Positions 1-64,000 of a stretch of DNA of 64,000 bases are shown here, piece after piece. The translations under genes were made by a program, and so were the position numbers. The first letter of the stretch is position 1, and each line of letters opens with the position of its first letter. The stretch is from Diplonema japonicum (taxonomy: Eukaryota > Protista > Euglenozoa: Diplonemea), in contig OZ025705.1 in NCBI GenBank assembly GCA_964019335.1, positions 434,001 through 498,000 of the forward strand, read 5' to 3'. The notes beneath the pieces are model-generated. The model made no database searches, had not been told where the DNA came from, and worked only from the letters and a program-made list of their open reading frames with translations.

Positions 1-946
1 TTTTTTTTTCCCTCCCTTCTCTGCGGTCTTTTATGAGCCAGCTAGGGGAGTGCTAAAAAAAAAAATGAAAATTTTCCAAAAATGAAAAAGGGGGGGTAAG
101 AAAGAAAAAAAAAAGAGCCTTTTTTTTTTCTTGTTTTCAAACTTGCTATTATTTTATTTTGGCAATAAAGGCTCATTCTAGAACGTGGGTGTTTTCTTAG
201 TAATAGACAAGAAGAAAAAAAAGGGGGGGTTAAAAAAGGACGAAAGGGACTTACGTTGCTGGTAACAGAGAGAAAAAGGAGGAAAAAGACTAAATAAAAA
301 AGAAAAATATGGCCCGTAGTTTGCAAAGGTAAACCATTTCCTCAAAGAGAAAAAAATAAAAAAATAAAAAAATAAAAATGGCAGCATCTAATTGCGATTA
401 TGCGGTTTTGAACCATTTTTTTGAATTATTTTGTCGTTAGGAAGTGTACTTTGGTAACCTGTTTTTTTTTCTTTTTTGGCTTATTTTTTTTTTCTGGAAA
501 TAAAAATCAAAAGTACAACGGTCACCCCCCAAAAAAATCTTTTTTTTTCGCCACCCCAGACTTTTTTCGGGCAGCATATGACTTTTTGGAAAAGTTAGGG
601 CCATAAAAAAATGAAAATAAAAAAGGAGGGTGAAATATTTTTAAAAAAAACAAAACACATCCCTTACCATATCTCTTCTCATTTCAAGCGTTTAAAATTT
701 TTTATTTTTTAGAAAAAAAGTTTTCCTTTTTTTTTTGTTTTTGTTTTTTTTGTGTGCAAAAAAACACGACTTTTTTTTTGTCCGAGCGGGAGTTATTTTT
801 TATAAAAAAATAATATGGAACATTATGAGAAAGGAAGCAGGAAGGGAGGGGGGGGAGAAGTTCTAAAAAAAAAGTTTTTTATTAGAAAAAACGCGTCTTA
901 AAAAAAAAACAAAAAAAAAAAAAATGGGGCTTTGATTGCAACACTA

Positions 947-1250
947 GGTGGCGTTAAGCGTGCAATGAAGCACGAACTACCTACTTGATTACAGGGGGCG
1001 CTCCTCGGCCGAGCAGTAGCTTCTTCTGCGTTCCGCGTCGTGTCCTTAATGCGTGCGGTGTGCTCAACCCTAGCCGGGGCGTCACGGGTAACCAAGATTC
1101 TGCGCTCGTGCAGTTTGCTGCCTGTTCGTCACCCTGAGCATCTGCGTTACGTTCTTCCACTCGGGCGCTACCGGTGATGACCGACGAGGAGGTCAACAGC
1201 GAACAACACATCTGATGTACTTCTTATATTTCCATGTTATCCCCACCACC
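947..1250. repeat. Dispersed GC-rich repeat (MITE- or SINE-like), longest copy
   Basis: About 981-1070 closely matches about 8554-8647 (ctacttgatta..gggggcgc..gtagcttcttctgcgttccgcgtcgtgtccttaatgcgtgcggtgt..ctcaaccc). About 1182-1250 matches about 39903-39972 (acatctgatgtacttctt..atatttccat..gttatccccaccacc). Flanked by TA, with short imperfect inverted ends GGTGGCG / CACCACC. Confidence 0.75.
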
Positions 1251-1336
1251 TAAAAAAAATAGGGGGGAATTATTATTTTTTTTCCCTTAGGTTTTAGTTT
1301 TTTTTTTTTTTTTAAATATAGGAGCTTCCCGCTCCC

Positions 1337-1948
1337 TCATACGCTGCCCGCAGCGACGGAGGGGAGGGAGATCCCAAAGAAACCAATATACTCAGTATCA
1401 ATGTTCTCGTCCTTGTTGGTTCCCTCCAAGAGCTGGACAGTAAGGGTGGTAGAGAGGGCGGGCACAGGTGGAACAAATACGTGATGGTCGGACGGAGTAG
1501 TCAGGGTGTACATTTTGTCGTGTACTTTGAACTTTCTAAGAGGTGACGAAAACCCTCTTCCAGCGCCTTTAGCATGGATTTCAGTCAAGAGGAATGGTAG
1601 CTTTGGCTGGCAGACGACCTCAGCAGAGCACACCCCTGAAGCGGTGCAGAAAACTCCTTCAGAAGCCTTCAGCATCAGCTCACACCTATATGCGTGCGAG
1701 TAGGCCCCTCCACTGCTCTTCACAACTTCCAAATCTATTTCCTGGACAGTCCCCTGGAGCACTTCCTTGTAGATGCCCTTGTAGCCGGTCAGCCCTTGGC
1801 ACCCGCTGAACTTGCTTGTCACCACTCCCTCCCAGTACCAGTCTTTCTTTGTCTCCTTTGCCATCCATTTGCATGTGCCCTCCAGCCCCACCAGCTCAGC
1901 TGCATCGCAGTACCCCGCCACTACAGTCCAGATGTCCATGGGCAGCAT
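1337..1948 (-). CDS. F-box domain protein (203 aa), possible beta-sandwich C-terminal domain
   Basis: N-terminal LPMDIWTVVAGYCDAAELVGLEGTCKWM...DWYW fits the F-box pattern; ATG-started ORF with coding-like composition between homopolymer spacers. Confidence 0.7.
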   Translation of the reverse strand: MLPMDIWTVVAGYCDAAELVGLEGTCKWMAKETKKDWYWEGVVTSKFSGCQGLTGYKGIYKEVLQGTVQEIDLEVVKSSGGAYSHAYRCELMLKASEGVFCTASGVCSAEVVCQPKLPFLLTEIHAKGAGRGFSSPLRKFKVHDKMYTLTTPSDHHVFVPPVPALSTTLTVQLLEGTNKDENIDTEYIGFFGISLPSVAAGSV

Positions 1949-2192
1949 TTTTTTTTTTTTTCTTCCCGAAGTAGAGCACTCTGTAGTGGTGTAAGTAAAT
2001 GAGGGGAAAGAATTAAAAAAAAAAAAAAACTAACGTGAAAAAAAAAAAATGCGGTGACGGGGGGGATACAATAGAATGGGGGGGGACGGGCTGGGAAAGC
2101 AGGGGAAGGAGGGGGATCTAAATAAATAGTCTATATGGGTTTCTCTACAAAAAAAAAACAAAAAAAGTGTTAATAATACCCCCCTCCTTAGA

Positions 2193-4706
2193 CTAAGACT
2201 GCATGGCGTCCCAGCGCATGGTGTTCTGGGAGCTACGCCTGATAGGCGATGTGTGTAGGGAGGCTGGGATGGGTGTGGGCGTACGCACACCGGTCTCGGG
2301 AAGGGGGCTGGGGAGCGAGGCAGGAACGTGGACGGCTTCGTGCTGAAGGGAGCTGAGCTGCTGGCGCAAGTTGTCGATGCGAGCATCGCCCCAGTAGTGC
2401 TCGGCACCATGTGTTGCCCGCAGCAAGGTGTCTGTGTCCTGTATGAGCTGCGTGCACATGTCGAGGTCCTCCCCCGGCTGGGACGAGGCGTCGGAGTCGG
2501 TGTCAGCCTCGTGCACCACCACACGGTAGTCGTCGCTCTCATGGACTTCCCCCTCCGCCTGTGCAGGCATCTCCATCTGCACCTCTCTCCCTCGTTCCAT
2601 CTCCCTCCCTTCCCCCGGCTGGCCCTGCTCCTCAGGAAGGATCCCCATCTGCCGCTTCATCACGATGTTCTGGCTCACCATCGCCATCCCCTTCTGCTCT
2701 ATGGCAGCAAAGCACAGCTTGATCCCAGAGACGACTTCAAACAGCTTGTTCCAGTTCTGCCCAGGGTACTTGTCCATCCGGTGGATGGGGATGCCCCGCT
2801 GGCCTGTCTCGCCGATCGCGTCTTCAACGTACACGCGGAACGTGTTGCAGTTCTTCAGCACCTTCGCCAACTTATTGATCAGCTTCACCAGCAGCCCTTC
2901 GAAGGCTGCCAGCGCTGACTGTGCAGCCTCCGTGATGTCAGCTTGTTGGTTGTTCGGGTACTGCCCGTAGTGCTGGTGCATGGGGCGCTGCATGGCTTGG
3001 TTGGCGGGGGGTGTCTGGAGCACGTCCAGGTCGTCAGCAAGTGCCTGCAGCTTGGTGGGTGGCGACATGGCCCCAGCAGGGGCGCCGGATTGAGCAGGGG
3101 CAGAAGAGGGTGCAGGGGGAGGGGGTGGGGGTGAGATTGTTTTTTTCCTCCCTAGTTCTTCCCTAAGGTTGGTCACCTGCAGCTGCAGCCTCTCGATCTC
3201 CAGCTTGTCCGTCTTCAAAGCACTTGGCGACGTTGCTTGCTGCAACCGGTCCTTCTTCAGCTCTGCCACCTCTGCGAGCAGCATGTTCACCTGGTTAGCA
3301 AGCTGCGAGTTGCCGCCCTGCAGCTTGTCCGCATGGTTCCTCTGCACCATGACCTCCTGCTCAAGGTCGGCGATCAGTTGTTCATCCTGCACTGTGCCAG
3401 GCTCCTCAAAGGGCACCGTCTGCGTCTCGACCACTTTGAAGACACCCCGTTGTGTGTACGCTGCCAGCCTCTGCTCTGCTTCTCTCAGCTCATCACGGAG
3501 TTCAGCCTTCTCCTCGCGCAGCCTGGTGTAGTCGTTGAAGACCTCTGCGTTCTCTCTGTTCAGGTTCTGGATGTCCTCAGACGTCTGCCGCCTGTGCTCG
3601 TCTGCCTGTTCCCGCACGGCCTGCAGCGTCTTCATGAGGTGCAGGTACTTCTGTTGATAGTCGTCGCTTTCGCTACGTGCCGCCTGCAGCGCAGCGTGCA
3701 GTGCTTGGCTGTCCTCCCTGAGGACCATGTTCTCCTTGCGGTGTGCCTCCGACGCTCTGGCACCTAGCTTGTCGACCTCGTTCTTCGCCTCTTCGACGGA
3801 CATGTCACGTTTCTTGATTGTTTCTATCGATGTGTGCAGGTCGCGTTCGCGCTGCTCGGAGGCACGCAGCTGGGCGAGGAGGTTGGTCCTGTCCTGGGTG
3901 TGCTCCTGACGTGCGTTGGCCACCTCCTTTGAGAGATGCTCGATCTCCTCCTGCAGTGCCTCGCAACCTGTTTTGTAAGCACCGCACGCCTCGTTTGCCC
4001 TCACGTTCGACGCCTCAAGACGTGCCAGCTTCCTCTTCAGCTGCTGCATCTCCACCTTCATCGTCTTGGCCTCGTTCATGCCTGCAGTGGCAACTGATTC
4101 AGCGGTGATGAGTTTCTTCTCCTGTTCATCGAGGGCCCAGTCTGTCTGCGAGCTGCGTGAGGCGACAGGCGTGTTGAGCCTGTTGGTGACTTCCTGCCGC
4201 TTGCTGATGTAGTGTTGGATCTGCTGGTCTTGGTGTGTGATGGTTTTCTGCAGCTTGTGCAGCTCTCCTTGCAGCCCGTCGCACTTTGCACGAAAGGTCT
4301 CCATGTGTGTCTCCGCCACCTCGGCTTTGCGTTGTAAGGCGATTTCCCTGTCGCGCCACTCGGCGTGGTTTGCTATGAGCGCTTGTGTCGTCCGCGACAT
4401 CTCCACTACCTCCGCAGCCTTGTCCTTCGCATTGTGCTGCGCTGCGTCCAGTTCTGTTCGTAGTGCCGCACGTGCGTGTTCCAACTGTTGTTGTTGTTGT
4501 TGTTATTATTATGTTTTGCATACATTTTGTATCTCGCCCCAAGACGCCCTAAGTTCTACGTCTTTCGCACCAAGTTTCTTCTCCAGCAAATCATTCTGGT
4601 GTTCCAGCTGTGTTTTTAGTTTATTTCAACAAAAAAAAAAAAGAACGCATACTCTCACACATTCCCTGTGCAGTTCAGCAGGGTTCATCATTTCCAGTGT
4701 GCCCAT
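2193..4706 (-). CDS. Long coiled-coil protein (~809 aa), 3 exons: 4706-4653, 4607-4524, 4484-2193
   Basis: Heptad-rich E/Q/K/L ORF. Two phase-0 GTATGC..CAG introns (4608-4652, 4485-4523) join ATG 4706 (MGTLEMMNPAELHRECVR|LEHQND..EIQN|LEHARA) in frame. Confidence 0.8.
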
Positions 4707-6274
4707 TGGTGGCTTCTTCTTTTTTGTTCTCTCTTCTTTTTTTGCTTAATGGGTGCTTCTTGACCACCCTCTGTGTGGTTTCTTTTTATATTCCCCGCTT
4801 TTTTTGTTTTGTTTTCTGTATTTTTCTGGAAAAATCTTGTGGGATTCACAAAAAATGGGGTAAAGAGTATAAAAAAAAAGGGTCGGGGGGGGGACTTATA
4901 GAAAAAGAAAAGAAGACTAGTCACCGATTTCAAAAAGGAACAGAAAGTACTGCGGGGTGAAGAATGACGGGTACAAGGGGGAAGATGAGAAACAAAAAAA
5001 AGGAATACAATCGGTAGCAGGGCTAAGAGGGATACTTAATGTGTCAAAAAGAGTTTTTTTTTCTACTTATTCCTTTAGAAAAAGGAGAAATCACACCTTT
5101 TTGCTTTTTTTTTTTCCCCTTCTTTTTTTTTTAAACACTCCTACTCCCCTTTTCTGAGGTTATCAGGTCTCACCCCCCCCCCCCCCCCCCCAGCACATTT
5201 TTCTTCTTTTTTTTTTCTAAACTACTCCTGCCCGCACTTAAAGAAGAAGAAAAAACAAATAAGAAGCCACGATAACAAACCCCCTTTCCTCTTACTCCTG
5301 CAAAAAAAAAAAAGCAAAAGAAGAGAATAAAACGGTATCAGTCAGTTCTTGCCAAACAGGTAAAAGACGAAAAGCGTGTTATCTAAGGCTTAATACCTTA
5401 AGGTAGTCGTTGGGCTTAATTAATAAAAAAAAAGAAGAAAAATATAAAAGTACCGAAACCAATACCGCATAGAGATGTGAGAGGGAACAAAAAAAAGAAT
5501 GAGGAGGGGGTGGGGGGGGGGGGGGGGGGGACTGTTCTTTTTTGCTTACATTTGTCATTTTTTGTTTTAAATGAGTGGATACCCCCCCCCCCCCCCCCCC
5601 TGCCTTCTTTTTTTTCTTGTTCGCATAATGTTCAAAGAAAAAAAAGAGAGAAAAACAAAAAGAAAGAAACCAACAGAACAGGAACAACTTCATGTGAATT
5701 TAACGCGTTAACCGTAAAAAGAGAAAAAAAAATAGTTTACCTCACCGTTTTACCCTACATGGTGATGATGCAGCTCGATTTTTTTATGAATACACATTTA
5801 TGATATACTGTTGTGAGGACTCCAAGCAAAAGCAAAAAAATTTTTTTTGGAAATCTTAACTTCGGTGGAGGCATTTCTTTAATCGGCGAGGTTAGTGTAA
5901 ATGGTGGGGGGGAAAAAAGAAAAAAAAGGGTGGGGGGGTGAGGGTATTGCAACACGCGAAGCCAAGCATCAAAGCTACCCTGTTCTGCTGGTATTCTCAA
6001 GAAAAAGTTCTTTTTCACCCCCCCCCGATGTTTAACCATAAGAAGAAGAAAACCAAGTTCAAATAAAAAAGATTCCATATGAAACGTAACAACCGATTCA
6101 GTGTTAACGTTAAAAATGGAGAAAAAAGGGGAGTGGGGGAAAAAAAACTTTTTTTTTGGGGGGGAGAACACACTACGAACTATAAAAAAAAAAGAAACGA
6201 AGGAGAAAAGAAGAAGGAAAAAAAAAGAGATTCAGAGGTTAGAACCACCACCCCCACCCCCATCCCACCCCACC

Positions 6275-8140
6275 TTAATATTGACAAGAAACTGGTGCAG
6301 CAGTGTTTCTATAATTCATAAGCAGCGAAAGAACTACACCATTTGTCCACCCAAAGCCCTCCTGAACGTTGTACTCACCACCTGACCCAGGAACACCGGG
6401 GTGGCTGGCATTATATTTTTCAAAGAGAAGTCCTTCCTTGCTGCCCCCTGTCATGTTCCAACCACAGTAATTCGAGGCCAGCCAAACACCGCTGAGTTTC
6501 TGGGCGATCTGAGCCCCCTTCACGGTGTTCGTGTTGAGAACACCTGTAATGATAATATACTGTAAGGGCGCCCAAGCATTGGGCATGTCCCACTGTTGGC
6601 CAGTAGGGTCGTAGGAGGTAGGGATGCCTCCCACCAAAATCGTGCGTTCGATCTCTGCTAGTGTTGCGTCTGTGTTGCCTCCGGGGGGCATCAAGCCTGC
6701 CCACAATGGTGTGAAGTTGGAGGGGTACCGCTGTTGCGACAGACGTTGCGAGGTTAAGTTGTAGTCTTTCCATTGATGAGAAGACCCGTCCCATAGAATA
6801 TCCTGTATGGCCTCCCTGCGAAGGTCACGCAAGGTGGAGTACAACTCGTACCCTTCGGTGTCGTTACGAAGCTTCGACCACCTTGCGACAAGGTCCAAGC
6901 CTTTGTAGATGAAGACGTTGAGATCCACCGGGACAACACTCGCAGTGGAGATACTACGCAGGTCGGTGGATGGGACGCGCATCCATCTTGATGAGAAGTC
7001 CCACCCCGACTCTGCAGCAGAGGCAAGCCCCGACCATATCCTGCGAATGTCATCCGAGCCATTGACGCCCTTTACCGTTTCAACATCTTCGAGGTACGAT
7101 TCTGGTCTCGGCCCGTTGACCTCAACATGGTAGTAGTTCAGAACATGGCCGTCCACCTTGACCCTGTTTTTTTCTTGTAACCACCAGTTCATTTCTTTCG
7201 TTGCTGCGTCCAGTGCTTCTGCAAGCAGGCTGACGTCGCCTGTCACCCCGATGTACCTTTCGACCATCGAGCTGAACAGCGGAGGCTGCGATCTGTTCAG
7301 ATAGTAGATCCTCGCACCGTTGGGGAAGAACCCGTACTTCTCGATCAGCGTCACGAAGTTGATGATGATGCCCCGTGCTGTCTTGAACATCCCTGAGACG
7401 TACAAACCTTCAAGGATCCAATAGGTGTCCCAGTAGTAAAACTCGCGAAACCTCCCTCCAGGAACAATAAACGCGTTAGGAAGCGGTACAGAGGAATAAC
7501 ACTCCGGACACAGCCCTTTGTGATCATACACCTTAGAGAGGTCCTTCCAAATACGGTGTACCGACAAGGCAAAGGACCGCATGGCGGGGTCGGCAATGTT
7601 GTCCAAGAATGCAGGGTTGGGGTTCCAGTCGGGGGGGGTGTAGGGGTGGACGTCCCACCCGGCAGGGAGGAAATTTCGGCTGAGGAGCGCCTTAAGGGCA
7701 ACGGGATCTGATTTATTCGTCAAAGCGTTAAACTCAGCAAGGACAGTGGGGACCGTTGTCTTGATGGGCATGTCGACGAATGTTTTGCTGTCGTTAAAGA
7801 TGCCAGAGAGCTGGATGCTGCGGAGGAGCTCACCTGTACAGTACACCGGATGGGTGCATTCGTCTGGTTTAATTCGGAAATCCCGCCCGTTGTCCATTAT
7901 CTCGTGGCTGAGCATCAGCCCAAAGGTAACGCATACTACAAGGAACAAGATGCCGCATATTCTTACCCCTTTGCTCCTTCGTATTCTCAACCCCACCGAC
8001 CTTGGTTTTTGAACCGGTTTCGGTAACGGACGCTGGACCACCACCATCGCCGGTACTAACCTTGTCCCGTAGAGTTCCTCCTCACTTTCTGTTTCCTCGG
8101 TTTCTTCGTCTTCTTCTTCAAATTCGTCGATCGGTTCCAT
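6275..8140 (-). CDS. TREH: Alpha,alpha-trehalase (GH37), predicted type II membrane protein, 621 aa
   Basis: Motifs DSKTFVD, PGGRFREFYYWDTY, NRSQPP, PRPESY, AAESGWDFSSRW, QWDMPNAWAPLQ, GGEY..QEGFGWTNG; hydrophobic anchor ICGILFLVVCVTFGLML after an acidic N-terminal tail. Confidence 0.95.
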   Translation of the reverse strand: MEPIDEFEEEDEETEETESEEELYGTRLVPAMVVVQRPLPKPVQKPRSVGLRIRRSKGVRICGILFLVVCVTFGLMLSHEIMDNGRDFRIKPDECTHPVYCTGELLRSIQLSGIFNDSKTFVDMPIKTTVPTVLAEFNALTNKSDPVALKALLSRNFLPAGWDVHPYTPPDWNPNPAFLDNIADPAMRSFALSVHRIWKDLSKVYDHKGLCPECYSSVPLPNAFIVPGGRFREFYYWDTYWILEGLYVSGMFKTARGIIINFVTLIEKYGFFPNGARIYYLNRSQPPLFSSMVERYIGVTGDVSLLAEALDAATKEMNWWLQEKNRVKVDGHVLNYYHVEVNGPRPESYLEDVETVKGVNGSDDIRRIWSGLASAAESGWDFSSRWMRVPSTDLRSISTASVVPVDLNVFIYKGLDLVARWSKLRNDTEGYELYSTLRDLRREAIQDILWDGSSHQWKDYNLTSQRLSQQRYPSNFTPLWAGLMPPGGNTDATLAEIERTILVGGIPTSYDPTGQQWDMPNAWAPLQYIIITGVLNTNTVKGAQIAQKLSGVWLASNYCGWNMTGGSKEGLLFEKYNASHPGVPGSGGEYNVQEGFGWTNGVVLSLLMNYRNTAAPVSCQY

Positions 8141-8520
8141 TTACTATTATACTACGGGGGGAGGGGGGGGTGGGGGGGAGGTAAGTGACTTCCCGCTTTT
8201 TTTTTTTCTCACCTGGAAAGTAGGGGTTAAAAAATGGAAGAAGAGTTAAAAAAGGGAGAAAATGGGGGGGGTAAAAGTTTTCTAGGCAGAGACACTCACG
8301 GAAAAAAAAAAAGAAGAAAAAAAAAAGAAAGAAAAGAAGAAAATTTTGAAGTTATGAATTGAAAAAAAAAATATATATATTCTTCTTTGACACCAAACAT
8401 GGGCATTTTTATACGGTAAATGTCATAACAGATAAAAAAAACCCCAAAATTGTAAAGAAATGTTATTTTCTTTTTTCTTTCACCGAGATTTTTCCAAAAA
8501 ATAAATATGAGTTAAAGGAG

Positions 8521-8647
8521 GCCGGTGTTGGCGGCGCCCTGCACAAGTACTGTCTACTTGATTATAGGGGGCGCACCGCGGCCGAATTGTAGCTTCTTCT
8601 GCGTTCCGCGTCGTGTCCTTAATGCGTGCGGTGTACAGCTCAACCCC
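8521..8647. repeat. Partial copy of the dispersed repeat (left/central part)
   Basis: Matches 981-1070. Its left part ggcgccctgc..gtctacttg also matches about 39876-39902, and gccagtgttggcgccctgc recurs near 8918-8936. Confidence 0.75.
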
Positions 8648-8936
8648 AACAAAAAAAAGAAGAAAAAACATTTACCGTATAAATGCCCATAAAAATGGCA
8701 CACGTTGCCACCAACCACACGCTTCGAGTATCAGGGTGGGGGGGTTGTAAAATTAAAAAGAAGGCAGGGGAGTTTTTTTTTTTTTGTCAAGCTTGTTTTT
8801 TTGTGCACAGCGGGACACAAAAGAAAAAAAAAAAGAAGAAGGAAAAAAAAAAAACAAATCGGGGGAAAGGTTCGCGTTTTCAAAAAGAAAAAGGGGGATA
8901 TATAAAAGATAAAGGGTGCCAGTGTTGGCGCCCTGC

Positions 8937-8967
<31 letters not shown>

Positions 8968-9219
8968 AATGTCTAGAGTTCACATCAAAATAATCTTTCT
9001 TCGAGGGAGCGAAAAAGTTTAACGACCCTAGACAAAAGGTACCCCTTTTACACAGGATAACCCTTTAAAGATTACAAAAAAAAATAAAAATAAATAATAA
9101 GAGCAATATGATTCATGGCCTTCAAAAGGAAACGGGTGAGAAGAAGTTATGTCAAGGCCCCCATTTGACTTTTACAACTATCGACAATCTATTTCTATAA
9201 AATCCGCTATTCGTAGTGA

Positions 9220-10462
9220 CTAGAGGTAGGCACCTCTGCCCCTGCCCTGACCGCTTCGCACAGGCTTCTGTGGGGAGGGGGTGGCAGGAGTCTCTGGCTT
9301 CGATCCGCCTCGTCCCGAGGCTTGCTATGTAGTGTGTGTGTAAGAGTTAGAATGAGTTGCATACTCCTCCTCGGCCACCTCGGCCGCCCCTGGTGGGCTT
9401 CTCCTTTGCCTCTTGATGTTTACCCTTCTCAGCCTGGCGCTTGCTCGCGAAACTGCTTCCCTATGTGTTGTTATTTGATGTTTTCCAAACTATCAAACAT
9501 ACCTTCGAGTTCTTCCTTGCAAGTGGTGGCGCCTCTTCAGTCTCCCTCAAGCGCTTTTCTGCCGCTTCCTCCTCACGCCTCACAGTCTCGAGAGCATCCT
9601 TCTCGGCCTGCTGACGTTTCTCTTCCGCTTCAAGAGTCGCAGCCTTCGCCTTCGCGGCTTCTTCTTCTGCTTTTTTTTCAGCCATTTCACGGATCTGCTT
9701 AGCTTCCTGTACCTTTCTCTCAGCTTCCTCTTCAGCTTCCATTGCACTCTGTGCTTCGGCTTCTTTTTCATCAGCCTTCTTCGCTGCTTCCCTTGCTGCT
9801 GCAGCGTCTTCTTCAAGCTTCTTCGAGATCAACACTGCCCTCTCCGCTGCCTCGACCTCTCTTTGTTTCCTCTCAACTTCTTCTTGTGCTTTCTTCGCGT
9901 TTTCTTCAGCTTCCTTCTGCTTCTTCGCTTCCTCTTTGGCTTTTTCTGCCAACTCAGCGGACTTTTCAGCTTCCTCTTTCGCCTTGTTCTTTGCCAGGGC
10001 TTCCTTTTGTTCAGCAGCCTTAAGAGATGCAAGTGCTTCTTGTTCTGCTTTTGCCGCCTGTTGTTTCTTTACCAGCTCTGCCGCTCTCTCCATGGCCTCC
10101 CTTTCCCTCTCTTCACGCTCCTTTGCCGCTTGCTCTGCTGCGTACCTCGTAGCGCGCTCCATGGCCTCTTTCTCCCTTTCCTGTCGCTCAATTTCTGCGT
10201 TCGCCTTTTCCTCGTTGAGGACACGTGTTTTCTCTTCTTCTGCCAATTTTTTGGTGCGCTCTTCGTCCAATTTTGCAGCTTTCTGTGCTGCCTCCTTGGC
10301 CTCCTTATCCTTCTGCTCAGCTGTGTTCTCAACGTTGAGGTTTTTCGCGCTCAGCACTGGGGGCTCTTCTTCCACACCGCCCCTGCCCTTCAGACACAAA
10401 CCCAGACCGATGACACCCACGGCAGCTGCCGCCACTGCCATCTTTTGTTGTTGTTGGTTCAT
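9220..10462 (-). CDS. N-terminally anchored charged coiled-coil protein with C-terminal RGG/GRG motifs (~386 aa), 3 exons
   Basis: Hydrophobic MAVAAAAVGVIGLGLCL, then a long E/K/A/R helix. Introns 9461-9502 and 9325-9364 (GTATG..TAG) extend the frame to ..TRGGRGGRGG|QASGRGG..GQGRGRGAYL*, stop at 9220. Confidence 0.8.
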
Positions 10463-10554
10463 TTTGCTGTGTGGGGATAAGTTTAAAATAGAATGGTCAA
10501 GCTGCAATAAATAAACCCGTATGCAGCGTGTAAGCTATTACTGTGTAACTGATG

Positions 10555-13500
10555 TCATAGCCTGGCGTTCTTCGGGCGGAGCTCAGGCTTGATCTCTGTA
10601 AAGAAGGATGTTAGCAGAGCCTTGTGGTTCTGTAAGGCAAGGTCTCGAGAAGGCAAGGGGACTTTTCTCGGCGGTTTCGTGTTTGTGAAGGGACCCGTGG
10701 AGACAGGGAGGAACTCTATGCAGAGCGTCGCGTTCTGAAAGCTAAAACGGGAGAGCTTTCGTGGCTTGGTGCCCCACAGTTTCTCACCCTCTGTGACTGA
10801 GTAAGCAACTAACCTAGTTAAGGTGAAGACAAGGAAGTAATTTGGAGCCGGGAAAAATCCCACAAGCTTCTCGCCGCGATACTTGCCCCTCTTGCACGTT
10901 TGGTGAGCATGGTACATTGCAGCCATTGAAGGGTCGTATGGTGCCAAGACGCCTTTCAGCAACACACGAGTGTGTCTAGCTCGCTTGCCTTGTGCGTCGG
11001 GGTCTACCACCATGTTCTTCATACCCTCAGTAGCCTTCGTAGCCAAATCCAAGACTCCTGCTGCTGGTTTGACGACGACACCAACAAGCCCCTTCCCGAC
11101 ACCAGTGATCAAGCCCCCAAGGCCTCCCTCTTTTACACCTTCCACTGGCTTGTTTATGACTCCTTTGATGCCCTCGCCGATGCCTGATGCCAGTGAATTG
11201 GCTCCGTCTAGTACGCCCTCCCCAAAGGTGCGTGGTTTCTCCTTCCCTTGCTGCCTCCTCCTCCGGAGGTACTCATCGTCGAAGGACAGCTCCGCAACGC
11301 TCTTCCCCAAGCTGCCTGTGATACCTGTTGCGGTGTTCGTCACACCGTAGGCGACGCCGCCCGCAAGGCTGCCTGCGCCCCGCCCGATACTCCCTGCCAC
11401 CTCCGCGACTGTGCCTTCGTTCCTGAAGGCCGCCACAGGTTCGTAGAACAAGTCAGCGATGCCGTCGCCCACGTTGCCAAGCAGCCCCACTGGGTTCCCT
11501 AGGAACTCCAACGAGAGAAGCGTTCGGTACATCAGAGCCCACGACATGGTTTTGTACTGCATGAGAACCAGCTTGGCAACATCTTCCATAGGTGAAAACA
11601 CGTTAGCAAGACACAGCGCAGGGTACGACACAGGCACATCGCTCACCGACTTCATGAGACTCACCAGCGGGAGCTGCTCCTCCGTGACAACGTTGCCGTT
11701 CTCGAAGGTGACGTAAAACTTCATGGGGTGCACGTCCAGCGACTTCAGCGACAGCACGGTGTGCTGGGGTGGGGTTGCCTGCCCGAAGCCCTTCCATGTC
11801 TTGATGATGTTGAAGAGCTCGTACGCAAAGACATCATCCACCGTGAGCGTTAGTTCCCGAATAGCCAGCACTGCTGTCTCGCACTTGATCACATTCTGCG
11901 TGGCCTTCAAGCCAGTGAACGACATCTTAAAGAAGTCCTCTATCGTAGACTGCTCACGCTGCTCCTGCGCTGATAGGATTGCTGCTGTGTGGCCACTGCA
12001 GAGGACTACCTTAAACTCAGCTTTAGGATTGCTGTTGTCTATTTGAAAGCTGCCCACAGAGACGGCAATGTTGTAACCGTGAGTGCTGTCCACAGTTCCT
12101 TGCACTCTCACGTTCCTGGCGGTGTGGTAGAACGACTCCCTCCTCTCCAGGCCATCTCCCGCAATGTACGAGATCTCCATATCACCCACGAACCCCACGC
12201 CCCACGTGTTCTTCTCCTCTTTCACTTTCTCCCACCCCTCTTCCACAATTTCGATTTCCGGTCCCATATCCCCCTGAACGGCCTTCACCATCAGTGTGGT
12301 GCCTTCGATTGAAGCATAGCTGTCCTTCGGTGTGATGCTGATGACGCTTGTGGTCTCCCTGTCATCCTGGTGCACCGTTAACATCACCCTCCTGTCGCTG
12401 TGCTTGATGCCAAGGCAGTCGTGGTAGTGCGCCACCTTCTTGAAAGGTATCAACCGCTCAGGTGGGTAGGTGCGGTGCTCACTCATGCTGGAGATGGAAA
12501 CTGTTTGGAAGCTCCTCAACACTACCATCGAAGAGGGAAGTGCCTCGGGTTCGAAGGTGATGCACAGGGTGGGACCCTGAATGGAGATGCTGCACGCAAG
12601 GGTCATGAAGTCAGCGCCCTTTCGAAGCTTGAGCGAGATGCTGCCAATAGTGCCTGGGTTAAAGGTGCTGCTGCAGAAAGTAGTGCCATGGTGTGTGACC
12701 TTGACGTGGCACTTCTGCAAGGCCTCTGAAGGTGTCGTCCAACTGTCGGCGAGCGTTAGGCAGCTTCTCTCCCCCGCCTGTAGGGACACAAGCTGCGAAG
12801 ATTTCGAGAACAGCGCAACGATGACAGGTGTCTTGTTGACGGCAACGTAGCCCTGCATGATGCTGATCACCTTCGTCCGGTGGTACACGCCCTTGCCTCT
12901 GGCCACCTCTACTCCTGCGATGTGGTTGCAGCTCTCTCCCGCAGAGAAAGTCACCCCCATTGTCGTCTCGGGCAGGTCCACATTGAAGAACTCACTCCAC
13001 CCGTGCTTCTTCGAGAACCTGTCGAGAAACTGTGCATCTTCCCGCTTCCCTTGCTTCACCGCTAACTCCGATGTGCCGAACTGTGCCTTGCTCCACATGA
13101 GAACTTCGTCCGAGGGGCACAGTATACCTTCGTTGGAAAAGCCACCACGCACACCATGCCCGTCAGTGACGTACAGGTCACTGAAGGTTGTGAGGTTCCT
13201 GACCCAATAGGAAGTGTACACACACACCCTTCGTACACAGTTGTCGTTATCCACAACACTGGAGGTAAGTACAGTGAATGTGTAGTCGCGCACTGTATCG
13301 GTGACCTTGATTGTGTCTGAGAGGTGCTTCTTGTCACCAGTGTGGATGGTGGCACGTTCTGACACCGTGTATCTGGAGGGGTTCTTTGTCTCGAGAGGCA
13401 CCACAGCCAGTGAATACTCGTGGGCTGGGTCCGCAAGCAAGGGTGAGATGCCGCCTGGGGACACTGTTGCTATGACAGCCTGCGACTGCGTGGAGTGCAA

Positions 13501-16500
13501 CGTAAGCATGACAGGAACGGGCAGCGCATTGACTACTTCAAACATCGGCAGCAGCGTGATCTTAACGTCTGTCCCTTTCACGGTAGCTGTGAGTGCTACG
13601 CTGCTGCCTTTTGGCTCCGTAACACACGCAGGCATGCCACTCTCAGTCTTCATGATGTCGCTGAGACGCAAGGCACTGTATTTCAGCTTTCCTACCGATA
13701 CCTCTAGCACGGCTGACAGGTTGCTGTTCACACATTTCAACGGCAACGACACATCTCCCTTGGAAGGGATCTCCAGTGCACACCCATTGCACACCACCGC
13801 CGCGCTCTCATGCATCGAGTTTTTCAGCATTACTCGACTGCGCACCACTATCGTGTCGTTGACCTCCGCCTTGCCAGCTGGTTTGTACTCTGCTTTAACT
13901 ACATGCGAATGATATTTCAGGTCGCGTGGGAGGAAGCACTGCTGCATGGGGAGCGACACAAGAATGTTATCTTGGCTAATCATCAAATCTTGCTTCTTTA
14001 CAAGAAGTTTCGTGTTCCCCTCCACGGACACAGGGCCTTCCTCAGTTTCGAGCATAAAGGGCACCTCGGTGTCATTTCGGACGGCGATAAACCCGAGGAG
14101 GCCCTTCTCAGGCAGCACGGGGGGAGGGGCATAGAGCATGTCGTGTATTTCTTCTACCAGCACGTGATCGATGTTAATGCTCAACGCCTGATTCGGCATC
14201 AGCGTCCTGTTTTCAGGATTGTACTGCACTGTCGTTGGTTCCACGAACGGCTCCCAGCGCCCTTCGCGCCACATCAATCCTTCAATGGCCGCACCTTGTT
14301 CTTTGTTCTCGCACACAAGCTTCGCTAGGGGTGCTAGATTTGCGTGCAGCAAGGCCACAGTCAGCTCTTGTATTGAAACAGATACCCCACTCCTTCCCTC
14401 CTCACTACCGCCCCACATCGAGCCCATCACCGCAACACTCTTCCGCATCGTATCACAAAGCAGTACAACCAACGGCAGCTCCTTGAGTACCATGCCAACT
14501 TTGAGACGGATGCTCACGGCACACGCTTCTGGCGACCGTGTCATGTACACGCGAGTATCATCGTAACCACTGTGGAAGAGGTGCGCTTCGCCGGCAGCAT
14601 TACAGCAGCTTAGTGATGTTAGCTCACATGTCGCTTCAGAGGGGGTGGCTGAAAGGTGCACCAAGGCGCTAAGCGTTAAGTTACCGCATAACAATGCAAT
14701 CGGTACAGAACATGGCAAAAGAGTTGTGGTACTTGCAGTGCTTGCAGATCGTTGCATCACTTCATCTACAGTAACGTTGCTTCCGAAGCGCACGACACCA
14801 CCTGACACGTGGTGTGCGTTGAGGTCTTCCTCTGTGCAGGGGACAATAGCGTTAGTGAGCTGCAGCTCTTCTTTGTCACACACAAGGACGCACTTACCTT
14901 TGAAACCCAACCTTTTACCACCGCAGTCCCACACCATCGACCTTTCAACTACCAGACGAGTCCCCTTACAAGAGAAATCTTGGTCACACGGGTTGCACGT
15001 ACCTTCTGCAAGCACCATATCCTCGTCCATCCCCGTGGGTGTCTTCAGCCCTGACAATTCTTCGAGATGCAAGCTTACTCCCTCACAACGCATGGCCACT
15101 GAAGAAGTAGCAGTGCTAGCAGTGTGGGTTAGACTTGTGGCTTTGATAGTGCCAAGAGTAGCGTGCTGCATGGCTAGGGAAGCATTTGCCCACTTGCAGG
15201 TGTAGTGTTTTGTGTAGTCCTCGTCAGATAGCGCAACGAACTCAATCACGAGGCTGCAGGCCATGACTTCGAATGACTTGTGCACAACACCCAGTGCAGG
15301 GACGTGCAGGGCGCAGGTAAGCCAAGGGCGTGTGGAGAGTGGCCATGGCTTCGGGGGTGGGTTTGTCGGGAGGACTTCTGATGGCGCGGGCGGTGTGGAG
15401 AAGTTGTTCAATACCGCAGCAGTCCAGTTGGAGAGCTCGAGAGAAGCCACGTCGACAGCAGACAAGTCACCACCTATATCGCACCATAGCCATGGTGCCG
15501 ACTCAGAGGTGTCCTGCCACAGCGACAAGGTGTGTATAGAGAGAGCAGCCTGTACCCCACCAGTGCACACCGTCAGATCGGTGCGATACTCCATGGCCAC
15601 CCCGACATCCGCCAGTTTTGTGTTCCCCACGAATTCACTGCAAAGGTGGTCTATTCTCGCGTTCACATATACAGCGCACTCTTCGACTGTCTCCCCTTCA
15701 CGGGGTGCCGGAACAGTGACATCAAGCAGCCCCCGAGACGTGATGCGAACACACACCTGTTCCTCATGGACTCCTGCATGAGGCAGTTTGTACTTCAGGC
15801 TGCGTATCTCGTTCATGACCGTTCTTGATGTGTAGTCGAGGTGTCTCCAGAGCCAGCTCATGTGCTGGTATTGGTAGACGTCGATGGCCGCGTACAAAGC
15901 AAGGACGGCTTTGCAGTTCGCAAAGCACACATCGAGGTTTGCTGTGGGTGAGCACTCTGTAATCCGTGTCGCGCCAGGCGAGTCCTGCCACATGCTGTCC
16001 CATGCCACACCAGTGTTCTGTTTCAACGACGACTTCAGGGCGTCTGGAGCCAGCTGCGGGGAGTACCAGCCTGTGTACTTGATTTCCAAGCTGCTGTCGT
16101 CCCCAAGTGGTTCTAAGAGCGGTCGTGACGGGAGGCTGAAGTGCGTGAGCACCAGCGATGGCATACTCCACGCGAACGCCCAGTGGTCCCAATAGTAAGT
16201 GAATTCCATAAGTGGTGCTGTGTGGCTGAGGGTGGCCCTGTGAGAGCCACCAGCGGTTAGCGTCGCGTTCACCTCTCCACTGCAAGACAAGGCCACTATT
16301 GATACAAGGTCACAAGGGTTCAGAGTTCCAGCCCCTCTCGTGTAAGACGCAGGGACGTCCAGGTCATAACTAGACTGCATGTAAGGGACCAAAGCCAGCA
16401 GCGCATCGATATCCTTCCCTAAAGTGTCCCTGTCGGCTGTGAGCGTACAGGCTGTGCAATGGAGTTTCAAAGGGGACACGAGTGTGACATTAGATTGGAG

Positions 16501-18339
16501 TGGGTTGCACTTCTTCTGCACCCACACCATCTGTGTTCCTGATGCTTCAATTGCAGTGCTCCCAATGACTTGTACGTCACCCGTTTCCACGACAGTCCTG
16601 TTCTCTGCACACGTACTTGCGAACTCGACTTGCAGTCCATTGTGCGCATGGACTGCAAACCGACCGAGGTCCACAACAAGCCCTGCACCACATGTAGCTG
16701 TGAAAGTGCTGGCGCCTTCAACCCACGGGGCTTGCTGCGCCGCTAAGATGTTCTGCTTATAAGCCTCCAGCGTGACCTCGATGTGGTGTTTGAGCTCAAG
16801 CAAATCGCCCTTGTTGCCCACAGAGGATAAGTCCACGCACACCGTGCTAGCTTCCTCACGCGTGACGTCGGTGATAGACCGCAGTGTGATGCCTCCTGCG
16901 GTCTCTCGGATAGTGGTTACGTCGGGCAGCAGGTACATCAGTGCGCTTGTACCGTCGCACCATTGCAGCATAAGCCTCGGTGAGTATGGTACAAAGTACA
17001 CATCACACTGGATTGGGGCTTGCTTGTCAAGTACATAAGGAGACGTCACTTGCACGGAACGCAAGCAGAGAGGATCTGGCACGCTCGGGTAGTACAGCAA
17101 GTGTATCAAAGGATAGGCTATGTCGAGGATGAGGTGATGAAGGGCGGCGGTCGTGAGGCGTACAAAGACGTTGGGGGGTACTGTGAGGTGCGTGGCTGAC
17201 GCAGAATACTCGAGGCTTATCCGCTGCCTCTCCGTGAGGATGGTCGTGCCGTCCATGACAACAGTGGTGCCCTGAGAGGCAACAGCAAGGATTCCGTTTT
17301 CCGCACGAAAACTGACCTCTTTACAGAGTGTTGCAACAAGTACCTTATCGAGGGAAGGAAACTTCACACAGACACCGCCCTCCAAAGCCATATGAAGTGC
17401 CAACGATTCTGATTGGGACCCTCTCGTCAGCCCAGCACCGAGCGCACCAAATGCATCTTTCAACTTCATGAGAACCGGTATATCAGTGGACACTTCTAGT
17501 TGTTGCTTCACACGCACACGCACGCCAGAATCATCCATTCCTACCCACAAAGAGGTGTTCTTCAGAAGGGGCTCAGCAGACAAGTCGTGGAAGGCGATGC
17601 CACCATCACACCACTCTGCGAGCCTACACCGCAGAGACACTGCTTTAAACAGTTCAATGTGCACTCCCTGAAAGGCCTGCGGACACTGCACGGCTTGGGG
17701 TGCACCGTGGCAAACGGAAACAGTAGCACCAGTGAAGGAGTGCGAGACTATCGATGGGGCAACCGGGTCGCAGATACACGTTAGAATGGGAGGAGAAGGG
17801 GTGCTAGCAGATATAACGTCCGTTGCACTGGTAAGAGTGATGGTTGTTGGGAGGGAGAGAGAGAGCAGGTGATGAGGTGGCGTCGGGAGTGTACACGGGA
17901 GGTGTGTATCAAGAGACAGAGAATCAAAGTGGACTGTAAGAGCGAGGCCGTGCGGGTTGTGTAAGGTCACATTGTGCAACTGTACAGAGAGGTACTTCAA
18001 AGCTGGATGATCAAAACAGAGGCTATGCCGCTCCGTTCCGCCACTACTCTCTTCGACTACGCTACCCAGAGAAATGGCCAGTCCCCTGACCGTCACAAGA
18101 AGGGGCCGAGGGTGTGCAGGACGCAACTCAACTCTGACCCACTCTGCCTTCATCCCATGAGCCTCGCATCCAAATATGTCCACCCAGCTGAATCCTGTTC
18201 CCCATTGCACTTTCGTCACCTTTACCCCAAACACCACACGGATCAGGATCACATAAAGAATCCACAAAGCGGTCTTCACCACCCACATCACCACAGCCGC
18301 CAGTGCTGCGAGCACGTGACGTAACGTATCAGCAACCAT
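10555..18339 (-). CDS. VPS13: VPS13-family bridge-like lipid transfer protein, 2594 aa
   Basis: WEPFVEP motif, VAB/SHR-BD-like repeats (VVNALPVPV, YWVRNLT, YVAVNKT), FQIDN, LEFLGNPVGLLGNVGDGIADLFYEP, Gly-rich ATG2_C-like helices (GVGKGLVGVVVKPAAGVLD) and a PH-like tail. Confidence 0.88.
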   Translation of the reverse strand: MVADTLRHVLAALAAVVMWVVKTALWILYVILIRVVFGVKVTKVQWGTGFSWVDIFGCEAHGMKAEWVRVELRPAHPRPLLVTVRGLAISLGSVVEESSGGTERHSLCFDHPALKYLSVQLHNVTLHNPHGLALTVHFDSLSLDTHLPCTLPTPPHHLLSLSLPTTITLTSATDVISASTPSPPILTCICDPVAPSIVSHSFTGATVSVCHGAPQAVQCPQAFQGVHIELFKAVSLRCRLAEWCDGGIAFHDLSAEPLLKNTSLWVGMDDSGVRVRVKQQLEVSTDIPVLMKLKDAFGALGAGLTRGSQSESLALHMALEGGVCVKFPSLDKVLVATLCKEVSFRAENGILAVASQGTTVVMDGTTILTERQRISLEYSASATHLTVPPNVFVRLTTAALHHLILDIAYPLIHLLYYPSVPDPLCLRSVQVTSPYVLDKQAPIQCDVYFVPYSPRLMLQWCDGTSALMYLLPDVTTIRETAGGITLRSITDVTREEASTVCVDLSSVGNKGDLLELKHHIEVTLEAYKQNILAAQQAPWVEGASTFTATCGAGLVVDLGRFAVHAHNGLQVEFASTCAENRTVVETGDVQVIGSTAIEASGTQMVWVQKKCNPLQSNVTLVSPLKLHCTACTLTADRDTLGKDIDALLALVPYMQSSYDLDVPASYTRGAGTLNPCDLVSIVALSCSGEVNATLTAGGSHRATLSHTAPLMEFTYYWDHWAFAWSMPSLVLTHFSLPSRPLLEPLGDDSSLEIKYTGWYSPQLAPDALKSSLKQNTGVAWDSMWQDSPGATRITECSPTANLDVCFANCKAVLALYAAIDVYQYQHMSWLWRHLDYTSRTVMNEIRSLKYKLPHAGVHEEQVCVRITSRGLLDVTVPAPREGETVEECAVYVNARIDHLCSEFVGNTKLADVGVAMEYRTDLTVCTGGVQAALSIHTLSLWQDTSESAPWLWCDIGGDLSAVDVASLELSNWTAAVLNNFSTPPAPSEVLPTNPPPKPWPLSTRPWLTCALHVPALGVVHKSFEVMACSLVIEFVALSDEDYTKHYTCKWANASLAMQHATLGTIKATSLTHTASTATSSVAMRCEGVSLHLEELSGLKTPTGMDEDMVLAEGTCNPCDQDFSCKGTRLVVERSMVWDCGGKRLGFKGKCVLVCDKEELQLTNAIVPCTEEDLNAHHVSGGVVRFGSNVTVDEVMQRSASTASTTTLLPCSVPIALLCGNLTLSALVHLSATPSEATCELTSLSCCNAAGEAHLFHSGYDDTRVYMTRSPEACAVSIRLKVGMVLKELPLVVLLCDTMRKSVAVMGSMWGGSEEGRSGVSVSIQELTVALLHANLAPLAKLVCENKEQGAAIEGLMWREGRWEPFVEPTTVQYNPENRTLMPNQALSINIDHVLVEEIHDMLYAPPPVLPEKGLLGFIAVRNDTEVPFMLETEEGPVSVEGNTKLLVKKQDLMISQDNILVSLPMQQCFLPRDLKYHSHVVKAEYKPAGKAEVNDTIVVRSRVMLKNSMHESAAVVCNGCALEIPSKGDVSLPLKCVNSNLSAVLEVSVGKLKYSALRLSDIMKTESGMPACVTEPKGSSVALTATVKGTDVKITLLPMFEVVNALPVPVMLTLHSTQSQAVIATVSPGGISPLLADPAHEYSLAVVPLETKNPSRYTVSERATIHTGDKKHLSDTIKVTDTVRDYTFTVLTSSVVDNDNCVRRVCVYTSYWVRNLTTFSDLYVTDGHGVRGGFSNEGILCPSDEVLMWSKAQFGTSELAVKQGKREDAQFLDRFSKKHGWSEFFNVDLPETTMGVTFSAGESCNHIAGVEVARGKGVYHRTKVISIMQGYVAVNKTPVIVALFSKSSQLVSLQAGERSCLTLADSWTTPSEALQKCHVKVTHHGTTFCSSTFNPGTIGSISLKLRKGADFMTLACSISIQGPTLCITFEPEALPSSMVVLRSFQTVSISSMSEHRTYPPERLIPFKKVAHYHDCLGIKHSDRRVMLTVHQDDRETTSVISITPKDSYASIEGTTLMVKAVQGDMGPEIEIVEEGWEKVKEEKNTWGVGFVGDMEISYIAGDGLERRESFYHTARNVRVQGTVDSTHGYNIAVSVGSFQIDNSNPKAEFKVVLCSGHTAAILSAQEQREQSTIEDFFKMSFTGLKATQNVIKCETAVLAIRELTLTVDDVFAYELFNIIKTWKGFGQATPPQHTVLSLKSLDVHPMKFYVTFENGNVVTEEQLPLVSLMKSVSDVPVSYPALCLANVFSPMEDVAKLVLMQYKTMSWALMYRTLLSLEFLGNPVGLLGNVGDGIADLFYEPVAAFRNEGTVAEVAGSIGRGAGSLAGGVAYGVTNTATGITGSLGKSVAELSFDDEYLRRRRQQGKEKPRTFGEGVLDGANSLASGIGEGIKGVINKPVEGVKEGGLGGLITGVGKGLVGVVVKPAAGVLDLATKATEGMKNMVVDPDAQGKRARHTRVLLKGVLAPYDPSMAAMYHAHQTCKRGKYRGEKLVGFFPAPNYFLVFTLTRLVAYSVTEGEKLWGTKPRKLSRFSFQNATLCIEFLPVSTGPFTNTKPPRKVPLPSRDLALQNHKALLTSFFTEIKPELRPKNARL

Positions 18340-18461
18340 TGCACGACGTCCTAACCCTGGTGGTTGACCATCAGCAATAAGCTACAAAAGGTAATAATAC
18401 TACTTACTGTGTACGGGCAACATTCTTTGAACCTTCTTGAAAAAGAAGGGACATGCTGCGT

Positions 18462-19433
18462 TTAAACACCCGCCACGTTGTACATCCTGTCGGCTCGCAT
18501 GGGGTGGTTGGAGCGCAGGTGCTGTTGATTTTCAGTTGCACGGAGACGGAAGGAACGGGTGAGACTGTAAGAGAGGTTTGTGCGTGGCCTCGCAGTGGGG
18601 GGGCGGGGCTTGTTGGGAGGCGTGTACCACGACAGGATGTCAGATGTGTTGAAAGTGGACTGGAGAGATGGCTTTTGCAGCAAGTTGAGCGAATAATACT
18701 TCAAGAACTTCACCACTGAGATGCATCCAGTGTGGTCGGGTTCTAACTTTTCAACGATATCGGCTACCTGCTGCCAAGACAGCTCTGCAGGGTGTCGGCA
18801 CACGAGAGCGTTGCTTTTGAGTGCCGAATAGAAGACCGACACGGGGACCCTGTCGTTCCCATCCGTGAGGGAGAGGAACAACTTCTTCAACCCGTCAACT
18901 TTTTTTTTCAAATCGGTATTTTCCAACGCTGTCATCCGCTCACTGTCACCCAGCACTGCATATGGCGGCGGGGCCCAAGAGGCGCCCAGAATGCTTTTAG
19001 GTCTTTTCTCGCCCAACCCGACATCTGACTTATTCCCAAGCATGGTTTTCCGCATAGATTTATTCAAAGGTCCACCGTAGCAGAACCTGCTCACTTCCTC
19101 CTTCTCGCTCTGCAGGGTGTTGGTGGTGGTGTTGATGTTGGTGTCGGTGGTCTCGGGTTCTCGTCGCACGAGTGCTTTGGGGTCCACGTACCCGTTCTCC
19201 GACTTGCTTTCTACCAGGTCGGCAAGCCATTTCTTATCTCGCATTGTCTTCAAGCCAAGCACTTTGCGTAATCTTCTTGTTGCATCTTCCACCTCTACGA
19301 CGTCGTCCAGTGCGAACTCCTTCCACACACTGAAGCTCCGAGCGCGCATGAGGTTCCGCAGCTTGGTCTGCACATCTGTCACAGTGCTCACAGTGGTGCT
19401 GACACAGCTTCCTGATTGGGTTACAAGTGACAT
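18462..19433 (-). CDS. Hypothetical protein with degenerate EF-hand pairs (at least 323 aa; possible upstream exon 19720-19566)
   Basis: ORF with helix-loop-helix segments LFLSLTDGNDRVPVSVFYSAL and IVEKLEPDHTGCISVVKFLKYY. Confidence 0.65.
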   Translation of the reverse strand: MSLVTQSGSCVSTTVSTVTDVQTKLRNLMRARSFSVWKEFALDDVVEVEDATRRLRKVLGLKTMRDKKWLADLVESKSENGYVDPKALVRREPETTDTNINTTTNTLQSEKEEVSRFCYGGPLNKSMRKTMLGNKSDVGLGEKRPKSILGASWAPPPYAVLGDSERMTALENTDLKKKVDGLKKLFLSLTDGNDRVPVSVFYSALKSNALVCRHPAELSWQQVADIVEKLEPDHTGCISVVKFLKYYSLNLLQKPSLQSTFNTSDILSWYTPPNKPRPPTARPRTNLSYSLTRSFRLRATENQQHLRSNHPMRADRMYNVAGV

Positions 19434-20022
19434 CTTTCCCCTTAGCCCTTTTTTTTCTTTTTTTTCTTATCTTACCTGTGTTGTAAAAAGAATGTCACAA
19501 CCTGTAACATTGCACCCCAATAGTGTTGTGCTTTTTTTTTTTTTTTTTTTAATTATATCTTTTACATGTAAGCCCCCATTCCCAGTGTAGGCCTCTGACC
19601 AGAGCTGGATGGTACGTGTGCCTTGGGGTTTGCTCCTGAGTTGAACCCCACGTGGTTGCTTTGCGGTGCTGCCTGGCCGCCTAGCTTCTGCACAGCATGG
19701 GCTGGAAGGGTACCGGTCATCTTGTATTGTGTAATGCTGAGTAACTAACGTTGCATTTTGAAGAAGAAGAGAAAAAGGGGAAAAAGATAAGAGGGTTCAC
19801 AACCCCACAGGGCCACGAGAGAAACACGAGTAACGAGATAAAAACCACAGCCGAAGAGAAGAAAAAGAGAGCAAATAAAAAAAAGAAGAAGAAGACGCGC
19901 GATGTACCTACCCATCAGGACCCCTCAGAGGGGCCCATGCAGGACAGAGTAACGGAGAATTAACGTGGGCAACGGGGGCAAGGAGAGCGGGAAGGAGGGT
20001 TTTTTTTTTTTCTTTTTTTTTT

Positions 20023-21207
20023 CTAGTTGTGGTTGGCGAGGGCGAAGCCGACCCTGTTGTTGGCCGCGTCGAAGGTGGTGTAGAACTTCCTCATGAAGAC
20101 GTCACCGAGGATGGCACCAAGGTTCTCTGGGAGCTCACCGGGGAAGCCCATGATGCCAGAGATGCACTGGGTGGGCGCACCAGGCTCCTGCACCTGCAAG
20201 ATGTAGTCCTCACCAGTGAGCACGTAGGGCTTCCCTGCAAGGGTGACGGTCATGTTGGGGAGCTTCGCGAAGTCAGGGCACGCCTCGAAGACGCACTCGA
20301 TGCCCGCGTCAATGCAGCCCAGCTTGCTGTTGATCTTCACAGCTGTGGCCAGGGGGAAGGCAAGGAGAGAGGTGCCGGAGTCCACCACGGAGTCGAAGTG
20401 GCTGTGGACGGTCTCGTTGCCGATGGCAAGGCTGTCGGTGTGGATCTGCCAGTACCCATCCTTGGAGATGGGGACGTACGAGAAGGACCCAGTGTAGTGG
20501 TCGGTGTTGACACCGCCAAGAGCCAGCTCGGAGGTCTTCTTGTGGGGCCACGCCTGGGCGGACAGGTAGAAGGAGAACTGACCAGCATCCACAAGCTTCT
20601 GCTGCATCATGCTGAAGAAGACGGGGGTGATGCCGTTGACGGAGATCTCGACCCAGCCCATGCCGAGGATGCCGTCGAAGCGGCCCACCACCCAAGGCAG
20701 ACCGGGCTCGGCAGTGGTCTCAGCGAAGACCTGCTTCTGGACCTTGATGCCACCGAAGGTGACGGTGTCCTCATCACAGACGCCCCTCACAGCACCGGAC
20801 CCATACAGGATGCTGAAGGCAGTCCCGTTGTACACGTAGCTAGACGACGCGGAGCTGTTGTACTTCTTGTGCACGCAGCCGGAGCAGTTCGCGCCCGGCA
20901 CCCACAGGTTCGAGGAACCAGTGTCGTAGATGACCTTGAACTCCTGCTCTGGTGTCCCTATGGACACGGGTCCGTAGTACTGTGCGTTCATGAAGTCAGT
21001 GATGGGCACCTTGGGCACGGCGGTCACAGATGGGGCGTACTTCAAACCCAGCTTCAGAGCCTCGCCCGCGAAGACCTTCCCGCTCAACATCACCTCCTTG
21101 AGTGGCTTGTTGCTTCTGGACTCGATCTTCATCTCCCCCTGCAGAGGGATCTTCACAAGCTCGGCGCTAGCGAGAGCAGCGCACAGCAGAGTACAAAGAG
21201 TTCTCAT
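20023..21207 (-). CDS. Pepsin-family (A1) aspartic protease, cathepsin D-like, 394 aa
   Basis: Signal peptide, DFMNAQYYG, catalytic DTGSSNLWV and VDSGTS, YGSG flap, FDGILGMG, ILGDVFMRKFYTTFD; strong GC3 bias. Confidence 0.96.
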   Translation of the reverse strand: MRTLCTLLCAALASAELVKIPLQGEMKIESRSNKPLKEVMLSGKVFAGEALKLGLKYAPSVTAVPKVPITDFMNAQYYGPVSIGTPEQEFKVIYDTGSSNLWVPGANCSGCVHKKYNSSASSSYVYNGTAFSILYGSGAVRGVCDEDTVTFGGIKVQKQVFAETTAEPGLPWVVGRFDGILGMGWVEISVNGITPVFFSMMQQKLVDAGQFSFYLSAQAWPHKKTSELALGGVNTDHYTGSFSYVPISKDGYWQIHTDSLAIGNETVHSHFDSVVDSGTSLLAFPLATAVKINSKLGCIDAGIECVFEACPDFAKLPNMTVTLAGKPYVLTGEDYILQVQEPGAPTQCISGIMGFPGELPENLGAILGDVFMRKFYTTFDAANNRVGFALANHN

Positions 21208-21318
21208 GGTGTTGTCTGTTGTCTAGTCTGTTGTGTTTATTTTATCTTAACTTTGCTCACTTAAAAGAGGCAATACAAAAAAAAGAGAGAAAGAGAAACG
21301 TGTGTGCCCCGAGCGTCC

Positions 21319-22389
21319 TCAGAGGTAAGATGCATCTATGAAGTCAATGCAGGCAGCCATCTCACACGGCACGTCTTTGTGGTGAGTGAGCTGACCTGCC
21401 TCGAATTTGAAGATAGCGATGAGATCAGTGTGCTGCTTTTCGAGTAGGGAAGGAGAGATCGCGTGGCACGATGCAAGGAGCCATCCTGAGCAGAAAGTGA
21501 AATGCCTAGGTGTAGTACCGCCAGATGGGGCCCTTGACACAAAGGTTAAACCGCCGGAGGTAGGGTCTCTAGAGAATACAACGATCTCGTTGGTAGTCCT
21601 AGTGGCCGCTAGGACGTAGCCACCACAAGGGGAAGATACGATTTCACTTCCGCCCCTGTGATGCCATCGTAGGGGCGTAACATCAGAGGGCAGCAGCTTA
21701 ACTTCCTCACCCTGCAAGGTCATGGTGCGCTCCTCTACCACTGTGATGCCCTGTGTCAGCTCGTTGAGTACATAAATGAAGCCCTCCTGCCTCAGGATTC
21801 TTCTAGGGCCCGCGCCTGTGTGCAGTGTGAGACTCCCCGCAGCCCCGTCCATGTTCCCGCTCGTAAGTTTGATGAAGTCCACACGGTCGGTGCCAAGGTC
21901 GCTGACGGCAAGGTTCCCGTGGATATCGTAGCACACATGGTGCGGGTGTGGAGCTTCTTGTCTATCCTTCAGAGACGGGTCAGATGGCACACTGCCTGCT
22001 GCGGGCAGAGACACCGCGCTGCATAGCTTGCCCGACTCCAATGTGAAGCATGTGACGTCCCCGCCGCAGTAGTTGGCAGAGTACAGTCGCTGCTTTGTTG
22101 TGTCGACGAGCAAGTGGCAGGGTGCGCCGCCTACCTCAACAGAGGACACTTGTTCCCCCGTCAGCTTGTACCCCTCGACCCTACCCTGCGGCACTGTCTC
22201 GTTTGTGCAGTACACCATATCGCCGCAGACTGTCACCCAGCTGGGGTTAATTCCCGTGGCCAGCTCCCGCACCTCCTCAGCATCTCCTGTAGCTGTGTCA
22301 AACCTGAACAGCTTCACACTGCGTGCCTTGCTATCCGCTGCCTCGTGCACGTAGTCGCACCTGCCCACCACCAATCCTACTGTTGCCAT
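21319..22389 (-). CDS. pgl: 6-phosphogluconolactonase, bacterial Pgl/YbhE beta-propeller lactonase family
   Basis: NPSW, GGAPCHL, ANYCGG, RQEAPHPH, DLGTD, GAGPRR, YVLNEL, GGTTPRHF motifs; ATG at 22389. Confidence 0.88.
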   Translation of the reverse strand: MATVGLVVGRCDYVHEAADSKARSVKLFRFDTATGDAEEVRELATGINPSWVTVCGDMVYCTNETVPQGRVEGYKLTGEQVSSVEVGGAPCHLLVDTTKQRLYSANYCGGDVTCFTLESGKLCSAVSLPAAGSVPSDPSLKDRQEAPHPHHVCYDIHGNLAVSDLGTDRVDFIKLTSGNMDGAAGSLTLHTGAGPRRILRQEGFIYVLNELTQGITVVEERTMTLQGEEVKLLPSDVTPLRWHHRGGSEIVSSPCGGYVLAATRTTNEIVVFSRDPTSGGLTFVSRAPSGGTTPRHFTFCSGWLLASCHAISPSLLEKQHTDLIAIFKFEAGQLTHHKDVPCEMAACIDFIDASYL

Positions 22390-22504
22390 CTTCACGTTCT
22401 GTGGCAGGTGTGTTTACTGAACAGTGCAAACAAACAAAGCTATTTATGAAAGCACAGAAAGGTTAGGTGCAAGCTTTCAGCGGGGGTTCAATATAAAAAA
22501 GACA

Positions 22505-23743
22505 TCACGCAACCCATGACCTCAGAGGGTTCCTTTCGGGGACATAGTAGTAGCTGGTGGAACAAGGGATGAGCTGCCACCAGATGGGGCAGGAGTCTGG
22601 TGTGCCGTGGAAGACTGCGTTTGAGGGCCCCCAGTGGGGGATGAGCTCACCGAGCGGGGCTCTGTTGATGTGCCAATGGCCAGAGGGAGCACCCTCGCCA
22701 TGCTTCATGAAGTCAACAGAGAAGAGAAGCACCCAATGTGAAGAAGCGTTCTTGTAGTAGATAAGATTGTGGTGCACCTCGAGGGGTGTCTCGTGAGGTG
22801 AGACACTGACGACCTTGTACCTGTAGGCCTTATCAACACATGTCTTGCTGACGTCCTCGTTGAGGGAGGTGATGGCACAGGACTCGGCAGAGACTCTGCT
22901 GAAGATGTGAGTGTAGAGAATGTCGTCAAGAGGTTGAGGCTGGAGGATGTCCTTGACGATGGGTTCGAGGGTGGAACCACAGTAGATGTGCTGGAGCGCT
23001 TTTGACCTTTTGTAGTAGGTGGCGGAGTTCTTGGTTTTGTGCTCTTCAAGGCACCGCATGATGCGGCCGGCATCATAGCGAATAAGGCTCGCCTCCCACT
23101 TTACACCGACTGTTTTTGTTACAATCAATTCCTGTCCTCCGGCTTCAAGCAGCTTGCCGTCGATGTCGCTGATGTAGCATGACTTGGCGATGGCAGCGTA
23201 GCGGGGCTGGGCGCCTGCCTTTGCACTGCGTGAGAGGGTTGTGATGAAATCGCGCACGTCCTCCACAGACCAGTCTTCCACGTGAAGGTTCAGTTCGGAG
23301 ATCCAATAACTGTCGAAATACTTCTCTTTGCATATCACTTCGACTTCTTCGTCATCGCCGTCGCCTTCTTCTTCAGGGGCGACTTCCTCTGGTTTCACTT
23401 CCTCTTTCACAATAGGAGGCTCCTCTTCTTCTTCTTCCTCTTCCGTTGGTTCTTCTTTGTCAGGGTCGTCATAGAGGTGCATGATGTCTATCAGGATGCC
23501 TTGTCGGCCATGTGTTCGCTCCCATTCCTCGGGGATCCATTTCAAGATCTTTTTCTTGTCCTTCGTTTTCAGGATGTCAGGGGACTCTCTCCTGAACTTG
23601 CACCATGCTTGCATGGTGGCTTGTTTTCGGGCGGCTTTGGTCGTCGTTGAGTCTTCGTGCTCTTCGTACCAATAATACACATTGAGGAACCATTCAAAGA
23701 TGGTTTTGGGGTCAGGGTGTAAGGGGGTCGGTGCAGAATGCAT
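22505..23743 (-). CDS. Hypothetical protein (412 aa) with acidic region and SAM-like domain
   Basis: DWSVEDVRDFI....SDIDGKLL resembles the SAM consensus; long ATG-started ORF with coding composition. Confidence 0.65.
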   Translation of the reverse strand: MHSAPTPLHPDPKTIFEWFLNVYYWYEEHEDSTTTKAARKQATMQAWCKFRRESPDILKTKDKKKILKWIPEEWERTHGRQGILIDIMHLYDDPDKEEPTEEEEEEEEPPIVKEEVKPEEVAPEEEGDGDDEEVEVICKEKYFDSYWISELNLHVEDWSVEDVRDFITTLSRSAKAGAQPRYAAIAKSCYISDIDGKLLEAGGQELIVTKTVGVKWEASLIRYDAGRIMRCLEEHKTKNSATYYKRSKALQHIYCGSTLEPIVKDILQPQPLDDILYTHIFSRVSAESCAITSLNEDVSKTCVDKAYRYKVVSVSPHETPLEVHHNLIYYKNASSHWVLLFSVDFMKHGEGAPSGHWHINRAPLGELIPHWGPSNAVFHGTPDSCPIWWQLIPCSTSYYYVPERNPLRSWVA

Positions 23744-24545
23744 CTCTGCTAGGAACTCAAATAATTTCAGAAAATTTGGGGGGGGGGGGAATAAGAAGGG
23801 GGGTGAAAAAAAAAGCTTGGATAGGCTGGCAGAGGGGGAAAAAAAAGAATTGGGAGAGAGAGGGGGGGAAAGAAAAGAGAAAAAAAAAAAGGGAACAAAA
23901 CCGAGTTAAATATTATGCTGCATCTTTCTTTTTTTTTTTTTGTTTTTTTGTTTGTTCTCATTCTCCCTTTAGTTTGGGTACCGGAGCTTCCTCTTTTTTG
24001 TCCCCCCCTTGAGCAATGAAATGCTACAAAAAATATCAAAAAAAATTGTTACACAAAAGAGAAAAAAAAAAGGAGAGAGAAGCTTTTATCCCGTCCCTTC
24101 TTTTTTCCCCCGATATTATGCCTGTACGCAAATATAGATAAAGAGGCGGGGGGAACCATAGGTTTTCTCTTTTTTCTTCTTCTTTTTTTTTTTTTTTTTG
24201 CCCGTAAGTCACACCATGGCTGGCGGCCGTCCGAAAGTAGGTTAGTTTTTCTTCTTTTTTTTTCGATTTTGGAGAAAAAGCCGGCAGAGGTATGGGAAAG
24301 CAGGAGAGGGCCTTTTTTTTTTTTTTTAAATGCAACTGGTTGTGGGAAACTTTTTTTTTCCTTGTAAAAAATGGGGAGAGGGGAACGGGGAGAAGTGAAC
24401 TTGGGAGAGAGAAAGAGAGGAGTAAAAAGATTTTTTTTTTCGAAAAAGATTTTTTAAAAAAAAGGGGGGGGGATAGGGGAGAAACAGAAACCAAACACTT
24501 TTCCCCCCCTCCCAAACTTCCAACTGTGTAACTTCCCCATTATTT

Positions 24546-26134
<1,589 letters not shown>

Positions 26135-26304
26135 TGTAACCCTGTTTCTTTTTCTTTCCCCCTTTTTTTTTTTTTTCCCCCTTTTTTTTTTTTTTTTTTT
26201 CCCCTTTTTTTTTGTGTGTTTCCTGTTGTGAGTATTCTTTGGCAAAGTAAGGATCAAAGAATTAAACCAAATTTGTACCGACGACCTAGAAAGGCGACAG
26301 GGTG

Positions 26305-29043
26305 TTAGAACTTTGCATCGTCAACAGTGTTGACCTCTTCCACCATCGCCCCGCTTCTGTTCTCCAAGAGCGTGTCTATCTTCTTGTGCAGCATCGCTAA
26401 GGTTGCAGTCTCTCTCATCTCTTCAATTTCTGTGACGTTGGTATCTTTTGGGTAGTTCTGCTCCACAATATAGACAACGAAGGCAAGGCCCACAGCAATG
26501 GCGTACCCCACAAAGGCACCACCCATGTCCGCGGCTGTGATTTTCTGCGTGGAGCTTGCAACAGGCCCTGTCACAGGGCACACACCGCTTGTGAAGTATC
26601 TGTGGTACAGCCCTTTTATATCCGTCTTCGCGATGTCCTGCCCGGATGTTATCTTCACAAGCCTCCTCGACAGTTCTGCCGCGTACCCCCACTGTCTACG
26701 CACAGCCAGCGCATAAGAGACTTGTCCTGTTTTACTGCCAAAGGTTCGCAGCGGGCACCCTCTCGTTGTGCCCCACTCGTTGACTAAGTATTCTGCAATA
26801 GGCGACTCTTCCACAAGCATTTTCAGTTCACTGTTCATTACTTTCTCAGACAGCTGCTCCGTCACTATTGACTCAAAGTAAGTCCCGCCGTTTGTCTGCG
26901 CGCTCAGCACATCCATTGCCACACTGCCTGTTTCGACGCCCACCTGGTTCGGGAGGATCGTCACACCGATATCAGTTATCTCTGGCCCGTTGCTCCCCGT
27001 CGACGCCACCAAGAAGGCCGCCAGGTTGGCCGTGTAAGCAGCTATCACAAGCATCGTCACAAAGAACAACGCCCACGATGAGATCTTCCCCGCGTACGTC
27101 TTGGGGGTCATGTCCTGGCAAGCGAGAGAGGCTGTGAAACTGAACCAGAGCGACGCAGCAAGGCCTTCCGGAACAGGTACCTCGGCAAGGTCTTCGTGGT
27201 CTTTCCTTTCAAAGACGTAGAATAGGAAACCTGCAAACACCACCCAGCCAAACCACAACAGCCACATGTCAGAGGCAAAGGGACCAACGAAGTGCCACAG
27301 GTCATATGTCTGAGTGGCATCCGATACACGCCCCACAGCAACTATACCGTCTGTCCAGTAGGGATGTGTGTACTCGACGTTGTTGAAGATCAGCGTCTCA
27401 AGTTCTTTGCTTTCCGAGAACCCTGTTATGGCAGGGTGTAGTGCAATGTGGCCTACCACCATGTCGGCCTCGCCCCTTGCGATCATTGATATAAGCTCGA
27501 AATCCGTGTAGTTTCCCAGCGTGATGTTCGCGGCAAACCCAAGCTGGTCCTGCAGCAGCTTGAATATATCGCACGCAAAACCTTCGGTCGTGTTGCTCTC
27601 CTGCGGGTTGGCCAAGTGGCAGAACGGCCAAAGCGACAGCGAGATGACCACCTGGGCTGTGATAGCCGACAGCGGTGGCCTGTCATTTGGGATTGCGATG
27701 TTGGACCGGTTCCATGTCAAGCTGTCCAGCCGGAACACCCCTTTTGCGGCGTTCCAGTCATGACCCTCGCCAGACACCTCCCCCGATGGCACCGCAGATA
27801 GCTCAGTGGAGTTCCATACTAGCTGGCTGCCTTTCACTTTCCATCCGGATAATCTGTGATCATCGAATTCTATCTCATTTGTGAGCCCAACGTGTTTTAT
27901 CTCGCGCAGCACGTTCCTAAGGAGGGGGCCGTGCTGCCATTTGTGGTGCGATCCTGTAAAGGGCGCAACCGTGCCAAGTTGGTGCCCTCCATCGGAGATC
28001 TGGTCGGCAACCTGCAGAATGGCCTTCCCAGCCAGCATTGCAATATCATACACGGCAACCGTCGATTTGAAAGGTTCAACCATCCCAGCAGGAGGGAACG
28101 CCCTTGCCATCGGAGAGCTCCACTTAGCCAGGAAGTCTTTGCTAATGATGTCATTGTCGAAGATACCGTCCGTCAGCACGTTTTGAAAGACAGGCCCTAA
28201 TTCGTCGGGTTCCACCTCCGAGAGTCCTTGCATCATCCAGATGTAGTCCAGGCTCAAGAGCCCCATCGAATGGGCCTCACCTAGGATACTCGTGGCGTGC
28301 TGCTTGTCAGCAACAAGGAAGAACACCGTAGCACCATTGCTTTTGAACCGCTGAAGGGCAGCCTTAATGTTGTCGGGTTTGTTTTGCTGGATAGCAAACG
28401 AGCCCAGCAGCGTGACTCCGTTCTCGAGGCAACGCGAGAGGAAGTGCTGCACGCCGTTGACACCGTCTGCATCCTTCGTGTAGATCACGGCGACGCGCTT
28501 GATCTCAAGCCGCTTCATCAGCTGCTGGAAGAACTCGCTGTGGTGGTCGTCACCCTTGATAGGCTGGAAGAAGTATTCGCTGCCCACAGTGATGAATGGA
28601 TCGGTGGCGGCGGGTGTGATCATGGGCACCTGGAAGTAGTCACCGTGCACGCGGAGGTCCAGTGCCACTGCCGAGAAATACGGACCTATCACCAATGCTT
28701 GCGGCCGTGCCTGCAAAGCATCCACAAGCGATGCATACATGTAATAGTCGTTGCCCACCCAGTTCTTGTTGAATGAATCAGGGCCGTACTGCTTTCCAGA
28801 ACCAGTTGATCCCTCATTAGCTTCGGGGTACTTTTGGTTTACAATGATGGATGTCAGCACCAGCTTGTGCTTCCCGCCCTGCGTCAGCACCGTGTCGCGG
28901 TTGAGTTCTTCTACCGCGAGATTTGCGGCTGCAACAGCAGTGCTCCCATGAGGAGTGTCACTATATTCCAAGACTACAGCAATGCCAAAGTCTGTTGCGC
29001 AGCAAGGCACCACTATCGAAAGCAGTGCACAGAGATGTTTCAT
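26305..29043 (-). CDS. Ionotropic glutamate receptor-like ligand-gated channel, 912 aa
   Basis: Signal peptide, periplasmic-binding ATD (VIGPYFS), S1 (EGFACDI, GEADMVVG), M1 (PFASDMW), pore loop LWFSF, M3 AYTANLAAFL, S2, M4 (MGGAF). Confidence 0.93.
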   Translation of the reverse strand: MKHLCALLSIVVPCCATDFGIAVVLEYSDTPHGSTAVAAANLAVEELNRDTVLTQGGKHKLVLTSIIVNQKYPEANEGSTGSGKQYGPDSFNKNWVGNDYYMYASLVDALQARPQALVIGPYFSAVALDLRVHGDYFQVPMITPAATDPFITVGSEYFFQPIKGDDHHSEFFQQLMKRLEIKRVAVIYTKDADGVNGVQHFLSRCLENGVTLLGSFAIQQNKPDNIKAALQRFKSNGATVFFLVADKQHATSILGEAHSMGLLSLDYIWMMQGLSEVEPDELGPVFQNVLTDGIFDNDIISKDFLAKWSSPMARAFPPAGMVEPFKSTVAVYDIAMLAGKAILQVADQISDGGHQLGTVAPFTGSHHKWQHGPLLRNVLREIKHVGLTNEIEFDDHRLSGWKVKGSQLVWNSTELSAVPSGEVSGEGHDWNAAKGVFRLDSLTWNRSNIAIPNDRPPLSAITAQVVISLSLWPFCHLANPQESNTTEGFACDIFKLLQDQLGFAANITLGNYTDFELISMIARGEADMVVGHIALHPAITGFSESKELETLIFNNVEYTHPYWTDGIVAVGRVSDATQTYDLWHFVGPFASDMWLLWFGWVVFAGFLFYVFERKDHEDLAEVPVPEGLAASLWFSFTASLACQDMTPKTYAGKISSWALFFVTMLVIAAYTANLAAFLVASTGSNGPEITDIGVTILPNQVGVETGSVAMDVLSAQTNGGTYFESIVTEQLSEKVMNSELKMLVEESPIAEYLVNEWGTTRGCPLRTFGSKTGQVSYALAVRRQWGYAAELSRRLVKITSGQDIAKTDIKGLYHRYFTSGVCPVTGPVASSTQKITAADMGGAFVGYAIAVGLAFVVYIVEQNYPKDTNVTEIEEMRETATLAMLHKKIDTLLENRSGAMVEEVNTVDDAKF

Positions 29044-29119
29044 TAAGTGTAATCTGACATAGTTGATTGTGGGCTTTCAGGGAAGCTTGTGTTTAATACA
29101 AAACTACTGTATGTCACAT

Positions 29120-32100
29120 CTATTGTCTGCTAGGGGTGGAGTACTGAGGGGATTTTAGGATCTCGTTCAGCACTAGCGGCGGCGAGGGCAGTCTCCTGGC
29201 AGCTTGCTCTTCAGCCTCCATTGTGGCATATTGGTGCTGACCATTTTTGTATGCTGCTGAGTCCTGCAGCACCCGAGTCCTTTGTGTTCTAGATTGCTCT
29301 ACAGCTTCATTGAAGCTTTCCTGCGTCACAGCAAAGTCACGCTGCCTTCGCAGTTGGTAGCTTTCCGTCTCCCGTGCTTTCAGTTCACGTGCTTCGAACG
29401 CTTCTGCCTGTAAGGCTGCCGCAATGGCTTTCTTCCCAATGTTTTCTTGTGCTTTCCGGATTTTTTTATGTCGTTCAACTTCTTGTCTCTGCACCCGAAG
29501 CCTGTGGGCTTCGATAAGAGCGTGCTCCGTGACCTCATCTTCCATCTGCTGCTGCATGAGGAACTTCTCCATCCTGTAGCGTGATTACCTTTTTTCCTTT
29601 GTTTTCATACTTCCTCTCTTCCACGGCCTTCACCTGCGCTTGTCGTCGCGCTTCATTCGCCTTCCATTGTGCCTCGCGCTGTGGTGTTGCTTTTTATTGC
29701 CGGTTGTCTAATCAATACCTCATCAGCGGCATTCCTCCGATTTGCGGACTGCGCGAAGTCGTCTTCCATAAGGACACGCTGCGTGTCCAGGGCCAGCATC
29801 ACCATGTGCTGGCGGAAGATACGAGAGTCCACGTCGTACTCTGTCTGTGCCCTTGCACGCTCGGTCAGCTGTCGGAGGAGCTTTGTCCTGCATAGCCAAC
29901 CCCGAAGTGTCCTTTGTATTTGAGTAGCAGCGTCGTCCAGAAGCCTCTGTGCTTCTTCTTCGCGTTCTATCTTCTCTTGCTCCTCACGTTCCTCCCTCTC
30001 AGATACCATCTCCTCGATCACCGCAAACATGTTCTCAAAGTCCTCCATCAACTTGGTCCACTCTCTGTGCTCCTGCTCTACAATGTTGTTCCCCGCCGTG
30101 TCAGCGTCGCGCCCTATATTAGCAAGCCCGTCTGCAATGGCAGCCAGCGCTTCCCTCTCCTCGGCTTCCCGTGCTTCCCTCTCAGCCCTCTCAGATTCAT
30201 ATTTTGCTCGCACCTCGCGGCGAACCTCCTCCCGCATCTGGTCGACGGCAGCTTTGTTCGCGTCGTAGACGACTTGCTGTGATGATGCGTGAAATGATGT
30301 GAACGCCAGTATACCTTCAATCCTATGATGGCGAGATACGCTCTGCAGTGAGCAAGGAACACCACGTTGTGCAGCTCCAGTTTGATCTTCTTGAGCTTCT
30401 CGAGCTCAACGTACGAATCCGACTTCAGGAAGACACGTGCCTTGCCGATCTGTGAACAGTGACATGAAAAAAGGCTTGCATACCTGTGCCGTCTTCGGGT
30501 CCAAACCTGAATTATTGATGATGGCTTGGCACCGATCCTTCGCCTCAGTGCCCGTGGTGCCTATGATGCTGTACGCTTCGACGAAATGCTCGAACTGGAT
30601 GCGGACAGGGAAACCTGCCTTTCGTATCTTTACAGTGCCAAGGACACCCGAAGAGGCCAGCTGCTGCATGGTCTTAACGCCATGGAAGCTAAGAGGCTTC
30701 TTGGCAGGGTGGGGCTTGACACACCTAATCCAATGAGGGTTCGTGCTGTTGATGAGATCCATCAAGTCAGCCACTTGGCTTTTGAAAAACCCACCGACAG
30801 TCATTTTTTTGGACTGTGCGGGGGGGAGGAGGGTGCAGATCAGAGCGTCAGAAGAAGCGCGCATCAAGTTCACAAAAGCAATCTTGAGAGTGTCCCTGTT
30901 CTTGTCAAGGAAGTTGGCGATTTCATAGGACACAGACCCTGCGTAGTGGTGGATGATGAAGGACGCTTTTGCGAGCGTTTTCTTCGTGAAGAACTCTTTG
31001 TAGGCATCGCCAGAGCACGCGTCCACTGTCTTGGAGAGGAACGACTCGTCCGAGCCAGTGCCTAGAGCACACTCTTCATCGAGCATGGCGAATATGCCAC
31101 CCTTGCCGGTGATCATGCGCAGGCAGGGGCCGTTGTCAGGGAATTCGACAGCAGTGACATCAATACCCTCAGTACGGCACTCATCCATGTCCTTCTCGAA
31201 GATGTATTTGTTGTAGTGGTTCTGAAGGGACTCGTTCGCAAGGTTGATGCACAGCTGCTCGAAGGAGTTGATCTCGAAGTCCTCAAAGCCGAAGATGTCA
31301 AGGAGACCAATCCACCTTCCGTCGCCTTCCACGTTGAGGGTATTGTTACATGTTTCGATGATCCACGAGAACTGGTGGTCGTAAAGGGTCTTCGTCAGTG
31401 CCGACCGCCCATCCCTCGCCTTCATGGGGTTAAGCAGTGTTTCCACAGGCCCGTCACGAGTGTCAAGCGTTGTGGTGATTAGCTCTTTTGTAAACACGGC
31501 TCCGTCTATGCTCCACGCCTTCACCGTCTTGTCTACCCACTGCTGGCTGTTCTTCCCGATCTGCGACCCCTCACCACTAGCTTCGAAGTCAGCGTTTTCC
31601 AAGTTAAGAACACCCGCTACCACCTTCCAGATAGACTCGATAGTCTCTACCGACACGCCTAGTGTTTGCAAGTTCGTGTTGATCTCGACAAATTCTTCCG
31701 CAGTGTCGAACTCTTTGTTCGCAGACTGTTTCCCCGCTGATGTGCTTCTGTAGTCCGTGTCGCTGAGGATGTCCCACTTGGCCTTGTCCGATGCGCGGCA
31801 TAGACAGTAGAAGGAGTGGTACACACGCTCTCCTGGTGATGCTGTTACGATCCTGCTCTTCTCCAGCAAGTACTTCGTGATGTGCGCACCGACAAGAAAC
31901 CCCGAATCGTCAAACTGGACTTTCATCCACTTCCCGAAACGACTGGAGTTGTCGTTTCGCGCTGTCCTGGCGTTTCCGAAGGCCTCCAGCGGCGCCGACG
32001 TAATGTTGATGTTGCTGCCTACCGCGACCGCCGCTTGCTTCTGCGCGTCGGAACCGCTCTTGCATGACAATGCTGCTAAATATTTCATGACGATTTTACT

Positions 32101-32670
32101 GGCCTCGGTTTTACCGGCGCCACTTTCACCAGACACCAGGATGCACTGGTTCACAGGGTCATGCGTTGCGTTGCGCATCTCCCAAAAAGTATTGTGCGCG
32201 GTGGCCCAGGAGTGAGGGATATTTTCCTCGATCCTGTCTCCCTCGGCGAGGTACTTTCCCATGTTGTCGTCGGTGTACCAAGGGATCTTGAAGTTGAAGG
32301 GGTTCAGCGCAACAGTAATGGCACCGATGTTGGTGTAGATGTAGTCGGAGAAGTATCTCTTTCTCAGGACATTGAGGAGGGTCGAGTCGTGCAGCACTGT
32401 GAGGCTCAGCAGATCCAGCACGTTCTCATCGAGTACTTCTTGGTTGCAGCAAAAGACGTCCTCCGCGGAAAGCTTAGCTAGCTGTTCACCTGTCTCCCAT
32501 GTGAACAGTGGATTGGTGTTTTCGTGAGCCTTGCAAACAGCGGTCTTCCCATCCCACGATATTACCTTACCATAGCTCCATGCATGCTCTTCGTGGTTGA
32601 ACAAGCACAGCGAACCCACCTCAGGGTCGAGTACCGCTTCTTTTTTCTTCTCATTTTTCTTCGGTGGCAT
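29120..32670 (-). CDS. Myosin heavy chain (~1133 aa) with IQ motif(s) and coiled-coil tail, 5 exons
   Basis: P-loop GESGAGKT, LEAFGNART.RNDNSSRFGK, LDIFGFE, FEQLCIN.ANE, WIRCVKP, IQRTLRGW. Introns 30450-30483, 30277-30314, 29679-29718, 29574-29610 join four listed ORFs into one frame (..KTAQ|IGKARVFLK..). Confidence 0.93.
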
Positions 32671-32808
32671 ATTATCACCCACCACCCCCCCCCCCCCCCC
32701 CCGACCTGCAGTGGTTCAGTTTTGCAACAACAAAATCGTAACTAAGAGGGTAATAGACATGGTGTCAAGGGTAACAATAAGCAATGTTGGTGGTGAGCAC
32801 CGAAAGAA

Positions 32809-35610
32809 CTAATTGACCGTCACCCTGTTTTCCACGCTCATGCAAGGGGAGGATTGGTCACCCATTTGAATAGAAGTGGGGGACTGTCGTAAAAGATACT
32901 CCTCTTCTTCAGTGTCCACCTCCGAAAACCCGAGCAGTTTGTGTTCATGCAGCACCATTCCAAAAGTAACCAACACTATTCCAACCCAAAGAAGGCTGTA
33001 GGTGGTACCGGGGTTGCCCCCCATCAGGGTGTCGTTGGATAGGATGACATTCAGAATGGGGAGAGAGATAAGTAATGCAATAAACTGGCACGACGGGCCA
33101 CCACGCATCACCACGACTGTATTGATGATAATGTAAGCAACATTACCAAGATTGAAACCCAGGACCCACACCCAAGCGTATTCACACTGGGTTGTGAGCC
33201 ACCAATCACCACTGCCACCAAGGTTCATAGACGAAGACGTGTTTCCTGTGGACAGACACACCATCCCATCGCCATAGTCCTCATTAATAAGGGAGTTAAC
33301 ATCCGTTGTGGCCACCAAACCGAACAGCATCGACACCAAAGGGGCTAGCAACACCGACCCGAGATTCATGAGCAGAACCAGGTACAACACATCCAGCATT
33401 GTGACCGGCCTCGTTGCTTCTCCAAAGAGTCTTTGTGTTACAATGTCGAAGCATGCCTGCACAAGACATGTGATGCTGTACGTTACGATCCAAATAGAAA
33501 ACGTGCTCATGGACAACCCCTTTTCAGATGGTTCGCGCCCAACGAACACCACCACACCACTCACTACCAGCGAGCAGCCAATGATCTGCAAAATTCCGTA
33601 GCGCGACTTGTTGAACAAGTACCCACCGATAGCAGTGAAGGGCACCGTGAATTGGTTCAGCAGCGTGGCAACGTTCACGTTTGAGGGGCCCAGGGCATCG
33701 ATGGCGGCGACCTGTATCACATTCGTGATGGCGAACAGTACCCCGAGCACCATGAGGGGCTTCATCGGGAGGGTTAAAAGAGCGGATCGCCGCATTTCAG
33801 GATTGCTGCTAGAGTATCCCCGCAGTACCAGGTATAAGACACCACTGATTGCGAAGGACAGCACTGCGTTCACGAGGGAGGTGAGGTACGGGAAAGGGTG
33901 CATCACAAAAACCTCTCTGTAGAACAAGAACTGTGTCCCGGTGAAAGTGAAGGCATTGAGAAGCGTGTAAGCTGCAGCGCATAGGACGTCGCGAGCTGTT
34001 CTTGGCCGAGGTTCCTCATCATCCGACTCAGGCTCCAGATCAAGACCAAACATACACTCGTTGTTCTTACAGCTGGCGTTCAGAGAAGGCTCCTCAGCAC
34101 AAGTATCCACGTACCACTGCTTGCGCTTCTGTTCCTCCTGTGCGCGTGTCAGCTCGCCTTGCAGCCTGCCCAAGTGTCTTTGTGTGCGCTGTAGTTGTAA
34201 GGCTGCCTGCTCAACCTGAACCTTCAGCGTGGGAACTGCCAGGATAGCCTGTTCGCGCGCAGTAGCTTGTTGCTCCGTTCGCACTTTCAGCACTTTCGTG
34301 ATGAATGCCGACACCGAGGCAGAGTCCGTCAAGTCGTCTGTGCGCAGCCTTACCTGTGTCTTAACTGCTTGCAGGGCAATACTCTCCAAGGCCGAGTTGC
34401 CATTGACCATAACCAAAGCAGCAACTAGTTTTTGGTTCTCCAGCCATGCAGCAAATATGTGGGAATCAGTGTATTTGTACTCCACCGTGCAGTCGGGGGA
34501 CACGAGGCCGCAGAAACGCCAATTCAAATCGTACAGAGTGTTTCTTAAATCAGGAAAATAAATATACGGCACTGGAGCAGTTGCACAACGCATGGTCCTT
34601 GCTAGGTGTTTGGCCATCATCTTCGCAAACTCCGCGTCTCGGCAATTCATAGTTTGCGAAGTATCCGTATAATTCGGCCTCACGTGCAGCACTGCCACCT
34701 CACCAATGGCATACACACCCTCAACAGAAGTGCACATGTTCTCATCCACCTGTATGCCCGGTGGTTCGTTGATGTACTCCAGTTGGTCACCGAAAAGGTC
34801 GATGTTCGGCATGGCGCAGTTCCCGTAGATCAGCACATCGCATTCGACCCCTTTTTTGTTGGACAGCTGTACACCTATGATGGTGGAGTCCTTCGATACA
34901 ACCTGTGTGATGGTTGTTTCTTTGTATATTGTTGTTCCCATCTCTTCCAGTTTGTCTTCGTACACTTTCGAGATCTCCTTTGTGAACAGTGCGGGGAAGA
35001 GCTGCGATTCCTCAAGCACACAGGTCACTGACATGTCCCAGGAAGTCGTAAGCGCTTCCATAATGTCCATGTGTAGACACTCGCCTCCCAGAACTACGGC
35101 CTTGCCACCACGACACTTCTCGAGTGTGTTTCGTAAGGACAGTCCGTCGGTGTAGTTCAGTAGCTTGTGGCATCCTTTGGTATGATTTCCGGGAATTGAA
35201 ATACTAGGGGCCGTCTTTGAGCCTGTTGCAATCACAAGCCCCTTCCGCCACGAGACACCAACCACCAGTCCATTCTTATCTTGGTAATGAATGGTTTTGT
35301 TCTTGATGTCCACCTTCGTGCAAGGACTGTTCAGCAGCACAGTGATCCCATGTGCGTTGTACCAGTCCTCTGTCTTGGACGCGGTGTGGTGCTCTGCAAG
35401 CTTCTCGGCTGTGAGGAGGAAGCCTTTGCTGAGGAACGATCTTTCGTAAGGGTAGACACCCTCAGCAGACACAAGACAAATATCAGTACCAGAGCCTCCC
35501 TTCTCGATGTACTCTGCAATGAAGTGCCCGCCGGCAAAACCCCCTCCGAGGACTACGATCTCGTACTCAGCATTTCCTTTCGCGGAGTTGCTGAGCTCAA
35601 GTGTTGTCAT
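32809..35610 (-). CDS. Fusion protein A: monodehydroascorbate-reductase-like flavoprotein + coiled linker + CRT-like (DMT superfamily) transporter, ~933 aa
   Basis: N-half: IVVLGGGFAGG, PYERSFLSKG, IATGS, KAVVLGG, PALFT, VYAIGEVA, WRFCG, collinear with plant MDHAR. C-half: about 10 hydrophobic helices with FPYL, LLNQFTVPFT, RYGILQIIGCSLVVSGV and a two-Cys loop (DGMVCL..QCEYAW..FN) typical of CRT/CLT. ATG 35610 follows a CAG and aligns with the paralogue start. Confidence 0.85.
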   Translation of the reverse strand: MTTLELSNSAKGNAEYEIVVLGGGFAGGHFIAEYIEKGGSGTDICLVSAEGVYPYERSFLSKGFLLTAEKLAEHHTASKTEDWYNAHGITVLLNSPCTKVDIKNKTIHYQDKNGLVVGVSWRKGLVIATGSKTAPSISIPGNHTKGCHKLLNYTDGLSLRNTLEKCRGGKAVVLGGECLHMDIMEALTTSWDMSVTCVLEESQLFPALFTKEISKVYEDKLEEMGTTIYKETTITQVVSKDSTIIGVQLSNKKGVECDVLIYGNCAMPNIDLFGDQLEYINEPPGIQVDENMCTSVEGVYAIGEVAVLHVRPNYTDTSQTMNCRDAEFAKMMAKHLARTMRCATAPVPYIYFPDLRNTLYDLNWRFCGLVSPDCTVEYKYTDSHIFAAWLENQKLVAALVMVNGNSALESIALQAVKTQVRLRTDDLTDSASVSAFITKVLKVRTEQQATAREQAILAVPTLKVQVEQAALQLQRTQRHLGRLQGELTRAQEEQKRKQWYVDTCAEEPSLNASCKNNECMFGLDLEPESDDEEPRPRTARDVLCAAAYTLLNAFTFTGTQFLFYREVFVMHPFPYLTSLVNAVLSFAISGVLYLVLRGYSSSNPEMRRSALLTLPMKPLMVLGVLFAITNVIQVAAIDALGPSNVNVATLLNQFTVPFTAIGGYLFNKSRYGILQIIGCSLVVSGVVVFVGREPSEKGLSMSTFSIWIVTYSITCLVQACFDIVTQRLFGEATRPVTMLDVLYLVLLMNLGSVLLAPLVSMLFGLVATTDVNSLINEDYGDGMVCLSTGNTSSSMNLGGSGDWWLTTQCEYAWVWVLGFNLGNVAYIIINTVVVMRGGPSCQFIALLISLPILNVILSNDTLMGGNPGTTYSLLWVGIVLVTFGMVLHEHKLLGFSEVDTEEEEYLLRQSPTSIQMGDQSSPCMSVENRVTVN

Positions 35611-36265
35611 GTACCTGTTGTAAGGTGGGATGTGAGAACAATGAAGGACAATAAAAAGCGAACAGTTAATGCAATGCAGAACCAAGGGGATGACCCCACA
35701 GGGGCAGTAATTAGTCATTCAGATGCGATACCAAGTTCGTATCTTAGGTACTGGTCAACCCTCTCTTTTATTCCTCCACGGGGCCACAGGTGTAACAAGC
35801 TAAAGTAAACCCATCGAATACTAAGTCGAGGGGCAAAGTAAATTAAAAAAATATCGAAAAGGGTGTTCAAAAAAGGGGAGGGGGGCGCTTAAAGAAAATA
35901 TAAAAAAGAGTATCGGGTTATCTGACAAAATTATCAGGCATATTGGGTTCTGGCCCTGCTCCCTTGACGCGGTCTTCAAGTATCGTCCATGTTCTTGGAG
36001 CCCATATTGGCAGCCTTCTCAACTTGCAGCATAGCGGCTTACTTGTTGTTGACAATAGGTGAATGACTAAGGTTAATTAGCCTTAAAAAAGGGAATAAAT
36101 ACCATATTTTGCAGAGATCCGGCAGAAGAACAACAGCTTGCTTATCAGCTGCTTGACAACGGCAATAATAATTTTAAAAAAAATGGACTAAAAGGACTTG
36201 TTGGCGTTGTTTTTAAAGACTTGTACGTTTTTTTTTTTCCCTTTCTCCCTTTCCCAAACTATTAA

Positions 36266-39034
36266 CTATAAGTTAAGTTGCACGTGTAAACCAGATGAAG
36301 GAGAGTGTAAGTTGGGAGAGGACACAGAGCTGCGAGGAGAGCGCGCGTGGCACAAGAGGGACGCGCGCTCCTCATCAGTCGCCTTCTTCATGAAGTTGCC
36401 ATGCTCATGAATCAACAGGCCCACGCAAAACATCGCAACGCTTGCCCAGAGGAGACCGGATAATGATCCAGCATGGCCGCCCATCAGGGTGTCGCTACCA
36501 AGCAGTGCATTGAGTACTGGCAGTGCTATTAGCTGTGTAAAGAATTGAGCCGTGGTGCCGCCCTTCATGAGGATCAATGTACTGATCAAGCAGTATAGGA
36601 CACTGCTAAGATTGAAACCCAGGACCCACACCCAAGCGTATTCACACTGGGTTGTGAGCCACCAATCACCACTGCCACCAAAGTTTCTGGATGAAGACGT
36701 GTTTCCTGTGAACAGACACACCATCCCATCGCCATAGTCCTCGTTCATAAGGGTGCTAACATCCGTTGTGGCCACTGACCCGAACAGTATCGACACCAAA
36801 GGGGCTAGCAACACCGATCCGAGATTCATGAAAAAAACCAGGTACAACACATCCAGCATTGTGACCGGCCTCGTTGCTTCTCCAAAGAACTTCTGTGTCA
36901 CAATGTCGAAGCATGTCTGCACAAGACATGTGATGCTGTACATTACGATCCATGCCACGTACTTGCCGGTGGAAATGTCGGTGGGCCCATCGGCAGAGAA
37001 GACAGCAAGACCACCTACCATTAGCAAAGAGCCCATGAGCTGCACTACCTTATAAGGCGACTTGTAGAGCAGATACCCGCCGATAGCAGTGAAGGGCACC
37101 GTGAATTGGTTCAGCAGCGTGGCAACGTTCACGTTTGAGGGGCCCAGGGCATCGATGGCGGCGACCTGTATCACATTCGTGATGGCGAACAGTATCCCGA
37201 GCACCATGAGGGGCTTCATCGGGAGGGTTAAAAGAGCGGAAAGCTGCATCTCGGAATGGTCGGAGTATCTCTGCAATGCCAACAGCAAGACACCACTGAT
37301 TGCGAAGGACAGCACTGCGTTCACGAGGGAGGTGAGGTACGGGAAAGGGTGCATCACAAAAACCTCTCTGTAGAACAAGAACTGTGTCCCGGTGAAAGTG
37401 AAGGCATTGAGAAGCGTGTAAGCTGCAGCGCGCGCGCTAAAAGGCACTTTGTTCTGGATCTCGGGGAAAACACTATTGACTACGTTCTCCCCTCCCGTGT
37501 AACCGACCGAGAAGGAAAGGTCTTCCTTTTGCAGGATATGGTTAGTGAACCAGGTAAATGTTTGTTGGGCTTCAAGGACGTTAGTTAACTCTCTTTTGAG
37601 CTTCTGCACCTGTTCCAGTGCCCGTTCCACTTGATAGGATGCCTGCTCGATCTCCATGTTCAGCACAGGTACTGTTAGGACGGCTTCCTCACGCGCTATC
37701 GTGCTCTCTCTTATTTTGTCCCGTAGAATCTTTTTGACAAACACCTTCACAGGGGAATTGTATGCCATTTCTCCCGGTTGCAGATTCACCTGCATCTTGA
37801 CAGCCTGTCGGGTAACGAGCTCCATTTCAGTATCTCCCCTGCCTTCTACAAAAGCAGCAACTAGCTTGTCATCCTTAATCCACACGACGAAGAAGTGCGG
37901 TTCGGTTAGCAAATACTCTATCGTGCAGTCGGGGGATGTGAGACCGAAGAAGCGCCACTTCATATCATACAGAGAACTGTGGAAGTCAGGAAAGTACATG
38001 TACGGGCTCCTTGACACGACGCCAGTCAAGACAGCAGCTAAGTGCGTGGCCATCATCTTGCTGAGGAATTGGTCAGCACATTTAATTGTTTGCGAGATGC
38101 CTGCTTCCTTATTGTTAATGTGCAGCACTGCCACCTCACCAATGGCATACACACCCTCAACAGAGGTGCACATGTTCTCATCCACCTGTATGCCCGGTGG
38201 TTCGTTGATGTACTCCAGTTGGTCACCGAAAAGGTCGATGTTCGGCATGGCGCAGTTCCCGTAGATCAGCACATCGCATTCGACCCTTTTTTTGTTGGAC
38301 AGCTGCACACCTGACACTTCTGAGTCCTTTGTAGTCACCTGTGTGACGGCTGTTTCTCTGTGAAGATCTACACCCATCTCCTCCAGTTTGTCTTCGTACA
38401 CTTTCGAGATCTCCTTTGTGAACAGTGCGGGGAAAAGCCGTGGTTCCTCAAGCACACAGGTCACTGACATGTCCCAGGAAGTCGTAAGCGCAACAATGAT
38501 GTCCATGTGTAGACACTCGCCTCCCAGAACTACGGCCTTGCCACCACGACACTTCTCGAGTGTGTTTCGTAAGGACAGTCCGTCGGTGTAGTTCAGTAGC
38601 TTGTGGCATCCTGGGGCGAGGATGCCAGGAATTGAATCAGGGGCCGCCTTTGAGCCTGTTGCAATCACAAACCCGTTCCGCCACGAGACGGTGGAAGGCA
38701 AGCCATCCTTGTCGCAATAGAAAAGAGTTTTGTTCTTGATGTCCACCTTCGTGCAAGGACTGTTCAGCAGCACAGTGATCCCATGTGCGTTGTACCAGTC
38801 CTTTGTCTTGGACGCGGTGTGGTGCTCTGCAAGCTTCTCGGCTGTGCGGAGGAAGCCTTTGGTGAGGAATGGCCTATCGTAAGGGTAGACACCCTCAGCA
38901 GACACAAGACAAATATCAGTACCAGAGCCTCCCTTCTCGATGTACTCTGCAATGAAGTGCCCACCGGCAAAGCCCCCTCCGAGGACTACGATCTCGTACT
39001 CCGGACCCTCCCCTGCGGCATTCATGGTAGTCAT
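36266..39034 (-). CDS. Fusion protein B: tandem paralogue of the MDHAR-like/CRT-like fusion, 922 aa
   Basis: Same uninterrupted architecture; long blocks of nucleotide identity with 32809-35610. Confidence 0.87.
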   Translation of the reverse strand: MTTMNAAGEGPEYEIVVLGGGFAGGHFIAEYIEKGGSGTDICLVSAEGVYPYDRPFLTKGFLRTAEKLAEHHTASKTKDWYNAHGITVLLNSPCTKVDIKNKTLFYCDKDGLPSTVSWRNGFVIATGSKAAPDSIPGILAPGCHKLLNYTDGLSLRNTLEKCRGGKAVVLGGECLHMDIIVALTTSWDMSVTCVLEEPRLFPALFTKEISKVYEDKLEEMGVDLHRETAVTQVTTKDSEVSGVQLSNKKRVECDVLIYGNCAMPNIDLFGDQLEYINEPPGIQVDENMCTSVEGVYAIGEVAVLHINNKEAGISQTIKCADQFLSKMMATHLAAVLTGVVSRSPYMYFPDFHSSLYDMKWRFFGLTSPDCTIEYLLTEPHFFVVWIKDDKLVAAFVEGRGDTEMELVTRQAVKMQVNLQPGEMAYNSPVKVFVKKILRDKIRESTIAREEAVLTVPVLNMEIEQASYQVERALEQVQKLKRELTNVLEAQQTFTWFTNHILQKEDLSFSVGYTGGENVVNSVFPEIQNKVPFSARAAAYTLLNAFTFTGTQFLFYREVFVMHPFPYLTSLVNAVLSFAISGVLLLALQRYSDHSEMQLSALLTLPMKPLMVLGILFAITNVIQVAAIDALGPSNVNVATLLNQFTVPFTAIGGYLLYKSPYKVVQLMGSLLMVGGLAVFSADGPTDISTGKYVAWIVMYSITCLVQTCFDIVTQKFFGEATRPVTMLDVLYLVFFMNLGSVLLAPLVSILFGSVATTDVSTLMNEDYGDGMVCLFTGNTSSSRNFGGSGDWWLTTQCEYAWVWVLGFNLSSVLYCLISTLILMKGGTTAQFFTQLIALPVLNALLGSDTLMGGHAGSLSGLLWASVAMFCVGLLIHEHGNFMKKATDEERASLLCHARSPRSSVSSPNLHSPSSGLHVQLNL

Positions 39035-39867
39035 AAGCCTGTGCTAAGTGAGTACATTCAGGACTAAAAAGATATATTCATTATATGGCGTGTGGACAAT
39101 GCCGACAACTTACAATATTAATTTAATAATAAAAACTGCTTGTTAAGGTGGTCCTAATAGTTACTTCACACAATGTGGTCCAACAATCCCGCATTCGGGA
39201 GGGCTATCGGATGTTAGCGTTACCAAAGGGGAGGGGGGGAGGGGGTGTTAAATAAATATAATGAGTCATACTACACTATATATAACTCAGGATTCTGGGG
39301 CTCCCTTTTTTTTTTCCTGCCCTCGGGTCGGGCAATAAGCAAAAAAAGGAAACGAGTGACAACGTTGCAATATAAAAACTGAAAATACTAAGAAAAAGAG
39401 CCAGATTCGTGCCACGGTAGGCACCAAGGAGAGTTTGACCGAGACACCACCGCCTCTTGTCCGCCGTCATTCAACAACGCTGACATAGTGAAACTTCATT
39501 ATGAAGTGCTTCGTGTCGTTGAATGAAAAAGTGCTGTAAAAAAAAGGGGGCTTCTTCACCTGCCCTGTCCGTCCTGGTGGGGACGTCCAGTTACCGGTTC
39601 AGGCCTTCGAAGTTGCGTGAAAGAAAAAGAAAAAACTAAAAAAGGAAAAAAAAAAAGAAAGAAATCTAAATATCACCTGCTAGGTGTTAGCAATGACTCA
39701 TCAAGGGGGGAGGGAACATGTCACATTGATCACGAGGGCAGAATGTGATTAAGAATAGCTATATTCATCATTGGTGTGAGAACTAGTCTTTATATTTCCC
39801 TATAAACTGAAACAGAAGGGGCGGGTGTGTAAAGAAGGAAGAAAAAGAGAGAGAAAGAGACTATTTG

Positions 39868-39973
39868 TGTGGCAAGGCGCCCTGCTCAGCATCGTCTACT
39901 TGGACGACGTGGAGGTCAGCACATCTGATGTACTTCTTTATATTTCCATATTTCTGTGTTATCCCCACCACCC
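39868..39973. repeat. Internally deleted copy of the dispersed repeat
   Basis: Joins ggcgccctgc..gtctacttg (as at about 8533-8560) directly to gacg..ggaggtc..acatctgatgtac..gttatccccaccacc (as at 1183-1250). Confidence 0.7.
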
Positions 39974-40032
39974 AAAGAAAAAGAAGAAGAAAAAGGGGAA
40001 TACTTGAAGCAGAAACAAAGCCACAAGGTATT

Positions 40033-41925
40033 TCAAAGAGAAATGCGGCGACCGCAGTACTGTGAAGACGGGGTGGACACAAGCTGGGAATGGGAGGAGG
40101 TTGCAGAAAAATAGTTCTGCAGAACTTGCAGTGTCGTGGTAGCATCATAGAGGCACAGGTGGTCGTCTGTGTCCTGCTGTGTCTGAGGCCTACGACTCCT
40201 TCTGCCTGTAAAAAACACGATGATTTCTGTGATGATATCCAAGAGGACCTTCAGCAGCAAGAGAACCATTGCCAAAAAAAACAACACAGCAGCAACGTCA
40301 AAGGACCAATGCCCGTCGATATCGTGACCCAAGTAGAACCCCACAGCCATGAGGTACAAGGCCACACTTGTGATGCCCAGTGTTGCTAGGTTAATAAAAT
40401 TGTCCCTCATCCTTACATGAGACCACAGGTGCATCTCAAGGCACAGCAGTGTCGTGAAGACCAACGCGCAAGCAAGCTTCACCCCCCCCGCACTGCACCA
40501 CGGACTCTGTAGGAACAGACGCTGCAGCAGCAACTGCAAAGCTTGCTGCGTACTCTACAAACCCAAACCACGCCAGCTGCTGTTTATAATACCTCATTTG
40601 AGATGCGTATCTATTAACCCAATGCTCAGAAGGATGCAGGCTTACCCACTCACCAGGTCCTATTATCGTTGTGTATAGCCAACCCTTCTTTTGGGAATCC
40701 CGTAAATACACGGCTTTGGAGGGTACAGAGGACACCACCTGTTTGAATATCCAGACAGGGGCTAGCAGGCAGAAGATAAGAACCACCGCACCCACGCAGG
40801 CGTGGTATCCTTCAGCAGGGAAGCTGACAAGGACTATTCCTGCCAGGATGGTGCCTTGATATAACCACTTGAACACAAACAGCTGTGCCGACGGGAACCG
40901 CAATACCCCCTGGGCATCCAGACTTTTCAGCAGGCCTCGCTTTTTGTTTACTTTGAGCAGGTGCAGCGCTGCGTAGCACAGAAGTGTGAACACCGCTATG
41001 ATGCTGGCGTTTCCTACTATTGCGCCTAGCGCGTGGCTCCCCCCCAGCTGCAGCTGGGTTGGGTGCAGTGGACGGGGCATTTTTCTATCGCCCGTTTGAC
41101 ATGCGCTGCTCACCACTATCATTCTTGTTGCAGAGGCAGCCGCCGAGGCGGCACCCACGCCTGCTGCTACACTCACAACGCCTCCCACAGCAACGAACTG
41201 CTTCTCGTTTGGCAGCTGTGCGACGGTTGCAGGTACTTCAGTTGGCTGTGGCATTGTCTCTTGAGGTGCTGTATTGGGGTGAAGATCTGGGCTTGGTTGT
41301 GCAGTTGGATTGGTGGCAGGTGGGCTGTGGTGTTGGGTGCTTCAGTGGGAGTTTCTGTCGAAGCTACAAGAGGCACTTTTGTGGCTGTCACAGGGGTGCG
41401 GGGTACAGCTGTGGAAGGCGTGTTCGTTGGAACAGCAGTTGGGGCTGCAGTAGGAACAGCAGGAACACCAGTAGTAGGGGCGACACTTGGTAGGCCCACA
41501 GCCGTGGGCACGATTGTGACAGGAGCAGCCGTGGGCGGTGCCTCAGTTGTGTCACAGTTGCAGACTCTCTGCACCGCAACGTGGACAGCATCGCAGTCAC
41601 TAGTGACAGGAATGTTTTTGTACCCCAAACACTGCCCTACGTTCGGGTCAAAACCGCTTACGAAGCACGGTTGGTCATTCATCCACCAGTTGCCGTTCTG
41701 TGCAAAGAACCCTGGAGGTGATGGACAGGTGATGCCAAGTGTCATAAATACGTCCGTAGTATCTCCAAGATCAATACTTGTGTTGCAGGTTACCCCTACT
41801 CGGGAGCACACATCATTGCAGTGCTCTCCCTGGCGGCCCAACAGAAAAGCGGCAGCAACCATGTTGGCCAGAAGTGAAAGCATGGACACTGCCATTATTT
41901 TCGCCCCATTCCTGAACGTGGTCAT
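40033..41925 (-). pseudogene. Surface protein (signal peptide, Cys-rich domain, PT-rich stalk, multi-TM C-terminus resembling DGF-1/bodonin types) with two apparent frameshifts
   Basis: Three overlapping ORFs (41925-41173, 41254-40436, 40539-40033) merge if one base is added at the G3 run near 41322-41324 and one removed from C8 at 40482-40489. Motif LHPTQL..GAIVGN precedes the TM bundle. Confidence 0.7.
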
Positions 41926-41993
41926 TTAACTGATAAAAGAGAGAAAAGGAATAAACATGGCACAGCAACGTATTGCTACTCTTTCGGTGTAAT

Positions 41994-42791
41994 CTACGCC
42001 ACAAGAAGAGTCAGCCCTGTCGTGGTCAGCACGCAGGCCAGCACGTTGACAGTGTCGTTGCTGAGGTAGCCGAGGCCGCTAATGTGCTGCGCGTGAGGCC
42101 CAGCCGTGTTGGTGACCATATCAGCAACAGGGTGCCAGCCTGAGTATTCGAAAACCTGCCCGAGCGCACTGTCGAGAAAGGAACCCACGAGCCCAGCACC
42201 GGTGGCAAGCAGAAGGATGCTCGGTGTGGAGGCTTTTAAAGGGGAAAACAGAGCTGACGCACAACCTACGGAGAGCCCTCCTAGCGCACTGGCCAATGTG
42301 CCCATGGGGGTGATACCACCATTTGTGCCATGAGGGACCAGTCTCCCCCCAAGGACAAGCCGGGGCTGTGATGTGCTGAGGATGCCGAGTTCAGAAGCCC
42401 ATGTGTCGCCTGCTGCGGCTGCATAGCTGATGAGGTGTGCATAGAGGAACCTCTCGTTGTGGGTGATGAGCCAGGCAAGCGCGGCAACAGTGCCCACGCC
42501 GCCGTTGGCCGCCACCTGCCACGCGTTGCGGCCCTTGGCACCTCCGTAGCCTTCTTCGCGTGTTGCCTTCGTCTTCTTCCCAACTTTGGTCATAAATGTG
42601 GACCCAAAGAAGAATGCAAGCAAAGCAGCAGTGTGCCACCCACCTGCAATCCATGCTACCCACCCTACACCCCACGCCGCCATGCCTCCTGACTTGTTAA
42701 GAGAACCTCGCTTCACGGCATACCCCGAAAGCAGCGTCGCGAACACTGTAGCATTGCCCACAGAGGCTGGTGTCGCAGTTAGCAAGTTCAT
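41994..42791 (-). CDS. TMEM19: TMEM19 / DUF92 integral membrane protein, 265 aa
   Basis: SLNKSGG.AA, LLAFF, GRNAWQVAANGG, GDTWASELG, VPHGTNGGIT..G, GSFLDSALG, LSNDTVN. Confidence 0.92.
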   Translation of the reverse strand: MNLLTATPASVGNATVFATLLSGYAVKRGSLNKSGGMAAWGVGWVAWIAGGWHTAALLAFFFGSTFMTKVGKKTKATREEGYGGAKGRNAWQVAANGGVGTVAALAWLITHNERFLYAHLISYAAAAGDTWASELGILSTSQPRLVLGGRLVPHGTNGGITPMGTLASALGGLSVGCASALFSPLKASTPSILLLATGAGLVGSFLDSALGQVFEYSGWHPVADMVTNTAGPHAQHISGLGYLSNDTVNVLACVLTTTGLTLLVA

Positions 42792-43809
42792 ACCCTGTAT
42801 AAAGGTGGCAATAGCATGAAGGTTTAACTGCTTGGAAAGAGAAAAAAAAATGAAGGAGACAAAAGAAAAAGTGAAAGAAAAAAGAGAAAAGGGGGTATTT
42901 TGAGATCAGAAATGCGGTACACGCACTTCCTTTTATAAAATAAAAAAGGAGATTGAAAAAAAAAAGGGGGAAGAGAAATAAAAAACCAGTAAAGAAAACA
43001 AGGGAGGAAGCAAACATGGGGGGGAGGGGGATTTTTAAAAAAAGGAATGATAATTTTCTTTCACGAAGTTTTTTTTTTTTTTTTCTTGATATTTTTTTGG
43101 GTTATTTTGCCTTGTCATTTTTTTTTATTTTATTATTTTTTTTTTTTTTTTTTTAAGGTTCACTTTTTTCTTCTAAAGAAATGCCCATCTATTTTTTTTT
43201 TTTTTTAAATCCTCAATTTTCTTTCACACACGCCAGAACCAACTGGTATGAGAACGAAGGGGGGGGCACAGTCAGCTATCAGCCGCGTATGCAGAATAAA
43301 AAAGAGGGTTTATGTAAAATTGGCCAAATATGAGAGCAAAAACGGAGTAGTAGGGGTAACGGGGAAATGGTTTAGGGGAACGAAAAAAAGGAAAAATGTT
43401 GACTAGCAAAAAATAACACACAGATTCGGGTTATTTGGTCTTCTTTTTTTTTCTCTTTTTTTTCTCTCATGTCTCTTCTGCTTTTTTTTTTTTTTTTTTT
43501 CTTTTTTTTTTTTTTTTAGATTTAAAATAAGACATCTTGTCTACATTTGTTCGCACCTTCACACCTCAGGTCAAAACAGATATTAAAAACGAATTTGAAC
43601 GAAAATATATCGAGAAGAAAAAAATGAAGAAAAAATGCTCAAAAATGAAAAAAAAAAATGTAAAAAGCGGAAGAAAAAAAAAAGAGAATAAATAAAAAAA
43701 AAACAAATATATGTAGAAAAGGGGTGGGGGGAGTTCGAAATGCTGGTGAGGAAAACAAGGGAAAGAAGGAACTCAACTAATAGTGTTGTACATGCGTGAC
43801 CCCTCCAGC

Positions 43810-46800
43810 TTATTCCTCTTCGCTGCTGGACCAGTGCTCACCGAGCTCCTTGGCCTTCTTCTTGGCGAGCTCACGCTGCTTCTTCTCCTTACGGGTAAGC
43901 TTCTTCTTCGCCTGCTTAACCTGTGGGGGGAAAAGGGTTCATTTTAATAATAATAATAATAATTATTTTTTTTTTCTTTAAAACATACCTTGGTAACGTT
44001 ACCAAGTGCGTCGACCATCTCCTCCATGGCAACGCTCTCTGTCTTCTCCTTCATGACGGCCTCCATCCAGTCAGCGTCACCCTGACAGTCGAGGCGGCCG
44101 ATACCGTCGTCACCCTTCTCGACCAACCAGGTCTCGGGGCAGAGGGCCTTCGAGAACTGGTCGTTATGGGTGATGATCACGACTCCTCCCTTGAACTGCT
44201 CGATGGCGCCGGCGAGGGCGGCGAGGGACTCCCTGTCCAAGTAGTTGGTGGGCTCGTCCAGGATGACGATGTGTGGCTGGTCCCACATCGCAGCTCCGAG
44301 CACAACCTTCACCTTCTGTCCACCGGAGAGCTGCGACATCTGGGTGTGGGTAGCGTGTTCCCTTTCCATCCCGACGTCCACGAGGAGCTTCTCGACGTTG
44401 GACTGGGTCAGAGGCCTCTTGAACCTGTTATGAAAAGAAAAAAAATAGTAATATTATACTTTTTTTTTTTTTAATATACCTCCCCTCCTCAGCAAGGATC
44501 TTCTCAGCAGTCTGCTTAACGTGCTTGCCCCAACCACCTTCCTCAAGCTTGTCCTCGTTGATGAAACCAGTAGGACCCTCACCGCTGCCCTTGGTGGCGA
44601 ACCTAACCTCGTACATGTACCCAGCCCTCTTCTGGTTCTTACGGACACCGGTAAGCTTCTCGATGACGTGCTTCTGCCTCTTCAGACCCTCGTCGTCGGT
44701 GAACTCCCAGGTCCTCACCTCCAAGAGCTTCTTCTCCTCCTCCTCGGTGAGGATCATGGTGACCTTCTCCAAGGCCTCCTTGTCGGTACCGTATTCGTAC
44801 CTCCAGAGGATGTACTCGGTGGGGGTCATCTTCAAGTGCTTCTCAATGTGATGGAAAGCGTGCTGGGCAACGTAGGCGACCTTCGCGTTGGGGTTCTTCC
44901 AGGTCGTACCCTTGTCCGGGTTCAGCTCTCCGGTCAACAGCTTGATCATGGTCGACTTACCGGCACCGTTGGGACCGAGACAGGCGACCCTGCTTCCCAT
45001 GGACACCCTCACGGTGAGGTTCACGACGGTGGGCTTCGGGTTCCCGGGGTAGGTGAAGTCAACCTTGTCCATCTTGATAAGCACCTTACCCCTCGAGCTC
45101 ACGCCCTCCAAGAAACCAGGGTCCGGGAACCTGAAGGAGAGACCCTTCGACGACTTCAGCTCGAAGTAGGACTTCGCCTCGGGGAACTCCTCCACGAAGG
45201 CCTTGATGCTCCCCTTGAAGTTGTGGAGACGGAGGTTGTCGATGTGGATGATCCTGCTGCAGCAGGTCTCCAGGAGGTGCGCGTTCTGCGACACGATCAT
45301 GCAGGTCACGTCCTTCAGCCCCCTGATGTAGTCCTCCACCCAGGCAACGTTCTTCACGTCCAAGTGGTTCGTGGGGTCGTCCATGAGCAGGATGTCGGCC
45401 TTCTGAAGCATCGCCCTTGCGAGGGCGAGCTTCATCCTCCACCCACCGGACAGCGAGGACACGGGGTCCATGATCCTGGCGGCCTTCCCGCCCTGCTCGC
45501 CGGTTCCTGCGAACCCGACCTTGTCGAGGGCCGAGATGACGGCGTCCTTCGAGATGTTCGCGGCCTTGATCCTGGAGTCCTCGAAGATGTACTCGAGGCA
45601 GGTCAAGTGGGACAGCTCTCCGAGGATGTCCGCCTCGACGAACACGGTCCTCACCTCTGTGCTGGGGGGGAAGCCCTCCACCTGGTCGTTTGCGATAGCC
45701 TTCAGGAGCGAGGTCTTCCCGCTGTCGTTTCCACCGAGAAGCCCGTACTTCGCACCCTTCAGGAGGCGAAGCTGCGTGTTCTTCAGAAGGATCTTGGTAC
45801 CGTAGGCAAGGGTGAAGCGGCAGTTGCAGAGCTCCGCCGCGTCCTCCTCCTCCTCGATCACGGTCCCGGTCATCGCGTTCTCGCACTGCTTGAACAGCAT
45901 CTCACCGAGGGTGTCCGCGTCCTTCTCCGTCTTGCACACGGACAGAAGGTTCTTCGCCCACACCTTCGGCTGCATCACCTTCATCTCGAAGTTCGAGGCG
46001 CAGAGGTCGGCCACGAAGGCGAGGAGCACGGGGTCCGACACCGTCACCCTCTTGTCCTTCTGCAAGACCTCCAGGAACTTCTTCGAGTCCATGGACTGCG
46101 ACTTCAAGAGGTCGACGTTCTTCTTCAACTTCTCAATCTGCAGCTGAACCTTCCCGCACACCTCACGGCACTCGGGGTCGGCAACGTGGATCGCCGCCTG
46201 CTCCAGGGCAGGGGTCAGCTTGGGGATCAGGGGCTCCGCCTCCGTCGCCACCTCCACAAGCTTCGACAAGTTGTCCGTGATCTTAGCCGACTGCCTCACG
46301 ATCTTCTTCTCACCCTCACGGAAACCACGGACCAACAAGGGGGTGATGATCGCGAGCTCGGGCCTCTCCACCGTCGCCACGAACTTCGTGCACGAGAGCT
46401 TGAAGATGGAGTCGGGAACGTTGTCCGGCTCCATCAGCGCCTCCACCAGAACGGGGATGAGCTCCTCGACGTCCTTGTTCTTCACCACGTCGGTGATCGC
46501 CTTCAGGGTCTGCTCCGCCTCCTCGCTCACCTGCACCTTGGTGTCGTGGAGAAGGTCGCACACGGCGGGCACGAGCTCGGGCATCGACACGGACACGGCC
46601 CCGGGGCAGTCCCTCGCGAACCTCCCGATCGACTCCAGACCAGCCACCTTCACCTGGAACTTCGTCGAGTCCAAGCAGTGCATCATCTCTGCCATGGTCG
46701 AGCAGGCCACAGCGGGGTTCGACGCCGCACGACCCACGAACTGCATCGCCGCGTCGTGAGCCGCCTTCGCCACCGTCTTCGCCTTGTCACCCACGAGCTG

Positions 46801-47079
46801 GAAGACCACGGGGAACAGCTTGATCACGTAGGCCTCCAGGTGGTTCTTCAGGTCCGCCGAGAGGGACCCGAAAGCGAGGCACGCCGCCTCCCTCTTCGCC
46901 TCAGCCTTCTTCCCGCCTCCGGTAGCGGTCTCGATGGCCTGGAAGAGACCAGCCTCCGCGAGGGCCGCTCCGTCCACCTCCCTCACCATCTCTGCGAGCT
47001 TCTGCGCCGCCTCCACGGAGGGCTTCGCCTCCAGCTCGGAGAACATCTTCACGGACTCAGTTGCAAGTTGGGGTGCCAT
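43810..47079 (-). CDS. Elongation factor 3 (eEF3/New1-type ABCF), copy 1, ~1048 aa, 3 exons
   Basis: HEAT repeats, ELCNCRFTLAYG, LSGGWRMKLALARAML, GPNGAGKST, AYVAQHAFHHI, chromodomain-like insert, LSGGQKVKVVL, LDEPTNYLDRESL, DALGN and a Lys-rich tail. Introns 44425-44479 and 43921-43988; stop TAA at 43810. Confidence 0.94.
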
Positions 47080-47170
47080 TTTTTTTATATAAAAAAAAAG
47101 AAGCGAGTGATAAAAGGGGTTTTTTTTTTGTGTGTTCTTTTGATATTTGAACAGAAGTATCCTTTGATGG

Positions 47171-47191
47171 TGTTGTTGTTGTTGTTGTTGC

Positions 47192-47256
<65 letters not shown>
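47171..47256. repeat. (TTG/CAA)n microsatellite upstream of eEF3 copy 1
   Basis: Trinucleotide run with one CTG interruption; 21 nt shorter than the copy at about 61397-61503. Confidence 0.95.
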
Positions 47257-47257
<1 letters not shown>

Positions 47258-48054
47258 GTGTGTTTGACTTAAGAAAAAATAAAAAAGAAGAAGAAAAAGA
47301 AAACCAGGGGAAATAATAATAATTATTATAAGCCATAAACAATAAGAACAAAGAAACGATAAAAGGAAGAGAAGGAAAAAAAAAGGGGGGGTGCTCTCTT
47401 TTTTTTTGATTTTTATTATTATTGTTGTTAAAAATTTAAGAAGATGGATCAATAATAACCAAAAAGAAATGTGAAACTAAACTATACTTTCTGTCTTTTT
47501 TTATTTATTTATTTATTTTTTAAAAAAAAAGGCGATGTTTAAGGGCAAATCCCACTCGAGGACCACCCTTGAAAAAAAAAACAAGCCAAGCCAAGCCAAG
47601 GTAAGGTAAGAAGGAAAGGGTTTTTTTAGAAGATGAAGAGGGGTTACTTACTTGCCTCTGTTTTAAGAAAAATAAAATAAAATAAGAGGGGGAAAAGGAA
47701 GGGAGGACAGAAAGGAGGGGGGGGAAAAGAAGAAGAATAATAAAAATATAAAAATAAAAATAAAAAACGTGCGTTTGTTCCCCTAAGCCCGAGACAAATC
47801 ACTTTATTAAGGAAATACGAATCTATAAAAAAAAGGGGGGGGGGAAAGAGAAAAAAAAAGAATACTGACAAACTCCCGGATGCGAAAAAAGACCTGGGCA
47901 TTTACAGTATTCGATTTAAATTTTTCAGTGTGCAAAGATGCTCACTCTTTAAATTAAAAAGAAAAAGAAAAAAAGAAAAGAAAAAAAAACCATGTAGCAT
48001 CTTTAAAATAAAAAAAAAACCCCTTAATCTTACTCAATATAATTATATTTTACT

Positions 48055-48057
<3 letters not shown>

Positions 48058-48085
<28 letters not shown>
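48058..48085. repeat. (CT/AG)n microsatellite immediately 3' of the HSP90 stop
   Basis: tctctctc run directly beside the stop codon; repeated at about 62305-62332. Confidence 0.9.
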
Positions 48086-48087
<2 letters not shown>

Positions 48088-48089
<2 letters not shown>

Positions 48090-50208
48090 AGTCAACCTCC
48101 TCCATCTTAGACTCACCCTCATCCTCAGCAGCAGTGGTGTCAGCCTCAACAGGAACATCTTCTTCATCATCATCATCGATTGACAGCCCCAGCTTGATCA
48201 TACGGTGGATCCTTTCAGCGTAACCAGCAGGGTCCTCCAGAGAGAAACCGGAGGTGAGGAGCGAGGTCTCGAAGAGGAGGAGCACCAGGTCCTTCACAGT
48301 CTTGTCGTTGGCGTCGGAGTCAGCCTTCGACTTCAAGGTTTTCACGATCGGGTGCGCCGGGTTCACCTCCATGGTCTTCTTGCTCACCATGTAGCCGCTG
48401 CTGGAGGAGTCCCTCAGAGCCTGCATCTTCATGATCTGTTCCATGTGGGCGCTCCACCCGAACTCCGAGGTGACGAGGATGCAAGGGGCCTGCGCGAGAC
48501 GGTCCGACAGCATCACCTTCTCCACCTTGTCTCCCAGGATGTCCTTCATGGTCTTGCAGAGGGTCTCGAAGGCAGCCTTCTCCTCCTCCTTCTGCTTCTT
48601 CTCCTCCTCCGTCTCCTCGAACTTCAACCCTTCCTTCGTCACGCACCTGAACTTCTTGTCCTCGTACTCCTTCAGCTGCTGCATCGCGTACTCGTCGATC
48701 GGGTCCGTCATCAGAAGCACCTCCAAACCCCTCTTCTTGCACTGCTCGATGAACGGAGAGTTCTCGATCTTGGCCTTGCTCTCCCCGGTGATGTAGTAGA
48801 TCTCCTTCTGCTCCTCCTTCATCCTCGTCACGTAGTCCTTCAGAGAGGTCGTCTCCTCCCCGCTCTTCGTCGAGAAGTACCTCATGAACTCAGCGAGCTT
48901 CTTCCTGTTCTGCGAGTCCTCGTGGATCCCGAGCTTCAGGTTCTTCCCGAAGTGCTCGTGAAGCTTCGCGAAGTCCTCCTTGTTCTCGCTGATCTCCTCC
49001 ACCATCTCAAGGGTCTTCTTCACGATGTTCTTCTTGATCACCTTCAGGATCTTGTTCTGCTGCAGGTTCTCACGCGAGATGTTCAGGGGAAGGTCCTCGC
49101 TGTCCACGATCCCCTTGATGAAGGAGAGCCACTCGGGGATGAGGTCCTCGCAGCTGTCCATGATGAACACCCTCCTCACGTAGAGCTTGATGTTGGTCTT
49201 CTTCTTGTTCGGCTCGAACATGTCGAAGGGAGCCCTCCTCGGGATGAAGAGGATCGCCCTGAACTCCAGCTGTCCCTCCACCGCGAAGTGCTTCACCGCG
49301 AGGTGCTCCTCCCAGTCGTTCGAGATCGCCTTGTAGAAGCTCCCGTACTCCTCCTTCGTGATCTCCTTCGGGTCCCTCGTCCAGAGGGGCTTGTTCTTGT
49401 TCAGCTTCTCCATCTCCTTCGTCACCTCCTTCACCTTCTTCGTCTTCTTCTTCTTCTCCTCTCCCTCCTTCACCTCCTCCACCTTCGGTTCGTCCTCTCC
49501 TTCCTTCTTCTCCTCCTCCTTCTTCTTCTCCTCCTCCTCGTCCTCGTCCTCGTCATCCGTCACCTCCTTCTCGTTCGTCTTCTCCACCTCCAGCTCGATG
49601 TCGTAGCCGATGAACTCAGAGTGCTTCTTCACAAGGTCCTTGATCCTCCTCTCCTCCAAGAACTCCAGCTGGTCGTCCTTCAAATGGCAGATGATCTTGG
49701 TTCCCCTCTTCAGCTCCGCATCCTCGCACTTCGTCACCGTGAAGGTCCCCCCCGCAGCGGATTCCCACTGGTGGCACTCGTCGTCGTTGTGCTTCGAGAT
49801 CACCGTCACCTTGTCCGACACCAGGTACGCGCTGTAGAAACCCACACCGAACTGCCCGATCATCGACATGTCCGCCCCGGCCTCCAGAGCCTCCATGAAC
49901 CCCTTCGTTCCGGACCTCGCGATCGTCCCCAGGTTGTTCACCAGGTCAGCCTTCGTCATCCCCACACCCGTGTCCGTCAGCGTGATCGTCTTCGCCGCCT
50001 TGTCCGTGTGGATCTGGATCAGCATCCTCTCCTCCTCCTTCAGCGCTTCCTTGTCCAGCAGCGACATGTGGCGCATCTTGTCCAGAGCGTCAGACGAGTT
50101 CGAGATGAGCTCTCGCAAGAAGATCTCCTTGTTCGAGTAGAACGTGTTGATGATCAAGCTCATCAACTGGTTGATCTCAGCCTGGAATGCAAAGGTCTCT
50201 TCCGCCAT
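48088..50208 (-). CDS. HSP90: Cytosolic heat shock protein 90, 706 aa
   Basis: [51 protein letters not shown]-terminal MEEVD. Confidence 0.99.
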
Positions 50209-50362
50209 TTTTATCTTCTTTTTTTTTGTCTTCTTGATGTCCTGTGGTGGGTGATTGTGAAAGTGTTCATATGGAATGCGAGGAGAGAGGGGAAAAAATA
50301 GAATTTAAAAAAAAAAAAAGAAAAAAAAGAAAAGATGAAGGGGAGGAGTGGGAATTGTTTAA

Positions 50363-50615
50363 CCCTTAAACCGGACGGAGCACCGATACTTCATCAGCTT
50401 TTTTTTTTTTTTTTTTTTTTTTTGAAAACAAAAAAAAAAGAAAAAAAAAAAGAAAAAAAAAACATGTCTTGTATTGTCCTTGGAAAAAAAAAAAGACATG
50501 TTGTCGAGAATTCGAAATTCCTAACACATAACAAAATTGACCATTTAGATGTTTTGAGGATGCTATGGATTATTCTCTCGTGTTGATGAAATTGCCTTTT
50601 CCGTCCTTCAAAGGG
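50363..50615. mobile_element. piggyBac-like MITE (253 bp) with TTAA target-site duplication
   Basis: TTAA(50359-62)|CCCTTAAACCGGACGG ... CCGTCCTTCAAAGGG|TTAA(50616-19); imperfect terminal inverted repeats, AT-rich non-coding interior. Confidence 0.65.
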
Positions 50616-50976
50616 TTAAAACAAGAAGAAAAAAGAGAATAAAAAGAAAAAGGGAGGGGGGGAATAGGGTGCTCACCAAGATAGCGTGCCTTGGAAAGAG
50701 AATTGAATAAAAAAAAAATATAAAAAAAAAAACAAATGAGATGGAAGGTGGAGAACGAGCGACACGGAAACAGAGGTCGGTATGGCGGTCTTTTTTTTTT
50801 TTTCTTGACAGAAGTGATTCCTTTTTCTCTTCGTTTCTTCATTCTGTCAACAATCTACATGTATGACCAGCATCCTTAACAAGCTAAGCTTCCTGAGGGC
50901 TCCACAGCATCAAATAAGGTGCAGCTTTTATTTATTCTTTTGTTTCCACCCCCATTCCTTTTAAATTGTATAACCC

Positions 50977-53900
50977 CTACTCTCCCACCCGTACTGTGGG
51001 GAGGTGGTCTTCTTCAATAGTCGGCATCAGATGGAAAGAGACTTGGGGGCGTAGGTTCCCATGACTCATCTGCCCCATGGAAGGGGCGTTCGGTGACTTC
51101 GCTAAAGATCTTCTCCTGAAACTGCGAGGGGAGAAGGTTGTTGCAGGTGTGCTGGGGGGGCCTTGCAGTGTAATTTGGTTGGCGAGCGGTGTCGCAGGGA
51201 GTGTTCTTGACATCCGTCGCGTCTCGTACAGACCAGCCACGTCAGCTTCATCGTGCTTTTTCGTAGCTTCGCTGTCCACAAAGTGTGCCCTCAGCTTCTT
51301 CAGGAGCTGAGCTGGCGTTATTTTCTCCCTGTCGTGGAGAGGTGTCGGAACGATGAATGATCTTCTCGCAGCAAGCAACGCAGACTTGTTAAAGAACGTT
51401 GAGATACCCATCACCGATGCTGTTGCACCCAAAGCAGGGCGGCGTGCCTCCTTCTCTTTCCATGTCATCTCTGTCGCCCATGCCTGTTAAATAGGTTTGC
51501 CGCTCCGTAAAAAAAAAAAAAAAACATACCTCGCGAGTAACAACGCGAAGGGTGGTCCCCCAGTTGTTCTTCTCAGCTGCTCTATTCGCGAAGGTCCATG
51601 TTTGCTGTTTGTGCGGACTGGAAAGGAGATCGAACCTGTGGATGAATACGGTCACAAGTGTCACATACTTGTTGGTGGCGGCAGCAATGAAGTAACCATG
51701 GTACCTGAGTACAAAGTCTTCGGGGGTGCCTATCATCCACCCACGTCGCCCATTCCGTATCATGGAAAACAGGTATATTTGAGCATTCCGCCTGTCTTCG
51801 TTCCCCTGTCGTGCCCGCCGGCCTGCAACTGTCGTGCTTGTCGAACCTGTGTCGATCGTGTCGCAGGAGTGATTAGGATCAGCATCCGTGTGATCAGACG
51901 CAGGGCCCCACCAGTAGGGTAGCCCATCCCGCTCTCCGCGCATCAGTTTGAGATGCTTGTTGGTGCCGTTCGCGAACCCCGTTAGTATGTACTCCACAGG
52001 CAACGGCTTGAATCGCCAGTCGCGGATAAATCTCATGAGCTCCTCTTGGTTGCGCAGGAAGTCGGTCCATGTAAGTGGCTCTGAAGGGTGAGTCACACCC
52101 AGCATCGCCCGGAACTCGCTTGCAATGGTCACCACCGTGTCGCCTTCCACGCCTTCGAGTTGGCGCAGCTTCCTTCTCAGGCTCTTCTTATCTCTCAGAA
52201 CAGTCTCCAATATTTCACAGGTCAGAGAGCCATTTTTTTGCAAGTCCAGCACGTTGAAGAATTCGTACAAGGGCTCCAGCTCGGGAGCACAGTCGAACAA
52301 CCTTGACGAGCTTGCAGTAGGGATGATTCCAAGGTTTGGGGTTGGAGGGGTTCGAAGTTCAGAGGACATCCTGCGCAGGCTGACGACGTCCAAGGGATCA
52401 TCTTCGGCATACTCTGCCAGCAGAAGCAACAATTTGACGAGCGGGTCAAGCTTTTTATCCAAGCTGACAAGGGTTGCCACACCCTGCTGCTCATCGATTG
52501 CGTGGACAGGAAACTCCTCATTGTCGGCTTCGATCAGCTTGTAGCCGCAGACGGCCTTTGCCACGCTCTTACAATAGATCGTATCGCGATTTGTTACACC
52601 GTTTGCAAATTTCTTTCGCAACCCAACCACCCACGTCATGATGCCCAGAAGGGCAGCCACAACAGACCATGAGAGTGCAACCTGAAAACCACGCTTGAGT
52701 CCGTGATTGCTTGCAACAATGCCCGTGACGAAGGGACCGGCAAAATACCCAAACAAGTTGAACATCAACCCAGCAAAGCTGCTCGTGATACCCCTGTGCT
52801 CGATGGCCACGGAGCCTACCACAATCCCCGTCATGCCCGGTAGCACCATGCCTCCGAAGAACAGCGTGAACCAAATAACAATGATGAAAGGCCAGAAGCT
52901 CGTCATCATGAGTGATAGAATAGCGGCAGTAGCAGCACCAACACCTGCTACAGCGGAGAAGAAGGCTGCCTTGTTCGGATGTTCAGCATAGCCGCCCACC
53001 CACCTAGGACTGTCGAGGATATAGCCCCCAAGCAGCACACCCGCAATAGGACCGGTGATGGCCGTAACACCAAACGCCAGTACTATGGTGCTGTAACGGT
53101 CCTCCCTTGTTTCTCCCGGGATGGATACAGGGAGGGGCTCTGTGGTGAGGTAGTCCGTGATCCACAGCTGCATTGAAGTCACCACGAAGTAGAGTGAAGT
53201 GATTGCAAGAACAGCACACCACACAACTGGGTTTGACAACACCTCGTTAAGCGCACTCTGTTCTTCCTTCTCTTCATCGCTACTGCTCTCCTTGTTTTCC
53301 TTGTTGTCCTCCTCAGTGGGGCCAGTGGGCACGTTCATCATGTACGGCGGGATAAAAAACTGCAACACTACCAACGGTGCTAATGCCACACATTGAATGT
53401 AGAAGCTCCAACCCCACTCAAGACTACTGCTCGAAGCGAGCGTGCCTGCACAGATGTAACCTCCCACGATGCCCAAGGGCACCGCTGCTTGGATGAGAGA
53501 CATCCACAGCGAAGCATATTGTGGGATTGCGAACTCGTCGACCCATACAGGAGCATAGACAAGAAGCGTTGCTTGCGTGATGCCAACAAGGAACCGTGTC
53601 ATAAACAGCATCGCTCTGTTGATGGAGACAGCAAACAAGGCCGCGAACACAGCATTCAGCAGCAAACTGAGCTGCACAAGTTTCTGAGGCTTCATATATC
53701 TGAACCCGATCCCCGTCAGGACAGCACCCAGGGACAAACCTAAGTACACGATACTCGACAGGAACCCCTGAAGGTTCTTGTTCATGTATAATTCGTCAAA
53801 GTTTGGATCATGCAGCAAGCTCTGTTTAAGGTCTTCCATCTCCGTGAATGCACACGTGTAGCTGCCGTTGATGACGGCATCGACGTACGAGCCGAGGGAA

Positions 53901-54646
53901 CGGGCACAGCCCCATGTGACATTGCCAGTGCAGTTTGCAGAATCTGTCAGCTGGTTGCACATAAGGTCGTAAGAGGTGGTGTTGAATAGCATGAATGTGG
54001 TAACGTCTGGGTGGGTCTGTGTAGGGGGGTATGTGGATCCATCGCTTTCTGGAGGAGGGCACTCCCAACTCTCAGCATTGGGTGCATCTGGCGTACATAC
54101 GACCCTATTACCCTGTGGCTTCATCCCATAGATGGATGCTAGAGCGCCACTGTCAAAGTTGGCAACTAGCTGAGTGACTACCATGAGGCTGAAGATGGTG
54201 ATGCGCAGCTTGTCGGTGATGACATCTTTGCGTCCCTCTTCTTCATCTTTCTCTTCAAGCATGCCGAACCCGTCGTCCCCGGACGGAGTGGATAGTTGTG
54301 ATGCTGCAGAAGAGCTGGCGTCTGACCGCTCGTCGGGACTTGGGTCCATAGGTCTGTAGCCCTTTTCAGGCGGTTCGAAGGGCTCCGCAGTCCTTTCTCT
54401 GTAACTGCCTCGTGTTCCGAAGGGGGCATTGCTGGATCCCATCCTTGTCCCTAGCCTCCCCGACCGTTTCGAGCCATAGGGGATACCTTCGTCACTAGCG
54501 CTGCTACTCTCGCTTTCAACCCTTTTCGGAGACGATGCATTGGACAGCACTATGCTCTCCCTTCTTGTGTTCCTCCTCTGCAGCGCTGCTGGGTCCATTG
54601 GGGGGACTCCTTTTTTGTTCATTTTCCTTTGGGTGTCGCTTTCCAT
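50977..54646 (-). CDS. Spinster-like MFS transporter with long EF-hand-like C-terminal extension (~1196 aa), 3 exons
   Basis: NFDSGALA, QGFLSSIVYLG, RFLVGITQA..VYAPVWVDEFA, PLGIVGGY, NLFGYFAGP. Introns 51636-51668 and 51484-51529 join the 50977-51468 ORF (..VTRE|AWATEMTWKEK). Confidence 0.88.
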
Positions 54647-55440
54647 CTCGTTCCCCCTGAATGGTGGTGGAAAGGATCATGAGACAAAACATTAAAGAAA
54701 AAGCAAATCAGGAAGAGAAAAAAGAAAACAGAAAGGAAGTAAACAGTAAACAAGACAAAGCGTGTATGCTGATGGCAGCAGCACATGCAACGGGCCCATG
54801 CAAGGCCCTTGGCAACCAATCACTTCATCAAAGTAAACAGGTATCACACCCTATACACAATGCAGCAGGAAGGGAGGGTTCTGCTGGTACCGCAATGTAA
54901 GGACGCCTTCGCGCATTGAAATGGAATGACACTTATCTGGATGGTTTTTTTTTTTTTTTTTTTTTTTTTAAATTCGTGGCAAACATTGGCCAATTTTTTT
55001 TCTTGGGAATTTTCCCTTTAAAAAAAAAAAAAAAAAGAATCTGAAAGTTTTGCTACCCCCCTCCCCTCCCCTAAACAATGTCAAGCCCTCAAAAATAAAC
55101 GGGTTTGACTTACCATAATTTATTCTTTCAATTCGCCAATGTGACAACCTGATTAACAGAGTGCAAACAACTAAGGGAAGGGTTGGGGGGTAAGGATAGA
55201 AACGGAAGTTAGGTGTACAGTAAAATTATTCGTACTTTTTTCGTTTTTTTTTCTTTTTTTTTTTCTTTTTTTTTTTTTCAATATTCGTAAGTTGATATCA
55301 GTCAAGAAGAAGACGGCAAGCCGCGCAGGGGATGAGAGCTTGGCACTCGTGCCATCGCCTCTGCGATCAGTGTCCTATGTCTCGCTTTGCATAGCATCGC
55401 AAGTGTGGCGGACACATCATGGCCTTCGCCGAATTCCTGC

Positions 55441-56514
55441 CTAGAATCTGTACACCTCGCCGTCCTTGTAGCCACACTCGTAAAGAATACCCTGCATCAT
55501 GTTCCCTTGGTTGTTAGCTGTCGGGGATGCCACCTGCTTCGCCCTCGTGATCGCCAGAGAAGAGTCAGAAGTGTTACGCCAAATGTACGTGTTTGCCATG
55601 TTGCAACCTCCCACAAGTTCCATCATTTTGTCAGGGCCGGACAGGCAGATGATGTTTTCAGGGTCGGGTTTTGGCATGTTGCGTGCAACCATCGAATGTG
55701 TGACTTTGCCGACCTCGCCCTCCCACCCGAGAGGCGGTTCCTGCAGACAGTACGTGACGTTGAACCTCTCGGGGTGGCGCCTTGCGAGGTCGTCAAGTTC
55801 CGCCTTCATCAGGATGTCCCTGTACTTGCGGTTGCTGAACAGCAGTGTCACCTTTGTCGTATCCTCTTCATCCGAAAGCACAGCACGGATGACCTGAAGC
55901 ATCGGAGCAATGCCGGTTCCACCCGCAATGCAGCCAACGCTCTTGTAGTCACCCTTCTTGTACTTCAGCTTTAGATGCTTGATCCTCGCAAAAATCGGGT
56001 CGCCGATTTCTGCCTTGAACAAATGCGGGGTGAAGCATCCCTGTTGGTACAGCTTGACCACGCACTCAAACCCGCCCTTCGTGTTGTTAGGAGTGATGGG
56101 GGTGTACAGGCGGTAGGCACCTTGACCTCCAGGGAGCTTAATACCCAGTTCAAGGGTACTGCACGGGGGCAAACTGTACTCGGTCTCGGGGTCGTCAAAG
56201 GAGAACACGAATTTAACAGTGTTGTGGTTGATCGGGAGCTTCTCCTCCAGTCTGAAGACTTTCCAGTTGGTTGTCAGCGGCCCTCTCGAAGGGTCAGCTG
56301 CTACTTTCCCATCAGCAAAGAAATTTGGCCAACCATCCCTTTTCAGCTTTGCCCTCTCTTCGGTATCCAGCGAGTACAACGGAGGCCACACCCTTCCGCT
56401 GAGACCAGGTGCGGCCAGCTCTTCGGCGCCCACTTGATTGCTGCCATGCCAGAGACATCCCGCAGTGAACCCCACAGCACCGGCACCCACAACCCTGGAA
56501 GCAACGCGGAACAT
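55441..56514 (-). CDS. NADH-cytochrome b5 reductase (FNR family), probable mitochondrial targeting, 357 aa
   Basis: RLYTP, VKLY.QG, IAGGTGIAPMLQ, LLFSN, DIL, SGPDKM, YRF end; N-terminal MFRVASRVV presequence followed by a hydrophobic stretch. Confidence 0.92.
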   Translation of the reverse strand: MFRVASRVVGAGAVGFTAGCLWHGSNQVGAEELAAPGLSGRVWPPLYSLDTEERAKLKRDGWPNFFADGKVAADPSRGPLTTNWKVFRLEEKLPINHNTVKFVFSFDDPETEYSLPPCSTLELGIKLPGGQGAYRLYTPITPNNTKGGFECVVKLYQQGCFTPHLFKAEIGDPIFARIKHLKLKYKKGDYKSVGCIAGGTGIAPMLQVIRAVLSDEEDTTKVTLLFSNRKYRDILMKAELDDLARRHPERFNVTYCLQEPPLGWEGEVGKVTHSMVARNMPKPDPENIICLSGPDKMMELVGGCNMANTYIWRNTSDSSLAITRAKQVASPTANNQGNMMQGILYECGYKDGEVYRF

Positions 56515-56941
56515 GATTCTTATAAACCTTTATGCCATGAAATAGGGAAAAGGAGAAATAAAAGACGCCTGGCCAGTGAAACCGTTGTTGTTGCCAAAAG
56601 CCCGAGGTAGCTATCGGTGTTGACCAAGCAAAGAAAGTGAATCTTGCATTGCACCATAGCACTGCCATCTACAGCGTGGAGAAAGCAGAGAAAAGTCCAC
56701 CAATAAGAAGGGACCATAGAAGAAGGTAAAAAAAAATCCCCCTATGACTATGTGTCTCTGTTGTTCGCACGAGCAAAAAAAAATTTTAAGGCTGCTAAGG
56801 TTTTTTGCTCGGGACAAGTTGCTTGTAATAAAAGCATTTTTGAGATCAATATTTGTAACAAGAAAGAAAATATAAAAAGGTTATAAAAAATATATAAACA
56901 GAAAGGGAAAAAAAGGCGTGAGCTCATTGAATAAATACATT

Positions 56942-57595
56942 TCAAGTTTTGCAAACATCTTTGTCGTCGGTAAGCCCGTTGCAGCGGTCAACCTTCGCAT
57001 AGGAAATGCCGCCAACGGGGCGTCGGATGCCGCATGAAAGAAGCAAAGTACCCAGCATCATCAAGGGCTCGTTGATAAAGGCTCCTTTCAAGAAGGAAGG
57101 ATACCAGTCACGCAAGACGCCTTGCATGACAGCGTCATCACGGCGAAAGTACACGAAGGCTGCAGATACGGTAGTGACGAACCCAGCCCATATTGAGGCT
57201 TTGCGAGACTGCATGCGTTTACTTTTATTATTTTGCAAGTTGTTGTCAGACTGGAGCTCCTGTTTGCACTTCGCGTAGCCAACAAGATGACTCAAGGTAT
57301 GCACCACCGCCGTGGTCACCACAAAGTCCCATACAAAGGCCACGCGAATCCACATGGCACTCTTCAACCGAAGGTTAAACTCGCTCTTGCAAGCGATGTT
57401 GCCCCAGTACGCTAACAAGATATCTGAGGTTGCTTTCATTACGAGCGCCAAAGTCCGCTCCGTCCTGTTGAATGGGTCCTTGATGATGCCTTCGTTGTCT
57501 AGCAACCAGCCATCATAGAACCCTGGCAGCATGCCAAACACACTGTGGCCTTCACGGACCACATCACAATATCTCGCCAAGAACCTCGTGAGCAT
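56942..57595 (-). CDS. Hypothetical membrane protein, 217 aa
   Basis: ATG-started ORF on the cluster strand, GC-richer than its flanks, 2-3 hydrophobic segments; no motif recognised. Confidence 0.5.
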   Translation of the reverse strand: MLTRFLARYCDVVREGHSVFGMLPGFYDGWLLDNEGIIKDPFNRTERTLALVMKATSDILLAYWGNIACKSEFNLRLKSAMWIRVAFVWDFVVTTAVVHTLSHLVGYAKCKQELQSDNNLQNNKSKRMQSRKASIWAGFVTTVSAAFVYFRRDDAVMQGVLRDWYPSFLKGAFINEPLMMLGTLLLSCGIRRPVGGISYAKVDRCNGLTDDKDVCKT

Positions 57596-58035
57596 GTTGG
57601 ATCACTGACTAGCATGAAAGGTTGTTAACGTTGAGAACATAATGAACGGGAACAGGAAGAAGTAAAAAAAAGAATAATGAAGAAGGGTGAATATGGGTGG
57701 ATGGGTGGGCGGGGCATGGAAGCAGCAAGTGATCTTGCAGTTCCATTGTATGAAACCTGACTCAGGCTTTGCAAACTCTTTGCCGTAGTCCTAATACTCG
57801 CCTTACCAATACGCAGAAAGTAAGGTGGCCAGGGCCAGCACAAAGGAACATTTCTTGCATGCCAGTGCAAAAAAAAGGGGTGGGGTAAAGTGCGAAATGA
57901 TAAACGGAATACAAGAACAGGGAGGAATAATGGCAATCCTATGCGTCGCTGACATGTCGTTGTGCTAAACGGAAAGGCTGGAGTTAACTAAAGAGAGCGT
58001 AAGAAGTTCAAGTTTGAGTATCTGTGCTGTAGACT

Positions 58036-61000
58036 CTATTCCTCTTCGCTGCTGGACCAGTGCTCACCGAGCTCCTTGGCCTTCTTCTTGGCGAGCTCAC
58101 GCTGCTTCTTCTCCTTACGGGTAAGCTTCTTCTTCGCCTGCTTAACCTGTGGGGGGAAAAGGGTTCATTTTAATAATAATAATAATAATTATTTTTTTTT
58201 TCTTTAAAACATACCTTGGTAACGTTACCAAGTGCGTCGACCATCTCCTCCATGGCAACGCTCTCTGTCTTCTCCTTCATGACGGCCTCCATCCAGTCAG
58301 CGTCACCCTGACAGTCGAGGCGGCCGATACCGTCGTCACCCTTCTCGACCAACCAGGTCTCGGGGCAGAGGGCCTTCGAGAACTGGTCGTTATGGGTGAT
58401 GATCACGACTCCTCCCTTGAACTGCTCGATGGCGCCGGCGAGGGCGGCGAGGGACTCCCTGTCCAAGTAGTTGGTGGGCTCGTCCAGGATGACGATGTGT
58501 GGCTGGTCCCACATCGCAGCTCCGAGCACAACCTTCACCTTCTGTCCACCGGAGAGCTGCGACATCTGGGTGTGGGTAGCGTGTTCCCTTTCCATCCCGA
58601 CGTCCACGAGGAGCTTCTCGACGTTGGACTGGGTCAGAGGCCTCTTGAACCTGTTATGAAAAGAAAAAAAATAGTAATATTATACTTTTTTTTTTTTTAA
58701 TATACCTCCCCTCCTCAGCAAGGATCTTCTCAGCAGTCTGCTTAACGTGCTTGCCCCAACCACCTTCCTCAAGCTTGTCCTCGTTGATGAAACCAGTAGG
58801 ACCCTCACCGCTGCCCTTGGTGGCGAACCTAACCTCGTACATGTACCCAGCCCTCTTCTGGTTCTTACGGACACCGGTAAGCTTCTCGATGACGTGCTTC
58901 TGCCTCTTCAGACCCTCGTCGTCGGTGAACTCCCAGGTCCTCACCTCCAAGAGCTTCTTCTCCTCCTCCTCGGTGAGGATCATGGTGACCTTCTCCAAGG
59001 CCTCCTTGTCGGTACCGTATTCGTACCTCCAGAGGATGTACTCGGTGGGGGTCATCTTCAAGTGCTTCTCAATGTGATGGAAAGCGTGCTGGGCAACGTA
59101 GGCGACCTTCGCGTTGGGGTTCTTCCAGGTCGTACCCTTGTCCGGGTTCAGCTCTCCGGTCAACAGCTTGATCATGGTCGACTTACCGGCACCGTTGGGA
59201 CCGAGACAGGCGACCCTGCTTCCCATGGACACCCTCACGGTGAGGTTCACGACGGTGGGCTTCGGGTTCCCGGGGTAGGTGAAGTCAACCTTGTCCATCT
59301 TGATAAGCACCTTACCCCTCGAGCTCACGCCCTCCAAGAAACCAGGGTCCGGGAACCTGAAGGAGAGACCCTTCGACGACTTCAGCTCGAAGTAGGACTT
59401 CGCCTCGGGGAACTCCTCCACGAAGGCCTTGATGCTCCCCTTGAAGTTGTGGAGACGGAGGTTGTCGATGTGGATGATCCTGCTGCAGCAGGTCTCCAGG
59501 AGGTGCGCGTTCTGCGACACGATCATGCAGGTCACGTCCTTCAGCCCCCTGATGTAGTCCTCCACCCAGGCAACGTTCTTCACGTCCAAGTGGTTCGTGG
59601 GGTCGTCCATGAGCAGGATGTCGGCCTTCTGAAGCATCGCCCTTGCGAGGGCGAGCTTCATCCTCCACCCACCGGACAGCGAGGACACGGGGTCCATGAT
59701 CCTGGCGGCCTTCCCGCCCTGCTCGCCGGTTCCTGCGAACCCGACCTTGTCGAGGGCCGAGATGACGGCGTCCTTCGAGATGTTCGCGGCCTTGATCCTG
59801 GAGTCCTCGAAGATGTACTCGAGGCAGGTCAAGTGGGACAGCTCTCCGAGGATGTCCGCCTCGACGAACACGGTCCTCACCTCTGTGCTGGGGGGGAAGC
59901 CCTCCACCTGGTCGTTTGCGATAGCCTTCAGGAGCGAGGTCTTCCCGCTGTCGTTTCCACCGAGAAGCCCGTACTTCGCACCCTTCAGGAGGCGAAGCTG
60001 CGTGTTCTTCAGAAGGATCTTGGTACCGTAGGCAAGGGTGAAGCGGCAGTTGCAGAGCTCCGCCGCGTCCTCCTCCTCCTCGATCACGGTCCCGGTCATC
60101 GCGTTCTCGCACTGCTTGAACAGCATCTCACCGAGGGTGTCCGCGTCCTTCTCCGTCTTGCACACGGACAGAAGGTTCTTCGCCCACACCTTCGGCTGCA
60201 TCACCTTCATCTCGAAGTTCGAGGCGCAGAGGTCGGCCACGAAGGCGAGGAGCACGGGGTCCGACACCGTCACCCTCTTGTCCTTCTGCAAGACCTCCAG
60301 GAACTTCTTCGAGTCCATGGACTGCGACTTCAAGAGGTCGACGTTCTTCTTCAACTTCTCAATCTGCAGCTGAACCTTCCCGCACACCTCACGGCACTCG
60401 GGGTCGGCAACGTGGATCGCCGCCTGCTCCAGGGCAGGGGTCAGCTTGGGGATCAGGGGCTCCGCCTCCGTCGCCACCTCCACAAGCTTCGACAAGTTGT
60501 CCGTGATCTTAGCCGACTGCCTCACGATCTTCTTCTCACCCTCACGGAAACCACGGACCAACAAGGGGGTGATGATCGCGAGCTCGGGCCTCTCCACCGT
60601 CGCCACGAACTTCGTGCACGAGAGCTTGAAGATGGAGTCGGGAACGTTGTCCGGCTCCATCAGCGCCTCCACCAGAACGGGGATGAGCTCCTCGACGTCC
60701 TTGTTCTTCACCACGTCGGTGATCGCCTTCAGGGTCTGCTCCGCCTCCTCGCTCACCTGCACCTTGGTGTCGTGGAGAAGGTCGCACACGGCGGGCACGA
60801 GCTCGGGCATCGACACGGACACGGCCCCGGGGCAGTCCCTCGCGAACCTCCCGATCGACTCCAGACCAGCCACCTTCACCTGGAACTTCGTCGAGTCCAA
60901 GCAGTGCATCATCTCTGCCATGGTCGAGCAGGCCACAGCGGGGTTCGACGCCGCACGACCCACGAACTGCATCGCCGCGTCGTGAGCCGCCTTCGCCACC

Positions 61001-61305
61001 GTCTTCGCCTTGTCACCCACGAGCTGGAAGACCACGGGGAACAGCTTGATCACGTAGGCCTCCAGGTGGTTCTTCAGGTCCGCCGAGAGGGACCCGAAAG
61101 CGAGGCACGCCGCCTCCCTCTTCGCCTCAGCCTTCTTCCCGCCTCCGGTAGCGGTCTCGATGGCCTGGAAGAGACCAGCCTCCGCGAGGGCCGCTCCGTC
61201 CACCTCCCTCACCATCTCTGCGAGCTTCTGCGCCGCCTCCACGGAGGGCTTCGCCTCCAGCTCGGAGAACATCTTCACGGACTCAGTTGCAAGTTGGGGT
61301 GCCAT
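58036..61305 (-). CDS. Elongation factor 3, copy 2 (same protein as copy 1)
   Basis: Same ORF translations as copy 1; introns 58651-58705 and 58147-58214; stop TAG at 58036. Confidence 0.94.
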
Positions 61306-61417
61306 TTTTTTTATATAAAAAAAAAGAAGCGAGTGATAAAAGGGGTTTTTTTTTTGTGTGTTCTTTTGATATTTGAACAGAAGTATCCTTTGATGGTGTT
61401 GTTGTTGTTGTTGTTGC

Positions 61418-61504
<87 letters not shown>

Positions 61505-62301
61505 GTGTGTTTGACTTAAGAAAAAATAAAAAAGAAGAAGAAAAAGAAAACCAGGGGAAATAATAATAATTATTATAAGCCATAAACAATAAGAACAAAG
61601 AAACGATAAAAGGAAGAGAAGGAAAAAAAAAGGGGGGGTGCTCTCTTTTTTTTTGATTTTTATTATTATTGTTGTTAAAAATTTAAGAAGATGGATCAAT
61701 AATAACCAAAAAGAAATGTGAAACTAAACTATACTTTCTGTCTTTTTTTATTTATTTATTTATTTTTTAAAAAAAAAGGCGATGTTTAAGGGCAAATCCC
61801 ACTCGAGGACCACCCTTGAAAAAAAAAACAAGCCAAGCCAAGCCAAGGTAAGGTAAGAAGGAAAGGGTTTTTTTAGAAGATGAAGAGGGGTTACTTACTT
61901 GCCTCTGTTTTAAGAAAAATAAAATAAAATAAGAGGGGGAAAAGGAAGGGAGGACAGAAAGGAGGGGGGGGAAAAGAAGAAGAATAATAAAAATATAAAA
62001 ATAAAAATAAAAAACGTGCGTTTGTTCCCCTAAGCCCGAGACAAATCACTTTATTAAGGAAATACGAATCTATAAAAAAAAGGGGGGGGGGAAAGAGAAA
62101 AAAAAAGAATACTGACAAACTCCCGGATGCGAAAAAAGACCTGGGCATTTACAGTATTCGATTTAAATTTTTCAGTGTGCAAAGATGCTCACTCTTTAAA
62201 TTAAAAAGAAAAAGAAAAAAAGAAAAGAAAAAAAAACCATGTAGCATCTTTAAAATAAAAAAAAAACCCCTTAATCTTACTCAATATAATTATATTTTAC
62301 T

Positions 62302-62336
<35 letters not shown>

Positions 62337-64000
62337 AGTCAACCTCCTCCATCTTAGACTCACCCTCATCCTCAGCAGCAGTGGTGTCAGCCTCAACAGG
62401 AACATCTTCTTCATCATCATCATCGATTGACAGCCCCAGCTTGATCATACGGTGGATCCTTTCAGCGTAACCAGCAGGGTCCTCCAGAGAGAAACCGGAG
62501 GTGAGGAGCGAGGTCTCGAAGAGGAGGAGCACCAGGTCCTTCACAGTCTTGTCGTTGGCGTCGGAGTCAGCCTTCGACTTCAAGGTTTTCACGATCGGGT
62601 GCGCCGGGTTCACCTCCATGGTCTTCTTGCTCACCATGTAGCCGCTGCTGGAGGAGTCCCTCAGAGCCTGCATCTTCATGATCTGTTCCATGTGGGCGCT
62701 CCACCCGAACTCCGAGGTGACGAGGATGCAAGGGGCCTGCGCGAGACGGTCCGACAGCATCACCTTCTCCACCTTGTCTCCCAGGATGTCCTTCATGGTC
62801 TTGCAGAGGGTCTCGAAGGCAGCCTTCTCCTCCTCCTTCTGCTTCTTCTCCTCCTCCGTCTCCTCGAACTTCAACCCTTCCTTCGTCACGCACCTGAACT
62901 TCTTGTCCTCGTACTCCTTCAGCTGCTGCATCGCGTACTCGTCGATCGGGTCCGTCATCAGAAGCACCTCCAAACCCCTCTTCTTGCACTGCTCGATGAA
63001 CGGAGAGTTCTCGATCTTGGCCTTGCTCTCCCCGGTGATGTAGTAGATCTCCTTCTGCTCCTCCTTCATCCTCGTCACGTAGTCCTTCAGAGAGGTCGTC
63101 TCCTCCCCGCTCTTCGTCGAGAAGTACCTCATGAACTCAGCGAGCTTCTTCCTGTTCTGCGAGTCCTCGTGGATCCCGAGCTTCAGGTTCTTCCCGAAGT
63201 GCTCGTGAAGCTTCGCGAAGTCCTCCTTGTTCTCGCTGATCTCCTCCACCATCTCAAGGGTCTTCTTCACGATGTTCTTCTTGATCACCTTCAGGATCTT
63301 GTTCTGCTGCAGGTTCTCACGCGAGATGTTCAGGGGAAGGTCCTCGCTGTCCACGATCCCCTTGATGAAGGAGAGCCACTCGGGGATGAGGTCCTCGCAG
63401 CTGTCCATGATGAACACCCTCCTCACGTAGAGCTTGATGTTGGTCTTCTTCTTGTTCGGCTCGAACATGTCGAAGGGAGCCCTCCTCGGGATGAAGAGGA
63501 TCGCCCTGAACTCCAGCTGTCCCTCCACCGCGAAGTGCTTCACCGCGAGGTGCTCCTCCCAGTCGTTCGAGATCGCCTTGTAGAAGCTCCCGTACTCCTC
63601 CTTCGTGATCTCCTTCGGGTCCCTCGTCCAGAGGGGCTTGTTCTTGTTCAGCTTCTCCATCTCCTTCGTCACCTCCTTCACCTTCTTCGTCTTCTTCTTC
63701 TTCTCCTCTCCCTCCTTCACCTCCTCCACCTTCGGTTCGTCCTCTCCTTCCTTCTTCTCCTCCTCCTTCTTCTTCTCCTCCTCCTCGTCCTCGTCCTCGT
63801 CATCCGTCACCTCCTTCTCGTTCGTCTTCTCCACCTCCAGCTCGATGTCGTAGCCGATGAACTCAGAGTGCTTCTTCACAAGGTCCTTGATCCTCCTCTC
63901 CTCCAAGAACTCCAGCTGGTCGTCCTTCAAATGGCAGATGATCTTGGTTCCCCTCTTCAGCTCCGCATCCTCGCACTTCGTCACCGTGAAGGTCCCCCCC
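58037..64000. repeat. Segmental duplication, copy 2 (runs off the window end)
   Basis: Near-identical to 43811-49753. Confidence 0.95.
62335..64000 (-). CDS. HSP90: HSP90 copy 2, 5' end outside the window
   Basis: Same translation as the C-terminal ~550 aa of copy 1, ending MEEVD. Confidence 0.98.

What the first reader, a model, noticed from the sequence alone, without database searches (positions are those of the whole stretch)
32809..39034. Tandem genes fusing an MDHAR-like flavoprotein to a CRT/CLT-family transporter: candidate redox-coupled or redox-gated thiol transport system
Seen: two intact, intronless ORFs each join about 440 aa of reductase fold, a coiled-coil linker and about 10 TM helices. 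Occurring twice with diverged linkers argues against an assembly chimera. Established: MDHAR recycles ascorbate in the ascorbate-glutathione cycle, plant CLT proteins export glutathione/gamma-glutamylcysteine from plastids, and PfCRT moves peptides and drugs across the digestive vacuole. I know of no described protein combining these domains. Inference: an organellar transporter physically coupled to a flavin module that senses or relays the ascorbate/glutathione redox state.
Basis: partly seen in the sequence, partly recalled or inferred. Interest (0 to 1): 0.9.

Follow-up and report, generated by a model that had tools for sequence, protein, structure and literature searches.

The report
MDHAR-like domain fused to CRT-like transporter
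Two neighbouring genes of a diplonemid-like protist each encode one protein that joins a monodehydroascorbate-reductase-type flavoprotein to a ten-helix CRT-like membrane transporter; this very rare design is otherwise found only in two diplonemid proteins, and here the reductase half has lost its NAD(P)H site and catalytic tyrosine.

Summary
Both ORFs are real, 67% identical, and carry Pfam Pyr_redox_2 (MDHAR type) plus CRT-like.

- **Transcripts:** contigs of a closely related strain (95-99% identical) carry the spliced leader 4 nt upstream of each ATG and span both linkers. Each gene therefore gives one fusion mRNA. Gene A starts at 35610, not 35718.
- **Distribution:** an exhaustive HMMER search of 1.84 billion cluster representatives found one fused relative (P0015). 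A follow-up search found its Flectonema neradi homologue, a complete transcript ORF. The four transporter domains form one clade, so the fusion arose once. It looks diplonemid-specific and I found no paper on it.
both window copies have lost the NAD(P)H motif (GGGYIG reads GGECLH), E314/H315 and the catalytic Tyr349 (now His or Arg), and have a shortened active-site loop. The diplonemid orthologues keep all of these. The transporter half lies outside the characterised CRT/CLT clade, so a thiol substrate is unsupported. The linker is a conserved heptad helix.
- **Most likely function:** a transporter with a cytosolic flavoprotein module on a coiled-coil stalk, catalytic in diplonemids and non-catalytic here. 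The substrate is unknown.

The same stretch was also noted by other first readers of this scan.

The parts
36266..39034 (-). Gene B: complete CDS, 922 aa plus stop, MDHAR-like + coiled-coil helix + CRT-like transporter
   Evidence: ORF; Pfam; SL joined at 39039
32809..35610 (-). Gene A: complete CDS, 933 aa plus stop, from the ATG at 35610. The ORF's upstream ATG at 35718 lies 5' of the SL acceptor and is not in the mRNA.
   Evidence: N-terminus MTTL conserved with the orthologues
39039..39040 (-). Trans-splice acceptor AG of gene B; the 5'UTR after the SL is 4 nt (GCTT)
   Evidence: X1 loose end at 39039 is the reverse complement of GCTACAGTTTCTGTACTTTATT; sequence; this SL 23-mer occurs 214 times in the genome against 0 for the control
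35615..35616 (-). Trans-splice acceptor AG of gene A; the 5'UTR after the SL is 4 nt (GTAC)
   Evidence: X1 loose end at 35615 is the reverse complement of CTGTACTTTATT; sequence
37796..39001 (-). Gene B MDHAR-family flavoprotein domain (residues 12-413)
   Evidence: PDB phmmer best hits are plant MDHARs at E 2e-44, next family 2e-20; Foldseek top hits are MDHAR; Pfam MDHAR3-like_C 27.8 bits
34360..35568 (-). Gene A MDHAR-family flavoprotein domain (residues 15-417)
38507..38524 (-). Gene B degenerate NAD(P)H dinucleotide motif GGECLH (canonical GGGYIG; includes the Tyr174 position, now Cys)
35071..35088 (-). Gene A degenerate NAD(P)H dinucleotide motif GGECLH
37973..37993 (-). Gene B FPDFHSS, equivalent to MDHAR LPYFYSR; catalytic Tyr349 is replaced by His352
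34537..34557 (-). Gene A FPDLRNT; the catalytic Tyr349 position is Arg
38057..38080 (-). Gene B CADQFLSK, equivalent to MDHAR (x)EHVDHAR; E314/H315 lost, Arg320 is Lys
37529..37750 (-). Gene B linker helix (residues 429-502), amphipathic heptad/coiled-coil type, with the conserved motif VPxL..EQA..L..EL
   Evidence: AF2 single helix, pLDDT about 77-89; same heptad register in all 4 fused proteins; invariant columns
34093..34314 (-). Gene A linker helix (residues 433-506)
36344..37435 (-). Gene B CRT-like DMT transporter domain, 10 TM helices plus a helix in the TM7-TM8 loop (residues 534-897)
   Evidence: Pfam; AF2 pLDDT 87.8, pTM 0.86; Foldseek top hit PfCRT 6ukj at E 7.6e-8, TM 0.68/0.75; VIA-align Z 26.7 over 335 residues
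32890..33996 (-). Gene A CRT-like DMT transporter domain (residues 539-907)
36638..36730 (-). Gene B acidic TM7-TM8 loop with two family-conserved Cys (C773, C797) and an N-T-S sequon; predicted extracytosolic
   Evidence: Cys nearly invariant across 42-52 CRT-like sequences; loop charge counts; coordinates

Best explanation
Each gene encodes one polypeptide made from one spliced-leader-capped mRNA. It has three parts: a cytosolic N-terminal flavoprotein domain derived from monodehydroascorbate reductase, a conserved amphipathic (coiled-coil-type) helix of about 70 residues followed by a short disordered tether, and a 10-TM transporter of the DMT superfamily that belongs to Pfam CRT-like but to a divergent, uncharacterised branch of it. 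The fusion arose once in the diplonemid lineage. In the two diplonemid orthologues (P0015 and Flectonema neradi P0100) every MDHAR cofactor and catalytic motif is intact, so there the protein is most likely a membrane-anchored active NAD(P)H-dependent reductase joined to the transporter. In this genome both tandem paralogues keep the FAD-type motifs but have lost the NAD(P)H-binding glycines, the nicotinamide-site Glu-His and the electron-relay tyrosine. Here the domain is most likely a pseudo-reductase that serves as a non-catalytic regulatory, scaffolding or dimerising module on a still-constrained transporter. Shown: architecture, transcription as one unit, orthology, motif states, fold. 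Inferred: N-in topology with the flavodomain in the cytosol, loss of catalysis, dimerisation through the helix. Unknown: substrate and membrane.
For: - ORFs and domains.
- SL joined 4 nt before each ATG, and X1 contigs 33880-34607 and 37331-37792 bridging the reductase C-domain, linker and TM1 in A and B: with acceptor AGs seen and the SL confirmed genome-wide.
- Full-length colinear orthologue P0015 (35% identity over 949 aa) and the Flectonema complete transcript ORF P0100.
- Fused transporter domains are monophyletic, SH-aLRT 100.
- MDHAR is the closest family: E 2e-44 against 2e-20 for the next.
- Catalytic residues are defined experimentally in PMC5031999; their states in the six sequences are.
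- N-domain-specific extra divergence: 129-140 bits against 173-179 bits to a canonical MDHAR, while the transporter domains score equal or better than the orthologues' (Pfam scores).
- Constraint persists: dN/dS 0.25 in the unconverted C-domain; patchy gene conversion elsewhere.
- Conserved heptad helix.
- Transporter fold.
- Topology: the TM2-TM3 loop has 11 K/R in P0015 and 7 in P0100 (only 1-3 in the window copies); the TM7-TM8 loop is acidic and Cys-bearing in all four and carries a sequon in the window copies only.
- No other MDHAR-family gene in this genome.
Against: - No biochemical data. Loss of NAD(P)H binding and catalysis is inferred from motifs only.
- The N-domain AF2 model is poor (pLDDT under 50 over residues 263-359), so the site geometry could not be inspected.
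- The RNA evidence consists of short contigs from a related strain (95-99% identity), not full-length reads of this strain. Minor internal trans-splicing or proteolytic cleavage in the disordered tether (residues 503-533) cannot be excluded.
- dN/dS estimates are blurred by gene conversion and by synonymous saturation.
- Coiled-coil dimerisation was not modelled.
- The organism's assignment as diplonemid-like rests on the SL type and on the absence of TryS/GspS. Another agent's note calls it a kinetoplastid.
Confidence: 0.6

Rival explanations
1. Redox-coupled or redox-gated transport. The flavodomain is still redox-active here: FAD is retained and is reduced by a donor other than NAD(P)H or by a partner protein. 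It either reduces the transported solute (ascorbate radical, dehydroascorbate, a thiol/disulfide, or Fe3+) at the cytosolic mouth of the transporter, or gates the transporter according to redox state.
For: FAD-side motifs are kept: GGGFAG, PY(D/E)R, IATG, and GE in place of GD. The orthologues have a fully intact MDHAR site, so coupling is plausible ancestrally. The genome has APX-type peroxidases and an ALO-family oxidase, so ascorbate chemistry is plausibly present. It has no other MDHAR-family gene. From my own knowledge, characterised CRT-family members move glutathione, gamma-glutamylcysteine, peptides and iron.
Against: Two of the three glycines of the NAD(P)H motif are replaced (by Glu and His). 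E314/H315 and R202 are lost. The electron-relay Tyr349, whose mutation abolishes OsMDHAR activity, is His or Arg. The former active-site segment is the least conserved part of the N-domain between the paralogues (47% identity, residues 301-330). The transporter is outside the characterised CRT/CLT clade.
Confidence: 0.22
2. The transporter domain is just a membrane anchor. The 10-TM domain only tethers a cytosolic flavoprotein or scaffold to a particular membrane, as the single C-terminal TM helix does for plant peroxisomal MDAR4, and it does not transport anything relevant.
For: Membrane-attached MDHAR isoforms exist in plants (abstract of PMC8615211). No substrate can be inferred here.
Against: A 10-TM DMT fold with pLDDT around 90, with conserved polar residues inside the helices (N620, Q623, Q643, Q706, N737, N808, Q830, N842) and family-wide conserved loop cysteines, is far more than an anchor needs. 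The window copies match canonical CRT-like proteins better than the diplonemid orthologues do, which indicates maintained transporter constraint even where the reductase decayed.
Confidence: 0.08
3. Two proteins come from one ORF. The fusion ORF is processed into a separate soluble flavoprotein and a separate transporter, either by minor internal trans-splicing or by proteolysis in the disordered tether.
For: A disordered, poorly conserved segment (B residues 503-533, pLDDT 35-41) lies between the helix and TM1. The contig data cannot exclude minor isoforms.
Against: No SL-bearing loose end was reported inside either linker, while both 5' ends show one. Contigs bridge both junctions. The Flectonema Trinity transcript encodes the whole 974-aa ORF. 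The order reductase-helix-transporter has been kept colinear at 35% identity, and the helix itself is conserved.
Confidence: 0.06

Closest known systems
Plant monodehydroascorbate reductase (OsMDHAR, PDB 5jci/5jcm; 6krt; 7bq6)
   Same: It is the best sequence match of the N-half (E 2e-44 over about 400 residues) and the best Foldseek match. The three-part FAD/NAD/C-terminal layout is shared, Pfam MDHAR3-like_C matches in gene B, and the FAD-side motifs are kept.
   Different: Here the domain is fused to a transporter. The NAD(P)H GxGxxG motif reads GGECLH, Tyr174 is Cys, R202 is Ala, E314/H315 are lost, Arg320 is Lys, catalytic Tyr349 is His or Arg, and the 63-80 active-site loop is 6 residues shorter. 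The diplonemid orthologues keep these features.
PfCRT (PDB 6ukj) and the Pfam CRT-like family PF08627 (PfCRT, TgCRT, plant CLT1-3)
   Same: Pfam CRT-like scores above the gathering cut-off (84 and 80 bits against 26.9). PfCRT is the top Foldseek hit with the longest structural alignment (335 of 350 residues, Z 26.7). There are 10 TM helices with a helix and conserved cysteines in the TM7-TM8 loop.
   Different: Direct sequence search against PDB chains does not find PfCRT. In the tree the fused clade lies in a divergent group separated from canonical CRT/CLT proteins (about 330 bits on the Pfam model) by a branch with support 100. No characterised member carries an N-terminal enzyme domain. 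The substrate is unknown.
SLC35 / nucleotide-sugar and triose-phosphate DMT transporters (SLC35B1 9i20, Vrg4 9s36, TPT 5y78)
   Same: Same 10-TM DMT fold. The Z score of 27.2 for SLC35B1 is tied with PfCRT. There are weak Pfam UAA/EamA matches.
   Different: Sequence profiles clearly favour CRT-like (E 1e-23 against 1e-3). The alignments are shorter (283 against 335 residues) because these proteins lack the long TM7-TM8 loop.
Diplonemid orthologues P0015 (ENA, unnamed source, 674-kb contig) and Flectonema neradi EP01060_P014194 (P0100)
   Same: Identical domain order, conserved N-terminus MTT, conserved linker helix motif, and 35-36% identity over the full length. They form one clade with the window proteins.
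   Different: They retain GGGYIG, R202, E-H-V-x-H-x-R and the catalytic Tyr, so they are presumably active reductases. Their TM2-TM3 loop is longer and strongly basic. I found no annotation or paper describing them.
Plant peroxisomal membrane MDAR4 (membrane-attached MDHAR)
   Same: An MDHAR held at a membrane, facing the cytosol (PMC8615211 abstract).
   Different: From my own knowledge, MDAR4 uses a single C-terminal anchor helix, not a 10-TM transporter, and it is catalytically active.

Membership tests
MDHAR (monodehydroascorbate reductase, EC 1.6.5.4) | Closest sequence and fold relatives are MDHARs | tested here: met
   phmmer against PDB: MDHARs at E 2e-44, next family 2e-20. Foldseek top 11 hits are all MDHAR. 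Pfam MDHAR3-like_C scores 27.8 bits against a cut-off of 27 in gene B, with no match reported in gene A.
MDHAR (monodehydroascorbate reductase, EC 1.6.5.4) | N-terminal FAD dinucleotide motif GxGxxG and FAD-side motifs | tested here: met
   GGGFAG, PY(D/E)R, IATG present; the GD motif reads GE. Flavin binding itself is not testable here.
MDHAR (monodehydroascorbate reductase, EC 1.6.5.4) | NAD(P)H dinucleotide motif GxGxxG (GGGY174IG) and the NAD contacts R202, E314, H315 | tested here: not met
   GGECLH in both copies; R202 is Ala; E314 is Ala or Arg; H315 is Asp. All are met in P0015 and P0100.
MDHAR (monodehydroascorbate reductase, EC 1.6.5.4) | Catalytic Tyr349 (Y349A/F/W abolish activity) and substrate-binding Arg320 | tested here: not met
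   Tyr349 is His in B and Arg in A; Arg320 is Lys in both. Both are kept in P0015 and P0100.
MDHAR (monodehydroascorbate reductase, EC 1.6.5.4) | Long loop 63-80 that forms the active-site pocket | tested here: not met
   6-residue deletion relative to canonical MDHAR units, and loss of the G-x-G-G segment.
Pfam CRT-like (PF08627), DMT superfamily | Profile match above the curated cut-off | tested here: met
   83.9 and 80.1 bits against 26.9, covering profile positions 18-334 of 335.
Pfam CRT-like (PF08627), DMT superfamily | 10-TM DMT fold resembling PfCRT, with a helix-bearing TM7-TM8 loop and conserved loop cysteines | tested here: met
   AF2 pTM 0.86 with 10 TM helices. 6ukj is the top Foldseek hit. 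Z 26.7 over 335 residues, but tied with SLC35B1 at Z 27.2. C773 and C797 are nearly invariant in the family alignments.
Characterised CRT/CLT clade (PfCRT, TgCRT, AtCLT1-3: drug, peptide, thiol transport) | Groups with canonical CRT/CLT sequences in a tree | tested here: not met
   The fused clade falls in the other of two major groups separated by SH-aLRT 100. Canonical members score about 330 bits on PF08627 against 65-100 bits for this group. The tree used a quick search, LG+G4 and midpoint rooting, and its rows are unnamed metagenomic proteins.
Characterised CRT/CLT clade (PfCRT, TgCRT, AtCLT1-3: drug, peptide, thiol transport) | Transports glutathione, gamma-glutamylcysteine, peptides or drugs | not testable with these tools
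   Needs transport assays.

The most novel reading that the evidence does not exclude
Diplonemids invented a single-chain 'vectorial redox recycling' machine. A transporter for a redox-active small molecule (ascorbate, dehydroascorbate or a thiol) carries its own NAD(P)H-driven reductase at the cytosolic mouth on a dimerising stalk. In this lineage the enzyme was converted into a flavin-binding pseudoenzyme that now gates or regulates the transporter. That would give, within one gene family, both the catalytic and the regulatory state of an enzyme-transporter fusion.
Probability: 0.2. Interest if true: 0.8.

Novelty: new variant of a known kind. Interest (0 to 1): 0.58.

Why it matters
Both halves belong to known families, but I found no description of the combination. 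It was the only fused form to turn up among about 15 billion public protein sequences, which HMMER searched as 1.84 billion cluster representatives.

Diplonemids are among the most diverse marine eukaryotes and their cell biology is barely explored. A lineage-specific enzyme-transporter fusion that exists in an apparently active form (Flectonema, P0015) and in a decayed form (this genome, two copies) is a natural experiment on how an enzyme domain becomes a regulatory or pseudoenzyme module.

It also offers a way into an uncharacterised branch of the CRT-like family, whose best-known member (PfCRT) is medically important and still debated as to its natural substrate.

The practical value for annotation is narrower. 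These genes should not be labelled 'monodehydroascorbate reductase' or 'glutathione transporter' by transfer. Gene A's start codon is fixed by the SL site at 35610.

Tried and rejected
- **Word-indexed protein searches with the window protein.** The whole-protein search and the transporter-half search found no fused relative. They were saturated at 8000 candidates and even missed P0015, so their blanks mean nothing. The exhaustive HMMER run was needed.
- **The look-up of encoding contigs for P0015.** The genomic context and source organism of P0015 could not be examined.
- **JGI metagenome scan with the fused alignment.** It returned only one generic flavoprotein hit (29% identity to the N-domain) and no fused locus.
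- **ESM Atlas with P0015.** It returned only single-domain MDHAR, AIF and ferredoxin-reductase clusters at score 0.78, with no matching architecture.
- **Direct phmmer of the transporter half against PDB.** No PfCRT hit. The relationship is visible only through the profile and the fold.
- **Full-length fold search.** It was swamped by N-domain hits, so the transporter was modelled and searched on its own.
- **A 61-sequence alignment including long multidomain Pyr_redox proteins.** These misaligned onto the transporter half and were discarded. As a result the N-domain had only 4 sequences and its AF2 model is poor.
- **First tree run with the mixture model.** It timed out and was rerun with LG+G4.
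- **Assembly chimera.** Rejected: two copies, genomic contigs at 99%+ identity in several runs, bridging RNA contigs, and orthologues.
- **Contig 'joints' of 3436-3460 nt.** Rejected as real rearrangements. They sit at the identical gene-converted blocks of the two paralogues.
- **Rhodelphis P0101 as a third architecture.** Rejected: it is a tandem double MDHAR without a transporter.
- **Kinetoplastid origin.** Considered less likely: there is no GspS/TryS family match, and the SL is of the GCTACAG type.
No tool was available.
Full report
**Observation.**
- The window carries two intact minus-strand ORFs, 32809-35718 (969 codons) and 36266-39034 (922 codons).
- Pfam places Pyr_redox_2 in the N-terminal half of each (E 1e-37 and 5e-41).
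- Pfam places CRT-like PF08627 in the C-terminal half (E 1e-23 and 2e-22; 84 and 80 bits against a curated cut-off of 26.9, covering profile positions 18-334 of 335). Gene B also reaches the cut-off of MDHAR3-like_C.
- The two proteins are 67% identical over 906 residues.
- The genome (62.5 Mb, 132 contigs) holds only these two copies.
- Every ORF of 200 aa or more that I assigned to a family across the 64 kb lies on the minus strand. This is the polycistronic layout of Euglenozoa.

**One mRNA, one protein.**
- I laid Logan contigs of four public runs on 33400-39300.
- Run X1 is 95-99% identical to the window, so it comes from a related strain or species. It has contig ends at 35615 and 39039 that continue into letters absent from the genome there. 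Reverse-complemented they read CTGTACTTTATT and GCTACAGTTTCTGTACTTTATT.
- That 23-mer (with its final G) occurs 214 times in this genome against 0 for the reversed control. It is the 3' end of the kinetoplastid/diplonemid spliced leader. X1 therefore contains cDNA.
- Both genes receive the SL at an AG acceptor four nucleotides upstream of the ATG...ACAG|GTAC-ATG for A and ...ACAG|GCTT-ATG for B.
- This fixes gene A's start at 35610 (933 aa). The first 36 codons of the ORF lie upstream of the acceptor. The resulting N-terminus MTTLELS matches MTTLDL of the orthologues.
- No SL-bearing end was reported inside either linker.
- X1 contigs 33880-34607 (A residues about 335-577) and 37331-37792 (B residues about 415-568) run without a break from the reductase C-domain through the linker into TM1.
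- The evidence is from contigs, so minor isoforms cannot be excluded.

**Conservation and rarity.**
- Word-indexed searches with the window protein were saturated and found nothing.
- An exhaustive HMMER search used the transporter half against 1.84 billion representatives, standing for about 15 billion proteins. It found exactly one strong hit, P0015 (972 aa, E 9e-67), matching at its residues 555-914.
- P0015 is colinear with gene B over 949 residues at 35% identity and has the same Pfam architecture.
- Searching with P0015 found P0100, a 974-aa complete ORF from a Trinity transcript of the diplonemid Flectonema neradi (EukProt EP01060). It is 71% identical to P0015 and has both domains. This gives independent transcript-level evidence for the fusion in a second lineage.
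- The other long hit, Rhodelphis P0101, is a tandem double MDHAR without a transporter.
- A JGI metagenome scan and the ESM Atlas added nothing.
- In a tree of 70 CRT-like domains the four fused domains form one clade (SH-aLRT 100) on a long stem, so the fusion arose once.
- Four literature searches combining MDHAR, CRT-like transporters, fusion, ascorbate peroxidase and diplonemids/Euglenozoa found no description.

**Which organism.**
- The SL body upstream of the shared 3' end reads ...AAAGCTACAG. It matches only the 'Euglenozoa 14' type listed in PMC3795323, which from my own knowledge is the Diplonema SL.
- The genome has no GspS/TryS family match. All kinetoplastids analysed in PMC7052976 carry TryS, and diplonemids have lost it.
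- HSP90 is closest per residue to the kinetoplastid HSP83 fragments in the PDB.
- I read the organism as a diplonemid-like euglenozoan that is distant from Diplonemidae. Another agent's note calls it a kinetoplastid. This point is not settled and does not affect the main conclusions.

**The reductase half.** It is MDHAR by descent: phmmer against the PDB gives plant MDHARs at E 2e-44 and the next family at 2e-20, and Foldseek agrees. PMC5031999 defines the functional residues of OsMDHAR experimentally:
- Tyr349 relays electrons, and Y349A/F/W abolish activity.
- Arg320 binds substrate; R320A keeps 20% of activity.
- Glu196, Arg202 and Glu314 contact NAD.
- Tyr174, His315 and Phe348 move on NAD binding.
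- Loop 63-80 builds the active-site pocket.

I mapped these through the HMMER alignment (chain index = native + 18) and through an alignment with two canonical MDHAR units. Both window copies show:
- GGGYIG reads GGECLH: two of the three glycines are lost, with a Glu at the pyrophosphate turn.
- R202 is Ala.
- E314 is Ala or Arg, and H315 is Asp.
- R320 is Lys.
- Y349 is His in B and Arg in A.
- There is a 6-residue deletion in the pocket loop.

The FAD-side motifs survive (GGGFAG, PY(D/E)R, IATG, and GE in place of GD). P0015 and P0100 keep every one of the lost features.

The decay is specific to this domain. The window N-domains score 129-140 bits against a canonical MDHAR, where the diplonemid ones score 173-179. 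The window transporter domains score as well as or better than the diplonemid ones against standalone relatives (Pfam scores).

No other MDHAR-family gene exists in the genome, although APX-type peroxidases and an ALO-family oxidase do. This organism therefore probably has no NAD(P)H-dependent MDHAR activity. This supports the separate first-reader note that the domain is a pseudo-enzyme.

**The paralogues.** Codon-level comparison shows a mosaic. Blocks of 96-100% nucleotide identity with pS near 0 alternate with blocks that are saturated at synonymous sites (pS 0.5-0.99). The duplication is therefore old, with patchy ongoing gene conversion. This also explains the assembler 'joints' of about 3450 nt. 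In the unconverted reductase C-domain dN/dS is about 0.25, so the domain is still under purifying selection even though it has lost its catalytic residues. The former active-site segment (residues 301-360) is among its least conserved parts.

**The linker.** AlphaFold2 predicts one continuous helix, residues 429-502 (pLDDT about 77-89), followed by a disordered tether, 503-533. All four fused proteins share V-P-x-L...E-Q-A...L-x-x-E-L in the same heptad register. LIVM occupy 43-64% of a/d positions against 6-23% elsewhere. The linker is therefore a conserved amphipathic, coiled-coil-type element, most simply a dimerisation or stalk helix (inference). It is not a neutral spacer.

**The transporter half.**
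- Modelled alone with 52 sequences it reaches pLDDT 87.8 and pTM 0.86, with 10 TM helices and a helix in the long TM7-TM8 loop.
- PfCRT (6ukj) is the top Foldseek hit: E 7.6e-8, TM 0.68/0.75.
- VIA-align gives Z 26.7 over 335 of 350 residues. This is tied with SLC35B1 (Z 27.2 over 283 residues). The fold alone therefore says 'DMT superfamily', and the CRT-like assignment rests on the Pfam profile.
- Two loop cysteines (C773, C797) are nearly invariant across the family alignments.
- The tree places the fused clade, together with unnamed standalone proteins, in a group separated by a branch with support 100 from the canonical CRT/CLT-type sequences, which score about 330 bits on PF08627. One of the standalone proteins is from the diplonemid Artemidia motanka.
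- Substrate transfer from PfCRT or plant CLTs is therefore weak.

**Topology (inferred).**
- The TM2-TM3 loop is strongly basic in the orthologues (11 K/R in P0015, 7 in P0100), though not in the window copies (1-3 K/R).
- The TM7-TM8 loop is acidic and Cys-bearing in all four proteins, and carries an N-T-S sequon in the window copies only.
- Together with PfCRT's known N-in/C-in topology (my own knowledge), this puts the flavodomain in the cytosol.
- There is no N-terminal presequence: the Rossmann strand begins at residue 12.

**Mechanism.**
- Most likely (about 0.6): a single-chain transporter with a cytosolic MDHAR-derived module on a coiled-coil stalk. The module is catalytic in Diplonemidae and non-catalytic here, where it acts as a regulatory, scaffolding or dimerising part.
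For this genome it needs a non-NAD(P)H route to the flavin (about 0.2).
- An anchor-only role and two-protein processing are less likely.
- The substrate and the membrane are unknown.

**Limits.** No spliced model was needed. No InterPro architecture lookup was available. The N-domain model is poor because only four sequences could be aligned cleanly.

**Verdict.** The feature is real, expressed and conserved. It is a new domain architecture built from two known families, so I class it as a new variant of a known kind. It comes with an unusual within-family contrast between an intact and a decayed enzyme domain. Interest is moderate to high for transporter, redox and protist specialists.

Noticed in passing
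window 44428-47079 and 58654-61305 (minus strand), with 48088-50208 between: An eEF3-like ORF of exactly 883 aa occurs twice (HEAT_EF3_N + ABC_tran domains were confirmed for the first copy only). An HSP90 gene follows the first copy. This looks like a duplicated eEF3-HSP90 unit, as another first-reader note also says.
   Followed up: no
window 26305-29043 (minus strand): A 912-aa ORF with ANF_receptor, Peripla_BP_6 and Lig_chan domains: an ionotropic-glutamate-receptor-like channel in a euglenozoan genome.
   Followed up: no
window about 32680-32705: A homopolymer G run of about 26 nt (read on the minus strand) lies in the short spacer between gene A's stop and the start of the downstream myosin-head ORF (30406-32685).
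   Followed up: no
L007:1460-1530 (G000:C1) and 213 other places: The SL 3' 23-mer is dispersed 214 times through the genome. The copy read in L007 is preceded by a poly(A) tract and followed by GGGTGG rather than a GT donor, so it is a retroposed SL at the head of an element and not an SL RNA gene.
   Followed up: partly
window 33400-39300, runs X1-X4: De Bruijn contigs of all four public runs jump 3436-3460 nt between the two paralogues at their identical (gene-converted) blocks. Short-read assemblies of this locus are likely to be chimeric or collapsed.
   Followed up: partly
P0101 (Rhodelphis marinus EP00736_P010126): A tandem double MDHAR in one 899-aa protein. The first unit has lost the GD motif and has Phe at the catalytic Tyr position, while the second is canonical. 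This would be an independent case of an MDHAR pseudo-domain.
   Followed up: no
G000:C93:384981-385361 and 390462-390842 (L005, L006): Two tandem standalone ORFs of about 360-370 aa give a weak PF08627 match (27.2 bits). In the tree the copy I included (L005) sits on a very long branch, far from the fused clade. They are probably another DMT subfamily.
   Followed up: partly
G000 whole genome: No PF03738 (glutathionylspermidine/trypanothione synthetase) match. There are ten class-I haem peroxidase (PF00141) matches, three of them inside very long ORFs (1332-1535 aa).
   Followed up: no
window 10555-18339 (minus strand): A single uninterrupted ORF of 2594 aa; not examined.
   Followed up: no
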